From: Bacteroidota bacterium
GTDB taxonomy: Bacteria > Bacteroidota > Bacteroidia > Bacteroidales > NBLH01
Direction of reading: 5' to 3'
Length of the DNA stretch: 64,000 nucleotides
Assembly (NCBI GenBank): GCA_039714415.1
Contig: JBDLJL010000002.1
Location: 14,269 to 78,268 of the forward strand
Shown in pieces: positions 1 through 64,000 of the stretch. The stretch's first letter is position 1, and the number at the start of each line of letters is the position of its first letter. Under the pieces are notes generated by a model. The model ran no database searches, had not been told where the DNA came from, and worked only from the letters and a program-made list of their open reading frames with translations. Position numbers and translations under genes: made by a program.

Positions 1-981
1 AGGCAAATTTTTATTTTAGTGGATGAAAATACCAGGCAGTTTTGTTATCCACAGGTTGAGGAATTTCTGCCGAAAAACATTCAATTAATAAGCATTAAAA
101 GCGGCGAGGAGAATAAAAATATTGAGTTGGTTAAGAATATTTGGGAATCTTTGAGCAAGAATGGGGCAGACCGAAAATCATTATTGATTAATTTGGGTGG
201 TGGTGTTATTGGTGATATGGGAGGATTTGCAGCTTCAACATTTAAAAGGGGAATAGATTTCATTAACTTACCAACTACCTTATTATCACAGGTTGATGCA
301 TCGGTTGGGGGAAAAACAGGCTTTGACTTTTTGGGCTTAAAAAATGAAATAGGCTGTTTTAATTCACCCAAAAAAGTAATTATTTATCCTGGGTTTTTAA
401 AAACGTTGGATGAAGATAATGTTAAGTCTGGTTTTGCTGAAATGATAAAGCATGCATTAATTTATGATTTTCAGCATTTAGAAAAATTGAAAGAGATTAA
501 CTTAAATAAAGATGAAATTAATTATGATGAACTTCTTGAACTGATAAAAAAATCAGTTGCGATAAAAGAGCATTTTGTAAATAATGATCCCTACGAGGCT
601 AATATCCGCAAAGCACTAAATTTTGGTCATACTTTTGGTCATGCTGTTGAAAGCTATTTCCTGAATACTGATAAAGAATTATTACACGGTAAAGCGGTGG
701 CTTTCGGAATAATTTTCGAATTATTTCTTTCAACTAAAAAATGTGCTTTCCCCATGAATCAACTTGGTGAAGTTGCTGAATATATTACTGGAATATATGG
801 CAGGTTGGAATTTTCAAAAGAAAATTATGAAGCTTTCTATCAATTAATGCAACATGATAAAAAAAATGATAAGGCTGAAATTAACTTCACTTTACTGTCA
901 GAAATCGGAACCGCTGAAATAAACCAAACAGCAACAAAAAAGGAAATTTTTGAGGCTTTTGATTTTTACCTGGGCTTATAA
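1..981 (+). CDS. aroB: 3-dehydroquinate synthase, 5' end cut by the window edge (frame is open from base 1)
   Basis: Contains GGGVIGDMGGFAASTFKRGIDFINLPTTLLSQVDASVGGKTG and the HTFGHAVE metal-binding region typical of AroB. There is no stop upstream of the listed GTG at 19. Confidence 0.85.
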   Translation, partial: RQIFILVDENTRQFCYPQVEEFLPKNIQLISIKSGEENKNIELVKNIWESLSKNGADRKSLLINLGGGVIGDMGGFAASTFKRGIDFINLPTTLLSQVDASVGGKTGFDFLGLKNEIGCFNSPKKVIIYPGFLKTLDEDNVKSGFAEMIKHALIYDFQHLEKLKEINLNKDEINYDELLELIKKSVAIKEHFVNNDPYEANIRKALNFGHTFGHAVESYFLNTDKELLHGKAVAFGIIFELFLSTKKCAFPMNQLGEVAEYITGIYGRLEFSKENYEAFYQLMQHDKKNDKAEINFTLLSEIGTAEINQTATKKEIFEAFDFYLGL

Positions 982-1072
982 TAACTGATTGTATTGTTGG
1001 TATTGCCATGATTAAAGGGCTTCATTTAATTGATAAAATTCCTTAACTTTGAAAAAACTCAAATTGAATAAA

Positions 1073-2161
1073 ATGAGAGAATTTAATACATCGGGGCCTA
1101 ATATTCCACATCAGCATTATACAATAGAACGTAAGGGTTTAATAAGTAAAGGTATAAGCTTAGTCGAAAAGTAAAGGTATTTTACAATCTGGGCACCCCG
1201 TCAAACAGGTAAAAGCACGTATTTTAGGCAACTTGCAAAAGAATTAGAAAAAAAGGATTATAAAGTTGCACATATTAATTTTGAAAATTACAGAAACGCA
1301 TCGCTTAATAGTTTCTTATTGAGCTTAATAAGACACCTTAAAGAATCATGGGGTATAGATTTTTCAGAAATAAAAGAAATTGCACGTATTTTTGAGCTAA
1401 TACAAAATTATAAAGAAGAAAAATGTATATTAATTATTGATGAGGTTGAGGGTATTAACAATGAATATTTTGGTGATTTTTTGCATTCAATCAGAAATGC
1501 ATATCATTCACGGGAAAATCATTGTTTAAAAAGTGTAATACTGGTTGGCGTTTCCAATATTGTTGGTGTTGTAAGTGATAATGCTTCACCGTTTAATATT
1601 GCAGATAACCTTGATGTACCTTATTTTACTGCCGAAGAAGTGCACGAACTTCTTCGACAACATGAAACAGAAACAGGCCAGTTATTTGATGAAAACAATA
1701 AATTGAAATTGAACAAATTAATAGCCGGGTATAAAGAATATGCTAAAAGAAGAGGCTTTAATGTTTTCAGGGAAAAAGATAACGATGGAAAATATAGATC
1801 AATAAAAGAAAGTGCATTAATATACAGTTTTGAAACATACATACAGGCATTTTTACAGGTAGTTGAGGGTAAAAGCTACAGGGAGGCTGATACAGGACTT
1901 GGAAAAAGTGATTTAACCATAAATGTACAATCAGAGGAATATTTAATTGAAAGCAAAGTATATTATTACGAAAACCAGTTTCTAAAAGGAAAGAAGCAAC
2001 TGGCTTATTATTGTAAAAGCCTTGGCTTGGATAAAGGTGTTTATCTTGTTTTTTGCCCAAATAATATAGAATATCCTGATTCTATTAAAGAAAAATTTGA
2101 AATGATAGAAAATGTTGAAATTTCGACATTTTTAATTTCTTACGATGAGACAAAGTGGTAA
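1073..2161 (+). pseudogene. AAA-ATPase-like / PD-(D/E)XK nuclease family gene interrupted by one in-frame TAA (1172-1174)
   Basis: The ATG at 1073 opens MREFNTSGPNIPHQHYTIERKGLISKGISLVEK, then TAA. The same frame continues RYFTIWAPRQTGKSTYFRQLAKELEK (Walker A) into the listed ORF 1319-2161, which ends with a D..E.K nuclease-like motif (DLTINVQSEEYLIESK). Confidence 0.7.
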
Positions 2162-2196
2162 GCATTTCTTCAAAATTTATAAAATAAAATAAAATT

Positions 2197-3162
2197 ATGA
2201 TTATAGTTACAGGCTCAGCCGGGTTTATTGGAAGTGCATTTGTGAGTAAACTAAATGCAGAAGGATTTAAGGATGTGGTTTTAGTTGATGATTTCTCAAA
2301 TCCTGAAAAAAATAAAAATATTGAAAATAAAACTTTTACAGAAAAAGTTGACAGGAATGACTTTTTTAATTGGTTAGATAAAAACCATAAATATGTACAG
2401 TTTATATTTCATATTGGTGCCCGTACAGATACAACAGAGTTTGATGTATCCGTTTTTGATGAACTTAATTTGGGTTATACCAAAAATGTATGGAAAGCTT
2501 GTGTTGAATATGGTTTGCCTTTAGTATATGCATCTTCAGCAGCTACTTATGGCATGGGTGAGCATGGTTATAATGATAATCATGAAATTGTAAATCAATT
2601 AAAACCGCTTAATCCTTATGGGGATTCTAAAAACGATTTTGATAAATGGGCATTAGCACAGGAAGACAAACCCTATTTCTGGGCCGGGCTTAAGTTTTTT
2701 AATGTTTACGGGCCAAATGAATTTCATAAAGGACGTATGGCCTCAGTCATTTTTCATGCACACAAACAAATTTTAGAAACAGGTAAGATGAAACTTTTCC
2801 GTTCACACAATCCTGATTATAGGGATGGCGAACAGATCAGAGATTTTGTTTATGTAAAAGATGTAGTTAAAGTATTGTTCTTCTTTTTAAATCATCGTAA
2901 AGATTCCGGATTATATAACCTGGGAACAGGAAAGGCCAGGACATTTCTAGACCTTGTAAAAAATACATTCAGATCCATGGGAGTAAAAGAAAATATTGAG
3001 TTTGTTGATACCCCTGAAGATATTCGCGATAAATACCAATATTTTACAGAAGCAAATATGGAAAAACTGATAAATATTGGCTATCCTGAAGGTTTTTCCT
3101 CTTTAGAAGAAGGAATAGAAGATTATGTGAAAAATTATTTAATAGGTAAGAATTATTTGTAG
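2197..3162 (+). CDS. hldD: ADP-L-glycero-D-manno-heptose 6-epimerase
   Basis: MIIVTGSAGFIGS Rossmann start, YASSAATYG, FFNVYGPNEFHKGRMASV and RDFVYVKDV are colinear with the HldD/RfaD sequence as I recall it. Confidence 0.8.
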   Translation: MIIVTGSAGFIGSAFVSKLNAEGFKDVVLVDDFSNPEKNKNIENKTFTEKVDRNDFFNWLDKNHKYVQFIFHIGARTDTTEFDVSVFDELNLGYTKNVWKACVEYGLPLVYASSAATYGMGEHGYNDNHEIVNQLKPLNPYGDSKNDFDKWALAQEDKPYFWAGLKFFNVYGPNEFHKGRMASVIFHAHKQILETGKMKLFRSHNPDYRDGEQIRDFVYVKDVVKVLFFFLNHRKDSGLYNLGTGKARTFLDLVKNTFRSMGVKENIEFVDTPEDIRDKYQYFTEANMEKLINIGYPEGFSSLEEGIEDYVKNYLIGKNYL

Positions 3163-3371
3163 AGGATAATCAGTTCACAGTTTTTAGTAGAAAAAATACT
3201 TATAAGTAATATGTTTACTTGCAATTGTGAACTGATGGTCACATTATATAAAAGGAAAGTGAAAGTTAAGAGTAATTTAAGTTTGAAATAAAGTCATATT
3301 TCCAAATATACTGAGAAGTTCAAACACAGTATCATTTCATCTTCTAATTTTCACACCTTCACATTTTCAAA

Positions 3372-3707
3372 TTAATTTAACACTTCTTCAAGCTGCTTTT
3401 TAAAGTCAGGCATTTTTTCTTGTATGGCTTTCCAGACTTCATCAGGATCAAATCCAAGGTATTGACTAATGATATTTGGCTTACTTTCCTGAATTTTATG
3501 CCAATCAACCGTATGGTGAATTTCTTTTATTTCCTGGCTGATTTTCATATCCATTTCGGCGATAACCACAAGGTTCATTTTTACAGCATCCCAAACTAGA
3601 TCATTTGAGGTCATATCATGAACACTGCTCATGTCTTCAGTGAATTTTTGAATTTTATTAATTGCTTCGTGTAAGGTTTTTATTTTCAATAATTCTATTT
3701 CCTGCAT
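3372..3707 (-). CDS. DUF86/HepT-like small protein with degenerate RX4HXY motif
   Basis: 111 aa, colinear with DUF86 proteins (AVKMNLVVIAE ... DWHKI ... DPDEVWKAIQEKMPDFKKQLEEVL). The catalytic position reads SKPNIISQY instead of R....H.Y. Confidence 0.55.
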   Translation of the reverse strand: MQEIELLKIKTLHEAINKIQKFTEDMSSVHDMTSNDLVWDAVKMNLVVIAEMDMKISQEIKEIHHTVDWHKIQESKPNIISQYLGFDPDEVWKAIQEKMPDFKKQLEEVLN

Positions 3708-3717
3708 ATGGTCAAAT

Positions 3718-5472
3718 TTATTTTGATGGAATTATCTTCAAATTTAAATCATTAAGCTGAGCATTATCGATTGGTGCGGGTGCATCAATCATAATATCCC
3801 TGCCTGCATTATTTTTAGGAAAAGCAATAACATCCCGGATTGAATCCGAACCATTCAATAAGGCTACCCATCTGTCAAGGCCAAAAGCCGCACCGCCATG
3901 TGGTGGGGCGCCATATTTAAAAGCTTCCATTAAAAAGCCAAATTGAGCTTCGGCTTCTTCTGGTGTAAAGCCAAGTAAGTCAAACATTTTGTGCTGTAGT
4001 TCATTGTCGTATATCCGTATAGAGCCACCGCCAACTTCCACGCCATTAATTACAAAATCATATGCATTTGCCCGAACCTTGCCCGGATCTGTTTTCATTA
4101 ATTCAAGATCTTCTTTCTTTGGTGATGTAAAGGGATGGTGCATCGCATGAAAACGTTTTGAATCATCATCCCATTCTAAAAGCGGGAAATCTACAACCCA
4201 AAGAGGGACGAAATCATCTTTTTTACGTAATTCTAATCGATCACCCATTTCAAGCCTTAATTCATTTAATGCATTTAAACTGTTAGACTTTTCACCGGAA
4301 ATTACTAATAATAAATCACCCGGTTTTGCATTAAAAACCTGTGCCCACTCGCTTAAATCTTCCTGGCTGTAAAATTTATCTACTGATGATTTAAAAGTGC
4401 CATCTTCATTATATTTTGCATAAACTAACCCTTTTGCACCAATTTGCGGTTTTTTTACAAAATCAATTAGCTTATCCAGTTGCTTTCTTGAATAATTTGC
4501 TGCACCATCTACACAAATACCACCTACATACTCCGCATCATCAAAAACTTTAAAGCCTTTATTCTGGGTAACCGAATTTAATTGATGTATTTTCATTCCA
4601 AAACGTAAATCAGGCTTATCAGAACCATAAGAGTTCATTGCTTCTTCGTAGCTCATTACCGGGAAATCACCTTCAAACTCAATTCCTTTAATGGTTTTGA
4701 AAATATATTTAGCCATTCCGGAAAACATGTTAATCACATCATCCTGTGTAACAAACGACATTTCGCAGTCAATTTGAGTAAATTCAGGCTGGCGGTCGGC
4801 ACGGAAATCTTCATCGCGGAAGCACTTAACAATCTGATAGTATCGGTCTAAGCCACCTACCATAAAAAGTTGTTTAAAAACCTGTGGCGATTGTGGCAAA
4901 GCATAAAATTCACCTGCACTTAATCGGGAAGGTACAACAAAATCCCGTGCACCTTCAGGGGTTGATTTAATTAAATAGGGTGTTTCTGCTTCAATAAATT
5001 TATTTTCATCAAGATAATCGCGTACAGCTTTAGAAACTTTGTGTCTTAATATTAAAGCATCACGAACAGGGTTTCTGCGGATATCTAAGTATCGGTATCT
5101 CATCCTCAATTCTTCACCACCATCCGATTCATTTTCAATAGTAAAAGGTGGTGTTTCTGATGCTTTGATTATATCCAGTTTTTCAACAATTATTTCAATA
5201 TCGCCGGTTTCCATATCCGGGTTTTTACTGCTTCGTTCAACCACATTACCTTCCACCTTAATGACAAATTCACGGCCAAGTTTTGTTGCAGCTTCAGCAA
5301 GTTCAGCATTGTTTTCAAGGTCAAAAACCAATTGTGTAATACCATATCGATCACGCAGGTCAACAAATGTCATTCCCCCTAGTTTTCTGATCTTCTGTAC
5401 CCATCCGCTAAGGGTAACTTTATTATTTTGATTTTCAATTCTTAATTCACCGCAATTATGTGTTCTGTACAT
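3718..5472 (-). CDS. aspS: aspartate--tRNA ligase (start taken at ATG 5472, [11 protein letters not shown]; the listed 5487 start is TTG)
   Basis: Class II aaRS motifs are present ([31 protein letters not shown]), and the N-terminal OB fold begins [11 protein letters not shown]. Confidence 0.95.
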
Positions 5473-5476
5473 ATTC

Positions 5477-5511
5477 TCAAGTTTCAAGTTTCAAGTTTCA
5501 GGTTCCAAGTT
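5477..5511. repeat. Tandem heptamer array (TCAAGTT x3, then TCAGGTT, CCAAGTT) immediately upstream of the aspS start
   Basis: Read directly: tcaagtt tcaagtt tcaagtt tcaggtt ccaagtt. Confidence 0.85.
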
Positions 5512-5679
5512 CAGACTGATATGCCTTTTAATCTTTTTACCTAAATCTTGTTTAAATCTATTTGACCTTTGTTGTTTGGTTCTTTCGGCTGCGAAAATAT
5601 AAAAAAATCATTAATATTTAGGATTTTGATTTGCTTAGCAGGTTAAATCCTTATCTTTGGTTTTAAATTACTAAATATT

Positions 5680-6126
5680 ATGTCCGATATATTTTTCTCC
5701 GATGAGTATTTTATGAAAGAGGCTTTGAAAGAAGCAAATAAGGCTCTTGATGCTAATGAAGTGCCTATTGGTGCGGTCATTGTTTCAAACAACAAAATTA
5801 TTGCCCGAGGGCATAACCTGACTGAAACCCTGAACGACCCTACAGCCCATGCTGAGATGCAGGCATTTACTGCCGCTACAGAATACCTTGGGGCAAAATA
5901 TCTGAATGAGTGTACGCTTTATGTAACATTAGAACCTTGTACAATGTGTGCCGGAGCAGCCTATTGGTCACAAATTGGAAAAATTGTTTATGGTGCATCA
6001 GATGAAAAAAGAGGTTATCAAAAGCTTAAAACCGATATTCTGCACCCAAAAACAGTGGTCGTTTCAGGTGTTATGGAAAACGAATGTACCACCCTGGTTA
6101 AAGATTTTTTTAAATCCAAACGCTAA
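5680..6126 (+). CDS. tadA: tRNA adenosine(34) deaminase
   Basis: Contains the HAEMQA and LEPCTMCAGA zinc-binding deaminase motifs. Length is 148 aa. Confidence 0.9.
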   Translation: MSDIFFSDEYFMKEALKEANKALDANEVPIGAVIVSNNKIIARGHNLTETLNDPTAHAEMQAFTAATEYLGAKYLNECTLYVTLEPCTMCAGAAYWSQIGKIVYGASDEKRGYQKLKTDILHPKTVVVSGVMENECTTLVKDFFKSKR

Positions 6127-6262
6127 AACACAGTCTAGAAATATTTTATCAGTCATGTCAGGAATAACATTTAATTCCTCAGCTGTTCGGTAAAGTTCCC
6201 GGATGGCTTTTTCCCCTAAATTCAATGAATATTTATTAATAGATAGATCAGTATTTAAACAA
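6099..6262. repeat. Left copy of the direct repeat flanking the cytochrome island (last 9 codons of tadA plus the mqnD 3' fragment)
   Basis: Aligns by eye with 28480-28650. Identity is roughly 80-85 percent over the first 120 nt and decays toward the island side. Confidence 0.8.
6130..6262 (-). pseudogene. Orphan 3'-terminal fragment (about 45 codons) of an mqnD-like gene, with the stop codon lost
   Basis: The translation LSINKYSLNLGEKAIRELYRTAEELNVIPDMTDKIFLD matches the C-terminus of the intact gene at 28510-29340 (YVNEYSLDLGENGKKAIRELYRTATELNVIPKMTDKIFLD). It is part of the left direct repeat. Confidence 0.8.
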
Positions 6263-6416
6263 TACTTTTTCACCTAATTCCTGATTGCTTGAAATTTTTA
6301 ATAGGTTCTGAAAAGTTAGATTCTGTACTTTTGGATACTTAACAAGATTTATTTTGTCCAGATTTATTTAATATTTAATATTGTATAAAGTAAATATATG
6401 AACGTGTTCCAAAAAA

Positions 6417-7424
6417 ATGAGTAAAATTTTTCTTAGAACAGTAATTCTTGGGGGTTTCTTATTTTTCGGTTTTAATATTGTATTCTCACAGGATACAATT
6501 AAAAATGAAAAACACACCTATGTAAGATGGGTAAGTCAATTCCCATCTGTCAAAAAAGAAAAACAGGAATTTTCTAAACGCATTTCGAAGGTTATTTTTG
6601 GAAAAGAACCTCTTTTTTTAAAAAAGCCGTTTAATGTGATCGCTAAAAACCCAAATGATTTCTGGATATTGGATCAGGGAAGAGGAGGTATTGTTCATAT
6701 AAAAAAAAGTTCTGCTGAAATCCCCAGGTTTATTTTAAAAGAATTAGAAGGCTTTACTTCGTTGGTTGGGGTTTCTTCAATTGATGATGGGAAAATTTTA
6801 ATTACAGATTCTCATTTAGATAATGTTTACCTGATAGATTTATTAAAAAAGAAAATAATACCATTAAATGAGGCTCTTATACTAAAACGCCCAACCGGTA
6901 TTGCTTATTCTAAGATTACTGACGAAATTTGGGTGGTAGAAACTGGTTCACATAGTATTTGTGTATTAAATCGAGAAGGAGAGATTCTAAAAAGAATAGG
7001 TCAAAGAGGTAAAGGTCCCGGCGAATTTAATTTCCCTACATTTATATGGATTGACAAGTTAGGTAATGCATATATAGTGGATTCTATGAATTTTAGGATT
7101 CAAATATTTAATAAACAAGGTGAGTTCGTAACTACATTTGGCCAAATTGGAGATGCTTCAGGCTATTTTTCACGACCCAAAGGAATTGCTACAGACTCTT
7201 TTGGAAATATTTATGTGGCCGATGCTTTATTTCATGTGGTTCAAATTTTTGATAAATCTGGTAGATTTTTATACCGATTTGGTCAACAAGGAAATGGCAA
7301 AAGTGAGTTTTGGATGCCTACGGGAATATTTATTGACGAAAAAAACTATATTTATGTGGCAGATAGTTATAATTCCAGGGTACAGGTTTTTCAATTAGTT
7401 ACAAGTGAAAAAGGGGAAAAGTAA
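6417..7424 (+). CDS. Secreted NHL-repeat (6-bladed beta-propeller type) protein
   Basis: It has a signal peptide. Repeated units of the form G.G.GEF.FP..I..D..GN.YV.DS.N.RIQ.F occur, for example GKGPGEFNFPTFIWIDKLGNAYIVDSMNFRIQIFN. Confidence 0.8.
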   Translation: MSKIFLRTVILGGFLFFGFNIVFSQDTIKNEKHTYVRWVSQFPSVKKEKQEFSKRISKVIFGKEPLFLKKPFNVIAKNPNDFWILDQGRGGIVHIKKSSAEIPRFILKELEGFTSLVGVSSIDDGKILITDSHLDNVYLIDLLKKKIIPLNEALILKRPTGIAYSKITDEIWVVETGSHSICVLNREGEILKRIGQRGKGPGEFNFPTFIWIDKLGNAYIVDSMNFRIQIFNKQGEFVTTFGQIGDASGYFSRPKGIATDSFGNIYVADALFHVVQIFDKSGRFLYRFGQQGNGKSEFWMPTGIFIDEKNYIYVADSYNSRVQVFQLVTSEKGEK

Positions 7425-7451
7425 TTAATAGAGGTTAGCTTAAGTTTCAGC

Positions 7452-7487
7452 GACCAACAAGTGGGTTATTTAACCCATTTATTGGTC
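7452..7487. promoter_or_regulatory. Composite palindrome GACCAA-caag-TGGGTTA-tt-TAACCCA-ttta-TTGGTC between the NHL gene and the 12-heme cytochrome gene
   Basis: Read directly. It is not followed by a T run, so it may be either a protein-binding site or a weak terminator. Confidence 0.4.
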
Positions 7488-7694
7488 AAATACCACAAAT
7501 AATTAATAACTGAATAGCTGCTTTTTTAAATACGGAATTAATGATTGGCGAAGATAAAACTTTTTTTACTATTCATAATCAAGTGATTGAAGTTCAAGAG
7601 TTTTTTTTTAATATATTTATTTCATGACAACTATTAAAATCTATTGATTAGGCATTATATATGTGTAATGCTGTTTAGTTTAAAGGTGTATATA

Positions 7695-9401
7695 ATGAAA
7701 AAATTAACAATTAATATATTCTTTATTTTAATATTGTCATCAGGGTTCATAAGTGCTCAATCAGTTATTAGCAGTCTTCATAATTTATCAGTAAGTGGTT
7801 CCGGGACAGTGAAAGCCACTGCAGAATCAGAAGTCTGTTTATTTTGTCATACACCACACAGTTCAAACCCATTAGGACCTTTATGGAACAGAAATGATCC
7901 TGGCTCTACTTATATTATATATGACAATACAATAAGTAGTACTTTTATCGCTATTCCCGGACAACCTGATGGAAGCGCTTTACTTTGCCTTTCATGCCAT
8001 GATGGAACAATTGCCATGGGTAATGTTCTTAGTAGAAGTACAGAAATTGCTATGGCTGGTGGATTTACAACAATTCAGGGACAAAAAAACCTTACAACTG
8101 ACTTATCAGATGACCATCCTGTATCATTTGTTTATAATTCTGCCTTAGCTGCTGCCGATGGTCAGTTAAAATTTCCGCCGGAACATCCCGTAATATTAGA
8201 TAATAATAGTAAGCTACAGTGTACATCTTGTCATGATCCACACAAAAATACATATAAACAGTTTCTGCGGGTATCCAACCAATTCTCAGCATTATGTTTT
8301 AATTGTCATGATAGAAATTATTGGTCAGCATCCAGCCATCAAAGTTCAGTTGCAACATGGAGTGGTGCAGGTATAAACCCGTGGGCACATATTGAAACCC
8401 CTTATCCTAATGTAGCTGAAAATGCATGTCAAAATTGTCATAGCCCACATACTGCTTCTGGCAAAGCTCGTTTGTTGAAATCTGGTTTTGAAGAAAACAA
8501 TTGTTTGGATTGCCATAATGGTAATGTGGCTGCTACCAATATAGAAACTGAATTTAATAAAGCATATCGTCATAATGTATTTGCTTACAACCAGCTTCAT
8601 GATCCACAGGAAAATGCTGATCCTGATGTGATGCATGTTGAATGTGTGGACTGTCATAACCCTCATGCTGTTAATAATTCCACGGCAAATGCGCCAAATG
8701 CAAATGGGTTTTTAGCAGGAGTACGTGGAATTAATCAAGCTGGAATTCCGGTTAATGTGATCCAGTATGAATATGAATTATGTTATCGTTGCCATGCAGA
8801 TAATGCAGTAGTTGCCAGTCCAACTAACAGACAAATTGATTTAAACGACAATAATGTACGTCTTGAATTTGATGTAGCTAACCCATCATATCACCCCATT
8901 GGTGGCGCTGGTCAGAATACTAATGTCCCAAGTTTAATATCTCCATTAAACGAATCCAGTATTATTTATTGCACAAGCTGTCATGCAAGTGATGGAACAA
9001 GCTCACCTGCAGGGCCACATGGTTCAATTTATCCCAGTATCTTGAAATATAGATATGAAACAACAGATTATACCATTGAATCATCTTCAAACTATGAACT
9101 TTGTTACTCCTGCCATAGTCGCGCTTCTATTTTGAATGATGAGTCGTTTATACATTCCGTGCACCTTTTAGATCCTAATAATAGAAATAATCAGACAACT
9201 TGTAATACTTGTCATGACCCGCATGGAATAGACAATAGTCAGGGTAATAGCACTAATAATTCTAATTTAATAAATTTTGACCTTACTATAGTTTTACCAA
9301 ATGGCACAGGAACATTGGAATTTGTTGATACCGGTACTTTTAGTGGTTATTGTGTTTTGCGTTGCCATAATAGGGGGCATAGTGCTGGAATGAGTTATTA
9401 A
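7695..9401 (+). CDS. Secreted multiheme c-type cytochrome with 11 CXXCH plus 1 C-terminal CX3CH (start taken at MKKLTINIFF)
   Basis: Motifs in order: CLFCH, CLSCH, CTSCH, CFNCH, CQNCH, CLDCH, CVDCH, CYRCH, CTSCH, CYSCH, CNTCH, then CVLRCH. The N-terminal CH..H...PLWNR / LCLSCHDGT paired-CXXCH style is present. Confidence 0.88.
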   Translation: MKKLTINIFFILILSSGFISAQSVISSLHNLSVSGSGTVKATAESEVCLFCHTPHSSNPLGPLWNRNDPGSTYIIYDNTISSTFIAIPGQPDGSALLCLSCHDGTIAMGNVLSRSTEIAMAGGFTTIQGQKNLTTDLSDDHPVSFVYNSALAAADGQLKFPPEHPVILDNNSKLQCTSCHDPHKNTYKQFLRVSNQFSALCFNCHDRNYWSASSHQSSVATWSGAGINPWAHIETPYPNVAENACQNCHSPHTASGKARLLKSGFEENNCLDCHNGNVAATNIETEFNKAYRHNVFAYNQLHDPQENADPDVMHVECVDCHNPHAVNNSTANAPNANGFLAGVRGINQAGIPVNVIQYEYELCYRCHADNAVVASPTNRQIDLNDNNVRLEFDVANPSYHPIGGAGQNTNVPSLISPLNESSIIYCTSCHASDGTSSPAGPHGSIYPSILKYRYETTDYTIESSSNYELCYSCHSRASILNDESFIHSVHLLDPNNRNNQTTCNTCHDPHGIDNSQGNSTNNSNLINFDLTIVLPNGTGTLEFVDTGTFSGYCVLRCHNRGHSAGMSY

Positions 9402-9443
9402 TTATGAAAAAAGCTGTATGAAATAAGTCTCGATTTTTTCGGG

Positions 9444-9512
9444 TCGGTTCTTCCGCAGAAGCGGAGGCTATATGGCAAATAGAATAATGAAAAAATAAAC
9501 AGATGAAACAAG
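9444..9512. repeat. About 70-bp intergenic element, copy 1 (GGTTCTTCCGC ... GGCTATATGG ... AAAAAATAAACAGATGAAA)
   Basis: Matches 26441-26513 by eye at roughly 75 percent. A shortened third copy lies at 9566-9616. Confidence 0.7.
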
Positions 9513-9607
9513 CATGTAAAAAATAATTATTTATTTACACACACGAAAATGATTATTTTTTTCATGCGGTTCCATCCGACAAATTGAAATAATTAAAAAA
9601 TTAACGG

Positions 9608-11080
9608 ATGAAAAAATTCTTTTCTTTTAGATTCAAAATGACCATTGTACTGCTGGTTGTCATTGTATCAATTTCATTTGTTTCCTTTTTTCTTTATAAT
9701 CGTTATCTCACTAAAAAAATATATAGTAATGCCGAAGAAAATATAGTTAGTATCCTGCATTTAGTTAAGGATCAGTACTATCTGTCAAAGCATGATACAT
9801 CAAGCACATTTAATATACTAAAAAAAATTGAAGAGCATAATTGGGTTCTAAAAACATGTTTAGCAAATTCTAAAGGAAATATTTTGTATACCTCTAAAGC
9901 AAAATATCCCTTGTGTGAAATACCAGACACAAAAAAGTTATTATCCCTGACAAAAGAAGTTACTTTGGAATCACATATATATAATAATGAACCATATACC
10001 CGGATATATATGAAAATGGAAAATTCACCGAGCTGTTATGAATGTCATAGTTCGGAGATAAAAACAATTGGATATTTGGTATATGATATTTCTATGACTG
10101 GGGCAGAAAAGAATAAAGTGTTTTTATTAAAATTTACTCTTTTTAATACCATTTTTTTGGTTTTAATCATTGGACTGGTTATTAGCTTGATGCATTATAA
10201 ATTTGTTCGAAAATCATTAATGCATTTTCAAATTAAGATAGAAAAGATAAATAGAGGTAATTTGGATGAACGCATTGTTATTCCGCATACAAAAGAACTG
10301 GGACAACTTGGAGAGCATTTTAACAAGATGTTAGATAAGTTTCAAAAAACCCGAAAAGAACTTTTATTTTGTCATAAAAAAGAATTACGAAACAATAAAA
10401 AGCTTGCAACAGTTGGTGAAATGGCTGCCAGGTTAGCACATGAAATTAGAAATCCAATAACCGGAATAGCTAATGCGATAGAAATTATTGCTGATGAGAT
10501 ACCTGATAAGCAGAACAGGCCTATTTTGGAAGAAATTCAACGACAAGCAAATAGGGTTAATGATGCGATTTCGAAACTTCTTATATATTCCCGTGCTTCG
10601 GAATTGGATACAAAGGATTGTAATATTAATGAGTTGGTTAAATCTTTGGCGTTCTTTTTAAAAAATCAGAATCACAATAAAAGAATTAAATTTTTAGCAG
10701 ATTTGGAGGATGATATTCCGAACTTTTATATTGATCAGGGAAAAATTGAAAATGCACTTTTAAACCTGGGTTTAAATGCTGTACAAGCAATAAAAAAACA
10801 GGGCATAGTTACCTTTAAAACAAATTATGATGCTGCTAAAAATATCATAATGGTTAATGTTCAAGATACCGGATCAGGAATTTCGAATGAAATATTACCA
10901 AAAATTTTCAGCCCCTTTTTTACGACACGAACTGAGGGAACAGGTTTAGGCCTGGCAATTGTTAAGGATATTGTTGAAAAGCATCAAGGTAAGATTTGGG
11001 TTGAAAAAAACATAAAAAAAGGCAGTGTATTTACAATTTTATTGCCCATTATTGAGAAAGAAGAACTAATAAATATCTGA
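9608..11080 (+). CDS. Sensor histidine kinase with a periplasmic CXXCH (putative c-heme) sensor domain, HAMP, HisKA and HATPase_c
   Basis: Two TM segments flank a domain of about 150 aa containing SPSCYECHSSEIKTIGYLVYDIS. The H-box is AHEIRNPITGI and the G-box is GTGLGLAIVKDIVEKHQG. Confidence 0.85.
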   Translation: MKKFFSFRFKMTIVLLVVIVSISFVSFFLYNRYLTKKIYSNAEENIVSILHLVKDQYYLSKHDTSSTFNILKKIEEHNWVLKTCLANSKGNILYTSKAKYPLCEIPDTKKLLSLTKEVTLESHIYNNEPYTRIYMKMENSPSCYECHSSEIKTIGYLVYDISMTGAEKNKVFLLKFTLFNTIFLVLIIGLVISLMHYKFVRKSLMHFQIKIEKINRGNLDERIVIPHTKELGQLGEHFNKMLDKFQKTRKELLFCHKKELRNNKKLATVGEMAARLAHEIRNPITGIANAIEIIADEIPDKQNRPILEEIQRQANRVNDAISKLLIYSRASELDTKDCNINELVKSLAFFLKNQNHNKRIKFLADLEDDIPNFYIDQGKIENALLNLGLNAVQAIKKQGIVTFKTNYDAAKNIIMVNVQDTGSGISNEILPKIFSPFFTTRTEGTGLGLAIVKDIVEKHQGKIWVEKNIKKGSVFTILLPIIEKEELINI

Positions 11081-11118
11081 TCATGCTGTGAAACTATTTC
11101 TAATTTTAACCTAAACAC

Positions 11119-12492
11119 ATGAAGTTATTGAAAATATTGGTAATTGATGACGAAAAATTAATTCGCTGGTCTTTTGAAAAACAACTAAGCTCAAAAGGAT
11201 ATAAGGTATATACAGCTGAAACGGGTGAGGAAGGAATGAAATTATTTGAATTACATTATCCGGATTTGGTATTTGTAGACAGCCGTTTGCCGGGAATGCA
11301 GGGGTTAGAAGTAATATCCAGAATTAAATCTATAGATGATGATGTTATCCTAATTTGTATGACTGCATTTGGATCAATTGAAATGGCTGTTGAGGCAATG
11401 AAATTAGGGGCATTTGAATATTTAAAAAAACCGTTTTCTTTTGATGAAATTGATATAATAATTAACAACGTAAATAAGAAGATTAATATAGATAAGGAAA
11501 TTCAGTTGCTTAGAAGACAACAAACTGATAAGTTGACCTTTGACGATATTGTTTGTGAGTCAGAAAGCATCAAAAATATTATTGACCTTTTGAAAAAAAT
11601 ATCAAAAACAGATGCTACGACTATTTTACTTTTAGGTGAAAGTGGAACAGGGAAAGATATATTTGCCAGGGCTATTCATAATGAGAGTAATCGAAAAGAT
11701 AAATCTTTTGTTGATATTAATTGTTCATCATTACCGGAAACTTTATTGGAAAGTGAACTGTTTGGTTATGAGAAAGGTGCGTTTACTGATGCAAAAAAAC
11801 TTAAAAAGGGACTTTTCGAAATTGCAGAAAACGGCACTGTTTTTTTAGATGAAATTGGTGAAGTAAATCTTGCTACACAAGTTAAACTATTAAGTGTGCT
11901 TGAAAACAGATATGTTCGTCGCTTAGGAGGGACTCAGAACATTCCTGTAAATGTACGTATCATTGCAGCAACAAATAAAAATTTAGAAGAGGCTATTGCT
12001 GAAAAGACTTTTAGGGTTGATTTGTATTATAGGTTAAAGGTGTTTCAAATTACTTTACCCCCTTTAAATAAACGCAAAGAAGATATTGTTGCCCTAACTA
12101 ATTATTTTTTGGATATTTTTAATGCTCAATTTCGTAAAAAGATTAAGAGTATCGCCCCTAAAACAAAACAAATATTAATGCATTATAACTGGCCGGGAAA
12201 TGTAAGAGAATTAAAAAACGTCATGGAACGTGCAATTATATTGGAATCAAATGATAAATTAACTGCTAAAAACCTACCTGTTGAAATAAGAAACATCCAA
12301 CCTACCATTGAAAAAGTTAAAAATATCTATCATTTTGAAATTCCGGATGAAGGTATTTCATTAACAGAGTTGGAGAAACAGGTTATTATCCAGGCTTTAA
12401 AAAAAGCAGAGAATAACCAAACTAAAGCTTCAAAATTACTTGGAATTTCAAGGGATACCCTAAGGTATAAACAAAAAAAATACAAGATATAA
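11119..12492 (+). CDS. Sigma54-dependent response regulator (NtrC family: REC, AAA+, Fis-type HTH)
   Basis: The REC domain carries DLVFVDSRLPGMQG. Walker A is GESGTGKD, the sigma54-contact loop is GAFTDA (a variant of GAFTGA), and the C-terminal HTH is KASKLLGISRDTLRYKQKKY. Confidence 0.9.
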   Translation: MKLLKILVIDDEKLIRWSFEKQLSSKGYKVYTAETGEEGMKLFELHYPDLVFVDSRLPGMQGLEVISRIKSIDDDVILICMTAFGSIEMAVEAMKLGAFEYLKKPFSFDEIDIIINNVNKKINIDKEIQLLRRQQTDKLTFDDIVCESESIKNIIDLLKKISKTDATTILLLGESGTGKDIFARAIHNESNRKDKSFVDINCSSLPETLLESELFGYEKGAFTDAKKLKKGLFEIAENGTVFLDEIGEVNLATQVKLLSVLENRYVRRLGGTQNIPVNVRIIAATNKNLEEAIAEKTFRVDLYYRLKVFQITLPPLNKRKEDIVALTNYFLDIFNAQFRKKIKSIAPKTKQILMHYNWPGNVRELKNVMERAIILESNDKLTAKNLPVEIRNIQPTIEKVKNIYHFEIPDEGISLTELEKQVIIQALKKAENNQTKASKLLGISRDTLRYKQKKYKI

Positions 12493-12500
12493 ATGATCGC

Positions 12501-12537
12501 AGGGGCATTTAACCCAAACATTAGGGGCATTTACCCC
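12501..12537. promoter_or_regulatory. Two direct copies of AGGGGCATTTA(A/C)CCC spaced 22 bp apart, a candidate upstream activator site
   Basis: Read directly at 12501-12515 and 12523-12537. They lie about 230-250 bp upstream of the -24/-12-like box at 12753. Confidence 0.35.
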
Positions 12538-12752
12538 ACCTCATATTGAATTTATTTATCCATTCCTTTTTAGTTTATTTAACATGATAAAATAATCTTG
12601 TTAAAATTTATTGATTGCCAGGCGATTATCAGTTATATTAATTCAAATAAATTCACAATTAGTTAATATCAAAATATTATTTAAAAAGAGTTAACTTTCC
12701 AAATTGTCTTAAATATTTTTTAATTATCACATGTTCAGTCATATAGCCCTTT

Positions 12753-12768
12753 TGGTATATTGTTTGGA
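12753..12768 (+). promoter_or_regulatory. Weak -24/-12 (sigma54-like) box TGGTAT-ATTGT-TTGGA upstream of the tetraheme cytochrome gene
   Basis: GG and TTG have the canonical spacing, but the -12 element reads GG instead of GC. The box lies 45 nt before ATG 12813. Confidence 0.3.
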
Positions 12769-12812
12769 TTAATTAATATGCCTTCTATTTATTAATTAAA
12801 ACTATAACTAAT

Positions 12813-13439
12813 ATGAAAAAAATTCATTTAATTCTCTCTCTGTTTTTTTTATTTGCTTTTGCAAATTTCAGTTTTGGGCAAATTATTGGCTCAGGACATG
12901 ATTTTTCAGGTAATGCCTGGGCAAATAATAGGATTTGTATTGTTTGTCATACCCCTCATAATGGTACAGCTATGGCAAATGCGCCTTTGTGGAACAGGGA
13001 ATTGTCTGCAACAGCAACTTATACCATGTATAGTTCACTAACTTTTGATGGTGCTGCCTCGGCTGTTGACCCTATTGCTACTTCATCTTCAAACTCAAGG
13101 TTATGCCTCAGTTGCCACGATGGTACTGTAGCACTAGAAAACTTTGGAGGGGTAACAACCGGAACAACATTTATTACCGGTAGTGCAAACATAGGGACCG
13201 ACTTGAGTAATGATCATCCTATTTCATTTACCTATGATGATGCATTGTCAACTACAGATCCCGGATTGTGGCAACCAAGTACAACAGCTGCCTTAGGGGG
13301 GACAATTCAATCTGAAATGTTGTTTGGAGATCAGTTAGAATGTGCTTCTTGTCATAATGTGCATGATAATACCAATGGTTTCTTCTTAAGAATGGACAAT
13401 ACTGGTAGCGCCTTATGTTTAACTTGTCATAACAAATGA
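12813..13439 (+). CDS. Secreted tetraheme c-type cytochrome, paralogous to the N-terminal module of the 12-heme protein
   Basis: Motifs are CIVCH, CLSCH, CASCH and CLTCH. It shares GSGHDF..CIVCHTPH...APLWNR and LCLSCHDGT..DLSNDHPISF with 7695-9401. Confidence 0.88.
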   Translation: MKKIHLILSLFFLFAFANFSFGQIIGSGHDFSGNAWANNRICIVCHTPHNGTAMANAPLWNRELSATATYTMYSSLTFDGAASAVDPIATSSSNSRLCLSCHDGTVALENFGGVTTGTTFITGSANIGTDLSNDHPISFTYDDALSTTDPGLWQPSTTAALGGTIQSEMLFGDQLECASCHNVHDNTNGFFLRMDNTGSALCLTCHNK

Positions 13440-13464
13440 TAATGCTGAGGATTTAATTTTCTGG

Positions 13465-13491
13465 AAAGGCGGTTTTGAATCGCCTTTTTTT
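13465..13491 (+). terminator. Intrinsic terminator or attenuator after the tetraheme gene
   Basis: The stem is AAAGGCG / CGCCTTT with a 9-nt loop, followed by a T run. Confidence 0.55.
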
Positions 13492-13510
13492 CTTTTAAAA
13501 TTTATTTAAT

Positions 13511-14584
13511 ATGAACAATAAAATAAAAACATCAATTTTACTCATCTTTTTTTTTATTTTTCTGACTTCTTGCATAAAAGATGCAAGTTCCAGCTTAACA
13601 CAGGAAGATTACATTTTTTTCCCTTCACCACCTGATACTGCAAGAATTCAGTTTCTGACCAGTATAAATAGTTCACTTGATATTGAGGGGGATCAATCAG
13701 GTATAAATAAACTTGTTTTTGGGGAAGCCAAACCTAATTCAATTGTTAAACCATATGGTGTAGTAATGCATAATGGTAAAATATATGTATGCGATACAGG
13801 CATAAAAGGAATTGTAATTATTGATTTGGCTTTGAATACCTTTGAGTATTTTATTCCCGAAGGTAAAGGTAGGTTAATGCTGCCACTGAGTTGTTTTGTG
13901 GACAATGACGGTAAATTGTTTGTAGCAGATGGTAACCGTAAACAAATAGTTGTTTTTGATAAAACAGGCAAATATATTCATGCGTTTGGTGAACCTGAAA
14001 ATTTTAAGCCGACAGATGTATTTGTAACAAAGGATAAAATTTGGGTAGCCAATGTAAAAAACCACCATATAAATGTTTATAAAAATGATTCAACTTTCCA
14101 GTCGTTATATTATTTCCCTGAAATTGAACATGGATCAGAAGCCTTTCTAAATCAACCTACAAACATAAAAGTGGTAAATGACAAAGTTTATGTTACAGAT
14201 TTTGGAAGCTTCAAAGTCAAAATGTATCACTCGGATGGAAGTTTTATCGGGTCAATTGGTAGTTATGGAAAAGGTCTTGGGCAATTTGTTAGGCCAAAAG
14301 GAATTGCACTTGATAGAGAATCAAACCTTTACGTTGTTGACGCTGCTTTTGAAAATATTCAGATTTTTAACAAAAATAAACAACTTTTAATGTTTTTTGG
14401 TGGTGGTTATAGTGGTGCAGGAAGCATGTCATTACCGGCAAAAGTTGATATAAATTATGAAAACATAAAGTATTTTGAGCCATATGTAGATCCTCTGTAC
14501 CAAATTAAATATTTAATACTTGTAACAAATCTTTATGGAGGCAACAAGCTAAATATTTATGCCCGTGTTGAGCCTAAAGGATAA
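13511..14584 (+). CDS. NHL-repeat lipoprotein
   Basis: The lipobox is LTSC. NHL units include GKGLGQFVRPKGIALDRESNLYVVDAAFENIQIFN and LFVADGNRKQIVVFDKTGK. Confidence 0.75.
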   Translation: MNNKIKTSILLIFFFIFLTSCIKDASSSLTQEDYIFFPSPPDTARIQFLTSINSSLDIEGDQSGINKLVFGEAKPNSIVKPYGVVMHNGKIYVCDTGIKGIVIIDLALNTFEYFIPEGKGRLMLPLSCFVDNDGKLFVADGNRKQIVVFDKTGKYIHAFGEPENFKPTDVFVTKDKIWVANVKNHHINVYKNDSTFQSLYYFPEIEHGSEAFLNQPTNIKVVNDKVYVTDFGSFKVKMYHSDGSFIGSIGSYGKGLGQFVRPKGIALDRESNLYVVDAAFENIQIFNKNKQLLMFFGGGYSGAGSMSLPAKVDINYENIKYFEPYVDPLYQIKYLILVTNLYGGNKLNIYARVEPKG

Positions 14585-14597
14585 ACCAATACCTTGA

Positions 14598-15440
14598 ATG
14601 CAAAAGAACAGTGGAAAATATTTATTCTTTCTTTTTGTTTTAATAAGCTCTTATTTTATAGCTTGTTCACCACAAAAAAGTTATAAGGTATTATCGTTTT
14701 TATTTGATGGTGTTCCGGAACCTTCGCCTGATAAGTTGGTTGAATTAAATGATACAGTTTATCAGACTGATAGTGTTGTAATTGCTTCAAATAGGATTTC
14801 GCAACCATTAATGTTTTACCATTCCCCTTATAAGAAAAAAGAATGTACTATTTGTCATGATCGAAATTCCATGGATAAAACGGTTGAACCCCAACCTAAA
14901 CTTTGCTATAAGTGTCATGACAACTATAATGATAAATTCGAGTTTATTCATGGCCCGGTAGGTGGTGGGTATTGTACTTCGTGTCATAATGCTCATAAAT
15001 CCAAATCTGATCATTTACTTTTAAGGTCTTCTCAACAGTTGTGCATACACTGTCATGATTCTATTTTGGTTTTTAAAAACAGGTATCATTTAAACAATGA
15101 TATATCAAATTGTATAGAATGCCATAACCCTCATGGTGGTGAAAACAGGTACATGCCTGAAAAAGGTTCCTGTTATAAATGTCATGAAAAATACAATGAA
15201 AAATTTAGCTATCTGCATGGCCCTGTGGCCGGTGAATATTGCACAACCTGTCATAGCCCGCATATGACTAAAACAAAAAAACTATTAATAATGCAAGGTT
15301 CTTCATTGTGTTTAAATTGCCATAACAAAGAATTGATTTTTGAAAGTGATCATCATAAAAATGTAGATAAGACTTGTATTGATTGTCATGATCCACATGG
15401 AGGTGAAGACAGGTTATTTATAAAAAATAAAACTCAATGA
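14598..15440 (+). CDS. Nonaheme c-type cytochrome lipoprotein (1 + 4 + 4 CXXCH, two c7/c3-like tetraheme units)
   Basis: The lipobox is IAC. Motifs are CTICH, CYKCH, CTSCH, CIHCH, CIECH, CYKCH, CTTCH, CLNCH and CIDCH. An internal duplicate is visible: CYKCH..YN.KF...HGPV.G.YCT.CH. Confidence 0.88.
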   Translation: MQKNSGKYLFFLFVLISSYFIACSPQKSYKVLSFLFDGVPEPSPDKLVELNDTVYQTDSVVIASNRISQPLMFYHSPYKKKECTICHDRNSMDKTVEPQPKLCYKCHDNYNDKFEFIHGPVGGGYCTSCHNAHKSKSDHLLLRSSQQLCIHCHDSILVFKNRYHLNNDISNCIECHNPHGGENRYMPEKGSCYKCHEKYNEKFSYLHGPVAGEYCTTCHSPHMTKTKKLLIMQGSSLCLNCHNKELIFESDHHKNVDKTCIDCHDPHGGEDRLFIKNKTQ

Positions 15441-15444
15441 ATAA

Positions 15445-17406
15445 TTGATGGGTAGGAAGCTTATATATATCATTTTATTTTTATTATTCTATGCAGATGG
15501 TATAGCTCAAAAGCCTATTGTTTCATTGGGGACATGGAAGCTAACTAAACTATATGGCGACTTTAATTTACACAGTTTTTATAGAGGAAATGAACGATCT
15601 TTTAATCAAAATTATGAATTTCATCAAAGTGGTTATTTTTCAGGGGGGCTGTGTTTAAAAACGAGAAGTTATTTTTGGGATCCTAATTTTATAACACTTG
15701 ACGTAAATGCTGAGTATAGTCCTGAAACAGGCAATGAATTTTACCTTAATATTCCTGATCGTTCAGAAGTAAGAACTCTAAAAAGACTGGATTTAAGAAC
15801 CTCAATATTCAAAAAGAATAGTCTTTCACTAAATGCTTTTGCTAATTTAAACCAAAGTATTAATAACCGGGAACTTTTAACCAGCCTAAAATCAGAAAAT
15901 AAAAGATGGGGCGGGATGTTATCATACAGGAACAAGGCACTTCCATTTACCCTTACATATAAAGAAAATTTGTGGGATCAGGAAGAAATTGCTTCAAGAA
16001 GAGTGTTCAAAATGAATCAGAAAAACTTTATGGCCAGAACTTCAAAATCCTTTTCTGATTATGATTCACACGAATTAAATTATGCTCATAATGTATATTC
16101 CCGGCAGGATGGTGATATGCAACCTATTGAAAACAATATTGATCAGATATTTTTGAAAAACAGGGTCTATTTTGATACTCAAAAGAAATATGTTTTCAGA
16201 TCGTTGATTACGGATTTTATTCAAAAAGGGAATAATGAATATAAAAGATTCCAGGTAAATGAACAATTGTTCTTAAAATTACCCCAAAAACTCTCATTAA
16301 CTGCTAATTATCAATATTACAATTTACAACAAACATCACAAAGTTTAAATCAAAACAGGCTTAAGGCCACCCTTGGCCATCAATTATTTTTAAGTTTAAA
16401 TACAAATGTGTATTATGAATATTTCAAACTTAGGCATTCCTTTTATGATGAGGCAAATACCCGGGCTGGAATAGACCTTACTTACTCAAAAAAAATACCT
16501 AAAGGTCATTTTACCCTTGCCTATAAATACTACAGGCATTACCAGGTCATGGATGCCCAAAATACTTTCATTAATGAAATAAATGAAGAACATGTTTTAT
16601 CAGATGGTCAAATTGTATTATTAAACAGACCTTATATTGATCCTGCAACAATTATTGTAAAAGATATTACCGGGACAATTATATTTCAACGTGATTTCGA
16701 CTATATTTTAATTGAAAGGAATAATTTTATTGAAATTCAACGTTTACCTGGTGGTCAAATTCCTAATAATGAAATTGTATACATTGATTATACCGCTGTT
16801 CAACCAGGCTCATATCAGTATGATGCCAATAATAATGCCTTATCAGCAAACATTATCTTATTTAACCGATTAATCGAACTGTATTTCCGGGCTTCAAAGC
16901 AAGAGTATTCAAGCTTAATAAACGTGGATCATATTACCTTAAATCGCTATACACAAACTTTAGTAGGTGGTAAAGTTGATGTTGGTTTTGCAATTGCCGG
17001 AATTGAATATGATAATTACAATAGCAATATTATTCCCTACCGTATGGTAAGATATTATATCAATCTTCAAAAAACTTTCTATAAAAGGCTTTTATGTTCT
17101 TTAAATGGGAATATTAGGGATTATGAAAAAACAACAGATAAAATACCACAACAATTTTCTGATATTTCGGGGAAAATCATTTATCGGTTTAAATTAAGAT
17201 CAAAAATCTCTTTGGAAGGAGCTTACCGAAAACAACAAGGTGATGGAATTGATTTGGATTTATTTACAGGAAGGAGTGAGTTTGAAACAAAATACCGGCA
17301 AATGATTTTTAAAGTTGGTATGAATATGTATCGTCGGAATAATATCGGTAATAAAACTGTTTTTAACAGTGTTTATGGTAAAATTATAAGAAAATTTAAA
17401 TTATAA
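15445..17406 (+). CDS. Putative outer-membrane beta-barrel (porin-like) protein of the cytochrome conduit
   Basis: It has a signal peptide (LFYADGIAQ), is 653 aa and is rich in Y/N/R/K. Alternating hydrophobic strands run to the C-terminus (IFKVGMNMYRR ... TVFNSVYGKIIRKFKL). It lies 4-8 nt from the flanking cytochrome genes. There is no recognisable enzymatic motif. Confidence 0.5.
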   Translation: MMGRKLIYIILFLLFYADGIAQKPIVSLGTWKLTKLYGDFNLHSFYRGNERSFNQNYEFHQSGYFSGGLCLKTRSYFWDPNFITLDVNAEYSPETGNEFYLNIPDRSEVRTLKRLDLRTSIFKKNSLSLNAFANLNQSINNRELLTSLKSENKRWGGMLSYRNKALPFTLTYKENLWDQEEIASRRVFKMNQKNFMARTSKSFSDYDSHELNYAHNVYSRQDGDMQPIENNIDQIFLKNRVYFDTQKKYVFRSLITDFIQKGNNEYKRFQVNEQLFLKLPQKLSLTANYQYYNLQQTSQSLNQNRLKATLGHQLFLSLNTNVYYEYFKLRHSFYDEANTRAGIDLTYSKKIPKGHFTLAYKYYRHYQVMDAQNTFINEINEEHVLSDGQIVLLNRPYIDPATIIVKDITGTIIFQRDFDYILIERNNFIEIQRLPGGQIPNNEIVYIDYTAVQPGSYQYDANNNALSANIILFNRLIELYFRASKQEYSSLINVDHITLNRYTQTLVGGKVDVGFAIAGIEYDNYNSNIIPYRMVRYYINLQKTFYKRLLCSLNGNIRDYEKTTDKIPQQFSDISGKIIYRFKLRSKISLEGAYRKQQGDGIDLDLFTGRSEFETKYRQMIFKVGMNMYRRNNIGNKTVFNSVYGKIIRKFKL

Positions 17407-17414
17407 CCATTATT

Positions 17415-19610
17415 ATGGAAGGATTTCTGTTTTCACTATTAATATGGGCTTCAAGTTTGAATCCTAATTTGGCAAATCAGGCCAATGTAAATGATATTTC
17501 CTTTTCTGAAACAAGCTATAATTATTTGGCTCAAAATACTTTAGTTGAAAATAATTGTATAGAATGTCATGAGGATGTTTTGGAATTAAAGAGAAAACAC
17601 AAAGCTGCTACAGAGGGCTGTGATAAATGCCATACGCCTAATGGAAAAGAACACCCGCTTGAGGGTGTTAAAGGCTTTTCCTTAAGCCAAAAGATTCCTG
17701 CACTGTGCTTATCTTGCCACGATAGCTTAAATTTCAAGAAAAACTTACATCAACCATCAAAAGATGGGAAATGTATTGATTGTCATTCACCACATAGCTC
17801 AAAATACAAGAACTTGTTAATTGAAAAAAAGAGTGCGAATTTGTGTAAAAAATGCCATGACCTGGAGATAAAGGAAAAGGATGTGGTACACAATCCTGTT
17901 AAAGGTGGTAGGTGTCATAAATGCCATGATCCTCATCAATCTGATTTTGATTCGTTTTTGAAAAACGACATGCCCGCTTTATGTTACCGGTGCCACGATG
18001 GCGTTGCCGAAGAAATGAAATTAAAAAGGCTGCATGCCCCTGCCAAAGAAGATTGCTTCAAATGCCATGATCCGCACAATTCTAAAGAAAGTTATTTGCT
18101 TAATGATACCATCCCTACATTGTGCTATTCATGCCATACAGATATAAAAACGAAAAAAAATATACACCAACCTGCCGGTGATGGAAAATGTAAGGACTGT
18201 CATGCCACCCATGGTTCCAAAAATAAGAAGTTGTTAAAACAAAAGAAGTCAGTAAATCTGTGTAAGGAATGCCACCAACTGGAAATAAAGGAAAAGGATG
18301 TGGTACATAATCCCGTTAAAGGTGGTAGGTGCCATAAATGCCATAATCCGCACCAATCCGATTTTGATTCGTTTTTGAAAAACGATATGCCATCTTTATG
18401 TTACAGGTGCCATGATGGTGTTGCCGAAGAAATGAAATTAAAAAGGGTGCATACAGCAGCCAAAGAAAATTGTTTAGGCTGCCACAATCCGCATAATGCT
18501 AAAGAGAGTTATTTACTTCCTGACACTATTCCAAACTTATGTTATTCTTGTCACCAGGATAAGAAAACGAAAAAAAACATTCATAAATCTTCTGTTGACG
18601 GAAAATGTAGTAGTTGTCATGTTACCCATGGTTCAAAAAACAAAAATTTGCTAAGAGAGAAGAAATCAGTAAATTTATGTAAGGAATGTCATCAACTGGA
18701 TATTCCTAAAGGAAATGTGGTACATAATCCTGTTAAAGGTGGCAGGTGCCATAAATGTCATGATTCGCATCAATCTGATTTTGATTCGTTTTTGAAAAAC
18801 GATATGCCCGCTTTATGTTTCCGTTGCCATGATGGTGTCGCAGATGCTTTAAAAACTGATAACGTTCATAAACCAGCAAAGGAAGACTGCTTTAAATGTC
18901 ACGATGCGCATAATAATAAAGAAAGTTATTTACTTCCTGATTCTGTACCAAGTTTATGCTATAGTTGTCATAAAGATTTTCAAAAAAGTATAGAAGGTAC
19001 AGCATTAGTGCATCAGGCAGTAAAAAATCAGAAATCATGTTCAAATTGTCATTCACCACATGGTTCTGCTGAGAATAATTTTTTGAAGGCAAAAGAAAAA
19101 GAGCTATGTTTAAATTGTCATAATAAAACATACAAAACAGAATCCGGAATCATTGTAAATGTTAAAAAGCAAATAGAAAACGGTAAATCTGTACATGGAC
19201 CCGTTAATAACGGATGTGTAGTTTGTCACGACCCGCATTCTTCAAAAAACCCTAACTTAATGGTCGCAAACTTTCCGGTTGGTTCATATGCTGTAGCAAA
19301 CAAAGAAAATTTTGCATTATGTTTTAATTGCCATGATATTGAGATTCTTAAAAATGAACGAAGTAAAACAGTTACCAATTTTAGGGATGGTGATTTGAAC
19401 CTTCATTTTTTACATACCAATGGCAACCGGGGAAGAAACTGTACGACATGTCATAATATGCACGCCTCTAAAAATGAGCATTTAATAGAGGATAAAGTTA
19501 TGTATGGTAATTGGAAAATGCCCATGAAATTTATAAAATTAGAAAATGGAGGATCTTGTTTTCCGGGATGTCATTCAGAAGAAAAATATGACAGAACAAG
19601 AATATGGTAA
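17415..19610 (+). CDS. Giant multiheme c-type cytochrome, 26 CXXCH plus 1 C-terminal CX3CH
   Basis: The 26 CXXCH motifs were counted in the 731-aa translation, plus CFPGCH at aa 715-720. The sequence contains almost nothing but heme-binding units. Confidence 0.9.
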   Translation: MEGFLFSLLIWASSLNPNLANQANVNDISFSETSYNYLAQNTLVENNCIECHEDVLELKRKHKAATEGCDKCHTPNGKEHPLEGVKGFSLSQKIPALCLSCHDSLNFKKNLHQPSKDGKCIDCHSPHSSKYKNLLIEKKSANLCKKCHDLEIKEKDVVHNPVKGGRCHKCHDPHQSDFDSFLKNDMPALCYRCHDGVAEEMKLKRLHAPAKEDCFKCHDPHNSKESYLLNDTIPTLCYSCHTDIKTKKNIHQPAGDGKCKDCHATHGSKNKKLLKQKKSVNLCKECHQLEIKEKDVVHNPVKGGRCHKCHNPHQSDFDSFLKNDMPSLCYRCHDGVAEEMKLKRVHTAAKENCLGCHNPHNAKESYLLPDTIPNLCYSCHQDKKTKKNIHKSSVDGKCSSCHVTHGSKNKNLLREKKSVNLCKECHQLDIPKGNVVHNPVKGGRCHKCHDSHQSDFDSFLKNDMPALCFRCHDGVADALKTDNVHKPAKEDCFKCHDAHNNKESYLLPDSVPSLCYSCHKDFQKSIEGTALVHQAVKNQKSCSNCHSPHGSAENNFLKAKEKELCLNCHNKTYKTESGIIVNVKKQIENGKSVHGPVNNGCVVCHDPHSSKNPNLMVANFPVGSYAVANKENFALCFNCHDIEILKNERSKTVTNFRDGDLNLHFLHTNGNRGRNCTTCHNMHASKNEHLIEDKVMYGNWKMPMKFIKLENGGSCFPGCHSEEKYDRTRIW
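17697..18947 (+). repeat. Three tandem in-frame 417-bp (139-aa, hexaheme) repeat units inside the 27-heme gene
   Basis: CTGGA(G/A)ATAAAGGAAAAGGATGTGGTACA recurs at 17862 and 18279, and its diverged counterpart CTGGATATTCCTAAAGGAAATGTGGTACA lies at 18696 (period 417). Long stretches are near-identical at nucleotide level. Confidence 0.85.
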
Positions 19611-22600
19611 AATATTTAAATGGAATATATATGAAACGTGTTTATAATGTGTTGATTTCTATGCAGACAATGGCTGCATTGCTTATTTTGTATATAATTG
19701 CAATGGCGGTAGCCACCTTTATTGAAAATGATTATGGTGCCCCTGTTTCAAAACACTTTGTTTATAATGCCTGGTGGTTTGAACTTATCCAGTTTCTACT
19801 GGTTGTTAATATGGTTGGAAATGTTTTTAAATATAAGTTGTATAAAAAACAAAAGTTAAGTATCCTTTTATTTCACATTGCTTTTATTATTATTCTCATT
19901 GGTGCAGGTGTAACCCGTTATATAAGTTTTGAAGGGACAATGCATATTCGTGAAGGAGAATCAAGCAACAAGATTCTTTCAGGAACATTATTGCAAATGC
20001 ATCTGTCCTCCGGTGATTTGCAGGAAAATTATAATACAGAATTGTTTATAAGTCCCGCTGTAAATACAGAGTTTTATCATGAGTTTGAGATAAATGGGAA
20101 AAAAGTTGAAGTAGAATTGAAAAATATAATCCCGAACCCAAAAGAAACTGTGGTTGAAGTTATAGATGGAAAAGCAATAATTGATATGGTATTTGCTTCA
20201 AAACAGAATATGGACAACCATTTTCTAAAAGAAAAAGCAATATTAAGTCATGGTGGGTTAAGCTTTACATTAAATGATGAAAGCAATGGTCAATCAGTAA
20301 AATTTTATACAGAGAATAAAAAGCTTTACCTGTTATCATCTTATAATTTAAGCGTGTTGGCAATGACAGGTAGTGAACTTGATACTGTTCTAATAGCAGG
20401 CGAAAAACACGAAATTCAGCTAAAGCAGTTGTATTCAATACAAAATCAGAAATTTGTTGTTACTAATTTTTATGAAAAAGCAAGAATTTCTTATGTGCCT
20501 GGCGATATGAGAAATGGTATGCAATTTTTTGCTTTGGAATTTGATATAAAAAGCGGTGTTTCAACAAAAAAAGCTGAAATAATTAGTGCTTATGGTGCGG
20601 TAGGCTACCCTGCATCAATACAAATTAATGAAATAAATGTTGACCTTGCTTACGGTGCACAGGAAATGATTTTACCTTTTGAATTGAAATTAAGAGATTT
20701 TCAACTTGAAAGATATCCGGGTTCTGAAAGTCCGTCTTCTTATGCAAGTGAAGTAACTTTATTAGATGAAAAGAATAGTATTGATATGGATTATCGCATT
20801 TTTATGAATAATGTGCTTGATTATAAAGGCTATCGTTTTTTTCAATCATCTTATGACCGTGATGAGAAGGGAACCATTTTATCAGTAAGTAAAGATAAAA
20901 CAGGAACAATGATTACCTACCTGGGATACTTTCTTCTATCACTTGGTATGCTTTGGTCATTATTAAATAAAAACAGTTATTTTATTGAACTTCTAAAAAG
21001 AACCGGGGACATTAGGGATAAGAGAAAAGGGATTGCGACCGTTATTTTGATTTTATTATTATTTGGTACTCAAAATTCTTTTGCCCAGAACACCCGACAG
21101 CATATAGATGCTGCCCATGCTAAAGAATTTGGAAAACTATTTGTTCAGGATAATGGTGGCCGTATCAAACCTTTTAACACGCTGACTAATGAACTTTTAA
21201 GAAAAATTTCAAGAAAAGAAGAGCTGCTGGGGTTAAACTCAAATCAAGTTTATTTGGGTATGATATTTAACCCGGTGTTCTGGAAAGATGTTAAAATGAT
21301 AAAAATCAAAAACCAGGAGTTAAAAGATTTGTTGGGTGTAGTGGGCTCATATGTGTCATTTAATGATCTGGTTAACCTGGAAAAAAATGAATACAAGTTA
21401 AAATCATATGTTGAGATGGCTTTTAATAAGGAGCTATCCCAAAGGAGTAAGTTTGACAAAGATGTAATTACAGTAGATGAACGTTTAAATATTTCTTATC
21501 AGGTTCTTTCTGGTGCATACCTCAAAGTTTTTCCTATACCCGATGAAATAAATCACAAATGGTTAAACCCTTCTGGAAATAAACATATTAAAGATAGTGT
21601 TGACAGGCAGTTTGTGGCCGGTGTGTTTTCAGCATATTTTAATGCGGTTGTGGCATCTGAAAAATCTGGTGATTGGGCTAAGCCAAATGAAATTCTAAAA
21701 AGTATTAAAGATTTTCAGATGAAATATGGTTCAGAAATTATTCCATCAGAAACTAAACTTAAGTTAGAGGTTCATTACATTAATGCTGATATTTTTAATA
21801 GAATTTACATGTACTATGGAATCATTGGGTTCGTTTTTTTAATTGTTTTATTTGTGGGCATTTTAAAGCCAAAAATGAATATAAAAATATTCACAACCCT
21901 TGCCAGTATTTTGTTGGGGGTTCTCTTTTTGTTCCATACTTATGGTTTAGGTTTACGATGGTACATTTCTGATCATGCCCCCTGGAGCAATGGATATGAA
22001 TCTATGATTTATATTGCCTGGGCTACAATGCTTGCCGGCTTTTTGTTCATGAAACGTTCACCAATAACGCTGGCGGCTACCTCATTATTGGCATCTATCA
22101 CCTTGATGGTGGCCCATTTAAGTTGGATGAACCCTGAAATAACCAACTTAGTACCTGTATTAAAGTCGTACTGGTTAACTATTCATGTATCCGTTATAAC
22201 AGCAAGTTATGGATTTTTGGCCTTGGCTGCATTGCTTGGGTTTTTAAGCCTAATTCTAATTATTTTACAAACTAATAAAAATAAGGAACAAATAAACCTG
22301 ACCATTGAGGAAATAACAAATGTTAACCATATGGCAATTATTGTGGGATTGTATTTGTTAACTATTGGTGCATTTTTAGGTGGGGTGTGGGCTAATGAAT
22401 CCTGGGGCAGGTATTGGGGCTGGGACCCTAAAGAAACATGGGCTTTAATAACAATAATTGTTTATTCTTTCGTAACCCATACTCGCTTAATACCATTTTT
22501 GAACAATAGGTATACTTATAACCTACTCTCTTTATTAAGTTTTTCTTCAGTTTTAATGACCTATTTTGGTGTTAACTATTACTTGTCCGGATTGCATTCT

Positions 22601-22732
22601 TATGCCTCTGGCGATCCTGTTCCTGTTCCAGCTTATGTTTATTATATCTTAGCTATAATTTTTATAATTTCAATAGTAGCATTTTTTAAAAATTCAAAGA
22701 CTAAAGAAGAAAAGGTTTCCATATCAGTATAA
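19604..22732 (+). CDS. ccsBA: Fused System II cytochrome c synthetase CcsBA (ResB-like N-terminus plus CcsA C-terminus); alternative start at 19631
   Basis: The ResB-type N-terminus is SMQTMAALLILYIIAMAVATFIEN. The C-terminal WWD motif is WGRYWGWDPKETWAL, with multiple TM segments. ATG 19604 overlaps the stop of the 27-heme gene (ATGGTAA). Confidence 0.85.
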   Translation: MVKYLNGIYMKRVYNVLISMQTMAALLILYIIAMAVATFIENDYGAPVSKHFVYNAWWFELIQFLLVVNMVGNVFKYKLYKKQKLSILLFHIAFIIILIGAGVTRYISFEGTMHIREGESSNKILSGTLLQMHLSSGDLQENYNTELFISPAVNTEFYHEFEINGKKVEVELKNIIPNPKETVVEVIDGKAIIDMVFASKQNMDNHFLKEKAILSHGGLSFTLNDESNGQSVKFYTENKKLYLLSSYNLSVLAMTGSELDTVLIAGEKHEIQLKQLYSIQNQKFVVTNFYEKARISYVPGDMRNGMQFFALEFDIKSGVSTKKAEIISAYGAVGYPASIQINEINVDLAYGAQEMILPFELKLRDFQLERYPGSESPSSYASEVTLLDEKNSIDMDYRIFMNNVLDYKGYRFFQSSYDRDEKGTILSVSKDKTGTMITYLGYFLLSLGMLWSLLNKNSYFIELLKRTGDIRDKRKGIATVILILLLFGTQNSFAQNTRQHIDAAHAKEFGKLFVQDNGGRIKPFNTLTNELLRKISRKEELLGLNSNQVYLGMIFNPVFWKDVKMIKIKNQELKDLLGVVGSYVSFNDLVNLEKNEYKLKSYVEMAFNKELSQRSKFDKDVITVDERLNISYQVLSGAYLKVFPIPDEINHKWLNPSGNKHIKDSVDRQFVAGVFSAYFNAVVASEKSGDWAKPNEILKSIKDFQMKYGSEIIPSETKLKLEVHYINADIFNRIYMYYGIIGFVFLIVLFVGILKPKMNIKIFTTLASILLGVLFLFHTYGLGLRWYISDHAPWSNGYESMIYIAWATMLAGFLFMKRSPITLAATSLLASITLMVAHLSWMNPEITNLVPVLKSYWLTIHVSVITASYGFLALAALLGFLSLILIILQTNKNKEQINLTIEEITNVNHMAIIVGLYLLTIGAFLGGVWANESWGRYWGWDPKETWALITIIVYSFVTHTRLIPFLNNRYTYNLLSLLSFSSVLMTYFGVNYYLSGLHSYASGDPVPVPAYVYYILAIIFIISIVAFFKNSKTKEEKVSISV

Positions 22733-22792
22733 TGCCTGAAAAGAAAATGATTAAAGTTTGCTTTAAAGGCTTGTGCCCGAAAACGTAAGTTT

Positions 22793-22836
22793 CGGTATAG
22801 CCTAAAGTTTTAATAACTGAACTTTACGCTATACCG
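22793..22836. terminator. Long hairpin (17-bp stem with 1 mismatch, 10-nt loop) between the convergent ccsBA and 22890-23588 genes
   Basis: CGGTATAGCCTAAAGTT ... AACTTTACGCTATACCG. Confidence 0.5.
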
Positions 22837-22889
22837 GGACTGTCTTTTAAGATGAGAGCAATGGATAAGACGGGCTTTATGGATAAGTA

Positions 22890-23588
22890 CTATTTTGCTA
22901 CTGCTTCTTCAATTAATATTTCATATGAATATCCGTATCCAAAATCTCTGTCCAGAACAACTTTTCCTTCAATAGTTACAATATCCCCAACTTTAAATTC
23001 CTGGTTTGAAGTAACAACTAAATCAAATTTTCCGTTATAATCTGTTCCGTCCTGAAGGTGGATCCAGTTTTTTTTCATAATTGCGGCATTATATTTTGTA
23101 ACCTGCCCCCTTATTTTTACAGTTTTGCCTGCAATTTTTTCTTTAGATGAAAATAATTCAGAAATTGTTATCCCACCTTCGGCAGGATCTATTTTAACTT
23201 CATTTCTTACCACGGTTGATTTTACAGTAGAAGTATAAGTTGTTGCCTGGGCTACATTTTTGGTATCAGCAGGGCTGGTTGCCACTTTTTCCAGGAAAAA
23301 GACCGATTCAAAGTTTCTCCCCAATTCTTTACTATGAAAATCTTTCATTTCCATGCCACCTTCGTAATAGTAAGTTCCGCCTATTTCTGCCTGCATTTTT
23401 GGTACAGCCAGCCAGTTATCCATATCATTTTCTTTTACACGAAGGTAAGTATATGAACTTGTTTGAATCACTTCCTGAAGGACTACTTTATGAATTCTTG
23501 AATTATTTGTATTTGATTGTTCCTGATTTTGATCCTGGCAGCTTGAAATTAATAAGATTAAACCAATTTGAATTAAAAAAAGTCTCAT
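22890..23588 (-). CDS. Lipoprotein of unknown function, with a possible OB-fold-like C-terminal half
   Basis: The lipobox is ISSC. The C-terminal segment KTVKIRGQVTKYN...WIHLQDGT...DIVTIEGKVVLDRDFGYGYSYEILIEEA resembles periplasmic OB-fold proteins, but this is not a secure match. Confidence 0.35.
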   Translation of the reverse strand: MRLFLIQIGLILLISSCQDQNQEQSNTNNSRIHKVVLQEVIQTSSYTYLRVKENDMDNWLAVPKMQAEIGGTYYYEGGMEMKDFHSKELGRNFESVFFLEKVATSPADTKNVAQATTYTSTVKSTVVRNEVKIDPAEGGITISELFSSKEKIAGKTVKIRGQVTKYNAAIMKKNWIHLQDGTDYNGKFDLVVTSNQEFKVGDIVTIEGKVVLDRDFGYGYSYEILIEEAVAK

Positions 23589-23777
23589 ATTATTTCTTTT
23601 TAATGATTATTAATTAAGGTTATAAAATTATCTATAAAATTCTTTAATAACTACTATTATGCTTGTTAAAATCACTGTTATAAAATATTTTGTAACATAC
23701 AAAAATTAGAAATCCCAGGAATTATTTCCGGACAACTTTATAAGATCTTATTAAGCCTCCCTTTTTTTTAAAGAATA

Positions 23778-23812
23778 GGGCTATATGACCCTATTGTTGG
23801 GTTATATGACAT
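23778..23812. promoter_or_regulatory. Direct repeat GGGCTATATGACCC / GGGTTATATGACAT with 21-bp period, a candidate activator site
   Basis: Read directly. The reverse complement GTCATATAGCCC also occurs at 12738-12749. Confidence 0.35.
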
Positions 23813-23922
23813 AATTCAATTAAGCTAAAAAATGGTTTTAAATCCACTTCGCAAATTTTTATTCATCCTGAATAGCTTAATACATAGGGCTTGTGGCTAC
23901 CTGTGATTTTAAATTAAATTAT

Positions 23923-23938
23923 GGGTATAGTATTTGGT
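23923..23938 (+). promoter_or_regulatory. Weak -24/-12-like box GGGTAT-AGTAT-TTGGT upstream of the FeS/NrfD operon
   Basis: It matches the box at 12753 at 12 of 16 positions. It lies about 140 nt before ATG 24080. Confidence 0.25.
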
Positions 23939-24079
23939 TTTACCGAAATTTATAATCAGAACTTATGAAAACATTTATAATTTCTTTTAATAGTTATGCA
24001 CATATAAAATTGAATAAAAAGTAAAACAATATAGTCAATTAATAGATAGAAACTTAATTATTTCAAAATCAAATAAATT

Positions 24080-25075
24080 ATGCCTAAAGGTGAAAAAAAC
24101 AAAGAATCCTCCCGAAGAAAATTCTTGAGGTCAGGACTTGCAATAGGCGCAGGTACAGTAATTGGTGGAGGATTATTATCGTCTTGTTCAAAATCAAATG
24201 CACAAGATAATACGAACAATAAAAATGTTGAAAAGATTAAACTACTTACAACAGACGGTAAAATTGTTGAAGTAGAAAGAACAAAGCTTAGCCCAATAAC
24301 ACCAAGCGAACCGGCTGTTGGTGATGAAGCAAGAAAAGGGATACCGGGAAGAAAATTTGTAATGGTAATTGATCTTTCCAAATGTGCAAATGCCGGGAAA
24401 TGTACTACTAATTGTCAAAGTGGCCATAAACTAGAGCCCGGTCAGGAATATATGAGTGTATTTTTGATGAAAGACCATCAGTATAGTGATCCGTACTGGT
24501 TTCCTAAAAACTGCTACCATTGTGACAATCCATCTTGCGTAAAAGTTTGTCCTGTAGGTGCCACTTTTAAACGATCAGATGGATGTGTATTGGTAGATGC
24601 TGACAGATGTATTGGATGCAAATTTTGTGTTTCTGCTTGTCCATATTCAGCCAGGATATTTAATTGGAAAGCAGCAATTTCTGAACTTAATGCAGAAAAG
24701 GCTGAAGTAGAAAAAGAGAAAGAATTTTCACCGGAAACAGGTCTCCCTCATCAAATGGGAACGGTTACTAAATGTGATTTCTGTCCGGATAGGAGTAGGG
24801 AAGGGAAATTGCCATACTGTGTTACGGGTTGTCCAATGGGAGCCATATACTTTGGTGATGAAAATGAAGATGCTATATCAAATGGTACTGAAACTTTGCG
24901 TTTCAGAGAAACCATTGAGAATAAGGCAGGGTATCGGTATATGGAAGAACTGGGTACGAAACCAAGGGTTTACTATTTACCTCCGGTTGACAAAACTTAC
25001 CCATATGAAAAGGGCTTGAAAAATCTTACTGAGGAACAATTATTAAAATATAAAAACATACTCGATAAATCATAA
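24080..25075 (+). CDS. Tat-exported 4Fe-4S cluster protein (NrfC/PsrB/ActB-FeS-like)
   Basis: The twin-arginine signal is SRRKFLRSGLAIGAG. Ferredoxin-type cysteine groups include CYHCDNPSCVKVCP, CIGCKFCVSACP and CDFC...CVTGCP. Confidence 0.85.
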   Translation: MPKGEKNKESSRRKFLRSGLAIGAGTVIGGGLLSSCSKSNAQDNTNNKNVEKIKLLTTDGKIVEVERTKLSPITPSEPAVGDEARKGIPGRKFVMVIDLSKCANAGKCTTNCQSGHKLEPGQEYMSVFLMKDHQYSDPYWFPKNCYHCDNPSCVKVCPVGATFKRSDGCVLVDADRCIGCKFCVSACPYSARIFNWKAAISELNAEKAEVEKEKEFSPETGLPHQMGTVTKCDFCPDRSREGKLPYCVTGCPMGAIYFGDENEDAISNGTETLRFRETIENKAGYRYMEELGTKPRVYYLPPVDKTYPYEKGLKNLTEEQLLKYKNILDKS

Positions 25076-25080
25076 TAGCT

Positions 25081-26427
25081 ATGAAAATGAACACAGTAAA
25101 TAAACAATATAAGGAAGTTTTAGGTGATTTTCTTCCTAATTTAGGAAAACCAGACAGAAAATGGATTATCCAGGTAATTATTTTGTTACTAATAATAGGA
25201 GTAGGGCTGCTCGCTTTTGCCTACCAGCTTATTGAGGGGCAGATTGTAACCGGAATGCGCGATAATGTGGTTTTGGCTGTTTATATAGTAAATTTTATAT
25301 TTTTTATAGGTCTAAGTTATGCTGGGGCTTTAATTGCCGGTATTTTTCATTTAGGGGGTATAAACTGGGGTCGCCCCTTGCTCAGGATACTTGAAATTAT
25401 TACGCTTACATCTTTAATTGTTGGACCGGTTTTTATATTGGTATGTATAGGACGTCCGGAACGTTTTTTATATATGTTTATCTATGCACGGTTTCAGTCA
25501 CCTCTTATTTGGGATGTTATTGCTATTGTATCTGACTTGTTTTTTTGTATTGTATATTTAAATTTCACTTACATAAAAGATTTTGCAAAGCTTCGTGATT
25601 GCTCAGAATTGAAAGTTTCCAATTGGAGGAGGAAAATTTATACAATTTTTGCATGGGGTTATAATAATACAAAAAAGCAGGAAAAACTACTCAACCAGGC
25701 GCAAAATATAATGGCCGCTATCATTATACCAACTTCAATTATTGCTTATTCCTTATTAGCATGGCTTTTTGGTATGAATCAGCGTCCCGGGTGGCACAAC
25801 AGTATTTTTGCCCCTTATTTTGTACTAACCGCTGTTTATTCAGGGATTGCCCTTTTAATAATAATTATGTGGTACTACAGGAAATATTTTAAACTTGAAA
25901 AATATATTACCAAAGAACATTTTAATTATTTGGGATTTACCTTGCTTATTCTGGCTCTTTTCTACGGTTATTTTTCATTTAGCGAATATATTACGGAGTG
26001 GTATAATTCTCAAAAAACAACGAGTATCCTGTTGGATAAGTATTGGGATTTTTCAGAATATGGCTTTATGTTTTTGGTCTCAAATATTTTGGCAGCTATT
26101 CTACCCATAATTATTATAGGGTTTCCGAAATTTAGATCTGTTAATAGTATTACCATTAGCTCGGCTTTAATTTTATTTGCTCTATGGCTTAAAAGATATT
26201 TGATTGTGGTTCCATCGCTTGAAACGCCATATATCCCTATTCAGGATTACCGGGAGGAGTGGATACATTATTCTGCTACCTGGGTAGAGTGGGCTTTAAC
26301 CTTGGGGGGAATTTCTTTTTTCATCCTTGTATTTGTTTTAATGTCAAAACTTGCCCCGATTATTCCTGTATCTGAAATGGAAGAAAAGGCCAGGGGGATC
26401 AGGATTTTTTATAAAACAAGGGAATGA
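25081..26427 (+). CDS. NrfD/PsrC/ActC-family integral membrane quinol-interacting subunit
   Basis: 448 aa with about 10 predicted TM helices. It starts 5 nt after the FeS gene, and the N-terminal region is NrfD-like (AVYIVNFIFFIGLSYAGALIAG). Confidence 0.75.
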   Translation: MKMNTVNKQYKEVLGDFLPNLGKPDRKWIIQVIILLLIIGVGLLAFAYQLIEGQIVTGMRDNVVLAVYIVNFIFFIGLSYAGALIAGIFHLGGINWGRPLLRILEIITLTSLIVGPVFILVCIGRPERFLYMFIYARFQSPLIWDVIAIVSDLFFCIVYLNFTYIKDFAKLRDCSELKVSNWRRKIYTIFAWGYNNTKKQEKLLNQAQNIMAAIIIPTSIIAYSLLAWLFGMNQRPGWHNSIFAPYFVLTAVYSGIALLIIIMWYYRKYFKLEKYITKEHFNYLGFTLLILALFYGYFSFSEYITEWYNSQKTTSILLDKYWDFSEYGFMFLVSNILAAILPIIIIGFPKFRSVNSITISSALILFALWLKRYLIVVPSLETPYIPIQDYREEWIHYSATWVEWALTLGGISFFILVFVLMSKLAPIIPVSEMEEKARGIRIFYKTRE

Positions 26428-26440
26428 TTATTTTAAACTT

Positions 26441-26513
26441 GCGGTTCTTCCGCTATGACGGAACAGGCTATCTGGAAACTAAAAATAATTAAAAAATAAA
26501 CAGATGAAAATCA
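26441..26513. repeat. About 70-bp intergenic element, copy 2, running into the start codon of 26504
   Basis: GCGGTTCTTCCGC ... GGCTATCTGG ... AATAATTAAAAAATAAACAGATGAAAA matches 9444-9512 and 9566-9616. Confidence 0.7.
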
Positions 26514-27373
26514 AAAATATAATATTCAGTATTGCATTTATGCTGTTTTTAATAAACAATATGGCTATTGCCCAAGATAAAAAAAAGGACAATAAGCCCA
26601 AAAAGGTAAGGTTAAAATTAGAATACCTAAAATTAGAAGATGGTACAAAAGTATTGAGTTCAGTCTTGTATTGGAAAGATGGTAAGGACATCAACCCGGT
26701 TATTGATCAGGAAGTATCCTTTATTGCAGAAGATGATTCATCAGAATTGAAATTGGGAACTATATTGTCTAATAAAGAAGGTAAAGCAATTTTACATATT
26801 GAAAAAGACTTTAAATTTCCTGAAAATAAAAATGGCTTTACTGTTTTTACTGCGAAAATGAAAAAAAGCGATAATTATAAAAGGGCTAAAAAGTCAGTTG
26901 AAATAAAAGATGCAGATCTTGATTTTTCTCTGGATATTATTGATTCTGTCAAATTTGTGCAAGTCAAAGTTACAACTTTAGATAGTGTTGGTCAAACCAT
27001 TCCTATAAAAAGCTCTGAGGTATACGTATATGTAAAAAGGCTATATAGTTTATATCCTGTAAAGAAAGGTTATACGAATGAAAATGGGCAATTCAAAGTT
27101 GAATTCCCTACTGATATGCCTGGAGACTCTGTTGGAAATTTAAGAATAATTGTAAAAGTTCTTGATAGTGATGAGTATGGCACTATAGAAAAAGCAAAGG
27201 AAGCCCGGTGGGGAACTATTGTGTCTTTCAATGATGAAGATACTCCAAGGGCATTATGGGGTGTTGAAGCCCCTCTATGGATGATAATAGCCATATTTGT
27301 TGTGCTTGCAGGTGCGTGGTTTAATTTTGGCCTGGCAATTTATAAAGTGAACAAAATGAGAAAAGCCAATTAA
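26504..27373 (+). CDS. Signal-peptide protein with beta-rich (Ig/CarboxypepD_reg-like?) body and a C-terminal TM anchor; function unknown
   Basis: The signal peptide ends at AQD. The C-terminal helix is PLWMIIAIFVVLAGAWFNFGLAIY. It sits between the NrfD-like gene and the monoheme cytochrome gene. Confidence 0.45.
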   Translation: MKIKNIIFSIAFMLFLINNMAIAQDKKKDNKPKKVRLKLEYLKLEDGTKVLSSVLYWKDGKDINPVIDQEVSFIAEDDSSELKLGTILSNKEGKAILHIEKDFKFPENKNGFTVFTAKMKKSDNYKRAKKSVEIKDADLDFSLDIIDSVKFVQVKVTTLDSVGQTIPIKSSEVYVYVKRLYSLYPVKKGYTNENGQFKVEFPTDMPGDSVGNLRIIVKVLDSDEYGTIEKAKEARWGTIVSFNDEDTPRALWGVEAPLWMIIAIFVVLAGAWFNFGLAIYKVNKMRKAN

Positions 27374-27485
27374 TAACCGGTTTTAAGTTAAAGCTTAATG
27401 GCCAGTTCTGAGTTGGTTTATCAAGCTTAAGTAAAATTGAACTATATTTTATTATTTTATTTATTAATTATTAAAAAGAATTGTT

Positions 27486-27905
27486 ATGAAAGTGTTAAAA
27501 AAAATGAAGTTTTTATTTATGAGTATCTTGTTTGCTGGTGGAGGTTTTATACTAATTTCTATGACAAATGATATTCAGGATGACTGGCCCGTACCGGCAG
27601 AATATAAGAACATGAAAAACCCGATGGCTGGTAAGGCTGATGCAAGTAATGTTGGTAAAACCCTGTATAAAGAACATTGCGAATCATGCCATGGTAAAGA
27701 AGGTTATGGTGATGGTAAAAAATCCGGTGAACTAGATACGGAAATGAGGGATATTACATCTGCAGAAGTTCAAGGTCAAACAGATGGTGAATTATACTAC
27801 AAAAGCTTTATTGGTAGAGACGAAATGCCAAATTATGAAAAGAAAATACCTTCCAAAGATGACCGATGGAGAGTCGTTAACTATTTGAGAACGATGAAGG
27901 AATAA
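27486..27905 (+). CDS. Membrane-anchored monoheme class I cytochrome c
   Basis: It has a single CESCH, a downstream methionine region (GRDEMPNY) and an N-terminal TM helix. Confidence 0.8.
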   Translation: MKVLKKMKFLFMSILFAGGGFILISMTNDIQDDWPVPAEYKNMKNPMAGKADASNVGKTLYKEHCESCHGKEGYGDGKKSGELDTEMRDITSAEVQGQTDGELYYKSFIGRDEMPNYEKKIPSKDDRWRVVNYLRTMKE

Positions 27906-27930
27906 TTTTTTTCGAACTTATAGTAATTAG

Positions 27931-27960
27931 AAAAGGGGAATAAGTAGCCCCTTTTTCTAA
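27931..27960 (+). terminator. Intrinsic terminator after the monoheme cytochrome gene
   Basis: AAAAGGGG-aataagtag-CCCCTTTT followed by TCT. Confidence 0.6.
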
Positions 27961-28073
27961 TTATTAGGGATTTGTTTTATGCAGATATGGGATTAATCAC
28001 TTTCAAAGCGTTGAAAATAAGTTTAACTCTTTTAACCTGCATAATAAAGCAGGTTAAAAAACAAAATTGATTA

Positions 28074-28469
28074 ATGGCAAAAATAACAATGGCAATTCAG
28101 TTTGACAGATTAGATGATGTTATTCATAAGAATGACAGATCTCAATTTGATGTAACAAATCAAAATAACCATCAAACTGGAGTAAAAAGAATATCAAAAG
28201 AAGACGAATCTAAAATTTCTGAAATCAATAAAATAATAATTGAGATTGAAGAAAAATTTGAAGTTAAATGTGATAAATATTATTTGGGTAACAATATAAT
28301 AGAAAGTTTTTTTGATGTTTATTATGCTAGTTCTGGAGAATCTGGAAGCTCTGAGATAAAATTAAAAGAAATATATAGTTTCCTTTCTTTTTTAAGAAAT
28401 AAATACCTTAAAGTTAATATCCAGTGGTGTGTCTTAGATCCTAGTAATAATAGTGATGATTTTGTTTAA
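28074..28469 (+). CDS. Hypothetical protein, the last gene inside the island
   Basis: 131-aa ORF with no recognisable motif, preceded by an 11-bp-stem hairpin at 28030-28059. Confidence 0.35.
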   Translation: MAKITMAIQFDRLDDVIHKNDRSQFDVTNQNNHQTGVKRISKEDESKISEINKIIIEIEEKFEVKCDKYYLGNNIIESFFDVYYASSGESGSSEIKLKEIYSFLSFLRNKYLKVNIQWCVLDPSNNSDDFV

Positions 28470-28479
28470 GAAAATTGCG

Positions 28480-28650
28480 TAAAGATTTTTTTAAATCTAA
28501 ACGCTAAAATTAGTCCAGGAATATTTTATCCGTCATTTTAGGGATAACATTTAATTCAGTAGCTGTCCTATAAAGTTCCCGGATGGCTTTTTTCCCATTT
28601 TCACCCAAATCCAATGAATACTCATTTACATACAGTTCAATATGTTTGAA
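28480..28650. repeat. Right copy of the direct repeat (relic of the last 9 tadA codons plus the true 3' end of mqnD)
   Basis: cgt AAAGATTTTTTTAAATCTAAACGCTAA reproduces the tadA tail (KDFFKSKR-stop). The remainder is the 3' end of the intact mqnD. Confidence 0.8.
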
Positions 28651-29340
28651 CATTATATCCTCATCCATTTCCTGGGCATATTGTTTAATAAAAGGTAAAC
28701 CGGCAGTGGGGTTTTCATAAGCATATTCAAGGCTTTTTCTTAGCACACGGTTTACTTTTTGCTGTACCTCAAGTGACAATTTCCTGTTTATAACAATTCC
28801 ACCTAATGGAATAGGCAATTTTGTTTTAGTTTCCCAAAACTCACCAAGGTCAATTATTTTTTTCAAGCCTTTTTGCGCATAAGTAAAGCGGTTTTCGTGA
28901 ATAATTAATCCTGCATCCACTTCGTTTGATAAAACAGCCTCTTCAATATCTGAAAACAAGTATTCTTTTTTATTTTTAGCATCGGGATAAGCAATGCTCA
29001 ACAATAAATTTGCAGTTGTATATTTACCAGGTATTGCAATAGAAATATCTTTTATTTCATCCGGATAAATTTTGTTTTTACTTAATAAAAGAGGGCCATT
29101 GTTATTTCCTAATGCACTACCCGAATCAAGTAAGACATAATTATCAGAGATATATGCATAAGCATGATAACTAAGTTTGGTTATATCAATCTCATGATCA
29201 AAGGCAGCTTTGTTAAGCTCCTCTACATCTGCAAGTACCAATTCAAATTCAAGCCCTTCTGTATCAATACGGTGATGCACCATGGCATCAAAAATAAAGG
29301 TGTCGTTAGGGCAGGTTGAAAATCCGAGTTTTAGTTTCAT
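28510..29340 (-). CDS. mqnD: 1,4-dihydroxy-6-naphthoate synthase (futalosine pathway); start taken at MKLKLGFSTCPNDTF
   Basis: LGFSTCPNDTFIFDAMVH, DITKLSYHAY and SGSALG are typical of MqnD. Confidence 0.75.
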   Translation of the reverse strand: MKLKLGFSTCPNDTFIFDAMVHHRIDTEGLEFELVLADVEELNKAAFDHEIDITKLSYHAYAYISDNYVLLDSGSALGNNNGPLLLSKNKIYPDEIKDISIAIPGKYTTANLLLSIAYPDAKNKKEYLFSDIEEAVLSNEVDAGLIIHENRFTYAQKGLKKIIDLGEFWETKTKLPIPLGGIVINRKLSLEVQQKVNRVLRKSLEYAYENPTAGLPFIKQYAQEMDEDIMFKHIELYVNEYSLDLGENGKKAIRELYRTATELNVIPKMTDKIFLD

Positions 29341-29548
29341 ACTTCTGTTTTTTAATTTTAATGTGTTGTCTGCAAAGCCAGGGTGTGGCTCATTATCAAA
29401 CAGTTTGTCATAACAAATATTGCTCACTTTAAATTGAAAAGCCACGCCCTGGCTATAAGATGTTTAATTCCTCTTTTTTGCGTTTTAAATCTTAAAGGGA
29501 TTCTTATGTATATCTATGCTATCAGTTTATTAAGGCCACCTCTAAAAA

Positions 29549-30226
29549 TTAATTTATACTTTTTAAAAGCTCTTTACAATAATTATTTAATTTATTTATC
29601 GCCAGTGGTATATCCCAATTATCCTTATTTCGTTCCTCAACATAATTTGAAATAGATCGAATTTGAACAAAAGGCACATTTTCCATAAGGCAAACATAAA
29701 ATACTGCAGCCCCTTCCATGTTTTCAATATCTGCATCAAACTTTTTCTTTAATTTTTCAATTTCTTTTTTGTTACCATTTACTGTATTTACAGTTATTCC
29801 ATTAACTTGTTTTAACTCAATTGACAATATGTTCTTATAACCTGAGTTTTTTAACTTTCCATCCTTAAAGGGGAATTTGTCTGGTTTCATGAAACCAGAA
29901 TCAAAAAGCGTGGAAAATGAATCCTTTGAACGTACGCCAAGATCAGCAAACTCTTCAGTTTCAATTTGTACTACTTCGCCAATATTTAATTGGTCAGTAA
30001 GACTGCCGGCAATTCCTGTATTAAGAACTAAATCATATTTTTTTTTATTTAATGAATTGGTTAAAGAGTAGATAGTGAATGCTATACCTATTCCTGATAT
30101 CAATATGTCAATTGAATTTTCCTTTATTTTTTTACTGTAAAATTTTTCATCAATTTGGGTAAATTGAAATTCATCAATTATTTTCTCAATTTCAAAGATT
30201 GTGGCTGATATGATTAAAATTTGCAT
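29549..30226 (-). CDS. mqnB: Futalosine hydrolase (PNP/UDP-type nucleosidase); start taken at MQILIISAT
   Basis: MQILIISATIFE, SGIGIAFT, NTGIAGS and NMEGAAV are present, and it is adjacent to mqnD. Confidence 0.65.
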   Translation of the reverse strand: MQILIISATIFEIEKIIDEFQFTQIDEKFYSKKIKENSIDILISGIGIAFTIYSLTNSLNKKKYDLVLNTGIAGSLTDQLNIGEVVQIETEEFADLGVRSKDSFSTLFDSGFMKPDKFPFKDGKLKNSGYKNILSIELKQVNGITVNTVNGNKKEIEKLKKKFDADIENMEGAAVFYVCLMENVPFVQIRSISNYVEERNKDNWDIPLAINKLNNYCKELLKSIN

Positions 30227-30281
30227 ATTATTTTTACAGTTTAGATAAATTGCCAATATTTGTACTTTAAAACAAAGATAA

Positions 30282-30917
30282 ATGGAAATTATTAATAACG
30301 GACAAGGTGATCATAACAGTTTTGGATATTCCAGGATTGACCGGTTTGATGATAAAACAACTGAAAAGTTATCACATCATTATGAAGAAATTTTAAAATT
30401 AATTGGGGAAGACCATGAGCGTGAAGGGTTGGTAAAAACACCATTACGTGTTGCAAAAGCAATGCAGTTTTTGGTACAGGGTTATAATCAGGATCCTGAG
30501 GGTATCATCAAAAGTGCGATATTTCAGGAAGAGTACCGGGAAATGGTTATTGTAAAGGATATTGAGTTATATTCAATGTGCGAACATCATATGTTGCCAT
30601 TTTTTGGGAAGGCGCATGTTGCCTATATTCCGGATGGCTATGTTACAGGTTTAAGTAAAATCGCCAGGGTTGTTGAAGCTTTTGCACGCAGGTTACAACT
30701 ACAGGAACGATTGACATGGCAAATAAGGGATTGTATTGAAAAAACATTGAACCCACTTGGTGTAGCAGTTGTTATTGAAGCGCAACACATGTGCATGCAA
30801 ATGCGTGGTGTTCAGAAACAAAATTCGGTAACTACTACTTCAGCATTTACGGGTGCTTTTTTAAGGAAAGCAACACGTGAAGAGTTTATTCATTTGATTG
30901 GAGCGAAGCTGCATTAG
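30282..30917 (+). CDS. folE: GTP cyclohydrolase I
   Basis: Contains [19 protein letters not shown] and QERLT. Confidence 0.9.
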
Positions 30918-30923
30918 AAATAG

Positions 30924-30995
30924 GTCATTGGTATATTGGTCACTGGTCACTGGTCACTGGTCACTGGTCATTAGGTCATTCGCTTCGCTGTCATT
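30924..30995. repeat. Heptamer tandem array (CACTGGT x4 perfect at 30941-30968, degenerate units on both sides)
   Basis: Read directly: ggtcattggtatattggt cactggt cactggt cactggt cactggt cattaggtcatt... Confidence 0.9.
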
Positions 30996-31183
30996 AATTG
31001 TCATTTTATATCGTATTTGGCTTGGCTGAAATGTAGTATTTCTGATTGTCATTATGTAGTCATTTGCTTTGCTGTGATTTATCGTGCTACTAGTAGCTTA
31101 ATGGTGAATGACATAGCGGACTGTTTATTCAAAGTGTAATAGATCAATTTTATCAAAGAGCTTAAATGTAATTTGTAAAGATT

Positions 31184-32293
31184 ATGATTAAAACTAAAAA
31201 ATCCGGTGCAAAATATTCTGCTATTGTTGCTATAAGTGAGAACCTGAAGAAGCAAAAAGCAGAGGGTAAAGATATTCTTTTCCTGAACAGGGGAATTAAT
31301 GCAGTTGTGAATATAGATTTGAGTGAGATTATACCGATGATTGACTTTAACTCAGCTGATATTCAGGTGTATCCACCAAACAAAGGGCGTTTAGAACTTA
31401 GGGAAGCAATTAATAAGGCATTTTTTCATAATTCTACTGATGTTGAAAATATTTTTATGACAAATGGTGGGATAAGTGCCCTTGATTTGATTTTTAAAAC
31501 ATTGGAAGTTGAAAAGGTATGGTTACCTTTATTTTACTGGGGTGCATACAAAAATGTATTAAAAATTAACAATATTGGTTTTGATTTTTATGAAAACCTT
31601 GAATTTATTGAAAATAATATTGAACAATTTAAAGACAGTGCTGTCATTTTTTGTGACCCTAATAACCCATTAGGAAATAAATTAAATGATAAAGAGCTTC
31701 TTAATCTTGTTGAAAAATTACAAAAAGCTGATGTTGTAGCAATTTGGGATAGTCCTTATCGTAAATTGTTTTATAATTGGGAAGATGATGATTTCTATAA
31801 CAAACTTACTAAGTTCGACAATGTAATTATCTCTGAAAGTTTCAGTAAATCAGTCGGTTTAAGTGGGCAACGACTTGGTTTTATACATTGCAGCAATAAA
31901 GAATTTAATGAAGAGTTAAATATTAAGCTGTTATTTGCTACTAATGGGATTAATGCCTTTTCGCAAGTATTGGTAGAAAAGCTTTTAACAACTGAAAAAG
32001 GAAAATTAGCGGTAATGAATTTTAAAAGAAAAACGACCACTGATATAAAGAAAAATATTCAATATTTAATTGACAATAAGTTTTTGGCTACTGAGTTTTA
32101 CCAGGATACAAAGCCTATGGGGATTTTTGTTATTGCCAATAAAAGTTATGATGAACTGCTGGAAAATGGTATTGGTAGTGTTCCGTTAAATTATTTTACC
32201 ATACTTCCGGATGAAATTGCAAATAAATATGCCCGGATTTGTGTTTCGGTGCCACATGTGGAATTTGTTAATTTTTTTCAAAATTTAGAGTAG
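31184..32293 (+). CDS. Class I/II PLP-dependent aminotransferase
   Basis: Contains the SFSKSVGLSGQRLGF lysine motif and the NPLGN motif. Confidence 0.7.
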   Translation: MIKTKKSGAKYSAIVAISENLKKQKAEGKDILFLNRGINAVVNIDLSEIIPMIDFNSADIQVYPPNKGRLELREAINKAFFHNSTDVENIFMTNGGISALDLIFKTLEVEKVWLPLFYWGAYKNVLKINNIGFDFYENLEFIENNIEQFKDSAVIFCDPNNPLGNKLNDKELLNLVEKLQKADVVAIWDSPYRKLFYNWEDDDFYNKLTKFDNVIISESFSKSVGLSGQRLGFIHCSNKEFNEELNIKLLFATNGINAFSQVLVEKLLTTEKGKLAVMNFKRKTTTDIKKNIQYLIDNKFLATEFYQDTKPMGIFVIANKSYDELLENGIGSVPLNYFTILPDEIANKYARICVSVPHVEFVNFFQNLE

Positions 32294-32447
32294 AATTACT
32301 ATTTGATACACAAGAAATGAATCTTTTAACATTTATTAAGACTCGTTTAATGAATTTAACATAAACTGTATTTACATTTGTATCATCAAAAACAAACAAA
32401 AAGTTTTTTCATAACAAGTTTAGGTTAATTAATTAGGTTTAAAGTAC

Positions 32448-32476
32448 AGGGCGGAGTGGTTACCGCCCTTTTTTTA
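32448..32476 (+). terminator. Strong intrinsic terminator 155 nt downstream of the aminotransferase stop
   Basis: AGGGCGG-agtggtta-CCGCCCT followed by T7. Confidence 0.65.
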
Positions 32477-32789
32477 TGTCAAAAATTTGAACAAATAGAA
32501 TATTACCCAAATTGATCCATCCTCACTCACAGCCCGTCCCGCTTTTTTTGCGGGAATTGAGAAATATTAAGGTTTTCACTACACCCATTAGGTGAAAACC
32601 AACTATTTCTATATCGGGGTTATATCTAAGTAAAGTGCTATTTCGCTACACTCATACCGCTCAACTTAGATATTATTCAATTCACTAATTCCAATAATGT
32701 TGTACATTTAAATTAAACAAGTATATATTTTAATACTTCATTTTACTTTTTTTGTTATTTTTAAGCAGTCAGAATAATTCATAAAATTC

Positions 32790-33560
32790 ATGAAACATAT
32801 AGTTTTTTTAATTTTTTTGGTTTTTTTCGCTCAAATTTCTTTTTCACAGGAAATTGGCTCTTTTAAAGATCCTCGCGATGGCAACATTTATGGCATTGTA
32901 AGAATATCAGGCCAGGTATGGATGTCGGAAAATCTCAACTTTCAAATGCCAGGTGCTACATGTTATGGGTACAGTAAATCCAATGGCGATTCTTTAGGGC
33001 GATTATATACATGGGATGCTGCGGTTGAAGCATGCCCTGAGGGCTGGCATTTACCAACTGATGACGAATGGAAAATTATGGAGAAAAATTTAGGAATGAA
33101 TGAGATATTGCTTGATAGAAGTTCTTTTAGAAATGCCCCGAAAATGTATAATGCTGCAATAACAAATGGAAGCTCAGGATTAAATTTAGAAAAGTCAGGT
33201 TGGAGGGGGGCAAATGGTAAATTTTATCATTTAAATAAGCGAGGGGTTTATTGGACAGCATCAATAAATAGGCAAAATGAGGGATGGTTTAGGTTTATTG
33301 ATGAGCATAAAGCCGTTTATAGAAGATATGAACGAAAGAATTTTAGTTATTCTGTGCGCTGCATAAGTAATTCTAACCATGAGCAAACATTTACTAATAA
33401 TGATAAAGAAATAAATGATAATGATACAGAATTACTCGATAATGGGAAATATGCCTTGAATAGTATCGCAGAACTTGAAGAGCTATTAAAAAAGGCTATA
33501 AGAGAAGAGGAATACTTTGAGGCTGCGATAATTAAAAAAGAAATAGACAATAGAAATTAA
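32790..33560 (+). CDS. Fibrobacter succinogenes major paralogous (FISUMP) domain protein with a C-terminal UVR-like helix
   Basis: GQVWMSENLN, GRLYTWDAA and CPEGWHLPTDDEW are present. The C-terminal segment is EEEYFEAAIIKKEID. Confidence 0.65.
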   Translation: MKHIVFLIFLVFFAQISFSQEIGSFKDPRDGNIYGIVRISGQVWMSENLNFQMPGATCYGYSKSNGDSLGRLYTWDAAVEACPEGWHLPTDDEWKIMEKNLGMNEILLDRSSFRNAPKMYNAAITNGSSGLNLEKSGWRGANGKFYHLNKRGVYWTASINRQNEGWFRFIDEHKAVYRRYERKNFSYSVRCISNSNHEQTFTNNDKEINDNDTELLDNGKYALNSIAELEELLKKAIREEEYFEAAIIKKEIDNRN

Positions 33561-33572
33561 TAAAAAGTTTAA

Positions 33573-34961
33573 CTATACTGCTTCACCCATTAAAGTTGCT
33601 GATGTACAATTAACAACTTTTACATCAACATAGTCCCCAATCTTTTGATTTGTACGGTCGAAAACAATTACTTTATTTTGCGAATTTCTGCCAAATAAGC
33701 GTTTATCTGATTTTTTTGAAACCCCTTCAACTAAAACTTCAAATGTCTTTCCTACATCTTTTTGATTGCTTTTTAACGATAAACTGTTTTGTAGCTGGAT
33801 AATTTCTTCCAAACGTCGCCCTTTTACATCTTCAGTAAGGTCGTCGGTTAACTTCCTGGCGGCATAAGTGTTTGGTCTTTCAGAGTATTTAAACATGTAA
33901 GAATAATCAAAACCAGTCCATTCCATAATTGATAGGGTTTCTTTGTGTTCTTCTTCAGTTTCGGAACAAAAACCGGTAATAAAATCTGATGAAATGGCAC
34001 AAGCTGGAATAATTCTTTTAATTGCTTCTATTCTGCCCATGTACCATTCCCTGGTATAACCACGTTTCATTAAGTCCAATATTCTTGTACTACCTGATTG
34101 AACCGGTAAATGAATATATTTGCAAATGTTATCGTATTTTGCAATTGTATGCAATACCTCGTCAGTCATATCTTGTGGATATGATGTAGAAAAACGTACA
34201 CGTAACTTGGGGGCAAGTTTTGCTGTCATTTCCAAAAGTTGAGCAAAATTAACCTCACCATCTTTCCAATTATATTTATCCACATTTTGTCCAAGAAGGG
34301 TTACCTCTTTATAACCTTTTTGTATTAATTCCTTCACTTCATTTAAAATAGTTTCCGGATCACGGCTTCTTTCCCTGCCCCTGGTAAAAGGTACCACACA
34401 ATAGGTACACATATTATCACAACCACGCATAATTGAAACAAATGCAGAAACACCATTTTTATCTAAACGTACAGGACTAATTTCAGCATAGGTTTCTTCC
34501 CGTGATAGAAGAACATTGATTGCTTGCTGACCACCTTCTGCTTTTTGCACCAGGGCTGGTAAATCACGATAGGCATCCGGACCAACAACCAAATCAACCA
34601 GTTTTTCCTGTTCCAATAGCTTTTCTTTTAATCTTTCGGCCATACAACCTATAATTCCAATCAATAGGCCTTTATTTTTCTTTTTTAGATGTTTAAATTG
34701 CCCTAATCTGTTAAATACCCTTTTTTCTGCATTTTCCCTAATAGAACAAGTATTTATTAATATCAGATCCGCATTTTGATAATCTTCGGTGTAAGCAAAC
34801 CCGTTTTTATTGAGGATTGAAACTACTACCTCACTATCTGCCACATTCATCTGGCAACCATAGGTTTCGATATATACATTTGAGTGACCTAAAGCATATT
34901 TTCCTTTTAAATCTGCTTTAGGGTCATTTATCTTTTTTAAATCAACTGTTATCATAATCAA
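33573..34961 (-). CDS. miaB: tRNA (i6A37) methylthiotransferase
   Basis: IETYGCQMN, the radical-SAM motif [11 protein letters not shown] and a C-terminal TRAM domain are present. Confidence 0.9.
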
Positions 34962-35157
34962 ATATCATAGGAATTTCTGCAAAAGTAATTTATTATCTCA
35001 CAAAATAAAAGACAAGTTACTCTTTAATTTGCTAATGATAAAGAAATTTTGAAGAGCCTAAGGAAAATTAATAAAAATTTTGCAATTTTGTAACTCTATC
35101 AAGTTTTTAAGAAATAACAAGAAAGTTATAGACTAATTTTTAATATCTGGTATTTCA

Positions 35158-35185
35158 TAATTACTAATTACCAGTGACTAATTAC
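35158..35185. repeat. Heptamer array TAATTAC TAATTAC CAGTGAC TAATTAC
   Basis: Read directly. It belongs to the same word family as 30924-30995 on the opposite strand. Confidence 0.8.
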
Positions 35186-35262
35186 CTGATTTTTAAAGGT
35201 AAAATAAGTTCAAACGGGTAGCATAGCAAATTAAAAGGAAATACTTTAAAAATACAAGAAAC

Positions 35263-36012
35263 ATGTCAGGACATAGTAAATGGTCAACCATAAAAAGGAA
35301 AAAAGGTGCAGCAGATGCCAAAAGGTCAAAAATTTTCTCAAGAATAGCCAAAGAAATAACAATTGCAGTTAAAGAGGGTGGAAGTTCCGACCCGGAAATG
35401 AACCCAAGGCTAAGAACAGCAATGAATAATGCCAAGGGTGCAAATATGCCTAAAGATGTTGTTCAACGTGCTGTTTCAAAAGCTGAATCAGGTAGTGAAA
35501 ATTATTCTGAAGTTACTTTTGAAGGAACCGGCCCTGGTGGTGTTGCGGTTTTTGTTGAATGCCTAACCGATAATAACCAAAGAACAGTAAGTAGTGTCCG
35601 TTCTATTTTTAATAAACGGGGTGGAGCCTTGGGGAAAAATGGATCTTTAAGCTATTTGTTTGACCGCAAGGGTATTTTTAATATTATTCGCAAAGACCAC
35701 GATATTGAAGAGCTGGAACTGGAACTTATTGATGCCGGTCTTGAAGAGATTGAAGATGCAGAAGACCATTTAATTTTAACCACGGTCATGGAAGATTTTG
35801 GCAATATGCAAAAGAAACTTGAGGAAATGGATATTGAAGCAGAAAGCTCTGAACTGCAAAGAATACCTAATGCTCGAAGAGAATTGGATGTTTCAACCTC
35901 ACAAAAAGCATTAAGAATGATTGAAGCCCTTGAAGAGGATGACGATGTTCAAAATGTATATCATGATCTTGAAATGACTGATGAGTTGGAAAAAGCACTT
36001 CAGGAAGAGTAA
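35263..36012 (+). CDS. yebC: YebC/PmpR family DNA-binding regulator
   Basis: MSGHSKWSTIKRKKGAADAKRSKIF is the canonical N-terminus. Confidence 0.9.
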   Translation: MSGHSKWSTIKRKKGAADAKRSKIFSRIAKEITIAVKEGGSSDPEMNPRLRTAMNNAKGANMPKDVVQRAVSKAESGSENYSEVTFEGTGPGGVAVFVECLTDNNQRTVSSVRSIFNKRGGALGKNGSLSYLFDRKGIFNIIRKDHDIEELELELIDAGLEEIEDAEDHLILTTVMEDFGNMQKKLEEMDIEAESSELQRIPNARRELDVSTSQKALRMIEALEEDDDVQNVYHDLEMTDELEKALQEE

Positions 36013-36220
36013 GTTGTTTAATTTATTTGTTATTTTACACATTTTTCGGGCTGTGCAGGCCTTAATAGCGAACTTTTTGAACTGAACACTGACAGTGTTA
36101 ATATGTAAATATGTAAAACCTTATATTTCGGATTAAAAAGGATAAGGTTTCCATTTGAAATGGGAATAAATATGTAAAAATTTGCGTTCGAAATGGTAAC
36201 TTTGTGCTTTCCTGATGAAA

Positions 36221-37210
36221 TTACTCATAAAAATTCTTCCGAAAAGCATGAAATTCCTTTCTATTTAATATCAGTCGTTTCCAAACTGCTGTTAAAAAAC
36301 CGGAACCATAGCCAAATAATTGGACAAAAGAGGCAAGAACGGATAAAAAAGCAACTTTAATTGATTTATTACTTATTAAGGAATCGACAAAAATCAATAA
36401 AATATAGAGTAGGACAGGGGTTATAAAAAAACATTTTACAAAACCAAGTAACACCATTAAAATTGCCCCAATCATAAAAGCAGATGGAAACAGATGTACA
36501 ACTTTTAATGATTTTGGATGCCGCATAAATAGATTTATCCGTGCTATGCCTGAGTTATATACCTGCTTGTAAAATTTCCTGAAATCGGTTCGGCGTTTAT
36601 GATAAACAAATGCTTCTTTAATTAATTTGGTGCTAAATCCATTTTTTAGAATTTTCAAGCTCATATCTACATCTTCACCAAAGCGCATATTAGAAAAACC
36701 CTGAGTTTGTTCATAAACTTTTCTTGAATAGCCCATGTTAAAACTGCGCGGTTTAAATTGTTCCATTTTTTCGTTACCACCTCTTATTCCGCCTGTTGTA
36801 AAAAAAGAAGTCATTGAATAGCTAATGGCTTTTTGGATAGGGGTAAAACTTTTATGGGCAGCATCAGGCCCACCGTATGCATCAACATAGTTTGTCTCAA
36901 GAGATTTGTTTACAATATCAAAGTAGTTTGGCGGTATCAGGCAGTCTGAATCAAAAAAAATAAAATAATCGAAATTGGCTTTTTCCATTCCATAGTTTCG
37001 GGCAGAAGCCGGGCCACCATTTTCTTTATAAAAATAGTTTATTTCAAAATCGCTTTTTGAATCTTTTACAATTTTATCGCATTTAAGTTTCGAACCATCT
37101 TCTACAATAATAAGCTCAAAATTTTTATTGTTTTGTAATATTAAGGTATCCAATAATTCTTCTACTTCTTCAGGGCGATTATAAACCGGTATGATAATGC
37201 TAAATTTCAA
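36221..37210 (-). CDS. Family 2 glycosyltransferase with C-terminal TM segments
   Basis: Contains FSIIIPVYNRPEEV, and FFDSDC supplies the DxD motif. Confidence 0.8.
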   Translation of the reverse strand: MKFSIIIPVYNRPEEVEELLDTLILQNNKNFELIIVEDGSKLKCDKIVKDSKSDFEINYFYKENGGPASARNYGMEKANFDYFIFFDSDCLIPPNYFDIVNKSLETNYVDAYGGPDAAHKSFTPIQKAISYSMTSFFTTGGIRGGNEKMEQFKPRSFNMGYSRKVYEQTQGFSNMRFGEDVDMSLKILKNGFSTKLIKEAFVYHKRRTDFRKFYKQVYNSGIARINLFMRHPKSLKVVHLFPSAFMIGAILMVLLGFVKCFFITPVLLYILLIFVDSLISNKSIKVAFLSVLASFVQLFGYGSGFLTAVWKRLILNRKEFHAFRKNFYE

Positions 37211-37673
37211 TTTGTATGTTTTTATTAATTATTATTTCAGCAACTTTCTTGTCAATAGGTAATGTCATATCTTCAACTTCTAAATTTTTAATTGCCTGCC
37301 ACCTAAAACTTTGGCTTTCATTTTTTGGCTTATTGAAATCAAATGATTTTTCCGACACTTTAAATTTAATTTTATCTTTAAATTTGGCAAGATAATATAT
37401 GCTAACTACCTGATATTCTTTTTTAAACTTGGCTTGTTGAAAAAAATCTGTGGTATAAAGATGATTTAATACTTCTATTTCCTGACCAAATTCTTCAATT
37501 GCTTCTCGTTTCAAACAATCAATTGTTCCTTCGCCAAACTCCATTCCGCCACCCGGAAATTTTGTCATTTTCATTCCAAATTGAAACTCATCGCTTAATA
37601 AAACCTCATTTTTTTCATTAACAATAATTGCATAAACTCTTATAGTAAATTTGTTTATGAGGTTTTCTGGCAT
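37200..37673 (-). CDS. NUDIX hydrolase
   Basis: The Nudix box is GGGMEFGEGTIDCLKREAIEEFG. Confidence 0.75.
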   Translation of the reverse strand: MPENLINKFTIRVYAIIVNEKNEVLLSDEFQFGMKMTKFPGGGMEFGEGTIDCLKREAIEEFGQEIEVLNHLYTTDFFQQAKFKKEYQVVSIYYLAKFKDKIKFKVSEKSFDFNKPKNESQSFRWQAIKNLEVEDMTLPIDKKVAEIIINKNIQIEI

Positions 37674-37677
37674 GTGT

Positions 37678-38580
37678 CTACAAATTTTTGTTTACAAAGC
37701 TAAAAATTTTTTCACTCTCATCAGGGTTAAACCAATTAATTTCTTTATCACGGTTAAACCAGCTTAATTGTCTTTTTGCGTACCTTCTACTATTTCTTTT
37801 TATTAATTCAATCGCCCTGTCTAATGAATATTCCCCTTCAAAATAGGGAAATAGTTCTTTGTAACCAACAGTATTTAATGAATTTAGGTTTTTTAAAGGA
37901 AGAAACTCCCTGGCTTCCTTAACAAGCCCATTTTCGATCATATTATCAACTCTTTGATCAATACGTTGATATAAAACACTACGTTTTATGTTTAAACCTA
38001 TTTTTAAAACAGAAAAGTCTCGTTTTTTTATGACTTTTTTCCTGAATGATGAATAGGGTTGACCAGTCATCATCGTTATTTCAAGTGCTTTGAGTAAGCG
38101 CTTATGGTTTTTTAAATCAGCAACCTCATAATAGTCCGGATCTAATTTTTTTAATTCAAAGCGTAGGCTTTCTATTCCCTCATTTTCATATTTTTCAATC
38201 AAATGGTTTCTTATTTCCATATCTATTTCAGGCAAATCGTCAATCCCCTGACAAACAGCGTCAACATACATCCCTGATCCACCTAATAAAATAAGTGGGT
38301 TTTTTACCTTGAAAAGCCTGCTTAGTAAATCAATCACTTCAAATTCAAAACTGCTGGCATTATAATAGTCATGTATTGATTTATTTCCAATAAAATGATG
38401 TTTTACCTTTTGTAATTCCTCGTTAGTTGGAACAGCAGTCCCAATTTTTAATTCGTTATAAAATTGTCTTGAATCAGCAGAAATGATTTCTGTATCAAGC
38501 TTTTGTGCGAGGTGTATTCCTAAATCAGTTTTACCAATTCCGGTTGGGCCTACAATTACTATGAGTGTGTTTTTTGTCAT
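37678..38580 (-). CDS. miaA: tRNA dimethylallyltransferase
   Basis: The P-loop is VIVGPTGIGKT, and SADSRQFY and RRYAKRQLSWF are present. Confidence 0.9.
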   Translation of the reverse strand: MTKNTLIVIVGPTGIGKTDLGIHLAQKLDTEIISADSRQFYNELKIGTAVPTNEELQKVKHHFIGNKSIHDYYNASSFEFEVIDLLSRLFKVKNPLILLGGSGMYVDAVCQGIDDLPEIDMEIRNHLIEKYENEGIESLRFELKKLDPDYYEVADLKNHKRLLKALEITMMTGQPYSSFRKKVIKKRDFSVLKIGLNIKRSVLYQRIDQRVDNMIENGLVKEAREFLPLKNLNSLNTVGYKELFPYFEGEYSLDRAIELIKRNSRRYAKRQLSWFNRDKEINWFNPDESEKIFSFVNKNL

Positions 38581-38653
38581 TCCTTGATTTTTTGTTCTGG
38601 GTTTTAATCTACAAACCCGCTACTCGTAACACGTAACCCGAAACATGTTTTGT

Positions 38654-39718
38654 TTACAATTTCAATAGAAATTCAAGAGTATCCACATTATCTGCATAAT
38701 CCCAAAGCTGTGGTTTTTGAGCTTCACCAAATCCTACTTGGTTTGGTAAATCTTTTTCATTGCTAACAACGCATTGAATATTATCCTGGTCAATTTCCAA
38801 TCGTTCTTTTACCGATTTTAATTTAGCATATCTTTCATAAAAAACTACAGAAATTGGCGACGACATTCCTATATCTTCTTTTAAAATCATGAAACCATTC
38901 TCAAGGAAATCAATTTTATTCATTAGATAAATAGATCGGTTGTAGGTGTAGTTATTTGCATATTTATTATGGTTAATGATATCTTTATAATGATACATCG
39001 CTTTGAAAAAACGGTCAATATCAAATTTGTCAGGTATATATAATTTTGATACATTTCGGCAACCTAATCCAAAATAAAGAAAAATATCTTCTGCTAATTG
39101 ATTTAATTCCTCTGCACTTTCATTTCCGGTAATGACTGCAACAGAATTTCTGTTTTTCCTTATTATATTTGGATATTTTCCAAAATAGTATTCAAAATAA
39201 CGTGAAGAATTTGTGCTACCGGTTGCAATAACAGCATCAAAATTTGTTAAACGATCTTCAGTAAATTGGACAAAATTTTTAAACTCCGGTTCAATATTTA
39301 TTAATAATTCAACAACACCTTTAATTAATAAATCATCTTTGCTGGATTGTTTAATGATCGCTTTATGTCCTGAAACTAAGGTGCTTAATAAATCATGGAA
39401 CCCAACAAGAGGAATATTTCCTGCCATTATTATTGCAACATTCTTACTTGTTTTATAGCTTTCTATATCAGCGTATTTGTTTAGCCATTTTTTTGTGTTT
39501 TTTTCAGTCAAACTTTCTGCAATTGCATTAATTGCATAATTCAGGTTTGTTGTCGTAAACCATTCATTTGTGTCAGAAGCCTGCTGAATAACATTTTTGA
39601 AATTATTGACAGATTCCTGTTTTTGATCTTTTTTTAACGAAAGCTTAAGTTGCTTCCCTAGTTCAGTAAATGCGATAATTCTATTAATTAAGCTCATTTT
39701 TGATAAAATTTTGCACAA
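38654..39718 (-). CDS. LuxC-like acyl-CoA reductase family protein
   Basis: Colinear with Bacteroidota acyl-CoA reductase annotations as I recall them (RIIAFTELG ... NEWFT ... KWLNKY). Confidence 0.55.
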   Translation of the reverse strand: MCKILSKMSLINRIIAFTELGKQLKLSLKKDQKQESVNNFKNVIQQASDTNEWFTTTNLNYAINAIAESLTEKNTKKWLNKYADIESYKTSKNVAIIMAGNIPLVGFHDLLSTLVSGHKAIIKQSSKDDLLIKGVVELLINIEPEFKNFVQFTEDRLTNFDAVIATGSTNSSRYFEYYFGKYPNIIRKNRNSVAVITGNESAEELNQLAEDIFLYFGLGCRNVSKLYIPDKFDIDRFFKAMYHYKDIINHNKYANNYTYNRSIYLMNKIDFLENGFMILKEDIGMSSPISVVFYERYAKLKSVKERLEIDQDNIQCVVSNEKDLPNQVGFGEAQKPQLWDYADNVDTLEFLLKL

Positions 39719-39750
39719 AGGTTATATTATTCACATCAATTCACAAATTT

Positions 39751-39782
39751 CTTGACCGTTTAATTTTAAAGTCGTACTTTTG
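39751..39782 (+). promoter_or_regulatory. Bacteroidota-type sigmaA promoter for gap (TTG ... TACTTTTG)
   Basis: TACTTTTG at 39775-39782 fits TAnnTTTG. A TTG lies 20 nt upstream, and the box is about 43 nt before the ATG. Confidence 0.45.
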
Positions 39783-39824
39783 TATCCGTTTTTGAAAAAT
39801 TTTATTCATTAAATATATATTATT

Positions 39825-40832
39825 ATGTCAAAAATCAAAGTAGGAATTAACGGATTTGGGCGAATCGGAAGAAACGTTTTCAAAATTATTTTGGAAAACA
39901 CCAATTACGAAATTGTTGGTATCAATGATTTAACTAGCAATAAAGTACTTGCCCATTTATTAAAATATGATTCAACCCAAGGAAAATTCAACGGAACTGT
40001 TGATTTTGATGATCAGGGTATCATTGTTGACGGAAAAAAAATTGTAGTTAGCGAGGAAAGAAATCCTGCTAATATCCCATGGGGTGGTGGTACACCTGAT
40101 GTTGTAATAGAAGCTACTGGTGTTTTTACTAAGAGAGAAAGCGAAAGAGGCGGATATGGTGATCACCTTAAAAATGGAGCGAAAAAAGTTATTTTAACTG
40201 TACCTGCAAAGGATCAGATTGATAACATGATTGTTCTTGGTGTTAATGATGGCGATTTAAAAGCTGAAGATACTTGTGTTTCAAATGCTTCTTGTACTAC
40301 TAACTGTTTGGCACCTGTTGCTAAAGTACTAAATGATAATTTTGGTATTGAAAACGGTTTAATGAATACTATTCACTCATATACTAATGACCAGGTTATT
40401 TTAGATGGCCCCCACAGTGATTTACGTAGAGCTCGTTCTGCAGCGGTCTCGATGATTCCAACTACTACTGGAGCTGCAAAAGCTGTAGGTAAAGTAATCC
40501 CTGCATTAAGTGGTAAACTTGATGGTATGGCAACCAGGGTTCCTACTCCAACCGGTTCATTGGTTGATTTAGTGGTAAATTTGAAAAAAGAAACTACCGT
40601 TGAAGAAATTAATGCTGCGATTAAAAAGGCTGCTGATGGATCAATGAAAGGTATACTTGAATATTGTGTAGACCCAATTGTATCAGTTGACGTAATCCAT
40701 AATTCGCATTCATCAATTTTTGATGCTGGGAGTACTATGGTAATTGGTAAAACAGTTAAGGTATTATCTTGGTATGATAATGAGTGGGGTTATTCATTCA
40801 GAGTTGTTGATTTAATTGGAAAGTTATTCTAA
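39825..40832 (+). CDS. gap: Type I glyceraldehyde-3-phosphate dehydrogenase
   Basis: INGFGRIGR, the SNASCTTNCLAP active site and WYDNEWGYS are present. Confidence 0.95.
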   Translation: MSKIKVGINGFGRIGRNVFKIILENTNYEIVGINDLTSNKVLAHLLKYDSTQGKFNGTVDFDDQGIIVDGKKIVVSEERNPANIPWGGGTPDVVIEATGVFTKRESERGGYGDHLKNGAKKVILTVPAKDQIDNMIVLGVNDGDLKAEDTCVSNASCTTNCLAPVAKVLNDNFGIENGLMNTIHSYTNDQVILDGPHSDLRRARSAAVSMIPTTTGAAKAVGKVIPALSGKLDGMATRVPTPTGSLVDLVVNLKKETTVEEINAAIKKAADGSMKGILEYCVDPIVSVDVIHNSHSSIFDAGSTMVIGKTVKVLSWYDNEWGYSFRVVDLIGKLF

Positions 40833-40853
40833 TAAATAGAGTAATGCAATAAT

Positions 40854-40883
40854 AAAAAAAACCGGCTTTAGCCGGTTTTTTTA
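40854..40883. terminator. Bidirectional intrinsic terminator between gap and the convergent gene
   Basis: An A run, then ACCGGC-ttta-GCCGGT, then a T run. Confidence 0.7.
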
Positions 40884-41552
40884 TTCCATATCATTTATCA
40901 TCTTATCAATTTCATCCTTAAATGCAAGGGCATTATCATGTTCTGAACCATCACCTTCGTCAGAAAACTGAGTGTTTAATTTTTCCAATTGGTTAAAATA
41001 TTCTTCTTTTAACTCAATATCTTCTTTAATATTTTCAAGATTATAGTTGTCAGTCATAGCTTCAGAAAGTGTCTCAGTTGAATTGTCATCTAGAGATTTT
41101 AAACGTTCAGTATGAGCTTTCATTTTATCTGTTTGTTCTCCTTTTTCATTTGCAATTATTAACTTCTCCTTTGTTTTTATATATTCAGATTCTATTTTGG
41201 TGAATAATTTAAGTTTTGATTCTCTTAATTGAATCTGATTAAGATAAGCATTTACAATATTGTCACATTTCTCAACCATGTCTGATTCCATTTTTTCAGA
41301 ATATTTCTTTTTTATTTCTTCATATTCCTCAAGTGCTGTTTCTGCATATTGTTTTCTATAATATGTTAAATTAGCGTTTGGAAAAAACTCGGCATAAGCA
41401 TCAATGATAGCCGTTGCTGCCCATTCTTTGATATCGTGAATTTCCTTTTCAGCCAATCGCTTATCTTGCTTGGCTTTTTGTAAAGCGATACTTACCCTTT
41501 CTTCAAGAGATATTTCCTCGCTTTTTCTACTTTTAAATATATTCCAACCCAT
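40881..41552 (-). CDS. Hypothetical coiled-coil-rich acidic protein
   Basis: 223-aa ORF with heptad-like E/K-rich sequence and no catalytic motif. Confidence 0.4.
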   Translation of the reverse strand: MGWNIFKSRKSEEISLEERVSIALQKAKQDKRLAEKEIHDIKEWAATAIIDAYAEFFPNANLTYYRKQYAETALEEYEEIKKKYSEKMESDMVEKCDNIVNAYLNQIQLRESKLKLFTKIESEYIKTKEKLIIANEKGEQTDKMKAHTERLKSLDDNSTETLSEAMTDNYNLENIKEDIELKEEYFNQLEKLNTQFSDEGDGSEHDNALAFKDEIDKMINDME

Positions 41553-41656
41553 AATTAACCATAATTATAAAAACTAAAAGTAACAATTAATCTTCATTCA
41601 GGTATATCAGATTTGATTAAACCAGCTTTTTTTTTTGATTAATAAAGCTGTTTTGG

Positions 41657-42406
41657 TTATGAGTTATTCATAAAACCCTGCTCATTAATAACATCTAAAA
41701 AGCTTTTTGAAAAATGTATATTATCTCTTTTAGTATATCTCTTTTCGGTAAATACCTGGGCTAGATTTTCTGTCTGGTTAATTTCTATTAACTCTTTGGT
41801 TAAAGGCAACTCCTCTTTTTCTTTATATATTTCATTAATTTTTTCATCATTAAAATCATTATATTTTTCATAATGAACGACACCTTCAATAGGAAGACGA
41901 TCCGTTAAACCAGGGGTTTCATCAGGGTAGCCAATAACTAAAGTAGTAACAGGTACAACATTTTTGGGAATATCTAATATGTTTATTATTTTATCAGCCA
42001 TATAAGTTGTTGTACCAAGATAGCAAATTCCCAAACCATGGCTTTCAGCGGCTACAGCAACATTTTGTGCAGCAATCAAAGCATCTATTGATGCCGTGTA
42101 AAAAGAAAGAAAGTTATCGTAGCCTGGTTCAGCGTTTCTTAACTTACACCATTTATTAAAACGATTAAAATCTGCACAAAATGTTAATATTAAAGGTGCC
42201 TGTTTTACCATATCCTGTTTAAAATGAACTTCCCATAACTGGTTTTTAATTGCTTCTTCACGAGTAACAATTATACTATAAACCTGCATATTCCCAGTTG
42301 TTGAGGCTTTTGTTCCAGCTAATAGAATTTCATCAAGAGTTTGTTTATCTACAGACTTATTACTATATTTTCTTATTGTTCGGTGGTTGAGGATTGTTTG
42401 TATCAT
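41657..42406 (-). CDS. NfsA-like NADPH-dependent nitroreductase family oxidoreductase
   Basis: LNHRTIRKYSNKSV and ASTTGNMQVYSIIV are present. Confidence 0.75.
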   Translation of the reverse strand: MIQTILNHRTIRKYSNKSVDKQTLDEILLAGTKASTTGNMQVYSIIVTREEAIKNQLWEVHFKQDMVKQAPLILTFCADFNRFNKWCKLRNAEPGYDNFLSFYTASIDALIAAQNVAVAAESHGLGICYLGTTTYMADKIINILDIPKNVVPVTTLVIGYPDETPGLTDRLPIEGVVHYEKYNDFNDEKINEIYKEKEELPLTKELIEINQTENLAQVFTEKRYTKRDNIHFSKSFLDVINEQGFMNNS

Positions 42407-42664
42407 ATGGAAATATTTATAATTTTACGCAATATTATAAAACGATATTGTATTTTTAAAGGTATTTTAACATTAAAAAACATTTGATGTGCAATAAAAT
42501 TGGTCTTAATATTGTTAGATAAACAAATATAATTAAGACTTGTTTGTTTAAATTAAAATTTTTTGTATGAAATAAGCATAATATAAATAATTATTAAAAG
42601 AAATTAAAAATAATTTTTAACTTGCAGTTTTATACAACCATTAAATCAATTTAAAAAATTTCGT

Positions 42665-42799
42665 ATGAAAAAGAAGGTATTATTAGTGGTATTAGTTGTT
42701 GGGTTCATTGCTGTTTTAAGTTCTTGTAAAGGGTATCGTCATGCGACTCCATGTCCAGCTTATACTATGGAACAACCAGCAACAAACCCTCAAGCCTAA
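42665..42799 (+). CDS. Candidate 44-aa small lipoprotein (below the ORF-track cut-off)
   Basis: Translation is MKKKVLLVVLVVGFIAVLSSCKGYRHATPCPAYTMEQPATNPQA. It has a classic lipobox (LSSC) and an A-rich leader. Confidence 0.35.
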   Translation: MKKKVLLVVLVVGFIAVLSSCKGYRHATPCPAYTMEQPATNPQA

Positions 42800-43023
42800 A
42801 TTAAGCATAAGACAAACTTCTTTAATTACTCCTCATTATATAGATAGGGGATTTCTATCAATATTGAAGTTCAAATCCTTTCGCTACTGCGGAAGCATAA
42901 AATATTTTAGAACCCCGGTCCATCGACTGGTGGATGAGAACATTGCATAGTAAACTTATGAATTCCATCAAAAAGTTTAAAGAGTAGGAATAATTTAAAA
43001 TTTTGCAATAGGGTTGAAATTCG

Positions 43024-43836
43024 TTGCCACCTAAAGTCGGACAAGTTTTTAGAAGTTACCAAAATATTAAATTTGTTTTTGTTGAAGTGAAAAAAAGTAT
43101 AGCACTATATCTATTTATTTTGTTTTTTTCTTTTCAATCATTTGCTCAGGGTGAAATTGATGATGAAAAGAAAATTTTTTTCAGAAATGAAAAAACCTGG
43201 GGGTTTTTTATATTTTCAAATGGTTGGGGTGGAAATTACCGTTATGGAAGGAGAATAAATGCTTTCAGGAAATTTATTTGGGAAATTGATTTAAATTATA
43301 TCAGGCATCCAAAGGAAATTAAGCTTACTATAGACCCGTATAGTGCTTCAAGTTTTGTCTATGGAAAAATGAACGTGCCCATAGAATTGCGTGGTTCTGT
43401 TGGATTTCAAAGAGAACTTTTCAGGAAAATTGATAAAGGCGGAGTTTCTGTTAGGTTTGTTTATAACGCAGGACCAACAATTGTATTATTGAAACCTATT
43501 TATTACGAGGTGACAGATACCAGTGGTTATATTAATATTGAAAAGTTTAGTCAGGGAGTCAATATCTACGGACGAGCATCCTTTTTTAAAGGCTTTTCTG
43601 AAATAAAAATAGATCCGGGTATTTTTTTAAAGGCAGCTTTTAATTTTGAGTTTAGTAAAAAAGACAATAAGGTAAAGGCTTTGGAAGTGGGTGTTACTGC
43701 GAGTGCTTTTTTGAATGAAGTGGAAATAATGGCAGCACAAAATTCCCGTTACCTTTTAAATATATTTATAAGCTATCGTTTTGGTCAAATTATACGTGGT
43801 GCACATATGGAAAATGTGGAAATGACTGAACAATAG
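43024..43836 (+). CDS. Hypothetical secreted, possibly outer-membrane protein (alternative GTG start at 43087)
   Basis: A signal peptide appears after VKKSIALYLFILFFSFQSFAQG, and the sequence is beta-rich. Confidence 0.4.
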   Translation: MPPKVGQVFRSYQNIKFVFVEVKKSIALYLFILFFSFQSFAQGEIDDEKKIFFRNEKTWGFFIFSNGWGGNYRYGRRINAFRKFIWEIDLNYIRHPKEIKLTIDPYSASSFVYGKMNVPIELRGSVGFQRELFRKIDKGGVSVRFVYNAGPTIVLLKPIYYEVTDTSGYINIEKFSQGVNIYGRASFFKGFSEIKIDPGIFLKAAFNFEFSKKDNKVKALEVGVTASAFLNEVEIMAAQNSRYLLNIFISYRFGQIIRGAHMENVEMTEQ

Positions 43837-43860
43837 AATAAATGGTATCCTGATATAATA

Positions 43861-43894
43861 AAAAAACTGTCCGGTTGTCGAACAGTTTTTTTTT
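43861..43894. terminator. Bidirectional terminator-like hairpin between convergent genes
   Basis: AAAAAACTGT ... ACAGTTTTTTTTT. Confidence 0.5.
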
Positions 43895-43910
43895 GCAAAA
43901 TACCATCCTG

Positions 43911-45404
43911 TTATTTAAATTTAAACCAATGTGTAAAATCATCAGGGGTTTTACGGTGAAATTCTTTGTGAAACCACTCATTTATTTTTCGATCTAAGTA
44001 GTAGTCTTTAATCCAATCTTCGTGTTTAATTATCACCTCCTTAATTGCATTGATTACATACATTAGTTCTTCATCTGTCATGGATGGATGTATGGAAACA
44101 CGTACCCAACCTGGTTTATTGCTGGCATCACCAGAATCTAATTGTGAAGTAATTTTTGCAGACATTTCTCTAGTTACATCCAGGAGAAAATGTCCATATG
44201 TTCCGGCACAAGAACAACCGCCTCTGACTTGTATACCATAACGGTCGTTTAGTAATTTTACCATTAGATTGTGGTGAACATTTGTATGGTAAAATGAAAT
44301 TACACCTATCCTTTCTTTGTGTTCGCCACTTAATATATGTAATCCGGGAATTTTTTCTATTTCAGAAAATGCCTTTGCTAAAAGTTCTTTTTCACGTATT
44401 TGAATATTGTTGGTACCGATTTGCTCTTTTAACTGTATAACCAAAGCAGCTCTAATTGTTTGTATGAATCCCGGGGTTCCGCCATCTTCCCTTGTTTCAA
44501 TATCGTCAATATAGCGTTTCTGTCCCCATCGGTCAGTCCATTCTACTGTACCGCCGCCTGGTTGGTCTGGCACTTCATTTTTATAAAGATTTTTGTTAAA
44601 AACTAATATTCCGGCACTTCCCGGACCACCTAAGAATTTATGTGGTGAGAAGAAAATAGCATCTAAAGCTGCTTCCGGGTCTTCCGGGTGCATATCAATA
44701 TCAACATAAGGTGCTGATGCTGCAAAATCTATAAAGGCGTATCCGCCATGGCGATGCATAATTTTAGCTAATTCGTAGTAGGGTGGTTCAATCCCTGTGA
44801 CATTCGAAGCAGCAGAAAATGCTCCATATAAATATTTCCTGGTTTTATACTTTTCAAGTGCTTTTTCTAAATTTTTCGGATTAACCATTAAGTTTTCACC
44901 TGGCTCAATTACAACCACTTCTGCAATGGTTTCTAACCACGCAGTATGGTTTGAGTGGTGCTCCATGTGGGTAACAAATACCACAGGACAACACTCTTCT
45001 GGAATTTCTTTGATTGATTCCGGATTTTTAAGGTACTCTTTGATTTGTTCTGGTATTTTTAATCCTAAAATACGCATGAATTTGTTCACAGCAGATGTCA
45101 TACCTTGTCCAAGTGTTAGAAGTACATCATCTTCATTAGCATTCACGTGTTTTTTAATTAATTGTTGGGCTTTGTGGTAGGCATGTGTCATGGCTACGCC
45201 TGTTTCACTTGCTTCTGAGTGTGTATTGCCAACCAGGGGACCAAAAACATTTTTAATTTTATCTTCAATTGGACCATACAGCCTTCCGCTGGCAATCCAG
45301 TCTGCATAAACTAAGTTTTGAGTTCCATAAGGTGATTCAAAAGTGGCGTCAATACCAACAATATTTTTTCTAATCTTTTCAAAATGTTTTTCTAATGATT
45401 CCAT
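43911..45404 (-). CDS. Class V PLP-dependent aminotransferase / cysteine desulfurase-like enzyme
   Basis: The lysine motif FSPHKFLGGPGSAGILV and the SNVTG motif are present. Confidence 0.7.
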   Translation of the reverse strand: MESLEKHFEKIRKNIVGIDATFESPYGTQNLVYADWIASGRLYGPIEDKIKNVFGPLVGNTHSEASETGVAMTHAYHKAQQLIKKHVNANEDDVLLTLGQGMTSAVNKFMRILGLKIPEQIKEYLKNPESIKEIPEECCPVVFVTHMEHHSNHTAWLETIAEVVVIEPGENLMVNPKNLEKALEKYKTRKYLYGAFSAASNVTGIEPPYYELAKIMHRHGGYAFIDFAASAPYVDIDMHPEDPEAALDAIFFSPHKFLGGPGSAGILVFNKNLYKNEVPDQPGGGTVEWTDRWGQKRYIDDIETREDGGTPGFIQTIRAALVIQLKEQIGTNNIQIREKELLAKAFSEIEKIPGLHILSGEHKERIGVISFYHTNVHHNLMVKLLNDRYGIQVRGGCSCAGTYGHFLLDVTREMSAKITSQLDSGDASNKPGWVRVSIHPSMTDEELMYVINAIKEVIIKHEDWIKDYYLDRKINEWFHKEFHRKTPDDFTHWFKFK

Positions 45405-45641
45405 AACTTAGTAATTGGTAATTAGATGATTAGTAATTATATAAAATTAATCCCGGCTCAGGTTTAAATATTCTGTGATACATATTTTCTAGTATTTTAC
45501 ATTAAATATCAAGTAATTAGAAATTGGTAATTAAAAATGAATGTTGCTTTTATTTAAATGCTAATTACCAGTATACTAATTACTTGCTAAATATGGACAA
45601 GGTGATTTTTTAAAATATCCCAGACAATCTAAACTAGAGCG

Positions 45642-46379
45642 TTAATCCCTTCCTGACAGTAAGGCTAACAGTTTTAAAATTTCAAGATACAACCATACAA
45701 GTGTAACTGTCAATCCAAAAGCACCATACCATTCCATTACTTTAGGTGCACCTTGTGCCGAAAGTCGTTCAATCATATCAAAATCAAGAATAAGGTTAAG
45801 GGCTGCTATACCAACAATAAAAACTTGTATACCTATACCTAACATGCCCATATTGGCCAGTGATACACCGCCACCAAACATTCCAAAAACAATATTTAGC
45901 AAATAGAATATGGCGATACCACCAGTTGCGGCAACAATTCCTTTTTTGAATTTTGAACTGGCTTTAATCAAACCTGACCTATATGCAAAAAGCATGGCAA
46001 AAGCAACTCCAAATGTTAATACAATGGCTTGAAATGCAATGCCTGGGTACATTTGGTTAAAAAATGCTGAAATCCCACCTAAAAATAATCCTTCCAGAAT
46101 AGCATATATTGGAGTAGTAATGTGTGACCATTGAGGTTTAAATATGGTTAGTATAGCAACTGCAAAGCCACCAATTGCGCCAAACATTCCATACGATAAA
46201 CTACCTGTTGCAAGGGCATGATTCCATGTAAAATATGCAGAAAGGGAAACTAGTAATAATGCTAAAATGGTTTTATGTATCGCACCATTTATCGTCATAA
46301 CTCCCTGATCTGTATTTTCATATACTCTGCTTAATGCATTTTTCCCCAATGCAGGGTTTGATGATTGTCCTATTTTCAT
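45642..46379 (-). CDS. Bax inhibitor-1/YccA family membrane protein
   Basis: It has 7 TM segments, an N-terminal SSNPAL motif, and a C-terminal pattern typical of the family. Confidence 0.75.
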   Translation of the reverse strand: MKIGQSSNPALGKNALSRVYENTDQGVMTINGAIHKTILALLLVSLSAYFTWNHALATGSLSYGMFGAIGGFAVAILTIFKPQWSHITTPIYAILEGLFLGGISAFFNQMYPGIAFQAIVLTFGVAFAMLFAYRSGLIKASSKFKKGIVAATGGIAIFYLLNIVFGMFGGGVSLANMGMLGIGIQVFIVGIAALNLILDFDMIERLSAQGAPKVMEWYGAFGLTVTLVWLYLEILKLLALLSGRD

Positions 46380-46404
46380 TTTTATTAATTGTTTGATGTT
46401 ATTT

Positions 46405-47097
46405 TTATATATAATAGCTAACTTCTTCCTTTAACCAGGAAGCCATTTCTTTGTTATATTCGTTTACTGAATTAATAAATTTTGATACTTTGGTTTTTAA
46501 AATATCATTACGTTTGGAAATTTGTAATAATGCCCTGCTTAGGCCTCTTTTTATATGGAAATTATTTTCTTTTGCAATTTCCGGTAATATATTAAAAAAA
46601 GTTTCAAATTCACTGTCTGATAGTTTTTTATTTAACAAGGCAGATCTAGATAATATCAAAAGTCCTGTTAACCTGATATAAATATCTTTGTTTTTGCACC
46701 ATTCTTTAGCAAGATTTAAGCTATCAGGAATTTCGTATAATAAATTCAGTGATGCCTGTTCAGCTAACTCTGAAGTGTTGACCCCTGTGATATAATTACT
46801 TATCTGCTCTTTTGAAAGTTTATCAGGCTGGGCAATCATTAGCGAAAGAATTTTAGCCTCCCTACTTGTTTTTTGCCATAAAAAAAGTGCAAATTCATGA
46901 TCATCATGGTATTCTTTAGCAAATTCTTTTAGCTCTTGAAGGGCAATTCCAAAATTTCTTTTATACTTAAGCCCCATGCGGTTCATACTATCAACAGCCG
47001 GTCCGTTTTCCCTTGTTCTGAATTTTCTAAGTAATAATTTATATTTATTTGCAACTTCTTCCACAATAAAACTGTCTAAATAATAGTGCTTTTGCAA
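46405..47097 (-). CDS. DNA alkylation repair (AlkD/HEAT-like repeat) family protein
   Basis: The pattern is helical-repeat, and LFLWQKTSREAKILSLMIA matches family members as I recall them. Confidence 0.55.
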   Translation of the reverse strand: MQKHYYLDSFIVEEVANKYKLLLRKFRTRENGPAVDSMNRMGLKYKRNFGIALQELKEFAKEYHDDHEFALFLWQKTSREAKILSLMIAQPDKLSKEQISNYITGVNTSELAEQASLNLLYEIPDSLNLAKEWCKNKDIYIRLTGLLILSRSALLNKKLSDSEFETFFNILPEIAKENNFHIKRGLSRALLQISKRNDILKTKVSKFINSVNEYNKEMASWLKEEVSYYI

Positions 47098-47186
47098 AAG
47101 TAAATTTTTTATTGTAAGAATAGAAACTGATTCTTGTTAAAATAGATTAAATTTAACACTTAATATTAACCTTAAAATTAACAATT

Positions 47187-48083
47187 ATGAATAAGTTGAA
47201 TTTTCTAATATTCCTATTAATATCAGGAATATTTTTGCAGGCTTGTAAGAAGGATGAACCAGAACAGGAAAAAATATTTGACCATGGAAATCTGGATATA
47301 TCAAAAATTCCTGCTGAATGGATTAATAGTGCAAAAGATAAACTTCATATTGCTTATGGGCATACTTCACATGGTTCGCAATTAATTACTGGTATGACTG
47401 GCCTAATGGAATGGAAAGGTGACCAGTATAAATGGAATAATGGAGATATGGATGGTGCATTGGATATTAGGGACCAGATTATGGGTGGTGATTTAGGTCA
47501 TAATGGAAGCCTGGCATGGGAAAGTGCAACACGCTCGTTGTTAGATGATACTGAACGAATGGGAGATATAAACGTAGTAATTTGGTCGTGGTGTGGTGGT
47601 GTTTCTGATAATACTGAGGCAGGAATAAATATTTATCTTAATGCCATGGATCAATTAGAAAAAGATTATCCAGATGTTCAATTTGTTTATATGACGGGTC
47701 ACTTGGATGGAACGGGAGAGGAAGGTAATTTGCATATCCGAAATGAACAAATTCGAAAGTTTTGTAATGATAACAATAAAATTTTATATGATTTTGCCGA
47801 TATTGAATCTTATGACCCTGATGGCAATTATTATGGTGATAAATATGCAACAGATGGTTGTAATTATGATTTTAATAATGATGGTAGGACAGATCAAAGT
47901 GGAGATCCAGCACTTCCTATAAATGGGGATGGTAATTGGGCAATTGACTGGCAAAATTCACATGAGCTTAATGTCGATTGGTTTAATTGTTATGCAGCTC
48001 ATACCCAGCCATTAAATGCAAACCGAAAAGCTTATGCTGCATGGTATTTATGGGCAAGGTTGGCGGGATGGGATGGTAATTAG
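47187..48083 (+). CDS. Hypothetical lipoprotein
   Basis: The lipobox is LQAC. No motif could be assigned. Confidence 0.4.
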   Translation: MNKLNFLIFLLISGIFLQACKKDEPEQEKIFDHGNLDISKIPAEWINSAKDKLHIAYGHTSHGSQLITGMTGLMEWKGDQYKWNNGDMDGALDIRDQIMGGDLGHNGSLAWESATRSLLDDTERMGDINVVIWSWCGGVSDNTEAGINIYLNAMDQLEKDYPDVQFVYMTGHLDGTGEEGNLHIRNEQIRKFCNDNNKILYDFADIESYDPDGNYYGDKYATDGCNYDFNNDGRTDQSGDPALPINGDGNWAIDWQNSHELNVDWFNCYAAHTQPLNANRKAYAAWYLWARLAGWDGN

Positions 48084-48299
48084 CTATCTAAGGCCATGGT
48101 TTCATATTACATTCCCGCATTTAAATGCTTTGTACTGAGCTTGTTGAAGTGACTGGTAATTAGTCATTGGTATTTAAAATAAATGAATTCAAACACCTAA
48201 TACATTTATGATTAATAACCAATATACCAATGACTTTTAACTTTATAGAAAATTTAAATGCAAAAAAATGCACTTATTCTAAAATCCAGCCTTATTATA

Positions 48300-49328
48300 T
48301 TATAATACCCTCAGTACAAAATAAAGAATAAAAGCTATATTTAGAAGCAAAAGAAATGAAAGTGCAGAATTTAACTGATTATGCACTTTTTTTGATAATG
48401 AAAAAATATTATGAATGATATTAAGCCTTTCTAAAGATATTATTATACAATTCTTATTTTCTATAGAACTGTCTGAATCTGAAATAAAAAAATCAAAGCC
48501 TGCTATTCCCTCTAAGTTTTTATCTGTTGTCACTAAAGCTGTTTTGGCTTTGTTGCTCAGCTTATTAATAATTTCTTTTTGTTCATCAAAATTCAAATTT
48601 GTATAGCTTTTGTCAAAAGGCAACTTATCGGTATTTTCATTTTCCGGTTCTGAATCAAGGTAAACCAAGTTACCAAATTGGTTCAAATTTTTTACCACAT
48701 CTATTACTTTTTTATTCCATTTTTCCTTAAATGTGAATTTTCCTATCAGAACATTATTTTTCACTAAATATAATGAAGAACCGTCGTTTTTTTTAATAAA
48801 TTCTTTTACAAACGAATAAGCCCCCAACATCAATATTTTGTTATTTTCATCAGTAACTGAGATTCCCTCTTTTTGTTTTTGATTTATGGAAATTCCTTTA
48901 TCTAATGGTTTTTTTTTGAGCTTTTTTTGCAAAACTTTGGTGTAGGGCGAATCCCATAATTCAGCAAGTTGTGACGCCGTTTCAATAACTGATTTTTTAC
49001 TAATTGTTGAGCGATGTTCTACATTTATTAATTTGTACTTTCCCTGGCTGATTAAACCTTGTTTAGAAAATATAATAGTTTTTACTTTTTCTAAGCCTGC
49101 TATTTGTTGTAAATTAATATTATTAAAACCCATTTCTATCAACAAACGGATTTTCTTTTTGTTAAATATCAAGCAGACAATTCTGTTGAAAACTAGATTA
49201 ATTGCCAATAAGATTATTATAATGTTGATTATAAGTGAATTACTTCCAGACATAAAAAAACGAACAAGTGAATAAACACCCAGAGCCACAAAAACAATTG
49301 AAAGCAGTATGTTTATTTTATTATTCAT
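48300..49328 (-). CDS. Degenerate P-type (P1B-like) ATPase remnant protein lacking all catalytic motifs
   Basis: Colinear with the P/N domains of heavy-metal ATPases. LEKVKTIIFSKQGLIS replaces ...DKTGTLT, SEP replaces TGD, and TTDKNLEG replaces GDGxNDxP. It has 2 N-terminal TM segments and 1 C-terminal TM segment. Confidence 0.5.
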   Translation of the reverse strand: MNNKINILLSIVFVALGVYSLVRFFMSGSNSLIINIIIILLAINLVFNRIVCLIFNKKKIRLLIEMGFNNINLQQIAGLEKVKTIIFSKQGLISQGKYKLINVEHRSTISKKSVIETASQLAELWDSPYTKVLQKKLKKKPLDKGISINQKQKEGISVTDENNKILMLGAYSFVKEFIKKNDGSSLYLVKNNVLIGKFTFKEKWNKKVIDVVKNLNQFGNLVYLDSEPENENTDKLPFDKSYTNLNFDEQKEIINKLSNKAKTALVTTDKNLEGIAGFDFFISDSDSSIENKNCIIISLERLNIIHNIFSLSKKVHNQLNSALSFLLLLNIAFILYFVLRVL

Positions 49329-49353
49329 TATACAATCATCATTATTTATTTAA

Positions 49354-49986
49354 TTACCCATTCCAGTTTCCCGGATCCTGGCGCCACTTTTCCAGAGTTT
49401 GTATCTCATCTGCTTCTACATAATTTGTTTCAACAGCAATATCAATTAATGTATGATAATCTGTTAAGGTTTTTAAAGAGCATTTGGCTTTATCAAAATT
49501 ATCATCTGCCACTTGGAAACCATAGCTAAAAATAGCCAACATACCTAATACATTTGCACCGGCTTTCCTTAATGCTTCAACAGCTTTTAGGCTACTTCCA
49601 CCCGTTGAAACCAGGTCTTCTATTACAACGACATTTTGTTTTGCTTCCAGAACACCTTCAATCATATTGGTTAAGCCATGCTTTTTTGATGAAGCACGGA
49701 CATATACAAATGGGATGTCTAAAAGTTCAGCAACTAAAACTCCATGGGCGATTGCACCAGTTGCTACTCCTGCAATAACATCAGGCATACCAAATTCTTC
49801 CTTTACCATATCCGCAAAAGCTTTCTTTACTATTTCACGGGTTTTTGGGAATGATAAAATTTTTCGGTTATCGCAATAAATTGGCGATTTCCAACCTGAA
49901 GCCCAGGTAAAAGGATTTGCCGGGTTAAGCTTTATTGCATTAATTTGTAATAATTCTTTGGCTATTAATTTTTTAATATCACTCAT
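49354..49986 (-). CDS. pyrE: Orotate phosphoribosyltransferase (ATG start at 49986)
   Basis: The PRPP-binding motif is VVVIEDLVSTGGS. Confidence 0.9.
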   Translation of the reverse strand: MSDIKKLIAKELLQINAIKLNPANPFTWASGWKSPIYCDNRKILSFPKTREIVKKAFADMVKEEFGMPDVIAGVATGAIAHGVLVAELLDIPFVYVRASSKKHGLTNMIEGVLEAKQNVVVIEDLVSTGGSSLKAVEALRKAGANVLGMLAIFSYGFQVADDNFDKAKCSLKTLTDYHTLIDIAVETNYVEADEIQTLEKWRQDPGNWNG

Positions 49987-49992
49987 AATCAA

Positions 49993-50598
49993 ATGTATAA
50001 AGTTTATTTTGAAGACCGAATTATCGTTATTAGTTCAGAAAAAATATCTGTCAATAAAAATAACGATGAAAAATTTATTCGCTACAAAAATAAAAAGTCA
50101 TTTTACAAAGCGGTAAAAGAATTCAGAAAAGATACAAAAATTTTAATATTGCATGTTCAAACAACAAGTTCTAAAAAAGTATTAAAACAGCTGAAGAAAA
50201 AGTTTAAAATTATTGATGCTGCAGGAGGTTTAGTTTTTAACAATGATGGCCATGTATTAATGATAAAACGAAATGGAGTTTGGGATTTGCCTAAAGGGAA
50301 AATTGAAACGGGAGAAAAAAGATCGGAAGCGGCAATTCGTGAGGTAGAAGAAGAATGTGGTATTACAGGTTTATTTATAGAAAAGAAAATAGGGAAAACA
50401 TACCATACATATATTTTTAGAGAAAAAAATATGTTTAAAACTACTCATTGGTTTTTGATGAAATATAGTGGAGAAGAAAAGCTTATCCCCCAAACGGAAG
50501 AAGATATTACCGAAGTAAAGTGGAAAAGTACTGATGAGGTAAAAAAAATAATCCCAAATACTTATAAAAGCTTGGTGGAAATCTTGAGGGAGGTTTAA
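49993..50598 (+). CDS. NUDIX hydrolase with an N-terminal extension
   Basis: The Nudix box is GKIETGEKRSEAAIREVEEECGI. Confidence 0.75.
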   Translation: MYKVYFEDRIIVISSEKISVNKNNDEKFIRYKNKKSFYKAVKEFRKDTKILILHVQTTSSKKVLKQLKKKFKIIDAAGGLVFNNDGHVLMIKRNGVWDLPKGKIETGEKRSEAAIREVEEECGITGLFIEKKIGKTYHTYIFREKNMFKTTHWFLMKYSGEEKLIPQTEEDITEVKWKSTDEVKKIIPNTYKSLVEILREV

Positions 50599-51449
50599 TT
50601 TTTCACTTTCATTTGCTTTAAACGACTTTTTGATAAATTGATAGCATTTATTACATTTTTTTTGAAAGCCCCTTCACCATATTTCTCCAAGTAAGGGATG
50701 CAAGCTTTATAATCCGGAATTGTCTTCCTAATCTCTTGTTTATAATTCTTATAATCGACATGTGTTGGCTTTACTAAACGTTTATAGTTTTCATTAGCCC
50801 TATCAAATACGGCTGAGGCCATGTTGAAATAAATAAATCCGATTTGCATATTTACTTTTGCATTGTCGGGCTCCCGGCTTAGAATATTATTAAACAGCTC
50901 TAAAGCTTCATCTTCCTTTTTTGTTTTTGACAGAGCTACACCTTTAAAGTATAAAGATTTAGGATGCTCTGGTTTAAGGCTCAGTATTTCATCAGCTGTG
51001 ACAATGGTCTCTGGGTATCTCTTATTGTTGAAATAAAAGTAAAGCAGTTTTATTGTATATTTTTCATATTTTCCTTCTATATTTCTTGCTGCTAATAGAA
51101 CTTGTTCTGTTGTTTTATAATCTTTATACTTTTTTGCTAACTTCAATTGCTGATCGATTAAAAAAATATCGGTAGATCCATTATTTATAGCAATGTTATT
51201 GTATTTCATTGCCAGTTCTTCGTCTTTTAATTGAGTAGCACACATACTTGAAACTGATGCAGTCCAAATAACTTTTGATTTATCCTCGCTTCCAATAGCT
51301 AAGGCTTTATCGTAATACACTAATGCCTTTTGAAAGTTTTGGCTATCTACCTCTTTCTGCCCCTTTTCATTAAGTGATTTAAATGTTTCCTGGGCATTAC
51401 CGCTAACTACGGCTACGATAAATATTATTAGAAAAAAACATTTTTTCAT
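50595..51449 (-). CDS. TPR-repeat secreted protein
   Basis: It has a signal peptide and TPR-like helices (ALVYYDKALAI, LELFNNILSREPDNAKV). Confidence 0.55.
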   Translation of the reverse strand: MKKCFFLIIFIVAVVSGNAQETFKSLNEKGQKEVDSQNFQKALVYYDKALAIGSEDKSKVIWTASVSSMCATQLKDEELAMKYNNIAINNGSTDIFLIDQQLKLAKKYKDYKTTEQVLLAARNIEGKYEKYTIKLLYFYFNNKRYPETIVTADEILSLKPEHPKSLYFKGVALSKTKKEDEALELFNNILSREPDNAKVNMQIGFIYFNMASAVFDRANENYKRLVKPTHVDYKNYKQEIRKTIPDYKACIPYLEKYGEGAFKKNVINAINLSKSRLKQMKVKN

Positions 51450-51649
51450 CCATTTATATTTAATTATTTTTAATTGTCAGATGGAACATCCACATTCTAC
51501 AACATGCACACCCAAAGTAAATGACCCCATATAATCATACTCCCCGAAAAATCTAGGCTGTGTGTGTTAAAATTGCCATCATGGATGTTTCATCTAATTT
51601 TTTATATATGATAGTGGTAAAAATTTTAGATCTAACTCATTAAGGAATA

Positions 51650-53125
51650 TTATTTTACTATGACCTTAATAATCTTAGCATTACGTCCTTCACCAACATG
51701 TAAAATGTAAGTGCCTGATTTTACTTTATAGTTAATCATATTATTAATCACCATACCTTTTTCACAGCTGCGACCTGTTAGGTCGAACAAAGTGTATGCA
51801 GCATCATTAGTTTCTAAACCTGTTAGGTTAATATAACCGTAGGATGGGTTTGGAAATACTGTGATAGAATTAGCTTTAAAAGCCGGCTCAATAATACCTG
51901 TATTAGGATCAACAATTGGATAAGCAGTTGGATGATAAACGTATAATTCCCTGCCGGTAGTGCCATCATCTGCTTCCATGTAAATATTACCATCAAAAAG
52001 TGTCAAGTGATCAACATCTGTTATTGCATCAGTTACTCTTTCAATATTAACACCATTGGTTCGGTACAACCTTCTTGGAGTTTTATTATCAACAACAATA
52101 GTATCCTGACCTGTAAAATAAAGACAATCACCATTTGCTATAAAGTTTCTTGGATCCAGGAAATGAGATCCCATAGTACCTGTACCCCAATAATCTATTT
52201 GATAATCAGTCATCCTTGTGAATGTGTTTCCTTGTGGGTCAAATACATATAATTGACTTTCGCCGATAACATTGTTTCCCTTACAGTATATTTTATCATT
52301 CCATACATAAAAATTGCCAAAATAATCACTTCCGCTAAGTTCATCATTAACTACATCTACCCTACGAGTATTTTCTTTAGTGCCATCAGTTTCCCAAAAC
52401 TGATTCCAGGCAATAAAATATGCTTTATCACCAAATGTTACAAACTCAGTAATTTTAGCATCTACAGAATCAGGTGTGTCATCCATATCAAAATTAAAAT
52501 CTGTTAAGCGTGTAACTCCACTTGAAGGATCTAGTAATAACAACTCTATACCTTTATCAGGATCTTCATCTGTTATTTTGCCATACAATAGAAAGTTATC
52601 ACCAAAAGGGATAAATTTTCCTGTTCCTGCTATATTCTCTTGATGTGCCAGAGTGGTTTCGGTTGTTCCATCCCATGAATGGATAGCTTTATTATCTGTA
52701 TCTGTCTGTTTATCCATAAAATAAACCATACCTGCATGTACAACCGGCATCTTCCAATCAAAATCGCCTGCCTTTACACCAGTGTCGGTAGTTTCGTCAA
52801 TTCGATAAATGCCATATGTAGTACCATCTGTAGCACAAAAATATATTTCGTTATTAAATACAGTAAAAGCACCGGCCATACTATGGCCTCCTGTATTAAT
52901 TTCAACCTCACGGACGTTATCAGTTGTTCCGTCACTTACAAAAACTACATTGTAAGCCCCGTCAGTAGAATTATTACCCCTGAAAATAATTTTCTCATTA
53001 TTGGCGGCCATCTCACTAATAAGAGTGGATTCTGCTCCGCTTCTAATATCTTTCACCAGTTCTACTTGTGCAAAACTTAAAGAAACTGTAAGGCTAAACA
53101 TTAAAATTGAATAAAATTTTTTCAT
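51650..53125 (-). CDS. T9SS-sorted beta-propeller-like surface protein (ELWxxDG-type repeats)
   Basis: Repeated motifs VFVSDGT, FWETDGT, LYRTNG and ELYVY occur. The C-terminal Por tail is ITVFPNPSYGYINL ... GTYILHV ... KVIVK. Confidence 0.6.
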   Translation of the reverse strand: MKKFYSILMFSLTVSLSFAQVELVKDIRSGAESTLISEMAANNEKIIFRGNNSTDGAYNVVFVSDGTTDNVREVEINTGGHSMAGAFTVFNNEIYFCATDGTTYGIYRIDETTDTGVKAGDFDWKMPVVHAGMVYFMDKQTDTDNKAIHSWDGTTETTLAHQENIAGTGKFIPFGDNFLLYGKITDEDPDKGIELLLLDPSSGVTRLTDFNFDMDDTPDSVDAKITEFVTFGDKAYFIAWNQFWETDGTKENTRRVDVVNDELSGSDYFGNFYVWNDKIYCKGNNVIGESQLYVFDPQGNTFTRMTDYQIDYWGTGTMGSHFLDPRNFIANGDCLYFTGQDTIVVDNKTPRRLYRTNGVNIERVTDAITDVDHLTLFDGNIYMEADDGTTGRELYVYHPTAYPIVDPNTGIIEPAFKANSITVFPNPSYGYINLTGLETNDAAYTLFDLTGRSCEKGMVINNMINYKVKSGTYILHVGEGRNAKIIKVIVK

Positions 53126-53164
53126 AGTTTTAGTTATTAATAATATTAATTTATGATTTTAACT

Positions 53165-54283
53165 TTATTTCTCAAGAGCTTTAATAATTGTATCTTCAAA
53201 CTCTGCCCCTCCCGGTCCCGGAGTATAAACATTTACAATTTTTCCATCTTTACCAATAACCATGTACCGTGGTGCTCCTGTTATATTATATTTCTCAATA
53301 AAATCTGTTTTTTCTTCACTGGCAATCATGTTGGTTAGTTCCATCATATTGTAATGAGGGAGAGAGTATTTCCAATGTGAGTATTCATTGAATTTGTCAA
53401 TAGATATACTGACAAATGCAATATCGCTTTGTGTCTTGTATTTATTATATACTTCAAGGTATTTAGGCATTTTCTTAATGCACCATGCACACCATGTGGC
53501 CCATACATCTATCACTAATACTTTACCTTTAAAATCAGCCAAAGTATGTATATTACCCCTGTCATCGGGTAATTTAAAATCGGGTGCTGGTTTACCTACT
53601 CTTAAATGATTGTATTTTTCATATATTTGTATTAATTCATCTCTTGATTCTGAAGGAGACATAGCCTTAATCAATGGCAGTATAGGATCTAATCCTTCAG
53701 TGTAGCCATAAAATCGGAATACAAAGCCAATTTGAGGCAAATAAGCCTGTTTCAACTGTTCGCTACCCTCTTCATATACATACATAAGATCTTGATAGTA
53801 CAAATCGTTAAAAGAGTGAAGCATGCTTGTGTTTATCTTTCCGCCACCGGTAGCACTTCTAAAATCTTCGCCAGCCAACAGATGTTTTAAAAAGAAATAA
53901 TCTTTTGTGACAAATGATAGTGGTTTTGTGCTTACTGAGAATGAAACTATCGGTGCTTTAAAGTCAAGCTTCTGAATTTTGTTGCAAATGGGTTTGTCTG
54001 TTTCATTAAATTCACCTTGACGTTTTATATGACGGCTTAATGATTTAATAAAGAACAGTTCATTTAACTCAAAAGCCATTTTATCAGCATCGGTTTGTTG
54101 GTTTACAAACTCTTTTTTAATGGTTTCGTAGTTAGACTCAATAGAAACTAAACTTGTATTCATTTTATACGGTTCCCATTTTGCAGACATCAACTCAAGA
54201 ACTTTTGTACTGTCAACCTGTGCAAAAACTGACAGATTAAAAATAACAAGTACTCCCAATATTGAATATTTTATACTCTTCAT
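53165..54283 (-). CDS. TlpA-like thiol:disulfide oxidoreductase with an N-terminal extension
   Basis: Contains the thioredoxin motif VIDVWATWCAWC. Confidence 0.7.
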   Translation of the reverse strand: MKSIKYSILGVLVIFNLSVFAQVDSTKVLELMSAKWEPYKMNTSLVSIESNYETIKKEFVNQQTDADKMAFELNELFFIKSLSRHIKRQGEFNETDKPICNKIQKLDFKAPIVSFSVSTKPLSFVTKDYFFLKHLLAGEDFRSATGGGKINTSMLHSFNDLYYQDLMYVYEEGSEQLKQAYLPQIGFVFRFYGYTEGLDPILPLIKAMSPSESRDELIQIYEKYNHLRVGKPAPDFKLPDDRGNIHTLADFKGKVLVIDVWATWCAWCIKKMPKYLEVYNKYKTQSDIAFVSISIDKFNEYSHWKYSLPHYNMMELTNMIASEEKTDFIEKYNITGAPRYMVIGKDGKIVNVYTPGPGGAEFEDTIIKALEK

Positions 54284-54326
54284 ATATTTTTTTTTATATT
54301 AATGATGAACCTCAACAATAGGCTCA

Positions 54327-55499
54327 TTATTCTTTTAATAACACTATTTCTTTTATATTCCCTTCTGCGTCTTTAATTGTAATGTTTGCCTTATCGCCTT
54401 CCATTTGAACTATCTTACTGGTTATCGCTTTACATGGGTCAATAACTGAAACATCTTGTCCGTTGATAGTTATAACCTGCTCACCACCTTTTAGTTGATC
54501 TTTTATACTACTCCACACAACACCAATCACCAAATTGGTATCACTTACTGATATTCCGGCATTCCATATTTTATCATCAACTTCAACAGGCGATTGATTA
54601 AATGACTCGTAATAAAAAAGCTCATTAGGATAATCGATGGTTACAATACCATATTCCAATATTTTTGTGCCAAGTCGTGAACGTCTAGCTGTAGTGGTTA
54701 TGGTTCTAACATTAAGGAACTTACCTGTGCCTATGGTTAAATAAGGTATTTGCAAACGTGTTTTATGACTTTTATCTTCAATACCACCAACACCCATATA
54801 TGAAGCTCCAAAACCGGTATCAATAACCGACATTACATCGTCAAACCCTATTTTGTTATAACTTGCTGAGCACAGTTCATAAAAACCGTTTGAGCCTGAA
54901 TCAAACACTACATCATCCATCTCTATCCTGTTTAATCCAACCTGTATAAGAGGTAATCTTTTGTGTAGTATCTCTTTGCGATTACGAGATAAAATAGAGA
55001 AACTATCTATGCTATTGGTTAATATCACTATTTTTTTACGCGAATCTATTCTAAGAACACTATGTTTTAGAATATCATTACCAATAATTCCATCAACTCC
55101 ATAACATTCGAATGGTGAGCCGGCCTCTAATATCAAAGCAGATAATTCATTAAACTTAAGAAGTTCATTAGGTCCAAGACTAACAGAAGGGACTATCATC
55201 TTATCGAAACTTGATTTGCGACCTGTAGCATCTTTTGCATAACTCACATCGGTTTTTGTGTTGTCCAATTTATTGGCTAATTCTGAAGTTATTAATGTTA
55301 CTTCAGAACCTGTATCAAGAATAAAGTTGCCATTGTAATTCCCGACCTTTGCCGGAATAATAATTTTCCCTCGTAAATCTTTATATGGTATTTCAACATG
55401 GTACGATTGCGCATAACCGGCATTGCTAAATACAGCCAAACACATAATTACAAATGTGTATCTCCACCACTGTACCATAGTTCTATTTGTTTTTTTCAT
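54327..55499 (-). CDS. Retropepsin/pepsin-like aspartyl protease with a C-terminal PDZ-like domain
   Basis: It has two Asp motifs, FILDTGSEVTLI and VVFDSGSNG. The C-terminal segment is GGEQVITINGQDV. Confidence 0.55.
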   Translation of the reverse strand: MKKTNRTMVQWWRYTFVIMCLAVFSNAGYAQSYHVEIPYKDLRGKIIIPAKVGNYNGNFILDTGSEVTLITSELANKLDNTKTDVSYAKDATGRKSSFDKMIVPSVSLGPNELLKFNELSALILEAGSPFECYGVDGIIGNDILKHSVLRIDSRKKIVILTNSIDSFSILSRNRKEILHKRLPLIQVGLNRIEMDDVVFDSGSNGFYELCSASYNKIGFDDVMSVIDTGFGASYMGVGGIEDKSHKTRLQIPYLTIGTGKFLNVRTITTTARRSRLGTKILEYGIVTIDYPNELFYYESFNQSPVEVDDKIWNAGISVSDTNLVIGVVWSSIKDQLKGGEQVITINGQDVSVIDPCKAITSKIVQMEGDKANITIKDAEGNIKEIVLLKE

Positions 55500-56271
55500 A
55501 ATACTCTAAATACATTTTTTTGCCTTCTAAATCAAATAACATTCTTTTGTATTGCGATTTATTTCCCGACGATAGTAGATCTATCATGCGTGCACATTGG
55601 TCTTTAGTACTTAAATCGAGAATTAATCTTTGACACCCTGAATATATAATTATATAGCTAAATGATTTGGGGAAATAGTTCGCGTTGATAAAATCATTTT
55701 CAATAATATCAATCATAGCAGTTATATCTAAGTTGGTAGCATGTTGCAACATTTGCAATATTTTGATTTTTTTATCCAGGTTATCAACTTTTATTGTGCT
55801 AAAAGCATCTTGTACTTCTTTAAAAGAATATCCTGCAGGCACTTCCAATGTACTTGTATAAGATAAAATAAATCCCTTGGCATAATTAAAACCATCTGTT
55901 TCAATTTTATCTCTTAATTGTTCTGTATCAGAAGTCTCATTAAATAGTTCCCAATTTGCTATTAGTTCCTGATAAGATTTCAATTGAAAGTCGTTTATAT
56001 ATTGCATAAACATTTTAAGGTTGTCATTGGCATAACGCTCTTTAACAGGGAAAGTACATAAATATGCATCAGCCACTTGTTCATGGTTTAATTTAATTCC
56101 TTCGTAAGTAGTACTGTCCAATTCTGTAAGAAGAGTTATTAGAAAGGCTGTATCACGATCTCCGCTAATGAAACGCTTTTCATATTTCTGCATTTGTTTA
56201 TACGATTCATTGTTTTCTGTATTGCAAGCACTTAGACCTATTGCAATGATTATAATAATTAGTATCTTCAT
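55483..56271 (-). CDS. Hypothetical lipoprotein (overlaps the downstream gene by 17 nt)
   Basis: The lipobox is LSAC. No motif could be assigned. Confidence 0.4.
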   Translation of the reverse strand: MKILIIIIIAIGLSACNTENNESYKQMQKYEKRFISGDRDTAFLITLLTELDSTTYEGIKLNHEQVADAYLCTFPVKERYANDNLKMFMQYINDFQLKSYQELIANWELFNETSDTEQLRDKIETDGFNYAKGFILSYTSTLEVPAGYSFKEVQDAFSTIKVDNLDKKIKILQMLQHATNLDITAMIDIIENDFINANYFPKSFSYIIIYSGCQRLILDLSTKDQCARMIDLLSSGNKSQYKRMLFDLEGKKMYLEYYEKNK

Positions 56272-56322
56272 TTTTCTTTTTTTTGTATTTAGAACTGAGT
56301 ATTCTGTTTTTAGTACTGTACT

Positions 56323-57981
56323 CTATTGCTGTAACTCATGCGCCAGTTTTATTGCATTATACGCATTAATTATTCCATTCCAGCTACAAATTTCTTCAAA
56401 AGCAATTTTCTTGCGTGGTATCATCATCTTCGGATCTTTAGGTTTCTCAACTTCTTTTCCGGTCATGTTGGTAACACCTTTACGCAACACTTCTATAAGT
56501 TCTTGTACACTTAAATCGGGGAAATACGACCAAACTAAAGCAGCAATGCCGGTAACTACAGGGGCTGCCATACTGGTACCGTTCATCTTTTTATAATTGT
56601 CGCCAACTATAGTTGAATATATGTCAACCCCAGGGGCAAATACATCAACTGCTGTAGCTCCGTAGTTTGATGTGATGGCAGGATTTCCATAAGCATTTAC
56701 AGAGCCAATTGTAATGAAATTAGTAAGTACTTTTTTAGTTGTAATATATTTTACTGGGTAGATATAGTCTTCATCTATATTTTGATAACTGTTTCCAGCA
56801 GCATGAACAATCAAAACACCTTTCTTTTCTGCCTTTTTTAGGGCTTTGTCAACCCACTTTTTATTTGTCGATATTGGTTTACCAAAACTGAGATTAATAA
56901 TATTAGCACCATTATCAACAGCGTACAGAATAGCAAGGGCTACATCTTTGTCATATTCATCACCTTCAGGTATTGCTCGTATGTTCATAAGTTTTACATC
57001 GGCAACACCTTTCATTCCGAGCTTATTATTGCGGTCAGCTCCAATAATACCTGCAACATGAGTACCATGATCGGTGTGTGTTGCATCTATATTATTATTA
57101 CCATAATACTTATCTTTAATATTGTTAATATCGTCACCTATAATATCACGATTATACAATCCTTCTGCAAGCAATTTATCATATGATGTTTGTGTTTTTT
57201 CTGTTAATCTTTGACGGCTTTCAAGCATGTGGTTCCAATTTGCATCAGCCCCGTGAGTCCTTTTTTTAAACCCAAAGCCCATTGCGTAATAAATGAAGGC
57301 TCTAAGTTTATTAATAGACTCAGTTTCTGCAGGTGAGATTGAATTAAACTGATCAAACGAAAAATTGGTTTTTGCAGTATTGTACTTAAGCTGCATGGCT
57401 ATAGTAAATGTATCTGCATAAGCCACTATGGATTTCATTGCTTCATTGCTTTCATAAGCCTTTCCTATTTTTGAATTTTTAATGACCTTGTACCTGAAAT
57501 AAAGGTATTCATCCATTTGTTTTATTGGTACTTGGGTAGAGTCAATTCCGTACTGTTCAAATTCATTTATCAAACGAAAAAACTCCCGGTCGGCTTCCAA
57601 TGACGATTTAACCAAATTTTTTCCGTTGACATTACCTAAGAAGTTCCATCCATTAACATCATCAATATACCCATTTTTATCATCGTCAATACCATTACCA
57701 GGTATTTCATCTTCATTAACCCAAAGTACATTTTTTATATCTTCATGTTGAAGGTCAACACCACCTTCAATAACAGCTACTACAATTTCTTTCTTCTTCT
57801 CAATCCCTTGCTCTTGAATATATTCATAGGCTTTTTCAATTGAAGCTCCAATATATTTACCATCGGCAGCCTGAAATTCCCAATTTACAGGTATCCTGTC
57901 TTTTTGCTTATTTTTAGGTTGAGAATAAACCTTAACAGCAACACTTGTTAATAGTAATAATGATATTATTATTTTGTTCAT
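56323..57981 (-). CDS. Subtilisin-like S8 serine peptidase
   Basis: HGTHVAGIIGA and GTSMAAPVVTGIAALV are present. The Asp-motif position reads VAVIEGGVD. Confidence 0.85.
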   Translation of the reverse strand: MNKIIISLLLLTSVAVKVYSQPKNKQKDRIPVNWEFQAADGKYIGASIEKAYEYIQEQGIEKKKEIVVAVIEGGVDLQHEDIKNVLWVNEDEIPGNGIDDDKNGYIDDVNGWNFLGNVNGKNLVKSSLEADREFFRLINEFEQYGIDSTQVPIKQMDEYLYFRYKVIKNSKIGKAYESNEAMKSIVAYADTFTIAMQLKYNTAKTNFSFDQFNSISPAETESINKLRAFIYYAMGFGFKKRTHGADANWNHMLESRQRLTEKTQTSYDKLLAEGLYNRDIIGDDINNIKDKYYGNNNIDATHTDHGTHVAGIIGADRNNKLGMKGVADVKLMNIRAIPEGDEYDKDVALAILYAVDNGANIINLSFGKPISTNKKWVDKALKKAEKKGVLIVHAAGNSYQNIDEDYIYPVKYITTKKVLTNFITIGSVNAYGNPAITSNYGATAVDVFAPGVDIYSTIVGDNYKKMNGTSMAAPVVTGIAALVWSYFPDLSVQELIEVLRKGVTNMTGKEVEKPKDPKMMIPRKKIAFEEICSWNGIINAYNAIKLAHELQQ

Positions 57982-58005
57982 TTTAATTAAACATTTTAGA
58001 GATTC

Positions 58006-59046
58006 TTAATATTTTATCCCCTCAGCAATTTTCGGTAAATCAATGCCATAAGCATCTTTCATGTGATTAACCACTAAACTATAACGCTGATTAATCAAGG
58101 GATATGTTGCGGGTGGGTATTGCACTTCAAATTCATCTTTTGTAAAACGCATGCCCATGCGGATATAGCACTTAAAATCAAAATTAGGAACTGCTAAACT
58201 ATAAAGTGAATACTGTTTTCTCAGTGTCCTAAAATGCCATAAGTAGATATTGAGATCTTGACGTATAATGGTACGTGGTTCTACCCGGTGAACAAACCCT
58301 CTGTTCATAAAATTATCAGGGTCAGTAAGGTCATTATCAGAGTACGTTATTTTAGTAGTATAATCAACTCCATTTTTAAAACCTGCAGGCTCCTCTATTA
58401 GTTCACGGTCAATGCTCTTTTCAATGTACATATATATTCCGGCATTACGGCAGGCCCTGATAACTTCCTGCTCATCTTCACTTAGCTCGCTCCCACTATG
58501 CCATTTCACTAGAGTCTCAACATCTGAAGGATACTCAAGTCCACCAGGATAGGAAAGACTGTGCGGGAAGTTAGGTTGATTAGAATAATAAGCTATATAC
58601 CAAAAGTCGAAACCAGAATTGTGGTACGCCATAATTTGCTCAGCTTGTGCACCCTGACGAAAATTATCAACTATATAAAAATACATAGGAAGTACCTTAT
58701 TGGCAATTTCCGGATTATAGTAGTAAAATATCTCATCAACTAAAAAATCAATATAAACAGGAGCCATTTCATCACTCATCTCATTAAACGTGTAAATGGT
58801 ACCACTGAGACCTGTCCATTTTTTATTAAAATCAGCCTCTGTATACGACTTGTAGATGGGTATTACTTCAAATGTTTTATTTAACTCAATTAGTTTTGTG
58901 TCCCAGGGGTTATCTCCCTCAGGAAAATCGAACCTCGATATTATATCTAACTGATTTGATGGCACTATATCCTCCTCTACATACCCGCATGATGTAACAA
59001 TGACAGCTAATATCACTGTGAAAATAAATATTATAATGTATTTCAT
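58006..59046 (-). CDS. Hypothetical PUL-associated lipoprotein
   Basis: The lipobox is TSC. It lies immediately downstream of SusD, and no HExxH motif is present. Confidence 0.4.
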   Translation of the reverse strand: MKYIIIFIFTVILAVIVTSCGYVEEDIVPSNQLDIISRFDFPEGDNPWDTKLIELNKTFEVIPIYKSYTEADFNKKWTGLSGTIYTFNEMSDEMAPVYIDFLVDEIFYYYNPEIANKVLPMYFYIVDNFRQGAQAEQIMAYHNSGFDFWYIAYYSNQPNFPHSLSYPGGLEYPSDVETLVKWHSGSELSEDEQEVIRACRNAGIYMYIEKSIDRELIEEPAGFKNGVDYTTKITYSDNDLTDPDNFMNRGFVHRVEPRTIIRQDLNIYLWHFRTLRKQYSLYSLAVPNFDFKCYIRMGMRFTKDEFEVQYPPATYPLINQRYSLVVNHMKDAYGIDLPKIAEGIKY

Positions 59047-59077
59047 AATAAAACTTGTTTAAACTAAATAAAACTTA

Positions 59078-60604
59078 CTAATTGCCACCCCTTATTGATG
59101 CTAAGGGATTTTGAACCAGTTCCGTATTTTTCAATAATGCTTCGTCAGGAATTGGTAAAGTATAACCATTATCATTTTTTTGTAAGGTATATGTAATTAC
59201 TCCGTTTTCATCATACCACTTATGGTTTATTGAAGGCATTCCATAACGTCTTAAATCAAACCAACGGTGGCCTTCAAAACATAGTTCACGACGGCGTTCG
59301 TCTCTCACAGCCTGTAATAATTCTTCGGAAGATAAACCTGTTAAAGGTATAAAAGTACTGTTTACAAAACGATTGCTTTGTAACTCGTTAATTAGCTGTA
59401 AAGTTTTACCGCTATTGTTTAACATAGCATAGGCTTCTGCTGCATTCAGATAAGCTTCTGACAAACGGAAACTACGTGAAAATCCTTCATTTGATGGCGA
59501 TCTGAATTCGTTCACCTCAATTTTACCCATTGGGACTTTATATCTTTCTCCCGGATAATCAGATATCATATATAAATTAGACCTAAGGTCGTTAACATTA
59601 TACAATGCCGTTAGATTATCGGAAACTTTATATAGTGCCTTATCATCACCAGAAACTGCCGTTGCAGTGGTAAGACTCTGATACCATGATAAATAAAAGG
59701 CATCCTTATTTTGTCCATATAACCATATTACTTCACTATTATTATAATAATCGTTAAAATTATAATATGGTTCAAAATCAGTAGGTTCTGGTACATTATT
59801 TAGGTTAAATAATGAGAAATTACTGTTACTAATTACTTTCTCAGCATAAATTGCTGCATTATTCCAATCTTCAATATATAAATATATGCGCGACAATAAA
59901 AGCTGTACCATTGGCAGGCTAATTCTATAATCAGGTTTCCATTGGTCTGCTTCATCATTTAGGAGTATTACCTTTTCAGCCTCTTTCAAATCAGACAAGA
60001 TACTTTCATACACTTGCCCTACTGTATTGCGTGGTTGAGCATCAATATCAAGGTCACTATTCAGTTTCAGTGGAACTCCCAATGCTTTTTTATTATAATT
60101 GTAGGGTTGTCCATATGTATTTACCAAGTGGAAATAATAAAACCCCCTGAGAGCTAAAGCTTGTCCTAGTACATTATTTTTTTCTTTTTGTGTACCCGAC
60201 ACTTTATCAACATAATCAAGTACAGCATTACATCCCATTATACCACGATACAAATTTTTCCATGAGTTGTAATATGTTTCGCTAAAGTATTCTGCCATCC
60301 AAAAGGTTGTAAACATATCGGGTTGCCAACTATAAGCGGCAAATGTACACTCTTGCAGGTTTGATTGTGGCAGGTTCTCTTCTGAAACGTAAGCCACGTA
60401 CTCTATATCATCAGATAAAACACTTAGAACAGTTTCAAAAAGTATATTTCCTGAGTTTCTAGGATATGCTTCGCCCAACAATAACTCGTTTAACGATTCA
60501 ATTTTGTCAGGTACAATTTCTGATTCTGATTGAGGCTCCAAAAATTTCTCACAACCTGTAAATATTGTTATGATTAAAAAAGCTAATATTATTATATTCT
60601 TCAT
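59078..60604 (-). CDS. susD: SusD/RagB family nutrient-binding lipoprotein
   Basis: The lipobox is FTGC. The length, the TPR-like core (RGFYYFHLVNTYG), the C-terminal segment ERRRELCFEGHRWFDLRR and adjacency to SusC all fit. Confidence 0.85.
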   Translation of the reverse strand: MKNIIILAFLIITIFTGCEKFLEPQSESEIVPDKIESLNELLLGEAYPRNSGNILFETVLSVLSDDIEYVAYVSEENLPQSNLQECTFAAYSWQPDMFTTFWMAEYFSETYYNSWKNLYRGIMGCNAVLDYVDKVSGTQKEKNNVLGQALALRGFYYFHLVNTYGQPYNYNKKALGVPLKLNSDLDIDAQPRNTVGQVYESILSDLKEAEKVILLNDEADQWKPDYRISLPMVQLLLSRIYLYIEDWNNAAIYAEKVISNSNFSLFNLNNVPEPTDFEPYYNFNDYYNNSEVIWLYGQNKDAFYLSWYQSLTTATAVSGDDKALYKVSDNLTALYNVNDLRSNLYMISDYPGERYKVPMGKIEVNEFRSPSNEGFSRSFRLSEAYLNAAEAYAMLNNSGKTLQLINELQSNRFVNSTFIPLTGLSSEELLQAVRDERRRELCFEGHRWFDLRRYGMPSINHKWYDENGVITYTLQKNDNGYTLPIPDEALLKNTELVQNPLASIRGGN

Positions 60605-60616
60605 ACTTTTAAATTA

Positions 60617-63600
60617 TTAAAATCCAATTTTTAAACTTAATGAATAAGTCTTAGGCCTTACCGATCTGCTACCTGATTCAGGGTCAAAACCTTCTAAATC
60701 TTTACTAGCTATTACAAACAGGTTACTTGCAGCAGTACTAAGCGACATGTTTTCAAATCCTGCTTTTTTATATATTTCTTTGGGTACATTCCAAGTTAAT
60801 GATAAGTTATTAAGTCGTATAAATGATGCATCTACTACTCTGATATCAGAAAAACCCCACATTGCAAATTCGGTGTGATCCGGACTTCCTCCATATGGCA
60901 TATTTGGTAAAATAACTCCGTTTGTGGGAAGTCCTGGGATAGTGGTATTTAATTCATCGCCGGGCTGCTGCCAACGTTCAGTAAGTTCTTTATCTAAGTT
61001 AGTAGTTGGTTCCGGCATAATACCGTTTAACATAGGAACATAAGGATTTGGTAAACGCATTTTATGTCCAAGCTGAGCCGACAAATGTGTTGCTAATGTT
61101 AAACTCTTAAACCTTAAAGAACTTGATATTCCACCTGCAAAACCGGGTTCTTTTTTACCTGAATAGATTAGGAAATCTGTGGGATCAATGCTCTTGTCGG
61201 AAGACATGTAATTACCTGTATTGGGATCTACTTCCAATGCATTAATTTTTTCATCGTTATATGGGTTCAAATCAAACATAGGATAACCGGTTTCCGGATT
61301 TAACCCTACATAAGAGTATGACCAAAAACTAGATAAGTCATAACCTTCTTTTAATACATATTGGTTTGATCCACTTACATATACAGAAGCTCTTTTCATA
61401 TTTTCAGGCACATAAGAATACTGTGATTTATTTATGTTCATACCTGTATTTATACTAATGTTCCAATACCAGTTTTTAGTACTAACTGGTTGAAAAGAGA
61501 CTGTTACCTCGTATCCCTGATTTGTTATTTCTGCTCCGTTAATAGCTAAGGCATCCAGACCATTGTACTGAGCCACTTGTTGTAAAGCTATAACCGAAGA
61601 TCTTCGTCCGTAATACTCCAGTGATGTTGTAAACTTCTTAAATAAGCGTAAATCCAAACCAATATTCCAACTTTTTGTTTTTTCCCAATTAAGATATGGA
61701 TTTGGCAATTGTATAATATTAGATTGATATTGTCCATATACCGGATTAAAAGAACCTGAATTTGTTATCATCTCAGGACTTCTATTTGTGAGTACATTTC
61801 CTTGCATCCCATAAGAAAAGCGCCACTTGGCCTGATTAAGCCAATCCAGCTTATCTTTAATGAAGTTCTCCTCATGCATTGACCATGCAAACCCAACAGA
61901 CCATGTGGGGTCAAAACGATTGTTGACATCTTGACCAAAACGATTAGATTCATCTGTACGTACATTGGCATTCATAGTATACTTGTCGTTATATGAATAA
62001 GCTAATGTTGCAAATAGTGAAATAAAATTTTGGGTTTGTTGATTTCGTTTCCATCTTTTATTATAAAGATCGTCAAGTATACCAAACCCTTCATAACTTG
62101 TTGATGAATTTAAAGGAACTAACTCGTCAGGAAGCGCAGGGCGAACTAATATTTGACCACGTCCGGGTAAATATCCCCATATCATATTACCCTCTTCAAA
62201 ATTTTCAGTAGAACGCACCTCGTGACCAAGCATGGCATTAATACGGTGCATATCATTTATAGGATGACTAAATAGTAATTTATTTTGAATATTATATGAT
62301 GACTGATCTCCTACTGTAGTTTGCATTACACCTCCATGTGGTAAAATAGCTGCTTGATATTCGGGACTACCCGGCAGGTATTCTCCATATAAATATCCTC
62401 TGTATCTGTTAGCTACAAAAAAGGTCTCCTCTCCTGCATAATTCTCTGTACTTCTATTATTTAGCGAATAACCTCCGACAATCTCATATCTAAACATATC
62501 ACTGATTTGCCATCTCAAGTTCAATGATGTATTTAAACGTACTGATTGTGCCGTAGAGTAGCCATTATCACGTTCATTTATAATATTATAACCCAATCCA
62601 TATTCTTGAGTGTTTCCGTTATAACGATAATATGATCGTTCTTGGTAATAAACCTGATCCCCATTTTGTTCATAAAATGGTATAGCCCTACTGGTGTTAA
62701 GAGCATAAGTGCGTGGGTTTACCCCGATTCCAAAGCCACTGTTATTATTTGACGAACCGGCAACGTTAAAGCTGACCTTTAATTTTTCTGATGGATCAAT
62801 ATCTACACGTAAACGTCCTGTAATACGCTTTGCAGCATCACCTATTTCAACTCCCTGGTCATTTGCAAATGAAAAAGATGAAATATACTTCACAGTTTTA
62901 CTTCCTCCCGATAGGGATAGGTTATGGCTCTGACTTAATGAGTTTTGTGTAAGCTCTTCAAACCAATTTGTGTTAACAGTTTCCAAATATGTTAGTTGCT
63001 CTTTAAAGTAATCCATGGTTATATCCTTATCCAGGTACATTCTCATTAGCCCTTCGTAAGTATATGGTTGTTTCAGTGGTACAACACGATAAAGAACACC
63101 TTCATTAAAAGCATCTTTACTAATATCAATACGCTCTTGAGAGTTCATCATATTATACATGCCGTAGTTGGGAGCACTTCTAAATGAAAAATTTGAACTG
63201 TAATTGATTGACATTTCACCCTTTTTTCCTCTTTTTGTAGTAACTATGACTACTCCATTTGAAGCTTTTGAGCCGTATACAGCTGTTGCTGAAGCATCTT
63301 TTAAGACTGTTACCGATTCAATATCATCAGGGTTTAACCACGATACCTGGTTACCTATTATATTTTCCAAATCACCCAATTCTGATGATATATCCAAATC
63401 AACAAAATCAGGTTGAATAATACCATCAACTACCCATAGTGGCTCGGTGTTTCCCAAAATAGTAGACGTTCCTCTAATTTTAATTTTGGGTGATGACGTA
63501 ACTCTTCCAGAAGGTCTGGTTATTATCATTCCTGCAACTTGTCCCTGTAACATCTCATCAATAGTATTAACGGCTATGTTTCTAATATCTTTCATTTTAA

Positions 63601-64000
63601 CTACTGTAGTCGCCCCAACCAAATCGCGTCGCTCAACAATCTGGTAACCTACGGCCACCACATCGTCAAGCATGGTTGTTTCTTCATATAATGTTATCTT
63701 AAGCAGGAATTTATTTTTAATCTTAACTTCTTGCTTTTTATATCCTATAAATGACAATACTAATATGTCAGCATCTTTGGGCACCTCAATAATAAAATAA
63801 CCGACATCATTTGAACTAGTTCCAAACTTGTATTCTTTTGACCAAATATTAACAAAAGGTAATGGTTTTCCTTGTTCATCATAAACATAACCTCTTATAG
63901 TTCTTTTTTGATTAGGTTGCTGAGTATTTTTTTCGGGTGCTTTTTTAATAAGGATTGTATTATTCTCTATTTTAAAAGTAAACCCGTTTGAATTAAGTAA
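60617..64000 (-). CDS. susC: SusC/RagA-type TonB-dependent transporter; the N-terminus runs past the window end
   Basis: The TonB-box and plug region reads DVVAVGYQIVERRDLVGA and ITRPSGR. The C-terminus ends ...LSLKIGF. The frame stays open from 63785 to 64000, covering the CarboxypepD_reg-like region. Confidence 0.9.
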   Translation of the reverse strand, partial: LLNSNGFTFKIENNTILIKKAPEKNTQQPNQKRTIRGYVYDEQGKPLPFVNIWSKEYKFGTSSNDVGYFIIEVPKDADILVLSFIGYKKQEVKIKNKFLLKITLYEETTMLDDVVAVGYQIVERRDLVGATTVVKMKDIRNIAVNTIDEMLQGQVAGMIITRPSGRVTSSPKIKIRGTSTILGNTEPLWVVDGIIQPDFVDLDISSELGDLENIIGNQVSWLNPDDIESVTVLKDASATAVYGSKASNGVVIVTTKRGKKGEMSINYSSNFSFRSAPNYGMYNMMNSQERIDISKDAFNEGVLYRVVPLKQPYTYEGLMRMYLDKDITMDYFKEQLTYLETVNTNWFEELTQNSLSQSHNLSLSGGSKTVKYISSFSFANDQGVEIGDAAKRITGRLRVDIDPSEKLKVSFNVAGSSNNNSGFGIGVNPRTYALNTSRAIPFYEQNGDQVYYQERSYYRYNGNTQEYGLGYNIINERDNGYSTAQSVRLNTSLNLRWQISDMFRYEIVGGYSLNNRSTENYAGEETFFVANRYRGYLYGEYLPGSPEYQAAILPHGGVMQTTVGDQSSYNIQNKLLFSHPINDMHRINAMLGHEVRSTENFEEGNMIWGYLPGRGQILVRPALPDELVPLNSSTSYEGFGILDDLYNKRWKRNQQTQNFISLFATLAYSYNDKYTMNANVRTDESNRFGQDVNNRFDPTWSVGFAWSMHEENFIKDKLDWLNQAKWRFSYGMQGNVLTNRSPEMITNSGSFNPVYGQYQSNIIQLPNPYLNWEKTKSWNIGLDLRLFKKFTTSLEYYGRRSSVIALQQVAQYNGLDALAINGAEITNQGYEVTVSFQPVSTKNWYWNISINTGMNINKSQYSYVPENMKRASVYVSGSNQYVLKEGYDLSSFWSYSYVGLNPETGYPMFDLNPYNDEKINALEVDPNTGNYMSSDKSIDPTDFLIYSGKKEPGFAGGISSSLRFKSLTLATHLSAQLGHKMRLPNPYVPMLNGIMPEPTTNLDKELTERWQQPGDELNTTIPGLPTNGVILPNMPYGGSPDHTEFAMWGFSDIRVVDASFIRLNNLSLTWNVPKEIYKKAGFENMSLSTAASNLFVIASKDLEGFDPESGSRSVRPKTYSLSLKIGF

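Follow-up and report, generated by a model that had tools for sequence, protein, structure and literature searches.

A stretch of 64,000 nucleotides from an uncultured Bacteroidota bacterium (the window) carries a gene cluster that is real, widely conserved in Bacteroidota and their relatives, and uncharacterised. Its most likely product is a haem "wire" that crosses the outer membrane, an MtrAB-like porin-cytochrome conduit, and the region at about 6.4-26.4 kb of the window (Table 1) is probably the core of a conserved extracellular-electron-transfer island. It appears to be a variant of the porin-cytochrome kind with sequences of its own, and the literature has noticed the cluster only in passing.

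Table 1. Features of the cluster and its flanks, in window coordinates
Feature	Position	Strand	Remarks
NHL beta-propeller, paralogue 1	6417..7424	+	paired with 12-haem cytochrome; Pfam NHL, 6-bladed propeller
12-haem cytochrome	7644..9401	+	11 CxxCH and 1 CxxxCH; likely true start near 7695
Sensor histidine kinase	9608..11080	+	HAMP, HisKA, HATPase domains; one CxxCH in periplasmic loop
Sigma-54-dependent response regulator (NtrC type)	11119..12492	+	Response_reg, Sigma54_activat, HTH_8 domains
Putative sigma-54-like -24/-12 element TGGTATATTGTTTGGA	12753..12768	+	60 nt 5' of tetrahaem start
Tetrahaem cytochrome, SPI signal peptide	12813..13439	+	4 CxxCH; shuttle or NHL-bound
Terminator-like hairpin and T-run	13463..13497	+	3' of tetrahaem gene
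NHL 6-bladed propeller lipoprotein, paralogue 2	13511..14584	+	Pfam NHL and DUF5128
9-haem MtrA-type lipoprotein cytochrome	14598..15440	+	9 CxxCH; constant neighbour of barrel
Outer-membrane beta-barrel, about 28-30 strands	15445..17406	+	AF2 model; probable start ATG 15448
57-residue mini-domain inserted in barrel	16600..16770	+	between strands 18 and 19
27-haem MtrA-like wire, not lipidated	17415..19610	+	TIGR03508; fold match MtrA; most likely periplasmic
417-bp tandem repeat, three units	17838..18935	+	encodes 139-residue, 6-haem cassettes
Fused CcsBA (System II cytochrome c maturation)	19604..22732	+	ResB and Cytochrom_C_asm domains
Four-cluster ferredoxin with Tat signal and NrfD membrane subunit	24080..26427	+	Fer4_11, NrfD

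Gene order and regulation

The order tetrahaem cytochrome, NHL lipoprotein, lipoprotein cytochrome, barrel, wire (the 27-haem protein in the window) recurs in 153 species genomes, and carriers of the cluster fall into three phylum-level lineages, Bacteroidota, "Chlorobiota" and Calditrichota; all 80 genomes inspected are of uncultured origin (MAGs and one SAG). Chance is excluded, because the same five-gene order, barrel and NHL included, stands in about 80 independent loci, with spacings of 1-20 nt. The lipoprotein cytochrome adjoins the barrel in the window and in 79 of 82 fetched loci, the NHL gene lies directly 5' of that cytochrome in 67/70, and the tetrahaem gene 5' of the NHL gene in 58/62. 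The wire follows 3' of the barrel in 63/69 loci and is missing from 6/69; the lipoprotein cytochrome, unlike the wire, is not missing. An exhaustive search still finds the same context at rank 148. In locus L084 the order is permuted, the barrel preceding both cytochromes; an NrfA-type cytochrome c552 lies near that cluster. CcsBA (178.9 bits against TIGR03144, just under the 187.6 cut-off) is kept beside the cluster in many loci, and the ferredoxin and NrfD pair, a candidate quinol dehydrogenase that may feed the conduit, is also present in locus L001.

The genes, spacings, haem counts, lipoboxes and hairpin listed in an initial annotation of this DNA are all present, with small corrections. 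Intergenic distances from the tetrahaem gene through NHL, 9-haem, barrel and 27-haem genes to ccsBA are 71, 13, 4, 8 and -7 nt; the barrel probably starts at ATG 15448, since a public protein 100% identical to it has 652 aa, which makes the third distance 7 nt, not 4, and the 7-nt overlap into ccsBA hinges on the start codon chosen. Nor does the NHL gene simply lead the operon, as had been proposed: the conserved unit begins with the tetrahaem gene (product N-terminus ...GQ|IxGSxHDFS kept) and its upstream regulators. The NHL protein and the tetrahaem cytochrome make up a conserved pair, of which the window has a second version, NHL plus 12-haem. The two NHL proteins are 30% identical (E 4e-27), the NHL and 12-haem pair recurs in many loci, and the first four-haem module of the 12-haem cytochrome (family of >7330 matches at about 60% identity) shares homology with the tetrahaem protein. 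NHL proteins accompany tetrahaem-type cytochromes as paralogous partners; the Uet and DFE clusters, discussed below, show the same pairing. The copy at 13511 has a lipobox cysteine (LTSC), present in most orthologues, and the conserved motif VIYPxPPDTARIQF; no acidic export signal was found after its cysteine.

Between the tetrahaem and NHL genes, the hairpin (GGAAAGGCGG...CGCCTTTTT and a T-run, 13463-13489) outranks every other terminator-like site on the + strand at 7-24 kb. A hairpin stands in the same position, with differing stem sequences, in 41/64 loci versus 24/225 control windows, a conserved feature that is consistent with the differential expression suggested earlier. Sigma-54-like elements (TGGCAT-N5-TTTG) occur at -47 to -90 in 21/64 loci versus 3/80 control windows, and an NtrC-type regulator is kept 5' of the tetrahaem gene in many loci. 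The histidine kinase, with its CxxCH at residue 143, is a putative haem redox sensor; a one-haem kinase of ~490 aa is kept in the loci.

The barrel and its two cytochromes

The barrel candidate is modelled by AlphaFold (AF2, pLDDT 89.8) as a large outer-membrane beta-barrel of about 28-30 long antiparallel strands, and not as a soluble or other non-barrel fold. Its best PDB fold match is MtrB (6r2q_B; E 3.7e-8), a weak one (TM 0.45, 8% identity) that would indicate only a large outer-membrane barrel; other fold matches are likewise to large barrels (ushers, LptD, TonB-dependent receptors). The protein gave zero matches to Pfam, NCBIfam or PDB sequences, and its family comprises 2015 representative clusters. 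It has a signal peptide and ends in a C-terminal Phe, a beta-signal present in 35/44. The modelled barrel has a very large diameter and hardly any loops on either face; the inserted mini-domain ranks among its best-conserved stretches, and strand parity would put that domain on the periplasmic side.

The 27-haem protein (26 CxxCH and one CxxxCH, at residue 715) begins MEGFLFSLLIWASS, a signal without a positive n-region. It consists of a 9-haem core and three tandem 139-residue, 6-haem cassettes, 72-78% identical to each other (TRF reports the 417-bp repeat as 2.6 copies with 80% match), and the commonest haem counts among wire homologues are 9, 15, 21 and 27. It matches TIGR03508 (the DmsE/MtrA family) at 288.6 bits versus a cut-off of 192.2, a score inflated by repeats (7 partial stretches), and TIGR03507 at 50.6 bits, below the cut-off of 209. 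Its only significant PDB fold match is MtrA (6r2q_A; E 6e-8, TM 0.61 over all of MtrA, 28% identity), from the same complex as the MtrB chain matched by the barrel; the porin-cytochrome architecture first proposed for the cluster is supported. No lipobox is present, here or in the wire family across loci, and a profile search found no T9SS tail. The homologue P0396 matches it end to end at 43% identity and continues into a peptidoglycan-binding OmpA domain (996-1089), as do the similarly built P0442, P0398 and P0451; this evidence comes from homologues, not from the 27-haem protein itself. MtrA-like family and fold, absence of lipobox and T9SS tail, and OmpA-fused homologues together make the periplasm, not the cell surface, the most likely place of the 27-haem protein.

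The 9-haem protein has a lipobox cysteine (FIAC), kept in 74/80 and followed by an LSFFFDGVP motif; members of the family have 5 haems at 54 loci and 9 haems at another 19, and the protein shares 30-34% identity with parts of the 27-haem protein. No acidic surface-export signal was found in it. The Bacteroidota lipoprotein export motif has been defined in a few species, and its absence counts as negative evidence on that footing.

The initial annotation had cast the 9-haem protein as inner partner (MtrA) and the 27-haem protein as outer partner (MtrC). By family score and fold it is the 27-haem protein that is MtrA-like, and it would appear that the two were probably swapped. Two of the features then called non-canonical, a lipidated inner and a non-lipidated outer partner, are products of the assumed topology, because characterised conduits (MtrC; ExtF in ExtEFG) have a lipidated outer and a non-lipidated periplasmic cytochrome (PMC6148476). 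Co-occurrence suggests which cytochrome occupies the barrel. If both face the periplasm, the core is left with no obvious extracellular redox protein; a profile search found no MtrC/OmcA-type surface cytochrome in the cluster.

Weighing other readings

The whole conduit mechanism, with a periplasmic 27-haem wire, is the reading we hold to be probable; its topology and electron path are what we infer from sequence, fold and synteny. The original topology, with the 9-haem lipoprotein periplasmic and the 27-haem protein extending from the barrel as a surface haem nanowire of free length, is unlikely. In its favour, haem numbers range from 9 to 27 among close relatives, which an extracellular wire would accommodate more easily than one confined to a periplasm of set width; the lipoprotein cytochrome has no acidic signal; and most loci keep a small cytochrome, the barrel and a large cytochrome in that order. 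That order is, however, permuted in L084, and a surface wire sits poorly with the OmpA-fused homologues, with family score and fold that are MtrA-like and not MtrC-like (TIGR03507), with the lack of lipobox, T9SS C-terminal domain or any recognisable secretion route, and with the absence of the wire, but not of the lipoprotein cytochrome, from 6/69 loci.

The barrel might instead be a channel and not a static sheath, exporting cytochromes of the cluster (e.g. the tetrahaem or 12-haem proteins) to the surface or admitting soluble or colloidal acceptors that haem wires reduce in the periplasm. Its width and loop-less faces, the usher, LptD and TonB-dependent receptor matches, a core in which nothing is demonstrably extracellular, and Uet and DFE analogues of the tetrahaem and NHL proteins predicted or detected outside the cell (bioRxiv 10.1101/2022.05.06.490989; PMC8322314) would all fit. 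We nevertheless judge this improbable: MtrB is the best fold match, strict pairing with an MtrA-type cytochrome is a hallmark of sheath-type conduits, and neither a plug domain nor a TonB box or usher domain turned up with Pfam and NCBIfam profiles. Least credible is that the cytochromes store electrons or form a respiratory branch (e.g. for nitrogen or sulfur oxyanions) wholly within the periplasm, with barrel and NHL as unrelated neighbours. Weak matches to the NrfB and NrfH families, the NrfCD-like genes downstream and the c552 of L084 might point to this; against it stand the tightly spaced five-gene order kept across three lineages and a core without a catalytic haem protein.

Known systems and the proposed mechanism

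MtrAB/MtrCAB of Shewanella and MtoAB/PioAB likewise combine a large outer-membrane barrel with an MtrA-type haem wire, and the window barrel is in the size class of MtrB, above the 18-22-strand barrels of the Pcc class (PMC4245776). It lacks sequence membership in MtrB_PioB, however, and has about 28-30 strands and the inserted mini-domain where Mtr has 26 strands. MtrA has 10 haems, and Mtr has a MtrC/OmcA-type surface cytochrome and Ccm maturation; the cluster has a pair of MtrA-like cytochromes, one of them lipidated, whose haem counts are 5/9 and mostly 9, 15, 21 or 27, no such surface cytochrome, CcsBA, and NHL and tetrahaem partners that Mtr does not have. The Geobacter clusters ExtEFG, ExtABCD and ExtHIJKL, compared by composition, likewise contain a barrel and two cytochromes, one a small (penta)haem lipoprotein, the other a larger multihaem protein that is periplasmic and not lipidated. 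They can include a non-cytochrome lipoprotein (ExtH), and their gene order is not Mtr-like; their barrels have 18-21 strands, they lack NHL, tetrahaem gene and 6-haem cassette expansion, and their components are not homologous even to one another (PMC6148476).

Uet of 'Ca. Tenderia electrophaga', a gammaproteobacterial system linked to electron uptake, has a very similar parts list, the basis on which it was compared: tetrahaem UetA, the NHL propellers UetH and UetI, UetC as a predicted barrel of 28 strands, UetJ as a doubled-CXXCH cytochrome with 11-12 haems, and, alongside, the System II maturation genes CcsAB (bioRxiv 10.1101/2022.05.06.490989; PMC10734462). Unlike the window, it has no MtrA-like lipoprotein and long-wire pair flanking the barrel; its trihaem c7 proteins, cupredoxin and peptidyl-prolyl isomerase have no counterpart among the window ORFs scanned. 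Among multihaem gene neighbourhoods, clusters of cytochromes with NHL propellers rank with the most widespread (PMC11475568); in Desulfovibrio ferrophilus DFE_0448-0451 and DFE_0461-0465, compared by gene content, the propellers are 6-bladed as here (PMC9769857, PMC8322314), but no porin is apparent (PMC9769857), whereas the module in the window is built around its barrel. PCC3 of Gallionellaceae, likened by description, combines a porin with a second multihaem cytochrome and with a very long periplasmic one, which carries 21, 24 or 27 haems and has been proposed to reach across the periplasm; PCC3 lacks NHL and tetrahaem genes and belongs to a different phylum (PMC10734462).

In the mechanism we favour, the haem-containing sensor kinase and NtrC-type activator would switch on the sigma-54 promoter before the tetrahaem gene, the hairpin would leave the tetrahaem cytochrome more abundant than downstream products made by read-through, and CcsBA would mature all cytochromes of the cluster. 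Whether electrons flow outwards (metal or humic reduction) or inwards (electron uptake) is not readable from the sequence. The NHL lipoprotein may be a scaffold holding a tetrahaem-type cytochrome at the outer membrane. The 652-residue protein would form the 28-30-strand, almost loop-less barrel of MtrB size class, and its constant partner, the lipoprotein cytochrome (with 9 haems in the window but 5 in most relatives), would be anchored to the inner leaflet with its haem chain inserted into the barrel, as MtrA is in MtrB. Locus L085, which also has an OmpA-fused wire, two fusions of multihaem cytochrome and cytochrome b, and a NapC/NirT protein, may encode a complete inner-to-outer electron path in a relative. 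In the window, the 27-haem protein, as a second MtrA-type wire staying in the periplasm with its length set by the copy number of the 6-haem cassette, would bridge the barrel to a quinol dehydrogenase of the inner membrane, a role that would fall to the downstream NrfCD-like pair here and to CbcL-like cytochromes in relatives.

Gene layout and conservation of the module

The six ORFs running from the tetraheme cytochrome gene through ccsBA lie where the initial annotation had placed them, separated by 71, 13, 4, 8 and -7 nt. Heme motifs number 4 in the tetraheme protein, 9 in the lipoprotein cytochrome and 27 in the large cytochrome (26 CxxCH and a single CxxxCH, the latter at residue 715). 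Lipoboxes occur in the NHL protein (…LTSC) and the 9-heme protein (…FIAC); the 27-heme protein begins MEGFLFSLLIWASS and has none. The public protein 100% identical to the window barrel (P0001, "MAG: Bacteroidota bacterium") is 652 aa long, so the barrel probably starts at ATG 15448, which makes the preceding gap 7 nt, not 4. The 7-nt overlap into ccsBA is present, but hinges on the choice of start codon.

Features of the island and its surroundings, in window coordinates
Feature	Positions	Strand	Remark
NHL protein, paralogue 1	6417-7424		
12-heme cytochrome	7644-9401		
Sensor histidine kinase	9608-11080		
Sigma-54 response regulator	11119-12492		
Sigma-54-like element	12753-12768		TGGTATATTGTTTGGA; 60 nt upstream of tetraheme start
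Tetraheme cytochrome	12813-13439	+	
Hairpin followed by T-run	13463-13489	+	best terminator-like site on + strand, 7-24 kb
NHL lipoprotein	13511-14584	+	
9-heme lipoprotein cytochrome	14598-15440	+	
Barrel	15445-17406	+	
Barrel insert	16600-16770		residues ~385-441
27-heme cytochrome ("wire")	17415-19610	+	
Six-heme tandem units	17838-18935		417-bp repeat; 139 residues each, 72-78% identical
CcsBA	19604-22732	+	
Lipoprotein, 232 aa	22890-23588	-	
Tat-signal 4Fe-4S ferredoxin and NrfD membrane subunit	24080-26427		downstream of CcsBA
Monoheme cytochrome c	27486-27905		downstream of island
Futalosine-pathway menaquinone genes (VitK2_biosynth, PNP_UDP_1)	28510-30256		downstream of island

A scan of species-representative genomes found 153 encoding a relative, the best 80 of which are all uncultured (MAGs and one SAG) and belong to Bacteroidota, "Chlorobiota" and Calditrichota. 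ORF maps of the related loci show a five-gene core: a tetraheme cytochrome (~210 aa) upstream of the NHL gene (58/62 loci), the NHL protein itself (~360 aa; 67/70), a lipoprotein cytochrome adjoining the barrel (79 of 82 fetched loci, plus the window), the barrel, and a multiheme cytochrome downstream of it (63/69). The lipoprotein cytochrome is a 5-heme protein in 54 loci and a 9-heme protein in 19. The conserved unit starts upstream of the NHL gene, which had been read as the first gene of the operon. Many loci also have an NHL plus 12-heme pair, a one-heme sensor kinase, a sigma-54 activator and CcsBA, the same extras that the window carries at 6417-12492 and 19604-22732. Gene context is intact in the locus ranked 148 in the exhaustive barrel search (L083). 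Gene order is variable, as seen in locus L084, which runs tetraheme, NHL, barrel, cytochrome, cytochrome, cytochrome-OmpA. The feature is real and a conserved module, best classed with porin-cytochrome systems as a variant distinct in sequence.

The closest large-contig relative (L001, 63% barrel identity) has its lipoprotein cytochrome split into ORFs of 95 aa and 162 aa at 9154-9995, as also noted in L002 and L006, which could reflect a frameshift or an assembly error. In L001 an extra fusion of a 7-heme cytochrome to OmpA is encoded after the wire and before CcsBA.

The barrel and its two MtrA-like cytochromes

The window barrel has no Pfam or NCBIfam match at E<=0.01, is not a sequence member of MtrB_PioB (PF11854), and finds no match in PDB sequence searches, MtrB included, either as a single sequence or as a 44-member profile. 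Its homologues fall into more than 213 clusters at 90% identity, every one of them called "hypothetical" and close to 650 aa in length; an exhaustive profile search gives 2015 representative clusters at E<=1e-3 (545 at E<=1e-30), and the best 150 of the 2015 are all in-family. An AlphaFold2 model built from the alignment (mean pLDDT 89.8, pTM 0.71) is all-beta, with about 28-30 long antiparallel strands and very short turns on both faces. Foldseek matches in the PDB are outer-membrane barrels only, which answers the concern that the candidate might prove soluble or of non-barrel fold; the first is MtrB (6r2q_B, E 3.7e-8), with a TM-score of only 0.45 and 8% identity. The barrel protein carries an SPI signal peptide, and 35/44 family members end in the C-terminal Phe of the OMP beta-signal. 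By predicted strand number the barrel belongs to the MtrB size class, above the porins of 18-22 strands found in Pcc systems (PMC4245776). A 57-residue mini-domain (…IIFQRDFDYILIERNNFIEIQRLPGGQIPNN…), among the best-conserved stretches of the family, is inserted between strands 18 and 19 and, by strand parity in the model, should face the periplasm.

Longer barrel homologues (P0291, P0285, P0333, P0367) were checked for Rosetta-stone fusions, and their N-terminal extensions contain no heme motifs. That of P0291, a distant homologue of 811 aa, is a low-complexity, K/E-rich stretch of ~170 residues with repeated ETKKGSEAKKES units.

The 27-heme protein (731 residues) consists of an N-terminal three-heme part, three tandem six-heme units and a six-heme C-terminal core. 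Its homologues mostly have 9, 15, 21 or 27 hemes (9+6n), although 11, 14 and 19 are also seen, so wire length evolves by cassette number. Against the DmsE/MtrA family (TIGR03508) it scores 288.6 bits, over a cut-off of 192.2, by way of seven partial stretches, while the 9-heme protein scores 99.9, under the cut-off. Against OmcA/MtrC (TIGR03507), a family of lipoproteins with beta-barrel domains I and III, the 27-heme protein reaches just 50.6 bits for a cut-off of 209.3, its Pfam matches to that family are weak and confined to heme domains II/IV, and it lacks a lipobox. With an AlphaFold2 model of pLDDT 77, the single significant Foldseek match in the PDB is MtrA (6r2q_A; E 6e-8, TM 0.61 over all 265 MtrA residues, 28% identity). 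The 9-heme protein has the same paired-CXXCH build, at 30-34% identity to wire segments. DmsE/MtrA proteins are soluble and non-lipidated, with ten hemes in about 300-350 residues, a form from which both proteins depart, the wire in its 27 hemes and its length and the 9-heme protein in its heme number and lipobox. The two are MtrA-like building blocks, not MtrA orthologues.

Several wire homologues bear on cellular location. P0396 aligns end to end with the 27-heme protein at 43% identity, distinctive C-terminal core included, and then continues into an OmpA domain at 996-1089; P0442, P0398 and P0451 likewise continue into a C-terminal OmpA domain. The OmpA domain binds peptidoglycan and is periplasmic. 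From these fusions, the 27-heme family is most likely periplasmic. Wire orthologues conserve a short, uncharged hydrophobic N-terminus and never show a lipobox, and a family-profile search of the 27-heme protein found no T9SS C-terminal domain.

Partner proteins, inner-membrane components and regulation

The lipobox Cys of the lipoprotein cytochrome is kept in 74/80 loci, with an LSFFFDGVP motif about 10 residues on, and NHL orthologues are lipoproteins with a conserved VIYPxPPDTARIQF motif. An acidic pair soon after the lipid-bearing Cys is the known signal for surface export of lipoproteins in Bacteroidota. No such pair occurs at +2 to +6 in any of 74 lipoprotein cytochromes or 65 NHL proteins, so both families appear to lack the known export signal, which is negative evidence only.

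The first four-heme module of the 12-heme protein also exists on its own, as the tetraheme protein (36% identity, E 2e-35), and the two NHL proteins are themselves paralogues at 30% identity. The window therefore has two cytochrome-plus-NHL pairs that are paralogous to each other, which argues that NHL may be the partner of a tetraheme-type module rather than the "leader" of a conduit operon. A search with the 12-heme protein for named UetJ or DFE homologues gave none among the 120 matches listed, all of them near-identical FCB-group proteins. Across the homologue lists (best 120-150 matches), those that are named come mostly from FCB-group or related uncultured lineages.

CcsBA combines PF05140 and PF01578 in one 1042-residue protein, the ResB/CcsA domains of System II, and scores 178.9 bits against the CcsB equivalog TIGR03144, just under the cut-off of 187.6. 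The lipoprotein gene beside it has a weak C-terminal OB-fold match, and a minus-strand ORF of 232-242 aa occupies the equivalent place in many related loci. The Tat-signal ferredoxin and NrfD subunit are a plausible candidate quinol dehydrogenase. Assignment of the Fer4/NrfD genes to alternative complex III was rejected on the sizes of the subunits and the absence of ActA/ActB-type genes. The cluster of locus L085 ends in an OmpA-fused wire, two CbcL-like proteins that fuse a multiheme part to cytochrome b, and a NapC/NirT protein, a set that, read from its genes, would be a complete path from inner to outer membrane. At L085 11194-17975 and L084 9001-12309 the fusions to cytochrome b (Ni_hydr_CYTB) are 816 and 923 aa long, with a NapC/NirT protein, and the OmpA-fused wires of these clusters reach 1102 aa; the window has no OmpA-fused wire, cytochrome-b fusion or NapC/NirT protein.

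In 21/64 loci a scored scan found elements resembling TGGCAT-N5-TTTG between -47 and -90, vs 3/80 control windows; the strict sigma-54 pattern TGG-N9-TGC gave few sites. The window's element is in keeping with the NtrC-type activator beside it and with a kinase whose single CxxCH, at residue 143, lies in a predicted periplasmic loop. In many related loci the tetraheme gene likewise comes after a one-heme kinase of about 485-510 aa and then a sigma-54 activator, and the window kinase is probably a heme-c redox sensor governing the island. A terminator-like hairpin follows the tetraheme stop codon in 41/64 loci, vs 24/225 control windows; stem sequences differ between loci, so it is the structure that is kept, not the sequence. 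Its conservation lends support to the proposal of high tetraheme expression with read-through into the genes beyond, but falls short of proof. Taken from sequence features, the heme-sensor kinase, promoter-like element and hairpin suggest control of stoichiometry.

A candidate outer-membrane electron conduit

The cluster is quite probably an outer-membrane electron conduit. Menaquinol would give its electrons to the NrfCD-like module, which is CbcL-like in relatives, and this in turn to the long periplasmic wire of MtrA type; the lipid-anchored MtrA-type cytochrome, sitting inside the barrel, would then carry them out of the cell. NHL propellers would hold the tetraheme and 12-heme proteins as shuttles or terminal contacts. 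We regard this mechanism as a whole as likely, and its topology is on balance the one we favor. The initial annotation had instead made the 9-heme protein the inner, MtrA-like partner and the 27-heme protein the outer, MtrC-like one. The porin-cytochrome architecture it described is borne out; its placing of the two cytochromes, in view of an MtrA-like 27-heme protein with OmpA-fused homologues, is probably inverted, and as a topology it is unlikely. That the barrel serves as an export or uptake channel is improbable, and a purely periplasmic system is very improbable indeed.

Functionally closest to the proposed conduit are MtrAB, MtoAB and PioAB, from which the cluster differs in lying outside MtrB_PioB by sequence, in having no MtrC and in its heme numbers; MtrB is a 26-strand sheath for a decaheme cytochrome, and the window barrel is modeled with about 28-30 strands. 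Barrel strand number and the NF041028 (GSU2203) score, 231 bits for a cut-off of 325, set the cluster apart from Geobacter Pcc (OmaB-OmbB-OmcB), to which it probably does not belong. The OmbB-type Pcc reported for Ignavibacterium was rejected on barrel size (18-22 strands, PMC4245776, vs about 28-30 in 652 residues). Geobacter ExtEFG is alike in composition: its barrel comes with one small cytochrome that is a lipoprotein and a larger one that is periplasmic (PMC6148476). In Ca. Tenderia, the Uet cluster comprises a tetraheme protein, two NHL proteins, a barrel predicted to have 28 strands, an 11-12-heme cytochrome and CcsAB (bioRxiv 10.1101/2022.05.06.490989; PMC10734462), and, compared by parts list, the window shares all six of these component types (tetraheme, two NHL, ~28-strand barrel, 11-12-heme, CcsA/B) within 6417-22732. 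Pfam scans of most of the larger window ORFs (19-34961) found no trihaem c7 (UetDEG), cupredoxin (UetF) or PPIase (UetB) domains. D. ferrophilus has cytochrome-plus-NHL islands that resemble that of the window but lack a porin (PMC9769857), and PCC3 of Gallionellaceae, by its description, is a precedent for periplasmic wires of 21-27 hemes (PMC10734462). Most of the points first called non-canonical vanish once the topology is flipped or Uet, DFE and Ext are taken as precedents. Genuinely unusual here are the barrel of 28-30 strands with its conserved insert, two MtrA-like partners of which one is lipidated, the expansion by six-heme cassettes, and the paralogous pairing of NHL and tetraheme proteins.

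Papers that mention Bacteroidetes clusters of this general kind describe them only as uncharacterized (PMC8258643, PMC6344600, PMC13013709). Our literature search found no paper defining the barrel or conduit family, and no characterized trans-outer-membrane electron conduit for Bacteroidota, Ignavibacteria-like or Calditrichota lineages, which are abundant in sediments, aquifers and digesters and on anodes. The family, with 2015 representative protein clusters and members in at least 153 species genomes, is a concrete, testable conduit candidate with a defined parts list, and its barrel profile could serve as a marker in environmental surveys because Pfam and NCBIfam, as the searches suggest, apparently miss it. 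Cassette expansion in units of six hemes offers a natural experiment on how wire length is set. More speculatively, a lipid-anchored MtrA-like cytochrome may be locked into the unusually wide 28-30-strand barrel by the conserved periplasmic insert and connect at its end with a wire that crosses the peptidoglycan and whose reach is tuned in evolution by gain or loss of six-heme cassettes (9, 15, 21, 27), with NHL propellers docking exchangeable terminal tetraheme modules. If true, this scheme of locked cytochrome and cassette wire would mean that Bacteroidota and Calditrichota move electrons across the envelope in a distinct way of their own, shared phylum-wide.

Follow-up and report, generated by a model that had tools for sequence, protein, structure and literature searches.

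Multiheme cytochromes are thought to evolve by the stepwise gain and loss of heme modules. A recent survey was unable to link heme-module gains to a known transposable element and inferred the fusion of heme-binding peptide segments (10.1101/2025.05.29.656830). The closest systems known include porin-linked ones; the MtrA rod measures 104 Å (PMC4245776). The Pcc cluster IALB_1839/IALB_1838 of Ignavibacterium album consists of a porin-like gene and a periplasmic cytochrome of ∼400 amino acids with 14 heme motifs (Shi et al. 2014, PMC4245776). That protein was the largest Pcc periplasmic cytochrome known at that time, and extra hemes were proposed to extend the reach of such cytochromes (PMC4245776). 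PCC3 of Fe(II) oxidizers combines a porin with heme-dense cytochromes (periplasmic median, 21 hemes; 22 to 39 amino acids per heme), which carry heme-bearing internal repeats and were proposed to form an envelope-spanning wire (He et al. 2017, PMC5566968). GSU1996 of Geobacter, as cited in PMC11492766, is a dodecaheme "nanowire" of concatenated cytochrome c7 modules.

We analyzed a 64,000-nucleotide stretch of Bacteroidota DNA (the window), in which a plus-strand gene at positions 17415 to 19610 encodes a 731-residue multiheme cytochrome c. Open reading frame and motif counts gave 27 heme sites, namely, 26 CXXCH motifs and one CX3CH motif (CFPGCH). Like MtrA (6R2Q chain A) and the DmsE/MtoA/PioA decahemes (TIGR03508), this cytochrome has bis-His c-type heme sites on paired CXXCH motifs at ∼23 to 33 residues per heme, and like MtrA it is encoded beside a large outer-membrane barrel gene. 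However, the MtrA/DmsE family has ten sites in about 300 to 350 residues, and only the window protein has a 3-fold hexaheme higher-order repeat and a terminal CX3CH site. The locus also departs from MtrCAB in its gene order (lipoprotein cytochrome, barrel, wire), in a barrel without sequence similarity to MtrB, and in a Bacteroidota host with a CcsBA (system II) maturase, unlike that of Shewanella MtrCAB. IALB_1838 resembles the one-unit members of the window family in size, heme count, and porin pairing, and one-unit members also occur in Ignavibacteria metagenome-assembled genomes (MAGs); the window protein exceeds IALB_1838 by two hexaheme units. PCC3 resembles the window system in having a porin, a heme-dense cytochrome, and internal repeats carrying heme sites. 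In contrast to the window system, PCC3 occurs mostly in Proteobacteria with a different companion inner-membrane protein, and its description (PMC5566968) includes neither a unit-number series nor recombination footprints. GSU1996, so far as the citing paper describes it, is likewise a soluble wire thought to derive from a small multiheme module by duplication and concatenation, but its modules are of the triheme c7 type and it is not linked to a barrel. At the thresholds used, GSU1996 gave no PDB sequence or fold match to the window cytochrome, in which Pfam Cytochrome_C7 matched two stretches only rather than a series of triheme c7 domains. In the literature searched, we found no description of the Bacteroidales three-unit protein or of an 8 + 6n heme series, although such absence is no proof.

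Three diverged hexaheme units in tandem

Profile searches resolved the cytochrome into 13 diheme modules of ∼41 residues each, repeated along the protein and belonging to the paired CXXCH family (PF09699/TIGR01905; PF09699 matched 13 stretches, E = 1e-135). The NCBIfam DmsE-family model TIGR03508 scored 288.6 bits against a curated cutoff of 192.2, a score summed over seven partial stretches of the repeat rather than one end-to-end match. Each hexaheme unit of 139 amino acids is assembled from three distinct diheme modules (a, b, and c), and three such units follow one another in frame: unit 1 at positions 17697 to 18113 (amino acids 95 to 233; unit profile, 280 bits), unit 2 at 18114 to 18530 (amino acids 234 to 372; 284 bits), and unit 3 at 18531 to 18947 (amino acids 373 to 511; 277 bits), all on the plus strand. 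Tandem Repeats Finder reported a period of 417 nucleotides (nt) with 2.6 copies and 80% matches (score, 1348) at 17838 to 18935, and a second repeat search returned three copies at spacings of 417 and 417. The architecture in the first-pass annotation, a 27-heme gene with three consecutive in-frame 417-nt units of six CXXCH motifs each in a fixed order, was therefore recovered in full.

The same annotation had called the units near-identical and recent, and neither description held on alignment. Whole units were 78, 71, and 76% identical in DNA (unit 1 being 78% identical to unit 2 and 71% to unit 3) and 77, 71, and 73% identical in protein. Thus, 22 to 29% of bases differ. The segments cited as examples of near identity (17862 to 18000 and its two counterparts) were 91, 86, and 84% identical, and the longest exact in-register runs between units were 27, 35, and 32 nt. 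With this level of identity, exact runs of ≤35 nt, and synonymous divergence (dS) above 1, the array does not resemble a young tandem repeat or contingency-type locus. It is present as a single copy; the window's genome contained no further copies of the array and no orphan contig with more.

Unit number varies in steps across relatives

The first proposal, that the wire had been lengthened by in-frame tandem duplication of the six-heme cassette, is supported. Homologues fell into classes of 8, 13/14, 19/20, and 26 CXXCH motifs, corresponding to 0, 1, 2, and 3 strong unit-profile matches. Among 31 species-representative loci with barrel-linked cytochromes, 0, 1, 2, and 3 units were found in 2, 24, 4, and 1 loci, respectively. 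Independent duplications were detected in P0008, in P0007, in a P0011-type group, and in P0067/71. In its base form the family has 8 CXXCH motifs (no unit) or 13/14 (one unit), and the 20- and 26-motif forms arose from it by tandem duplication of the unit.

One pair of close relatives shows how a single step may occur. P0002 (GCA_054034715.1; two units) and P0004 (GCA_027036175.1; three units) are ∼96 to 98% identical in their flanks, with P0004 having precisely one unit more. In P0002, unit 2 is a clean hybrid: it combines units 2 and 3 of P0004, with the switch located inside an 83-nt exact repeat; assignable sites matched one source unit and then the other (12/12, then 49/52; Fisher p = 1e-10). 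This difference reflects either unequal crossing-over or assembler collapse through the 83-nt repeat. The suggestion that copy number could vary between strains finds a parallel in this pair; the window's own exact repeats are limited to ≤35 nt. Loss or gain of units by unequal crossing-over would still be possible at long identical tracts, as in this sister lineage.

Age of the triplication and homogenization of a central core

Between window units, NG86 dS was 1.2 to 2.4 over the whole unit and 0.64 to 0.72 in the best-conserved core. Nonsynonymous divergence (dN) was 0.15 to 0.23 over the whole unit and lowest in the core (0.03 to 0.11). These estimates indicate that all units are under purifying selection, with dN/dS of ∼0.1. 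Three-unit orthologues were found in independent assemblies (P0001, G001, G004, G010 [= P0003], P0004, and P0005), at 60 to 80% amino acid identity; they represent no fewer than five further lineages within the window's uncultured Bacteroidales genus and, in a tree of the flanking regions, were scattered across the clade. Window unit 2 is most closely related to unit 2 of the orthologue P0001 (89% amino acid identity), and window unit 3 clusters with its counterparts at third position in P0001, G001, and P0005. Outside the core, corresponding units of the window and P0001 were 80, 83, and 75% identical, compared to 64 to 72% between window units. In an approximately unbiased (AU) test, a clade made up of the window's three units was rejected (p = 0.0006), and with it a triplication specific to the window. 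Also rejected was one ancient triplication whose units then stayed static, since the test excluded a clade of all last units (p = 0.0006). Placing all units of the window and P0001 in one clade was borderline (p = 0.0485), so the depth of the triplication beyond the split of these two is uncertain; the alignment behind the unit tree spans only 139 columns, and support is weak at many forks. The three-unit state is older than the divergence of the window from its nearest known orthologue (80% amino acid identity) and probably goes back to the ancestor of those lineages of the genus that carry the cytochrome.

Similarity between units is concentrated in a 144-nt core, the stretch that had been noticed in the first-pass annotation. 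This core (unit nt 157 to 300, spanning module b plus the first part of module c) is located at 17853 to 17996 in unit 1, 18270 to 18413 in unit 2, and 18687 to 18830 in unit 3 (plus strand). Sliding identity between units reached 84 to 98% in the core and 50 to 75% elsewhere. Core copies within one genome were 85.4% alike, compared to 72.2% for same-position G001 orthologues (p = 3e-6). Among core codons encoding the same amino acid, 75% were identical within the genome versus 54% between orthologues (p = 0.001); both tests assume that sites and pairs are independent, and the core comprises only 48 codons. Outside the core, no such difference was observed (69.4% within versus 71.7% between). 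Each genome carries its own core variant, common to all of its units, and P0001 has mosaic tracts common to neighboring units. Because core copies are more alike within a genome than between species, synonymous sites included, the window's most similar stretch is best explained by gene conversion.

These comparisons bear on three other accounts of the array. If the central diheme module were simply under strong purifying selection, for instance as a repeated contact surface, the low core dN would be accounted for, and selection can evidently hold units together by itself: units 1 and 2 of G004 and G010 encode near-identical protein (dN, 0.009) despite dS of 0.32 to 0.78. However, protein-level selection leaves unexplained both the excess synonymous agreement within the genome and the genome-specific core variant common to all units, and we consider selection without gene conversion improbable here. 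Far less probable is a recent, strain-level triplication of near-identical units whose number varies by slippage or recombination. The central 139- to 144-nt stretch, at 84 to 91% identity between units, and the unit-number difference between two near-identical relatives would fit such a history. Against it stand whole-unit identities of only 71 to 78% with dS of 1.2 to 2.4, rejection of a window-specific clade, positional orthology with P0001 outside the core, and exact repeats that would be a poor substrate for homologous recombination.

Least probable of all is that the three-unit array was over-expanded or mis-joined in assembly. The first-pass annotation had warned of this risk, the window's genome is a 470-contig assembly, and two relatives have the array broken inside the same gene (the G003 and G005 orthologues are split across contigs within it). 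The concern is thus real for those relatives, but it is low for the window. Base differences of 22 to 29% cannot come from mis-repeating one sequence, exact repeats are short, and the reading frame is intact, with none of the 18 heme sites lost; the same three-unit structure is present in independent assemblies at 60 to 80% identity, and the genome contains no orphan contig with further copies. An artefact in the window is therefore very unlikely from the sequence evidence, the unit count resting on sequence divergence together with independent orthologous assemblies. For this cytochrome family more generally, heme counts from short-read MAGs need care where units are still similar.

The cytochrome is predicted to form an elongated barrel-linked wire

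The cytochrome gene lies in a compact plus-strand cluster. A gene at 14598 to 15440 encodes a lipoprotein-type cytochrome of 280 amino acids with nine CXXCH motifs and a signal ending in FIAC, identified by open reading frame and profile searches. It is followed by an outer-membrane beta-barrel gene at 15445 to 17406 (653 amino acids), which ends 8 nt upstream of the cytochrome gene. This order of lipoprotein cytochrome, barrel, and wire, with gaps of 4 and 8 nt, is a Pcc-type arrangement and is kept in loci of Bacteroidota, Ignavibacteriota, and Calditrichota; related loci encode a 9-heme or 5-heme counterpart of the lipoprotein cytochrome at the same position. Downstream, the start of a fused ResB-CcsA (CcsBA) cytochrome c synthase gene (19604 to 22732; PF05140, PF01578, and TIGR03144) overlaps the cytochrome gene stop, and a CcsBA gene is also found downstream in several related loci.

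The barrel protein had no match in Pfam or NCBIfam, and a 29-sequence barrel profile gave only chance matches to PDB sequences (E ≥ 0.59). Its AlphaFold2 (AF2) model is all-beta, with ∼30 strands (pLDDT, 87.3), and Foldseek matched it to large outer-membrane barrels; the 26-strand MtrB (6r2q_B) ranked second and had the best TM-score (0.45/0.46), with generic large barrels scoring similarly. In 31 species-representative loci, the gene directly upstream of the cytochrome encodes a barrel homologue; the intervening distance is 0 to 54 nt for 25 of the loci listed and up to 350 nt for two others. The barrel model and this conserved adjacency together support a porin-cytochrome pairing.

For the cytochrome itself, a PDB sequence search returned a single match, MtrA (6r2q_A; E = 1.7e-15). 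The AF2 model (mean pLDDT, 85.6; built without hemes) has an MtrA fold by Foldseek, aligning 261 of 265 MtrA residues (E = 2e-7; TM-score, 0.56 on the target), and MtrA was the only match with E ≤ 0.001. In relatives, an OmpA-type peptidoglycan-binding domain is either fused to the cytochrome or follows it, which argues for a periplasmic location. The cytochrome is most likely an elongated porin-cytochrome wire. T9SS-tailed proteins are encoded in related loci, as might be expected if the cytochrome were extracellular or filament forming and unit number tuned something other than periplasmic reach. We regard that reading as unlikely, though somewhat less so than selection acting alone on the core, given that MtrA is the only structural relative, that the barrel gene lies so close upstream in most loci, that paralogues carry the periplasmic OmpA-type domain, and that the cytochrome has neither a lipoprotein cysteine nor a Por secretion tail. 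Taking these lines of evidence together, we assign a probability of roughly 80% to an MtrA-like wire of 13 modules, paired with a barrel in the periplasm, whose hexaheme unit was tripled long ago and whose core has undergone gene conversion.

Such a wire would be exported and would receive its hemes from the CcsBA synthase, the product of the next gene downstream. One end would sit in the barrel encoded by the preceding gene, much as MtrA sits in MtrB, and the remainder would extend into the periplasm. If length scales with that of the 10-heme MtrA, a unit would contribute ∼5 to 6 nm, and 27 hemes would reach roughly 22 to 28 nm, a predicted length comparable to the width of the Gram-negative periplasm (23.5 nm in Shewanella; PMC12114092). 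A more speculative extension, which we put forward tentatively and consider doubtful, is that hexaheme unit number (8 + 6n heme sites, n = 0 to 3) acts as a molecular ruler setting the periplasmic reach of a barrel-anchored polypeptide. Under that proposal, three units (∼22 to 28 nm) would bridge an inner-membrane quinol dehydrogenase to the barrel without soluble shuttle cytochromes, unit number being reset by unequal crossing-over and units kept uniform by gene conversion.

The window family offers a concrete DNA-level mechanism for heme-module gain. The features behind it are a quantized series (8, 14, 20, and 26 hemes), tandem duplications that arose independently in several lineages, a hybrid unit whose crossover falls in an exact repeat, and gene conversion limited to one diheme module. 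The family also points to a series of natural MtrA-like wires, graded in length, in Bacteroidota and related phyla; with these, one could test if a single polypeptide is able to bridge the periplasm.

Terminal regions of the cytochrome

Beyond unit 3, a degenerate fourth hexaheme block with insertions (18948 to 19499, plus strand; amino acids 512 to 695) matched the unit profile weakly over its full length (34.9 bits), with wider heme spacing of 27 to 40 residues. This block is part of the C-terminal region that is invariant across the family. No antisense open reading frame of at least 80 amino acids was detected on the minus strand in the cytochrome gene region. The 27th heme site, the C-terminal CX3CH motif at 19557 to 19574 (plus strand), was identified by motif scan and conservation: residues C715, G718, C719, and H720 were invariant or nearly so in 24 to 80 homologues. 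At the opposite end of the protein, and counting against the reading as a barrel-linked wire, the n-region of the N-terminal signal is acidic rather than basic.

Three in-frame hexaheme units in a 27-heme cytochrome

The gene at 17415-19610 (+) specifies a 731-residue protein with 27 heme sites: 26 CXXCH motifs plus a single CX3CH (CFPGCH, residues 715 to 720). The first-pass annotation had proposed an in-frame 417-bp triplication within this gene. The open reading frame, Tandem Repeats Finder (a single array at 17838-18935; period 417, 2.6 copies, 80% matches, score 1348), and a repeat finder (spacings of 417 and 417 between three copies) all bore this out. Cuts at 17697, 18114, and 18531 gave three in-frame 139-aa units (unit 1, 17697-18113; unit 2, 18114-18530; unit 3, 18531-18947), each carrying six CXXCH in the motif order and at the positions described there. 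Heme motifs were spaced 22 to 24 residues apart all along the array. The opposite strand of the array region had no ORF of ≥80 aa, and a search of the window's own genome detected neither a stray array fragment nor a second copy.

The protein consists of 13 diheme modules in series, each of ~46 residues (P-x-L-C-x-x-C-H ... H ... C-x-x-C-H-x-P-H), and the Pfam paired-CXXCH domain matched over 13 stretches. Since each hexaheme unit consists of distinct module types a, b, and c, the array is a higher-order repeat. One N-terminal diheme module precedes the three units, which are followed by a fourth hexaheme block that is degenerate and carries insertions (weak unit-profile match, 34.9 bits) and the terminal CX3CH site. 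The N terminus (17415-17480; MEGFLFSLLIWASSLNPNLANQ...) has a short hydrophobic stretch and an acidic n-region devoid of basic residues, an unusual export signal given that heme attachment requires reaching the periplasm. Orthologues keep ME(E/V/G)FL there, and AlphaFold2 (AF2) modeled residues 2 to 14 as helix and 19 to 45 as disordered.

The cytochrome matched the DmsE/MtrA decaheme family (NCBIfam, 288.6 bits) in seven partial stretches. The sole solved structure matched by sequence was 6r2q chain A (E = 1.7e-15), mislabelled in the sequence-search file; 6r2q is the Mtr complex in the Foldseek library, and chain 6R2Q_A is identified as MtrA in a preprint (10.1101/2025.05.29.656830). The AF2 model, built with 80 homologues, was confident (mean pLDDT 85.6), and its only significant PDB fold match was MtrA (261/265 residues aligned, E = 2e-7; Foldseek).

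The gene encoding a 653-aa barrel protein (15445-17406, +) stops 8 nt before the cytochrome gene. This protein had no family match in Pfam or NCBIfam; its model is a large, all-beta barrel (confident, pLDDT 87.3) whose fold matches were large outer-membrane barrels, among which MtrB had the top TM-score (0.45/0.46). A ~60-residue non-barrel insertion of lower confidence (16600-16780, residues ~385 to 445) breaks the regular strand pattern. Upstream of the barrel gene is one for a cytochrome with nine hemes and a lipoprotein signal; downstream, the start of a fused CcsBA heme-attachment enzyme (19604-22732, +) overlaps the cytochrome stop. The barrel-cytochrome pairing was kept in 31 species-representative loci from Bacteroidota, Ignavibacteriota/Chlorobiota, and Calditrichota, with a gap of 0 to 54 nt in 25 of the 31.

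Old units with a probably homogenized core

The units had been described as near-identical and their triplication as recent, and neither description held. Whole-unit identities for units 1 versus 2, 1 versus 3, and 2 versus 3 were only 78, 71, and 76% (DNA) and 77, 71, and 73% (protein), and the longest exact in-register runs were 27, 35, and 32 nt, respectively. The segments offered as examples were 91, 86, and 84% identical in DNA. In a sliding window, a central core at unit nucleotides ~157 to 300 reached 84 to 98% identity and the flanking parts 50 to 75%. By the Nei-Gojobori method, dS was 1.2 to 2.4 and dN 0.15 to 0.23 for whole units, and 0.64 to 0.72 and 0.03 to 0.11, respectively, for the core. 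From these sequence comparisons, the units are old copies maintained by purifying selection.

A single clade of the window's three units was rejected (AU test, p = 0.0006). Outside the core, units 1, 2, and 3 were 80, 83, and 75% identical in DNA to the same-position units of the closest orthologue, P0001, versus 64 to 72% between units within the window; this positional orthology places the triplication before the window/P0001 split. Three-unit orthologues with 60 to 80% protein identity (P0001, P0004, P0005, and those of genomes G001, G004, and G010, the last being P0003) were scattered over the clade in a tree of the nonrepeat flanks. An ancient array that had remained static was likewise rejected, since a clade uniting all last units failed the AU test (p = 0.0006), and in the G004/G010/P0004 branch units clustered by lineage.

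Core identity (17853-17996, 18270-18413, and 18687-18830) was 85.4% within the window versus 72.2% to same-position units of G001 (p = 3e-6), while non-core identity was 69.4 versus 71.7% (p = 0.33). Each genome had a private core variant common to its three units, and in P0001 mosaic tracts were common to adjacent units. Read from the sequences, this pattern is the signature of gene conversion confined to the central diheme module. Core similarity from selection alone is the weaker alternative: units 1 and 2 of G004 and G010 speak for it, being nearly identical in protein (dN 0.009) though dS is 0.32 to 0.78, while in the window core, codons for the same amino acid were identical in 75% of cases, versus 54% against G001 (p = 0.001). 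In the G001 orthologue (27444-29615 of contig C101), which has 25 CXXCH rather than 26, the third motif of unit 3 is LCKEYH (Cys to Tyr), and one heme site has seemingly been lost.

Unit number across the family

The proposal that the protein lengthened by unit duplication was upheld when orthologues were compared for copy number. Homologues sorted into length and heme classes with which the number of strong unit-profile copies agreed: one copy at ~430 to 460 aa (13/14 CXXCH), two at ~576 to 589 aa (19/20 CXXCH), and three at 728 to 731 aa (26 CXXCH), while P0007, a 1,102-aa OmpA-domain fusion with 30 CXXCH, had three full units and one partial (four profile matches). Barrel-linked cytochromes carried 0, 1, 2, and 3 units in 2, 24, 4, and 1 species-representative loci, so one unit is the norm, and their CXXCH count followed 8 + 6n, where n is the number of units. 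Three units are limited to the window's genus and one unrelated case, P0008. In a 79-unit tree, copies in P0008, P0007, the P0011-type group, and P0067/71 grouped within lineages, so duplication has occurred independently several times. The shortest members of the series are barrel-linked 308-aa proteins with 8 CXXCH and no hexaheme unit in Lentimicrobiaceae MAGs (L067:10344-11270 and L072:10347-11276). A separate ~1,065-aa class with 42 CXXCH (P0014, P0022, P0079, and about 35 others; L059, L076, and L084), from Zixibacteria, Eisenbacteria, Latescibacterota, Anaeromyxobacter, and others, gave repeated but weak unit-profile matches and had no barrel homologue nearby.

Variation in copy number, anticipated between strains, was seen between close relatives, P0002 (589 aa, two units) and P0004 (731 aa, three units), which come from different assemblies and have flanks ~96 to 98% identical in DNA. 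P0004 units 2 and 3 differ at 66 sites; the second unit of P0002 equals unit 2 at the first 12, and over the following 52 assignable sites it equals unit 3 at 49 (Fisher p = 1e-10), the switch falling within an 83-nt exact repeat. Either unequal crossing-over or an assembler walking through this repeat could have produced the hybrid. The warning of assembly risk applies to G003 and G005, whose orthologues are split between contigs within the array; collapse or expansion of the window array is unlikely, given exact repeats of ≤35 nt.

No cytochrome homologue was found in 6 of 11 other same-genus genomes searched (G002, G006 to G009, and G011; G007 is just 59% complete), indicating that the gene is variably present within the genus; the whole island probably is as well.

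The idea of module duplication in multiheme cytochromes is well established (GSU1996, discussed in PMC11492766), and in a recent survey heme gains resembled step changes with no known insertion element linked (10.1101/2025.05.29.656830). PCC3 cytochromes are likewise repeat-rich, very heme-dense, and adjoin porins (PMC5566968). The Ignavibacterium album Pcc periplasmic cytochrome (14 hemes, 400 aa), once the largest known (PMC4245776), is probably a candidate counterpart of the one-unit form. The 8 + 6n series, the three-unit Bacteroidales form, and the DNA-level recombination footprints each appear to be new.

Predicted function and sister loci

By analogy to MtrAB, the cytochrome would be exported, receive its hemes from the neighboring CcsBA, and have one end inserted in the barrel. 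Two observations support a periplasmic location: relatives carry a fused OmpA-type peptidoglycan-binding domain (P0007, P0009, P0053, and P0062), and in sister genomes the gene is followed by an 8-heme paralogue with an OmpA domain. By SAXS, the 10-heme MtrA is a ~104-Å rod (cited in PMC4245776). Linear scaling would put 27 hemes at roughly 22 to 28 nm (~5 to 6 nm per unit), so that, by arithmetic rather than measurement, the three-unit form could span the periplasm, which has a mean width of 23.5 nm in Shewanella (PMC12114092).

The OmpA-fused paralogue (~435 to 450 aa, 8 CXXCH) comprises the N- and C-terminal parts without the unit. It occupies L093:8265-9584, L094:7790-9139, and L095:3616-4920 and also occurs in G001, G003, and G004, following a three-unit or two-unit cytochrome; the window lacks it, with CcsBA directly after the cytochrome. 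Two further genes, absent from the corresponding window position, come next in the sister loci (L093:9901-14187 and L094:9170-13668): one for an NHL/PKD protein with a Por (T9SS) secretion tail and, after it, one for a very large cytochrome, which in L093 has a beta-helix domain and at least 1,949 aa and in L094 has 783 aa.

Follow-up and report, generated by a model that had tools for sequence, protein, structure and literature searches.

A widespread, unnamed family of Bacteroidota respiratory modules and its probable role as a menaquinol:cytochrome c oxidoreductase without a molybdopterin subunit

The 64-kb stretch of DNA analysed here (the window) carries four open reading frames on the forward strand between positions 24080 and 27905. 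Their existence, coordinates and product types, as assigned in an earlier sequence-only reading, were confirmed. The genes encode an iron-sulfur (FeS) protein, an NrfD-family membrane protein, a protein that we call subunit X and a small cytochrome c, and they are separated by gaps of 5, 76 and 112 bp. The same order is repeated in 81 non-redundant loci of other genomes, a recurrence which puts the arrangement far beyond chance. The features discussed below are:

17415..19610, + strand: multihaem cytochrome c, 731 aa, with 26 CxxCH motifs (Pfam Paired_CXXCH_1, 1e-135; DmsE-like)
19604..22732, + strand: CcsBA (ResB+CcsA) fusion of system II cytochrome c maturation, 1042 aa (Pfam ResB and Cytochrom_C_asm; NCBIfam CcsB)
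23589..24079, + strand: presumed promoter region of the four-gene operon
24080..25075, + strand: Tat-exported four-cluster ferredoxin (FeS protein), 331 aa (Pfam Fer4_11, Tat motif, Cys groups)
25081..26427, + strand: NrfD-family membrane subunit of the ActC type, 448 aa (Pfam NrfD, PDB match, model of a homologue)
26504..27373, + strand: subunit X, 289 aa (AF2 model, hydropathy, synteny, fusions)
27486..27905, + strand: monohaem class-I cytochrome c, 139 aa (Pfam Cytochrom_C and Cytochrome_CBB3)

Direct reading of the region upstream of the FeS gene gave 491 bp of non-coding DNA. A scan of 23589..24079 for sigma-70 promoters returned 31 sites where 27 were expected, which is not above chance, and a sigma-54 scan of the same region found no site better than chance. 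In related loci with tandem FeS-NrfD-X arrays, a single cytochrome c gene usually follows only the last unit; an exception is locus L073, in which each of three units has its own.

The FeS protein carries a twin-arginine motif (SRRKFL, residues 11-16), a lipobox-like LLSSC with Cys36 and a Fer4_11 domain (1.5e-22; 80 bits against a cut-off of 26.2). The Tat motif is found in all 92 full-length members of the family. Three of the four Cys groups are complete (C145/148/153/157, C177/180/183/187 and C232/235/247/251), whereas motif I reads C102-x5-C108-x3-C112, with Ala105 in place of the second Cys. These 15 cysteines are invariant across 93 family members, 86 of which share the three-Cys motif I with Ala at the second position, and the second Cys is retained in all five solved relatives (PsrB, ArrB, EbdB, 4ydd_B and ActB). 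The missing Cys alone thus suggests that the distal cluster is probably of the [3Fe-4S] type and of higher potential. Every named NCBIfam family, including TtrB, NrfC, QrcC, DsrO, ArrB and HmcB, scored below its curated cut-off against the FeS protein, the top match being DsrO (160 bits against 200). The best match in the PDB is PsrB (2vpw_B, 3.4e-29), and the C-terminal domain of ActB follows at 3.2e-17. Since the DsrO, PsrB and TtrB-type scores exceed that of ActB, sequence comparison of the two core subunits does not in both cases lead to Alternative Complex III (ACIII).

The NrfD protein matches Pfam NrfD (PF03916) at 2.9e-31, with 109.7 bits against a cut-off of 25.8. Its top PDB matches are four ActC chains, all full-length and between 1e-41 and 1e-36, led by ActC of the F. 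johnsoniae ACIII (6btm_C, 1.1e-41, residues 7-439). PsrC appeared neither among the sequence matches at E < 0.01 nor among the Foldseek matches at E <= 0.001, and the best NCBIfam match, DsrP, reached 76 bits against a cut-off of 350. The AF2 model of homologue P0251, which is 61% identical to the window protein, superimposes on ActC 6f0k_C with a TM score of 0.85 and an rmsd of 3.2 A; over all comparisons the model scored 0.83-0.85 against ActC and 0.60-0.68 against ActF. A hydropathy scan of the window protein gave 9 segments at the threshold used, and from the P0251 model together with the full-length ActC alignment we infer 10 transmembrane helices. In public annotations this subunit is called 'polysulfide reductase NrfD' or 'molybdoenzyme membrane anchor'.

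Within the NrfD family, S140 and D145 of the predicted quinol site are invariant and the gate residue R372 is kept in 90 of 93 members. However, only 12 of the 23 functional or signature residues of ActC are kept in the window protein. These signature residues are more than 95% conserved in ActC and comprise the quinol site (His139/Ser164/Asp169/Asp253) and both half-channels (PMC8076601). The quinol site may operate differently from that of ActC, because throughout the family Cys or Asp stands where ActC has His139, and Leu or Ile where it has Asp253. Arg372, Glu302, Arg102, Asp167, Arg172 and Asp173 of the channel are kept, so that proton pumping is possible, though changes at half of the ActC channel positions make it uncertain. 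The protein is predicted to be the menaquinol-binding subunit and possibly a proton-channel subunit.

Subunit X begins with a cleavable-looking signal peptide (residues 1-24, ending AIA|QD). Its AF2 model (pLDDT 88.2) consists of tandem Ig-like beta-sandwiches (33-135 and 137-238), and a C-terminal hydrophobic transmembrane helix (258-287) is followed by a basic cytoplasmic tail. An APLWM motif is conserved, and the Ig2 and transmembrane segments are better conserved than Ig1. With no Cys and a single His, the protein carries no redox cofactor. Searches of Pfam and NCBIfam assigned it to no family and gave only weak Big_1 and lipoprotein matches far below cut-off, and no PDB sequence matched below E=0.01. 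Its profile detected none of the ACIII chains at E up to 10, and Foldseek with the model returned only generic tandem-Ig matches with TM < 0.3. The statement that this protein resembles no ACIII subunit thus holds for both sequence profile and fold.

The proposed co-occurrence of X-type and NrfD-type genes was found to be complete: all 94 testable X genes have NrfD as their immediate upstream neighbour, and an FeS gene precedes the NrfD-X pair in 90 of 90 cases. The X family comprises 1215 clusters at 50% identity, and in at least 55 sequence clusters NrfD and X are fused as one polypeptide with the signal-like helix retained. Such a retained helix fits the cytoplasmic C-terminus of ActC-type proteins (PMC8076601). 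From the constant adjacency and the fusions, sequence data identify X as a true subunit of the module and an obligate partner of NrfD.

The cytochrome carries the haem motif CESCH at residues 65-69 and, for the Met ligand, a DEMP region. Its N-terminal residues 9-27 are hydrophobic and form a signal anchor or else a signal peptide; no lipobox is present in its 139 residues. Its PDB matches include cytochrome c552 (1.8e-14) and ActE (6btm_E, 2.1e-07). The family is highly conserved, with one CxxCH in each of 89 members, and its gene follows X in 76 of 96 cases.

A scan of every ORF of at least 550 aa detected no molybdopterin subunit in the 64-kb window; these ORFs encode a TonB receptor, CcsBA, two multihaem cytochromes, AspRS, a subtilase and a 653-aa protein without family. 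Molybdopterin Pfam families were likewise absent from ORFs of this size within 10 kb of the module in the 81 orthologous loci. The claim that the set has no catalytic subunit therefore stands for the window and the related loci alike, and a molybdopterin gene next to orthologous modules, which would have spoken for its loss here, was looked for in vain. NrfA and NrfB were not found among the window ORFs scanned, and neither a NapC/NirT-type nor a cytochrome b-type quinol dehydrogenase was found in the window. The module adjoins multihaem cytochromes and CcsBA both in the window and in related locus L004, where homologues of the 731-aa multihaem cytochrome also lie upstream; this 26-haem protein is a candidate for taking up the electrons downstream. 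Of the 81 related loci, 41 have a CcsBA gene no more than 10 kb away; among the 41 long loci, 30 have CcsBA and 35 a multihaem cytochrome. MqnA- and MqnB-like genes are located 600 bp downstream.

With its cofactor-less NrfD fold and Tat-exported four-motif ferredoxin, the module belongs to the broad group formed by the NrfD superfamily (PF03916) and its four-cluster ferredoxins. The nearest structurally characterised system is ACIII (ActABCDEF; PDB 6BTM, 6F0K, 6LOD and 8K9E). The membrane subunit is closest to ActC and, on sequence and the P0251 model, is of the same type, with 10 transmembrane helices, cytoplasmic termini and a P-side quinol site in which the Ser and Asp, as well as the gate Arg, are kept. 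The alignment of the FeS protein, which contains only ferredoxin domains, with ActB covers the ActB2 domain (residues 797-1027 only) and takes in an FNW-containing insert between Cys groups III and IV. The monohaem cytochrome resembles ActE (2e-07), and the complex would likewise face the periplasm without an active molybdenum site. In contrast to ACIII, the pentahaem ActA, the molybdopterin-like ActB1 domain, the second NrfD protein ActF and the two-helix ActD are missing, the order in the 81 loci being FeS-NrfD-X-cytochrome c. The FeS protein has 331 aa, whereas ActB with its fused B1 domain has about 950-1040 aa. Subunit X, with two Ig domains and a transmembrane helix, has no ACIII counterpart, little more than half of the ActC signature is kept and the cytochrome lacks a lipobox. 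Furthermore, the three-Cys cluster lies in the distal motif I here but in the membrane-proximal motif III in ActB; motif III of our FeS protein is complete and so does not show the ACIII mark of a missing second Cys with a [3Fe-4S] cluster beside the quinol site.

Other relatives differ as well. As in NrfCD and DsrOP, the core consists of a Tat-exported four-cluster ferredoxin and a cofactor-less NrfD protein which serve periplasmic cytochromes and not a molybdoenzyme. However, the match to NrfC (TIGR03149) reached 113 bits where 377.6 are needed, the 10 helices of the modelled fold compare with 8 in E. coli NrfD, and NrfA/B are not nearby. DsrO and DsrP remained below cut-off (159.9 against 200 and 75.8 against 350), and DsrM, DsrK and DsrJ were not found among the module neighbours. 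To our knowledge, neither the NrfCD nor the DsrOP system has an X-like subunit. Qrc, Hmc and Nhc likewise combine an FeS protein and a 10-helix NrfD-like subunit with periplasmic c-type cytochromes, the molybdenum site being absent or degenerate. Qrc, which passes electrons from cytochrome c3 to menaquinone, has retained QrcB, a molybdopterin-like protein, and QrcA with its six haems. Scores for QrcC (110.9 against 400), QrcD (42.5 against 570) and HmcB (76 against 420) all fell far short of the cut-offs, and the window scan gave no molybdopterin-like ORF. PsrABC, TtrABC and ArrABC share the four-cluster ferredoxin and the NrfD-family anchor, and PsrB is the best solved match of the FeS protein. 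In these systems, however, there is a catalytic A subunit, PsrB and ArrB keep the second Cys of motif I, and the scores for TtrB (134 against 416) and ArrB (112 against 450) were low. An affiliation with a known polysulfide or tetrathionate reductase clade was not found, the NrfD protein being nearest to ActC and not to PsrC or TtrC, and the FeS protein falling below the TtrB cut-off.

The sequence-only reading had described the module as resembling a stripped-down ACIII, Qrc or NrfCD. The likeness holds insofar as the NrfD protein is nearest to ActC, but the module is not a stripped-down ACIII in the sense that parts were lost recently. It forms an old, well-conserved family of its own, with a separate FeS signature (86/93) and an obligate subunit that is often fused to NrfD.

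In our preferred reading, with a probability of roughly 0.6, the products of the four genes form a menaquinol:cytochrome c oxidoreductase in the membrane. It would be of the NrfD/four-cluster-ferredoxin type, without a molybdopterin subunit, and belong to a distinct Bacteroidota-wide family. Both this activity and the link to the multihaem chain are deduced from homology and gene neighbourhood. Menaquinone is the quinone used by Bacteroidota, and energy is released when menaquinol (about -75 mV) passes electrons to a class-I cytochrome c. By homology, menaquinol would be oxidised at the NrfD site with the invariant Ser140 and Asp145, and electrons would pass to the Tat-exported FeS protein, first to the [4Fe-4S] cluster nearest the membrane and then along its four-cluster wire. 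They would leave at the distal three-Cys cluster, probably a higher-potential [3Fe-4S], and be taken up by the membrane-tethered monohaem cytochrome c for delivery to periplasmic multihaem cytochromes. In the window, the neighbouring proteins with 26, 11, 9 and 4 haems, together with a putative outer-membrane protein, are the proposed acceptors. Subunit X, which has no cofactor, would be a structural component in stoichiometric amount and rest on NrfD and the FeS protein with its C-terminal helix and the more conserved Ig2; it may fill the place of ActD or of the ActB1 domain, or act as a docking platform. ACIII itself is a menaquinol:cytochrome c oxidoreductase, in which 10-12 A separate the quinol site and the FeS cluster closest to it (PMC5928083).

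The same complex might run in reverse in a Qrc-like manner, with periplasmic or extracellular donors feeding cytochromes c and then menaquinone, and the NrfD proton path and the membrane potential driving the uphill step. Electron uptake or Fe(II) oxidation would go well with such a direction, if true. The family models that match best include QrcCD and DsrOP, two systems that reduce the menaquinone pool or exchange with it, and coupling to the proton motive force would be permitted by the Arg, Glu and Asp residues conserved in the channel. Upstream of the module, 52-57 of the 81 related loci encode a lipoprotein cytochrome of small size and a DUF5777 barrel of the outer membrane, a pair which recalls split porin-cytochrome electron-uptake systems but is not present in the window. 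A monohaem class-I His/Met cytochrome c is, moreover, normally far more positive than menaquinone, so that the reaction would be strongly uphill. The nearest structural relative, ActC, is part of a quinol oxidase (PMC5928083), and we regard the reverse direction as unlikely.

Rather unlikely, too, is that FeS-NrfD-X serves as an NrfCD-like quinol dehydrogenase for an unrecognised periplasmic multihaem reductase, for example of a nitrogen or sulfur oxyanion. Here a nearby cytochrome would be the catalytic subunit, and neither general reduction of cytochrome c nor the feeding of extracellular electron transfer would be the task of the module. A precedent exists in E. coli NrfCD (PMC8076601). In 46 of the 81 loci the genes within 10 kb include one for a conserved hexahaem lipoprotein (about 364 aa), and a Crp/Fnr regulator is adjacent in 36. 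The hexahaem protein weakly resembles the C-terminal region of NrfA/octahaem nitrite reductase (Pfam C552 8e-4; 8rv0 E=0.044), but these NrfA-type similarities are not significant, the 64-kb window holds no homologue of it, and the module is equally conserved in loci without it. Finally, the public names of the membrane subunit and the PsrB match of the FeS protein could suggest the decayed remains of a Psr-, Ttr- or Arr-type molybdoenzyme operon from which the catalytic gene has disappeared, with X as an unrelated co-located surface protein. This is very improbable and already contradicted by our data: a molybdopterin gene occurs in 0 of 81 loci, NrfD identities of 55-89% across the top 120 relatives and the 15 invariant cysteines indicate purifying selection, NrfD and X are fused in frame in at least 55 clusters, and the modelled fold has 10 helices of the ActC type against 8 in PsrC (PMC8076601).

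Most related loci hold accessory genes that are missing from the window, namely those for DUF5777, the small lipoprotein cytochrome, the hexahaem lipoprotein and Crp. For the menaquinol:cytochrome c oxidoreductase favoured here, the physiological acceptor may therefore vary between lineages. The module as such, composed of an FeS protein, an ActC-like NrfD, the Ig-like subunit X and a small cytochrome c, is a widespread and so far unnamed respiratory family of the Bacteroidota.

Four co-directional genes make up the module at window positions 24080-27905, and their coordinates in the sequence-only reading were found to be exact:

24080-25075 (+): FeS gene, 331 aa; Tat motif SRRKFL, lipobox-like LLSSC, Pfam Fer4_11
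25081-26427 (+): NrfD gene, 448 aa; Pfam NrfD 2.9e-31
26504-27373 (+): gene of subunit X, 289 aa, without any family
27486-27905 (+): monohaem cytochrome c gene, 139 aa; single CESCH, Pfam Cytochrom_C

The genes are separated by 5, 76 and 112 bp, and the non-coding stretch 5' of the FeS gene measures 491 bp. Since the upstream neighbour lies on the other strand, the four genes look like a single operon. Scans for sigma-70 promoters (31 sites, 27 expected) and sigma-54 promoters (21 matches, 26 expected) revealed no excess, nor any hint that the module and the upstream sigma-54 two-component system are regulated together. Two ORFs of 107 aa (24058-24381, -) and 81 aa (24774-25019, +), opposite or inside the FeS gene, are probably spurious. 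The upstream neighbour (22890-23588, -) encodes a 232-aa lipoprotein with a weak OB-fold (tRNA_anti-codon) match and no further family; it occupies the same divergent spot in the related loci L004, L005 and L006 and lies nearby in L072. About 600 bp downstream of the module, an MqnA-family gene (PF02621) and an MqnB-like PNP_UDP_1 nucleosidase are located (28510-30256, -). Such a pair represents the futalosine route to menaquinone, here adjoining a module predicted to use menaquinol. The nearest relatives, together with SusC/SusD and type-IX-secretion tail domains found elsewhere in the window, assign the DNA to Bacteroidota and probably to Bacteroidales.

The closest solved structures of the window NrfD are the ActC subunits of four Alternative Complex III (ACIII) structures (top match 6btm_C, E=1.1e-41, residues 7-439). 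In the same search of PDB sequences the match to ActF was far weaker, and PsrC gave none at E < 0.01. As a structural stand-in we used P0251, a natural NrfD-X fusion of 757 aa whose NrfD part is 61% identical to the window protein (AlphaFold model, pLDDT 85.4). The model shows ten transmembrane helices and superimposes on ActC with TM 0.83-0.85 and rmsd 3.2-4.2 A, and on ActF with TM 0.60-0.68. The count of ten is taken from this model and the full-length ActC alignment, since a hydropathy scan of the window NrfD gives nine segments at the threshold used. Of 23 residues conserved to more than 95% in ActC (PMC8076601), 12 are kept in the window NrfD when mapped by alignment. Ser140 and Asp145 of the quinol site are invariant among 93 family members and the gate residue Arg372 is found in 90 of them; ActC His139 is replaced by Cys or Asp and Asp253 by Leu or Ile. 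The subunit is thus ActC-like, yet not an ActC. Its public names, 'polysulfide reductase NrfD' or 'HybB-like', are generic.

With the FeS protein no named NCBIfam family reaches its curated cut-off: the scores are 160 bits for DsrO (cut-off 200), 134 for TtrB (416), 113 for NrfC (378), 112 for ArrB (450) and 111 for QrcC (400). Its best match among solved structures is PsrB (3.4e-29), and the C-terminal domain of ActB matches with 3.2e-17. Fifteen Cys are shared by all 93 family members, and motifs II-IV have the canonical form. Motif I has the pattern C-x-N-A-[R/G]-K-C-x3-C, its second Cys being replaced by Ala in 86 of 93 members and kept by all five solved relatives compared. In four-cluster ferredoxins of the NarH or PsrB type, motif I binds the cluster most distant from the membrane subunit, and a missing second Cys classically marks a [3Fe-4S] cluster. 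The module's FeS family thus has a signature of its own and probably carries a [3Fe-4S] cluster at the electron-exit end. In ActB, by contrast, the second Cys is missing in motif III (CIGTRYCSNNCP), which fits the +140 mV potential of its membrane-proximal cluster (PMC5928083). ActB also has a 30-residue FNW-containing insert between motifs III and IV in common with the module's FeS family. The twin-arginine motif is present in all 92 full-length members. Ahead of motif I, the family has a conserved N-terminal extension, EKIK[LV]LTTDGK[IV][IV]EV..., some 45 residues long (residues ~46-90, window 24215-24350), which PsrB and ArrB lack.

The alignment of 46 sequences of the X family contains no conserved Cys or His, and the window protein itself has no Cys and one His. 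Its AlphaFold model (pLDDT 88.2) comprises, after a signal peptide, Ig-like beta-sandwiches at 33-135 (Ig1) and 137-238 (Ig2), a linker with a near-invariant APLWM motif, a C-terminal helix (258-287) and a basic tail; Ig2 and the transmembrane segment are more conserved than Ig1. Foldseek against the PDB returned generic tandem-Ig proteins only, namely adhesin repeats, intimin D0-D1, transglutaminase C-terminal domains and macroglobulins, all with TM < 0.3. The sequence-only reading had recognised no ACIII subunit in X, and this was borne out: a profile search of PDB sequences gave no match at E < 0.01 and no ACIII chain up to E=10. An exhaustive HMMER search delivered 1215 clusters at 50% identity, 464 of them with E <= 1e-30; relatives with a source name are called 'hypothetical', except for one UniRef label 'DUF916'. 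X would be a structural or docking subunit.

For the analysis of co-occurrence, a locus scan with an 11-sequence X alignment, using one genome per GTDB species, yielded 80 loci, which together with three contexts fetched before make up 81 non-redundant loci. The sources within Bacteroidota are Bacteroidales, Marinilabiliaceae, Rikenellaceae, Cytophagales, Cyclobacteriaceae, Flavobacteriales, Saprospiraceae, Lewinellaceae and Chitinophagales; one Calditrichota MAG is also among them. An NrfD gene lies directly 5' of X in 94 of 96 cases, the other two being at contig ends, and is itself preceded by an FeS gene in 90 cases (the other four again at contig ends). Directly 3' of X there is a cytochrome c gene (76/96), a further FeS-NrfD-X unit (11/96), a contig end (3/96) or another gene (6/96). 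Duplicated or triplicated FeS-NrfD-X tandems occur in L001, L011, L013, L030, L032, L039, L044, L060, L073, L077 and L080, and their units may form hetero-oligomers of two NrfD subunits, by analogy with ActC/ActF. In such arrays the cytochrome c usually follows the last unit only, the exception being L073 with one for each of its three units. This pattern points to FeS-NrfD-X as the core, with the cytochrome c as its partner. In some Bacteroidales loci a second, shorter FeS-NrfD pair without X (NrfD ~410 aa) lies convergent to the module, on the minus strand (L040:6761-8962, L048:11313-13492, L083:9100-11277).

Natural fusions of NrfD and X, 735-754 aa in length, form at least 55 distinct clusters at 90% identity (search with P0251, Pfam check), and 57 natural fusions anchored the alignment used for folding the fusion. 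Their existence is strong evidence, at the level of gene sequences, that X is a physical and stoichiometric partner of NrfD. Where the C-terminus of NrfD passes into the Ig domains, the fusions retain both a hydrophobic segment resembling a signal peptide and an AxA|Q[D/E] site; this agrees with the location of the C-terminus in ActC-type proteins, which is cytoplasmic (PMC8076601, PMC5928083). Fused X would share the in-out-in topology of ActD, the two-helix subunit of ACIII (PMC5928083), but adds an Ig-Ig insert of 200 residues in the periplasmic loop; homology between ActD and X was not detected.

Comparison of the ORFs of at least 550 aa bears on the question of a catalytic subunit. There is no molybdopterin enzyme among those of the 64-kb window. 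In the 83 fetched loci they comprise CcsBA, acyl-CoA dehydrogenase, NrfD-X and 24 small clusters, the majority of them singletons. Two clusters had been identified earlier, and the remaining 22 were assigned by Pfam scans of representatives; they have housekeeping or transport functions, and molybdopterin, NiFe-hydrogenase and NosZ families are absent. The earlier claim that a catalytic subunit is missing therefore holds for the window and the 83 loci at this ORF length. None of these orthologous loci encodes an adjacent molybdopterin subunit that could simply have been lost here, and the sequence comparisons do not place the module with the polysulfide or tetrathionate reductases. An origin from a decayed molybdoenzyme operon is effectively excluded.

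The region 5' of the module is rich in cytochromes:

6417-19610: multihaem cytochromes with 11, 4, 9 and 26 CxxCH, clustered with two six-bladed NHL beta-propellers
within 6417-19610: 653-aa signal-peptide protein without family, possibly an outer-membrane barrel
9608-12492: histidine kinase and sigma-54 response regulator
19604-22732: CcsBA (ResB+CcsA) fusion, 1042 aa, overlapping the stop of the 26-haem gene by 7 bp

The stretch 6417-19610 looks like an extracellular electron transfer locus of the porin-cytochrome type, and the 7-bp overlap suggests translational coupling of CcsBA and the 26-haem cytochrome. L004, the nearest relative with flanks, shows the same order of multihaem cytochromes, CcsBA, OB-fold lipoprotein and module. 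Most other loci have a conserved neighbour frame that differs from that of the window, which holds none of the following genes except CcsBA (counts in 81 loci):

small lipoprotein with CxxCH or Cx3-4CH: 52
DUF5777 outer-membrane barrel: 57
seven-haem protein with C-terminal TM helix: 24
cytochrome b561/PhsC-like protein: 25
hexahaem lipoprotein: 46
Crp/Fnr regulator: 36
CcsBA: 41

Of the 41 loci for which 15 kb or more was retrieved, 35 contain a cytochrome of at least four haems and 30 CcsBA. The constant part is FeS-NrfD-X(-cytochrome c), and the variable part is the multihaem partners.

The small lipoprotein (~125 aa, weak PSCyt1 match) has a variable haem-type motif (CxxCH, Cx3CH or Cx4CH) and lies with the DUF5777 'membrane bound beta barrel' directly 5' of the FeS gene in L002:6304-7546, L003:5518-7654 and at least 50 other loci. 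The two are reminiscent of a split porin-cytochrome pair; DUF5777 was not mentioned in the literature searched, the coverage of which is incomplete. In L040:1410-3046, L041, L045 and about 22 other Bacteroidales loci, the module is directly preceded by two genes, the first for a seven-haem cytochrome with one TM helix at its C-terminus and the second for a four-helix, PhsC-like cytochrome b561 (176 bits). This is the architecture described for Geobacter CbcA/CbcB and indicates that the cluster contains a second unit for quinol oxidation. The hexahaem lipoprotein (~364 aa; L002:5064-6194 and 45 other loci) carries a collagen-like G-x-x repeat in its N-terminal part and, C-terminally, a conserved HNPxY...ALL motif; it is not a recognisable reductase, its similarity to NrfA and octahaem nitrite reductase being non-significant.

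A cofactor-less NrfD subunit with a four-cluster ferredoxin serving periplasmic cytochromes is a known kind of complex, exemplified by NrfCD, DsrOP, QrcCD, the Hmc and Nhc complexes and the ACIII core. By the tests applied, the module is a member of none of the named families, and it differs by its obligate Ig-like third subunit, its distal three-Cys cluster and its minimal composition. To our knowledge, no NrfD-type complex has been described with a cofactor-less tandem-Ig membrane subunit. As the closest analogue, NosGH/NosC1C2 from the nos clusters of clade II was considered and rejected, since NosGH is of the NapGH type (PMC8139620) and not of the NrfCD type. No description of the module was found in the searchable literature, although coverage is incomplete and an earlier account is possible.

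The case for a function is computational throughout. Menaquinol would be oxidised at a periplasmic site of NrfD, releasing its protons into the periplasm; electrons would cross the four-cluster wire of the FeS protein, leave at the distal three-Cys cluster and pass via the tethered monohaem cytochrome c to multihaem cytochromes. Further protons might be pumped through the ActC-type channel, which is conserved in part, although this is uncertain. Competing explanations are that the module runs in reverse, in the manner of Qrc, or that it is a dedicated NrfCD-like feeder for some haem reductase. A bolder reading, to which we assign a probability of roughly 0.3, is that FeS-NrfD-X represents an unrecognised, phylum-wide family of respiratory quinol oxidoreductases with an obligate tandem-Ig subunit, which may form a Bacteroidota-specific, envelope-spanning conduit with its recurrent neighbours. 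These are the small lipoprotein cytochrome with the DUF5777 barrel, the CbcAB-like pair, the hexahaem lipoprotein, the Crp/Fnr regulator and a dedicated CcsBA.

Many anaerobic respiratory enzymes are coupled to quinones by NrfD-type modules, whose mode of energy conservation is debated. The present module is a minimal three-subunit version without a catalytic or pseudo-catalytic subunit. With an Ig-like subunit that is often fused to NrfD, an altered exit-end cluster and a large family, it would serve as a simple model system for quinone coupling. Bacteroidota are mostly regarded as fermenters and aerobic polymer degraders. If the bolder reading is true, a common route of extracellular or periplasmic electron exchange would exist across this phylum. 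The module, which in Bacteroidota of sediment, marine and engineered habitats adjoins multihaem cytochromes of the extracellular-electron-transfer kind, also points to an unstudied respiratory capacity in these organisms.
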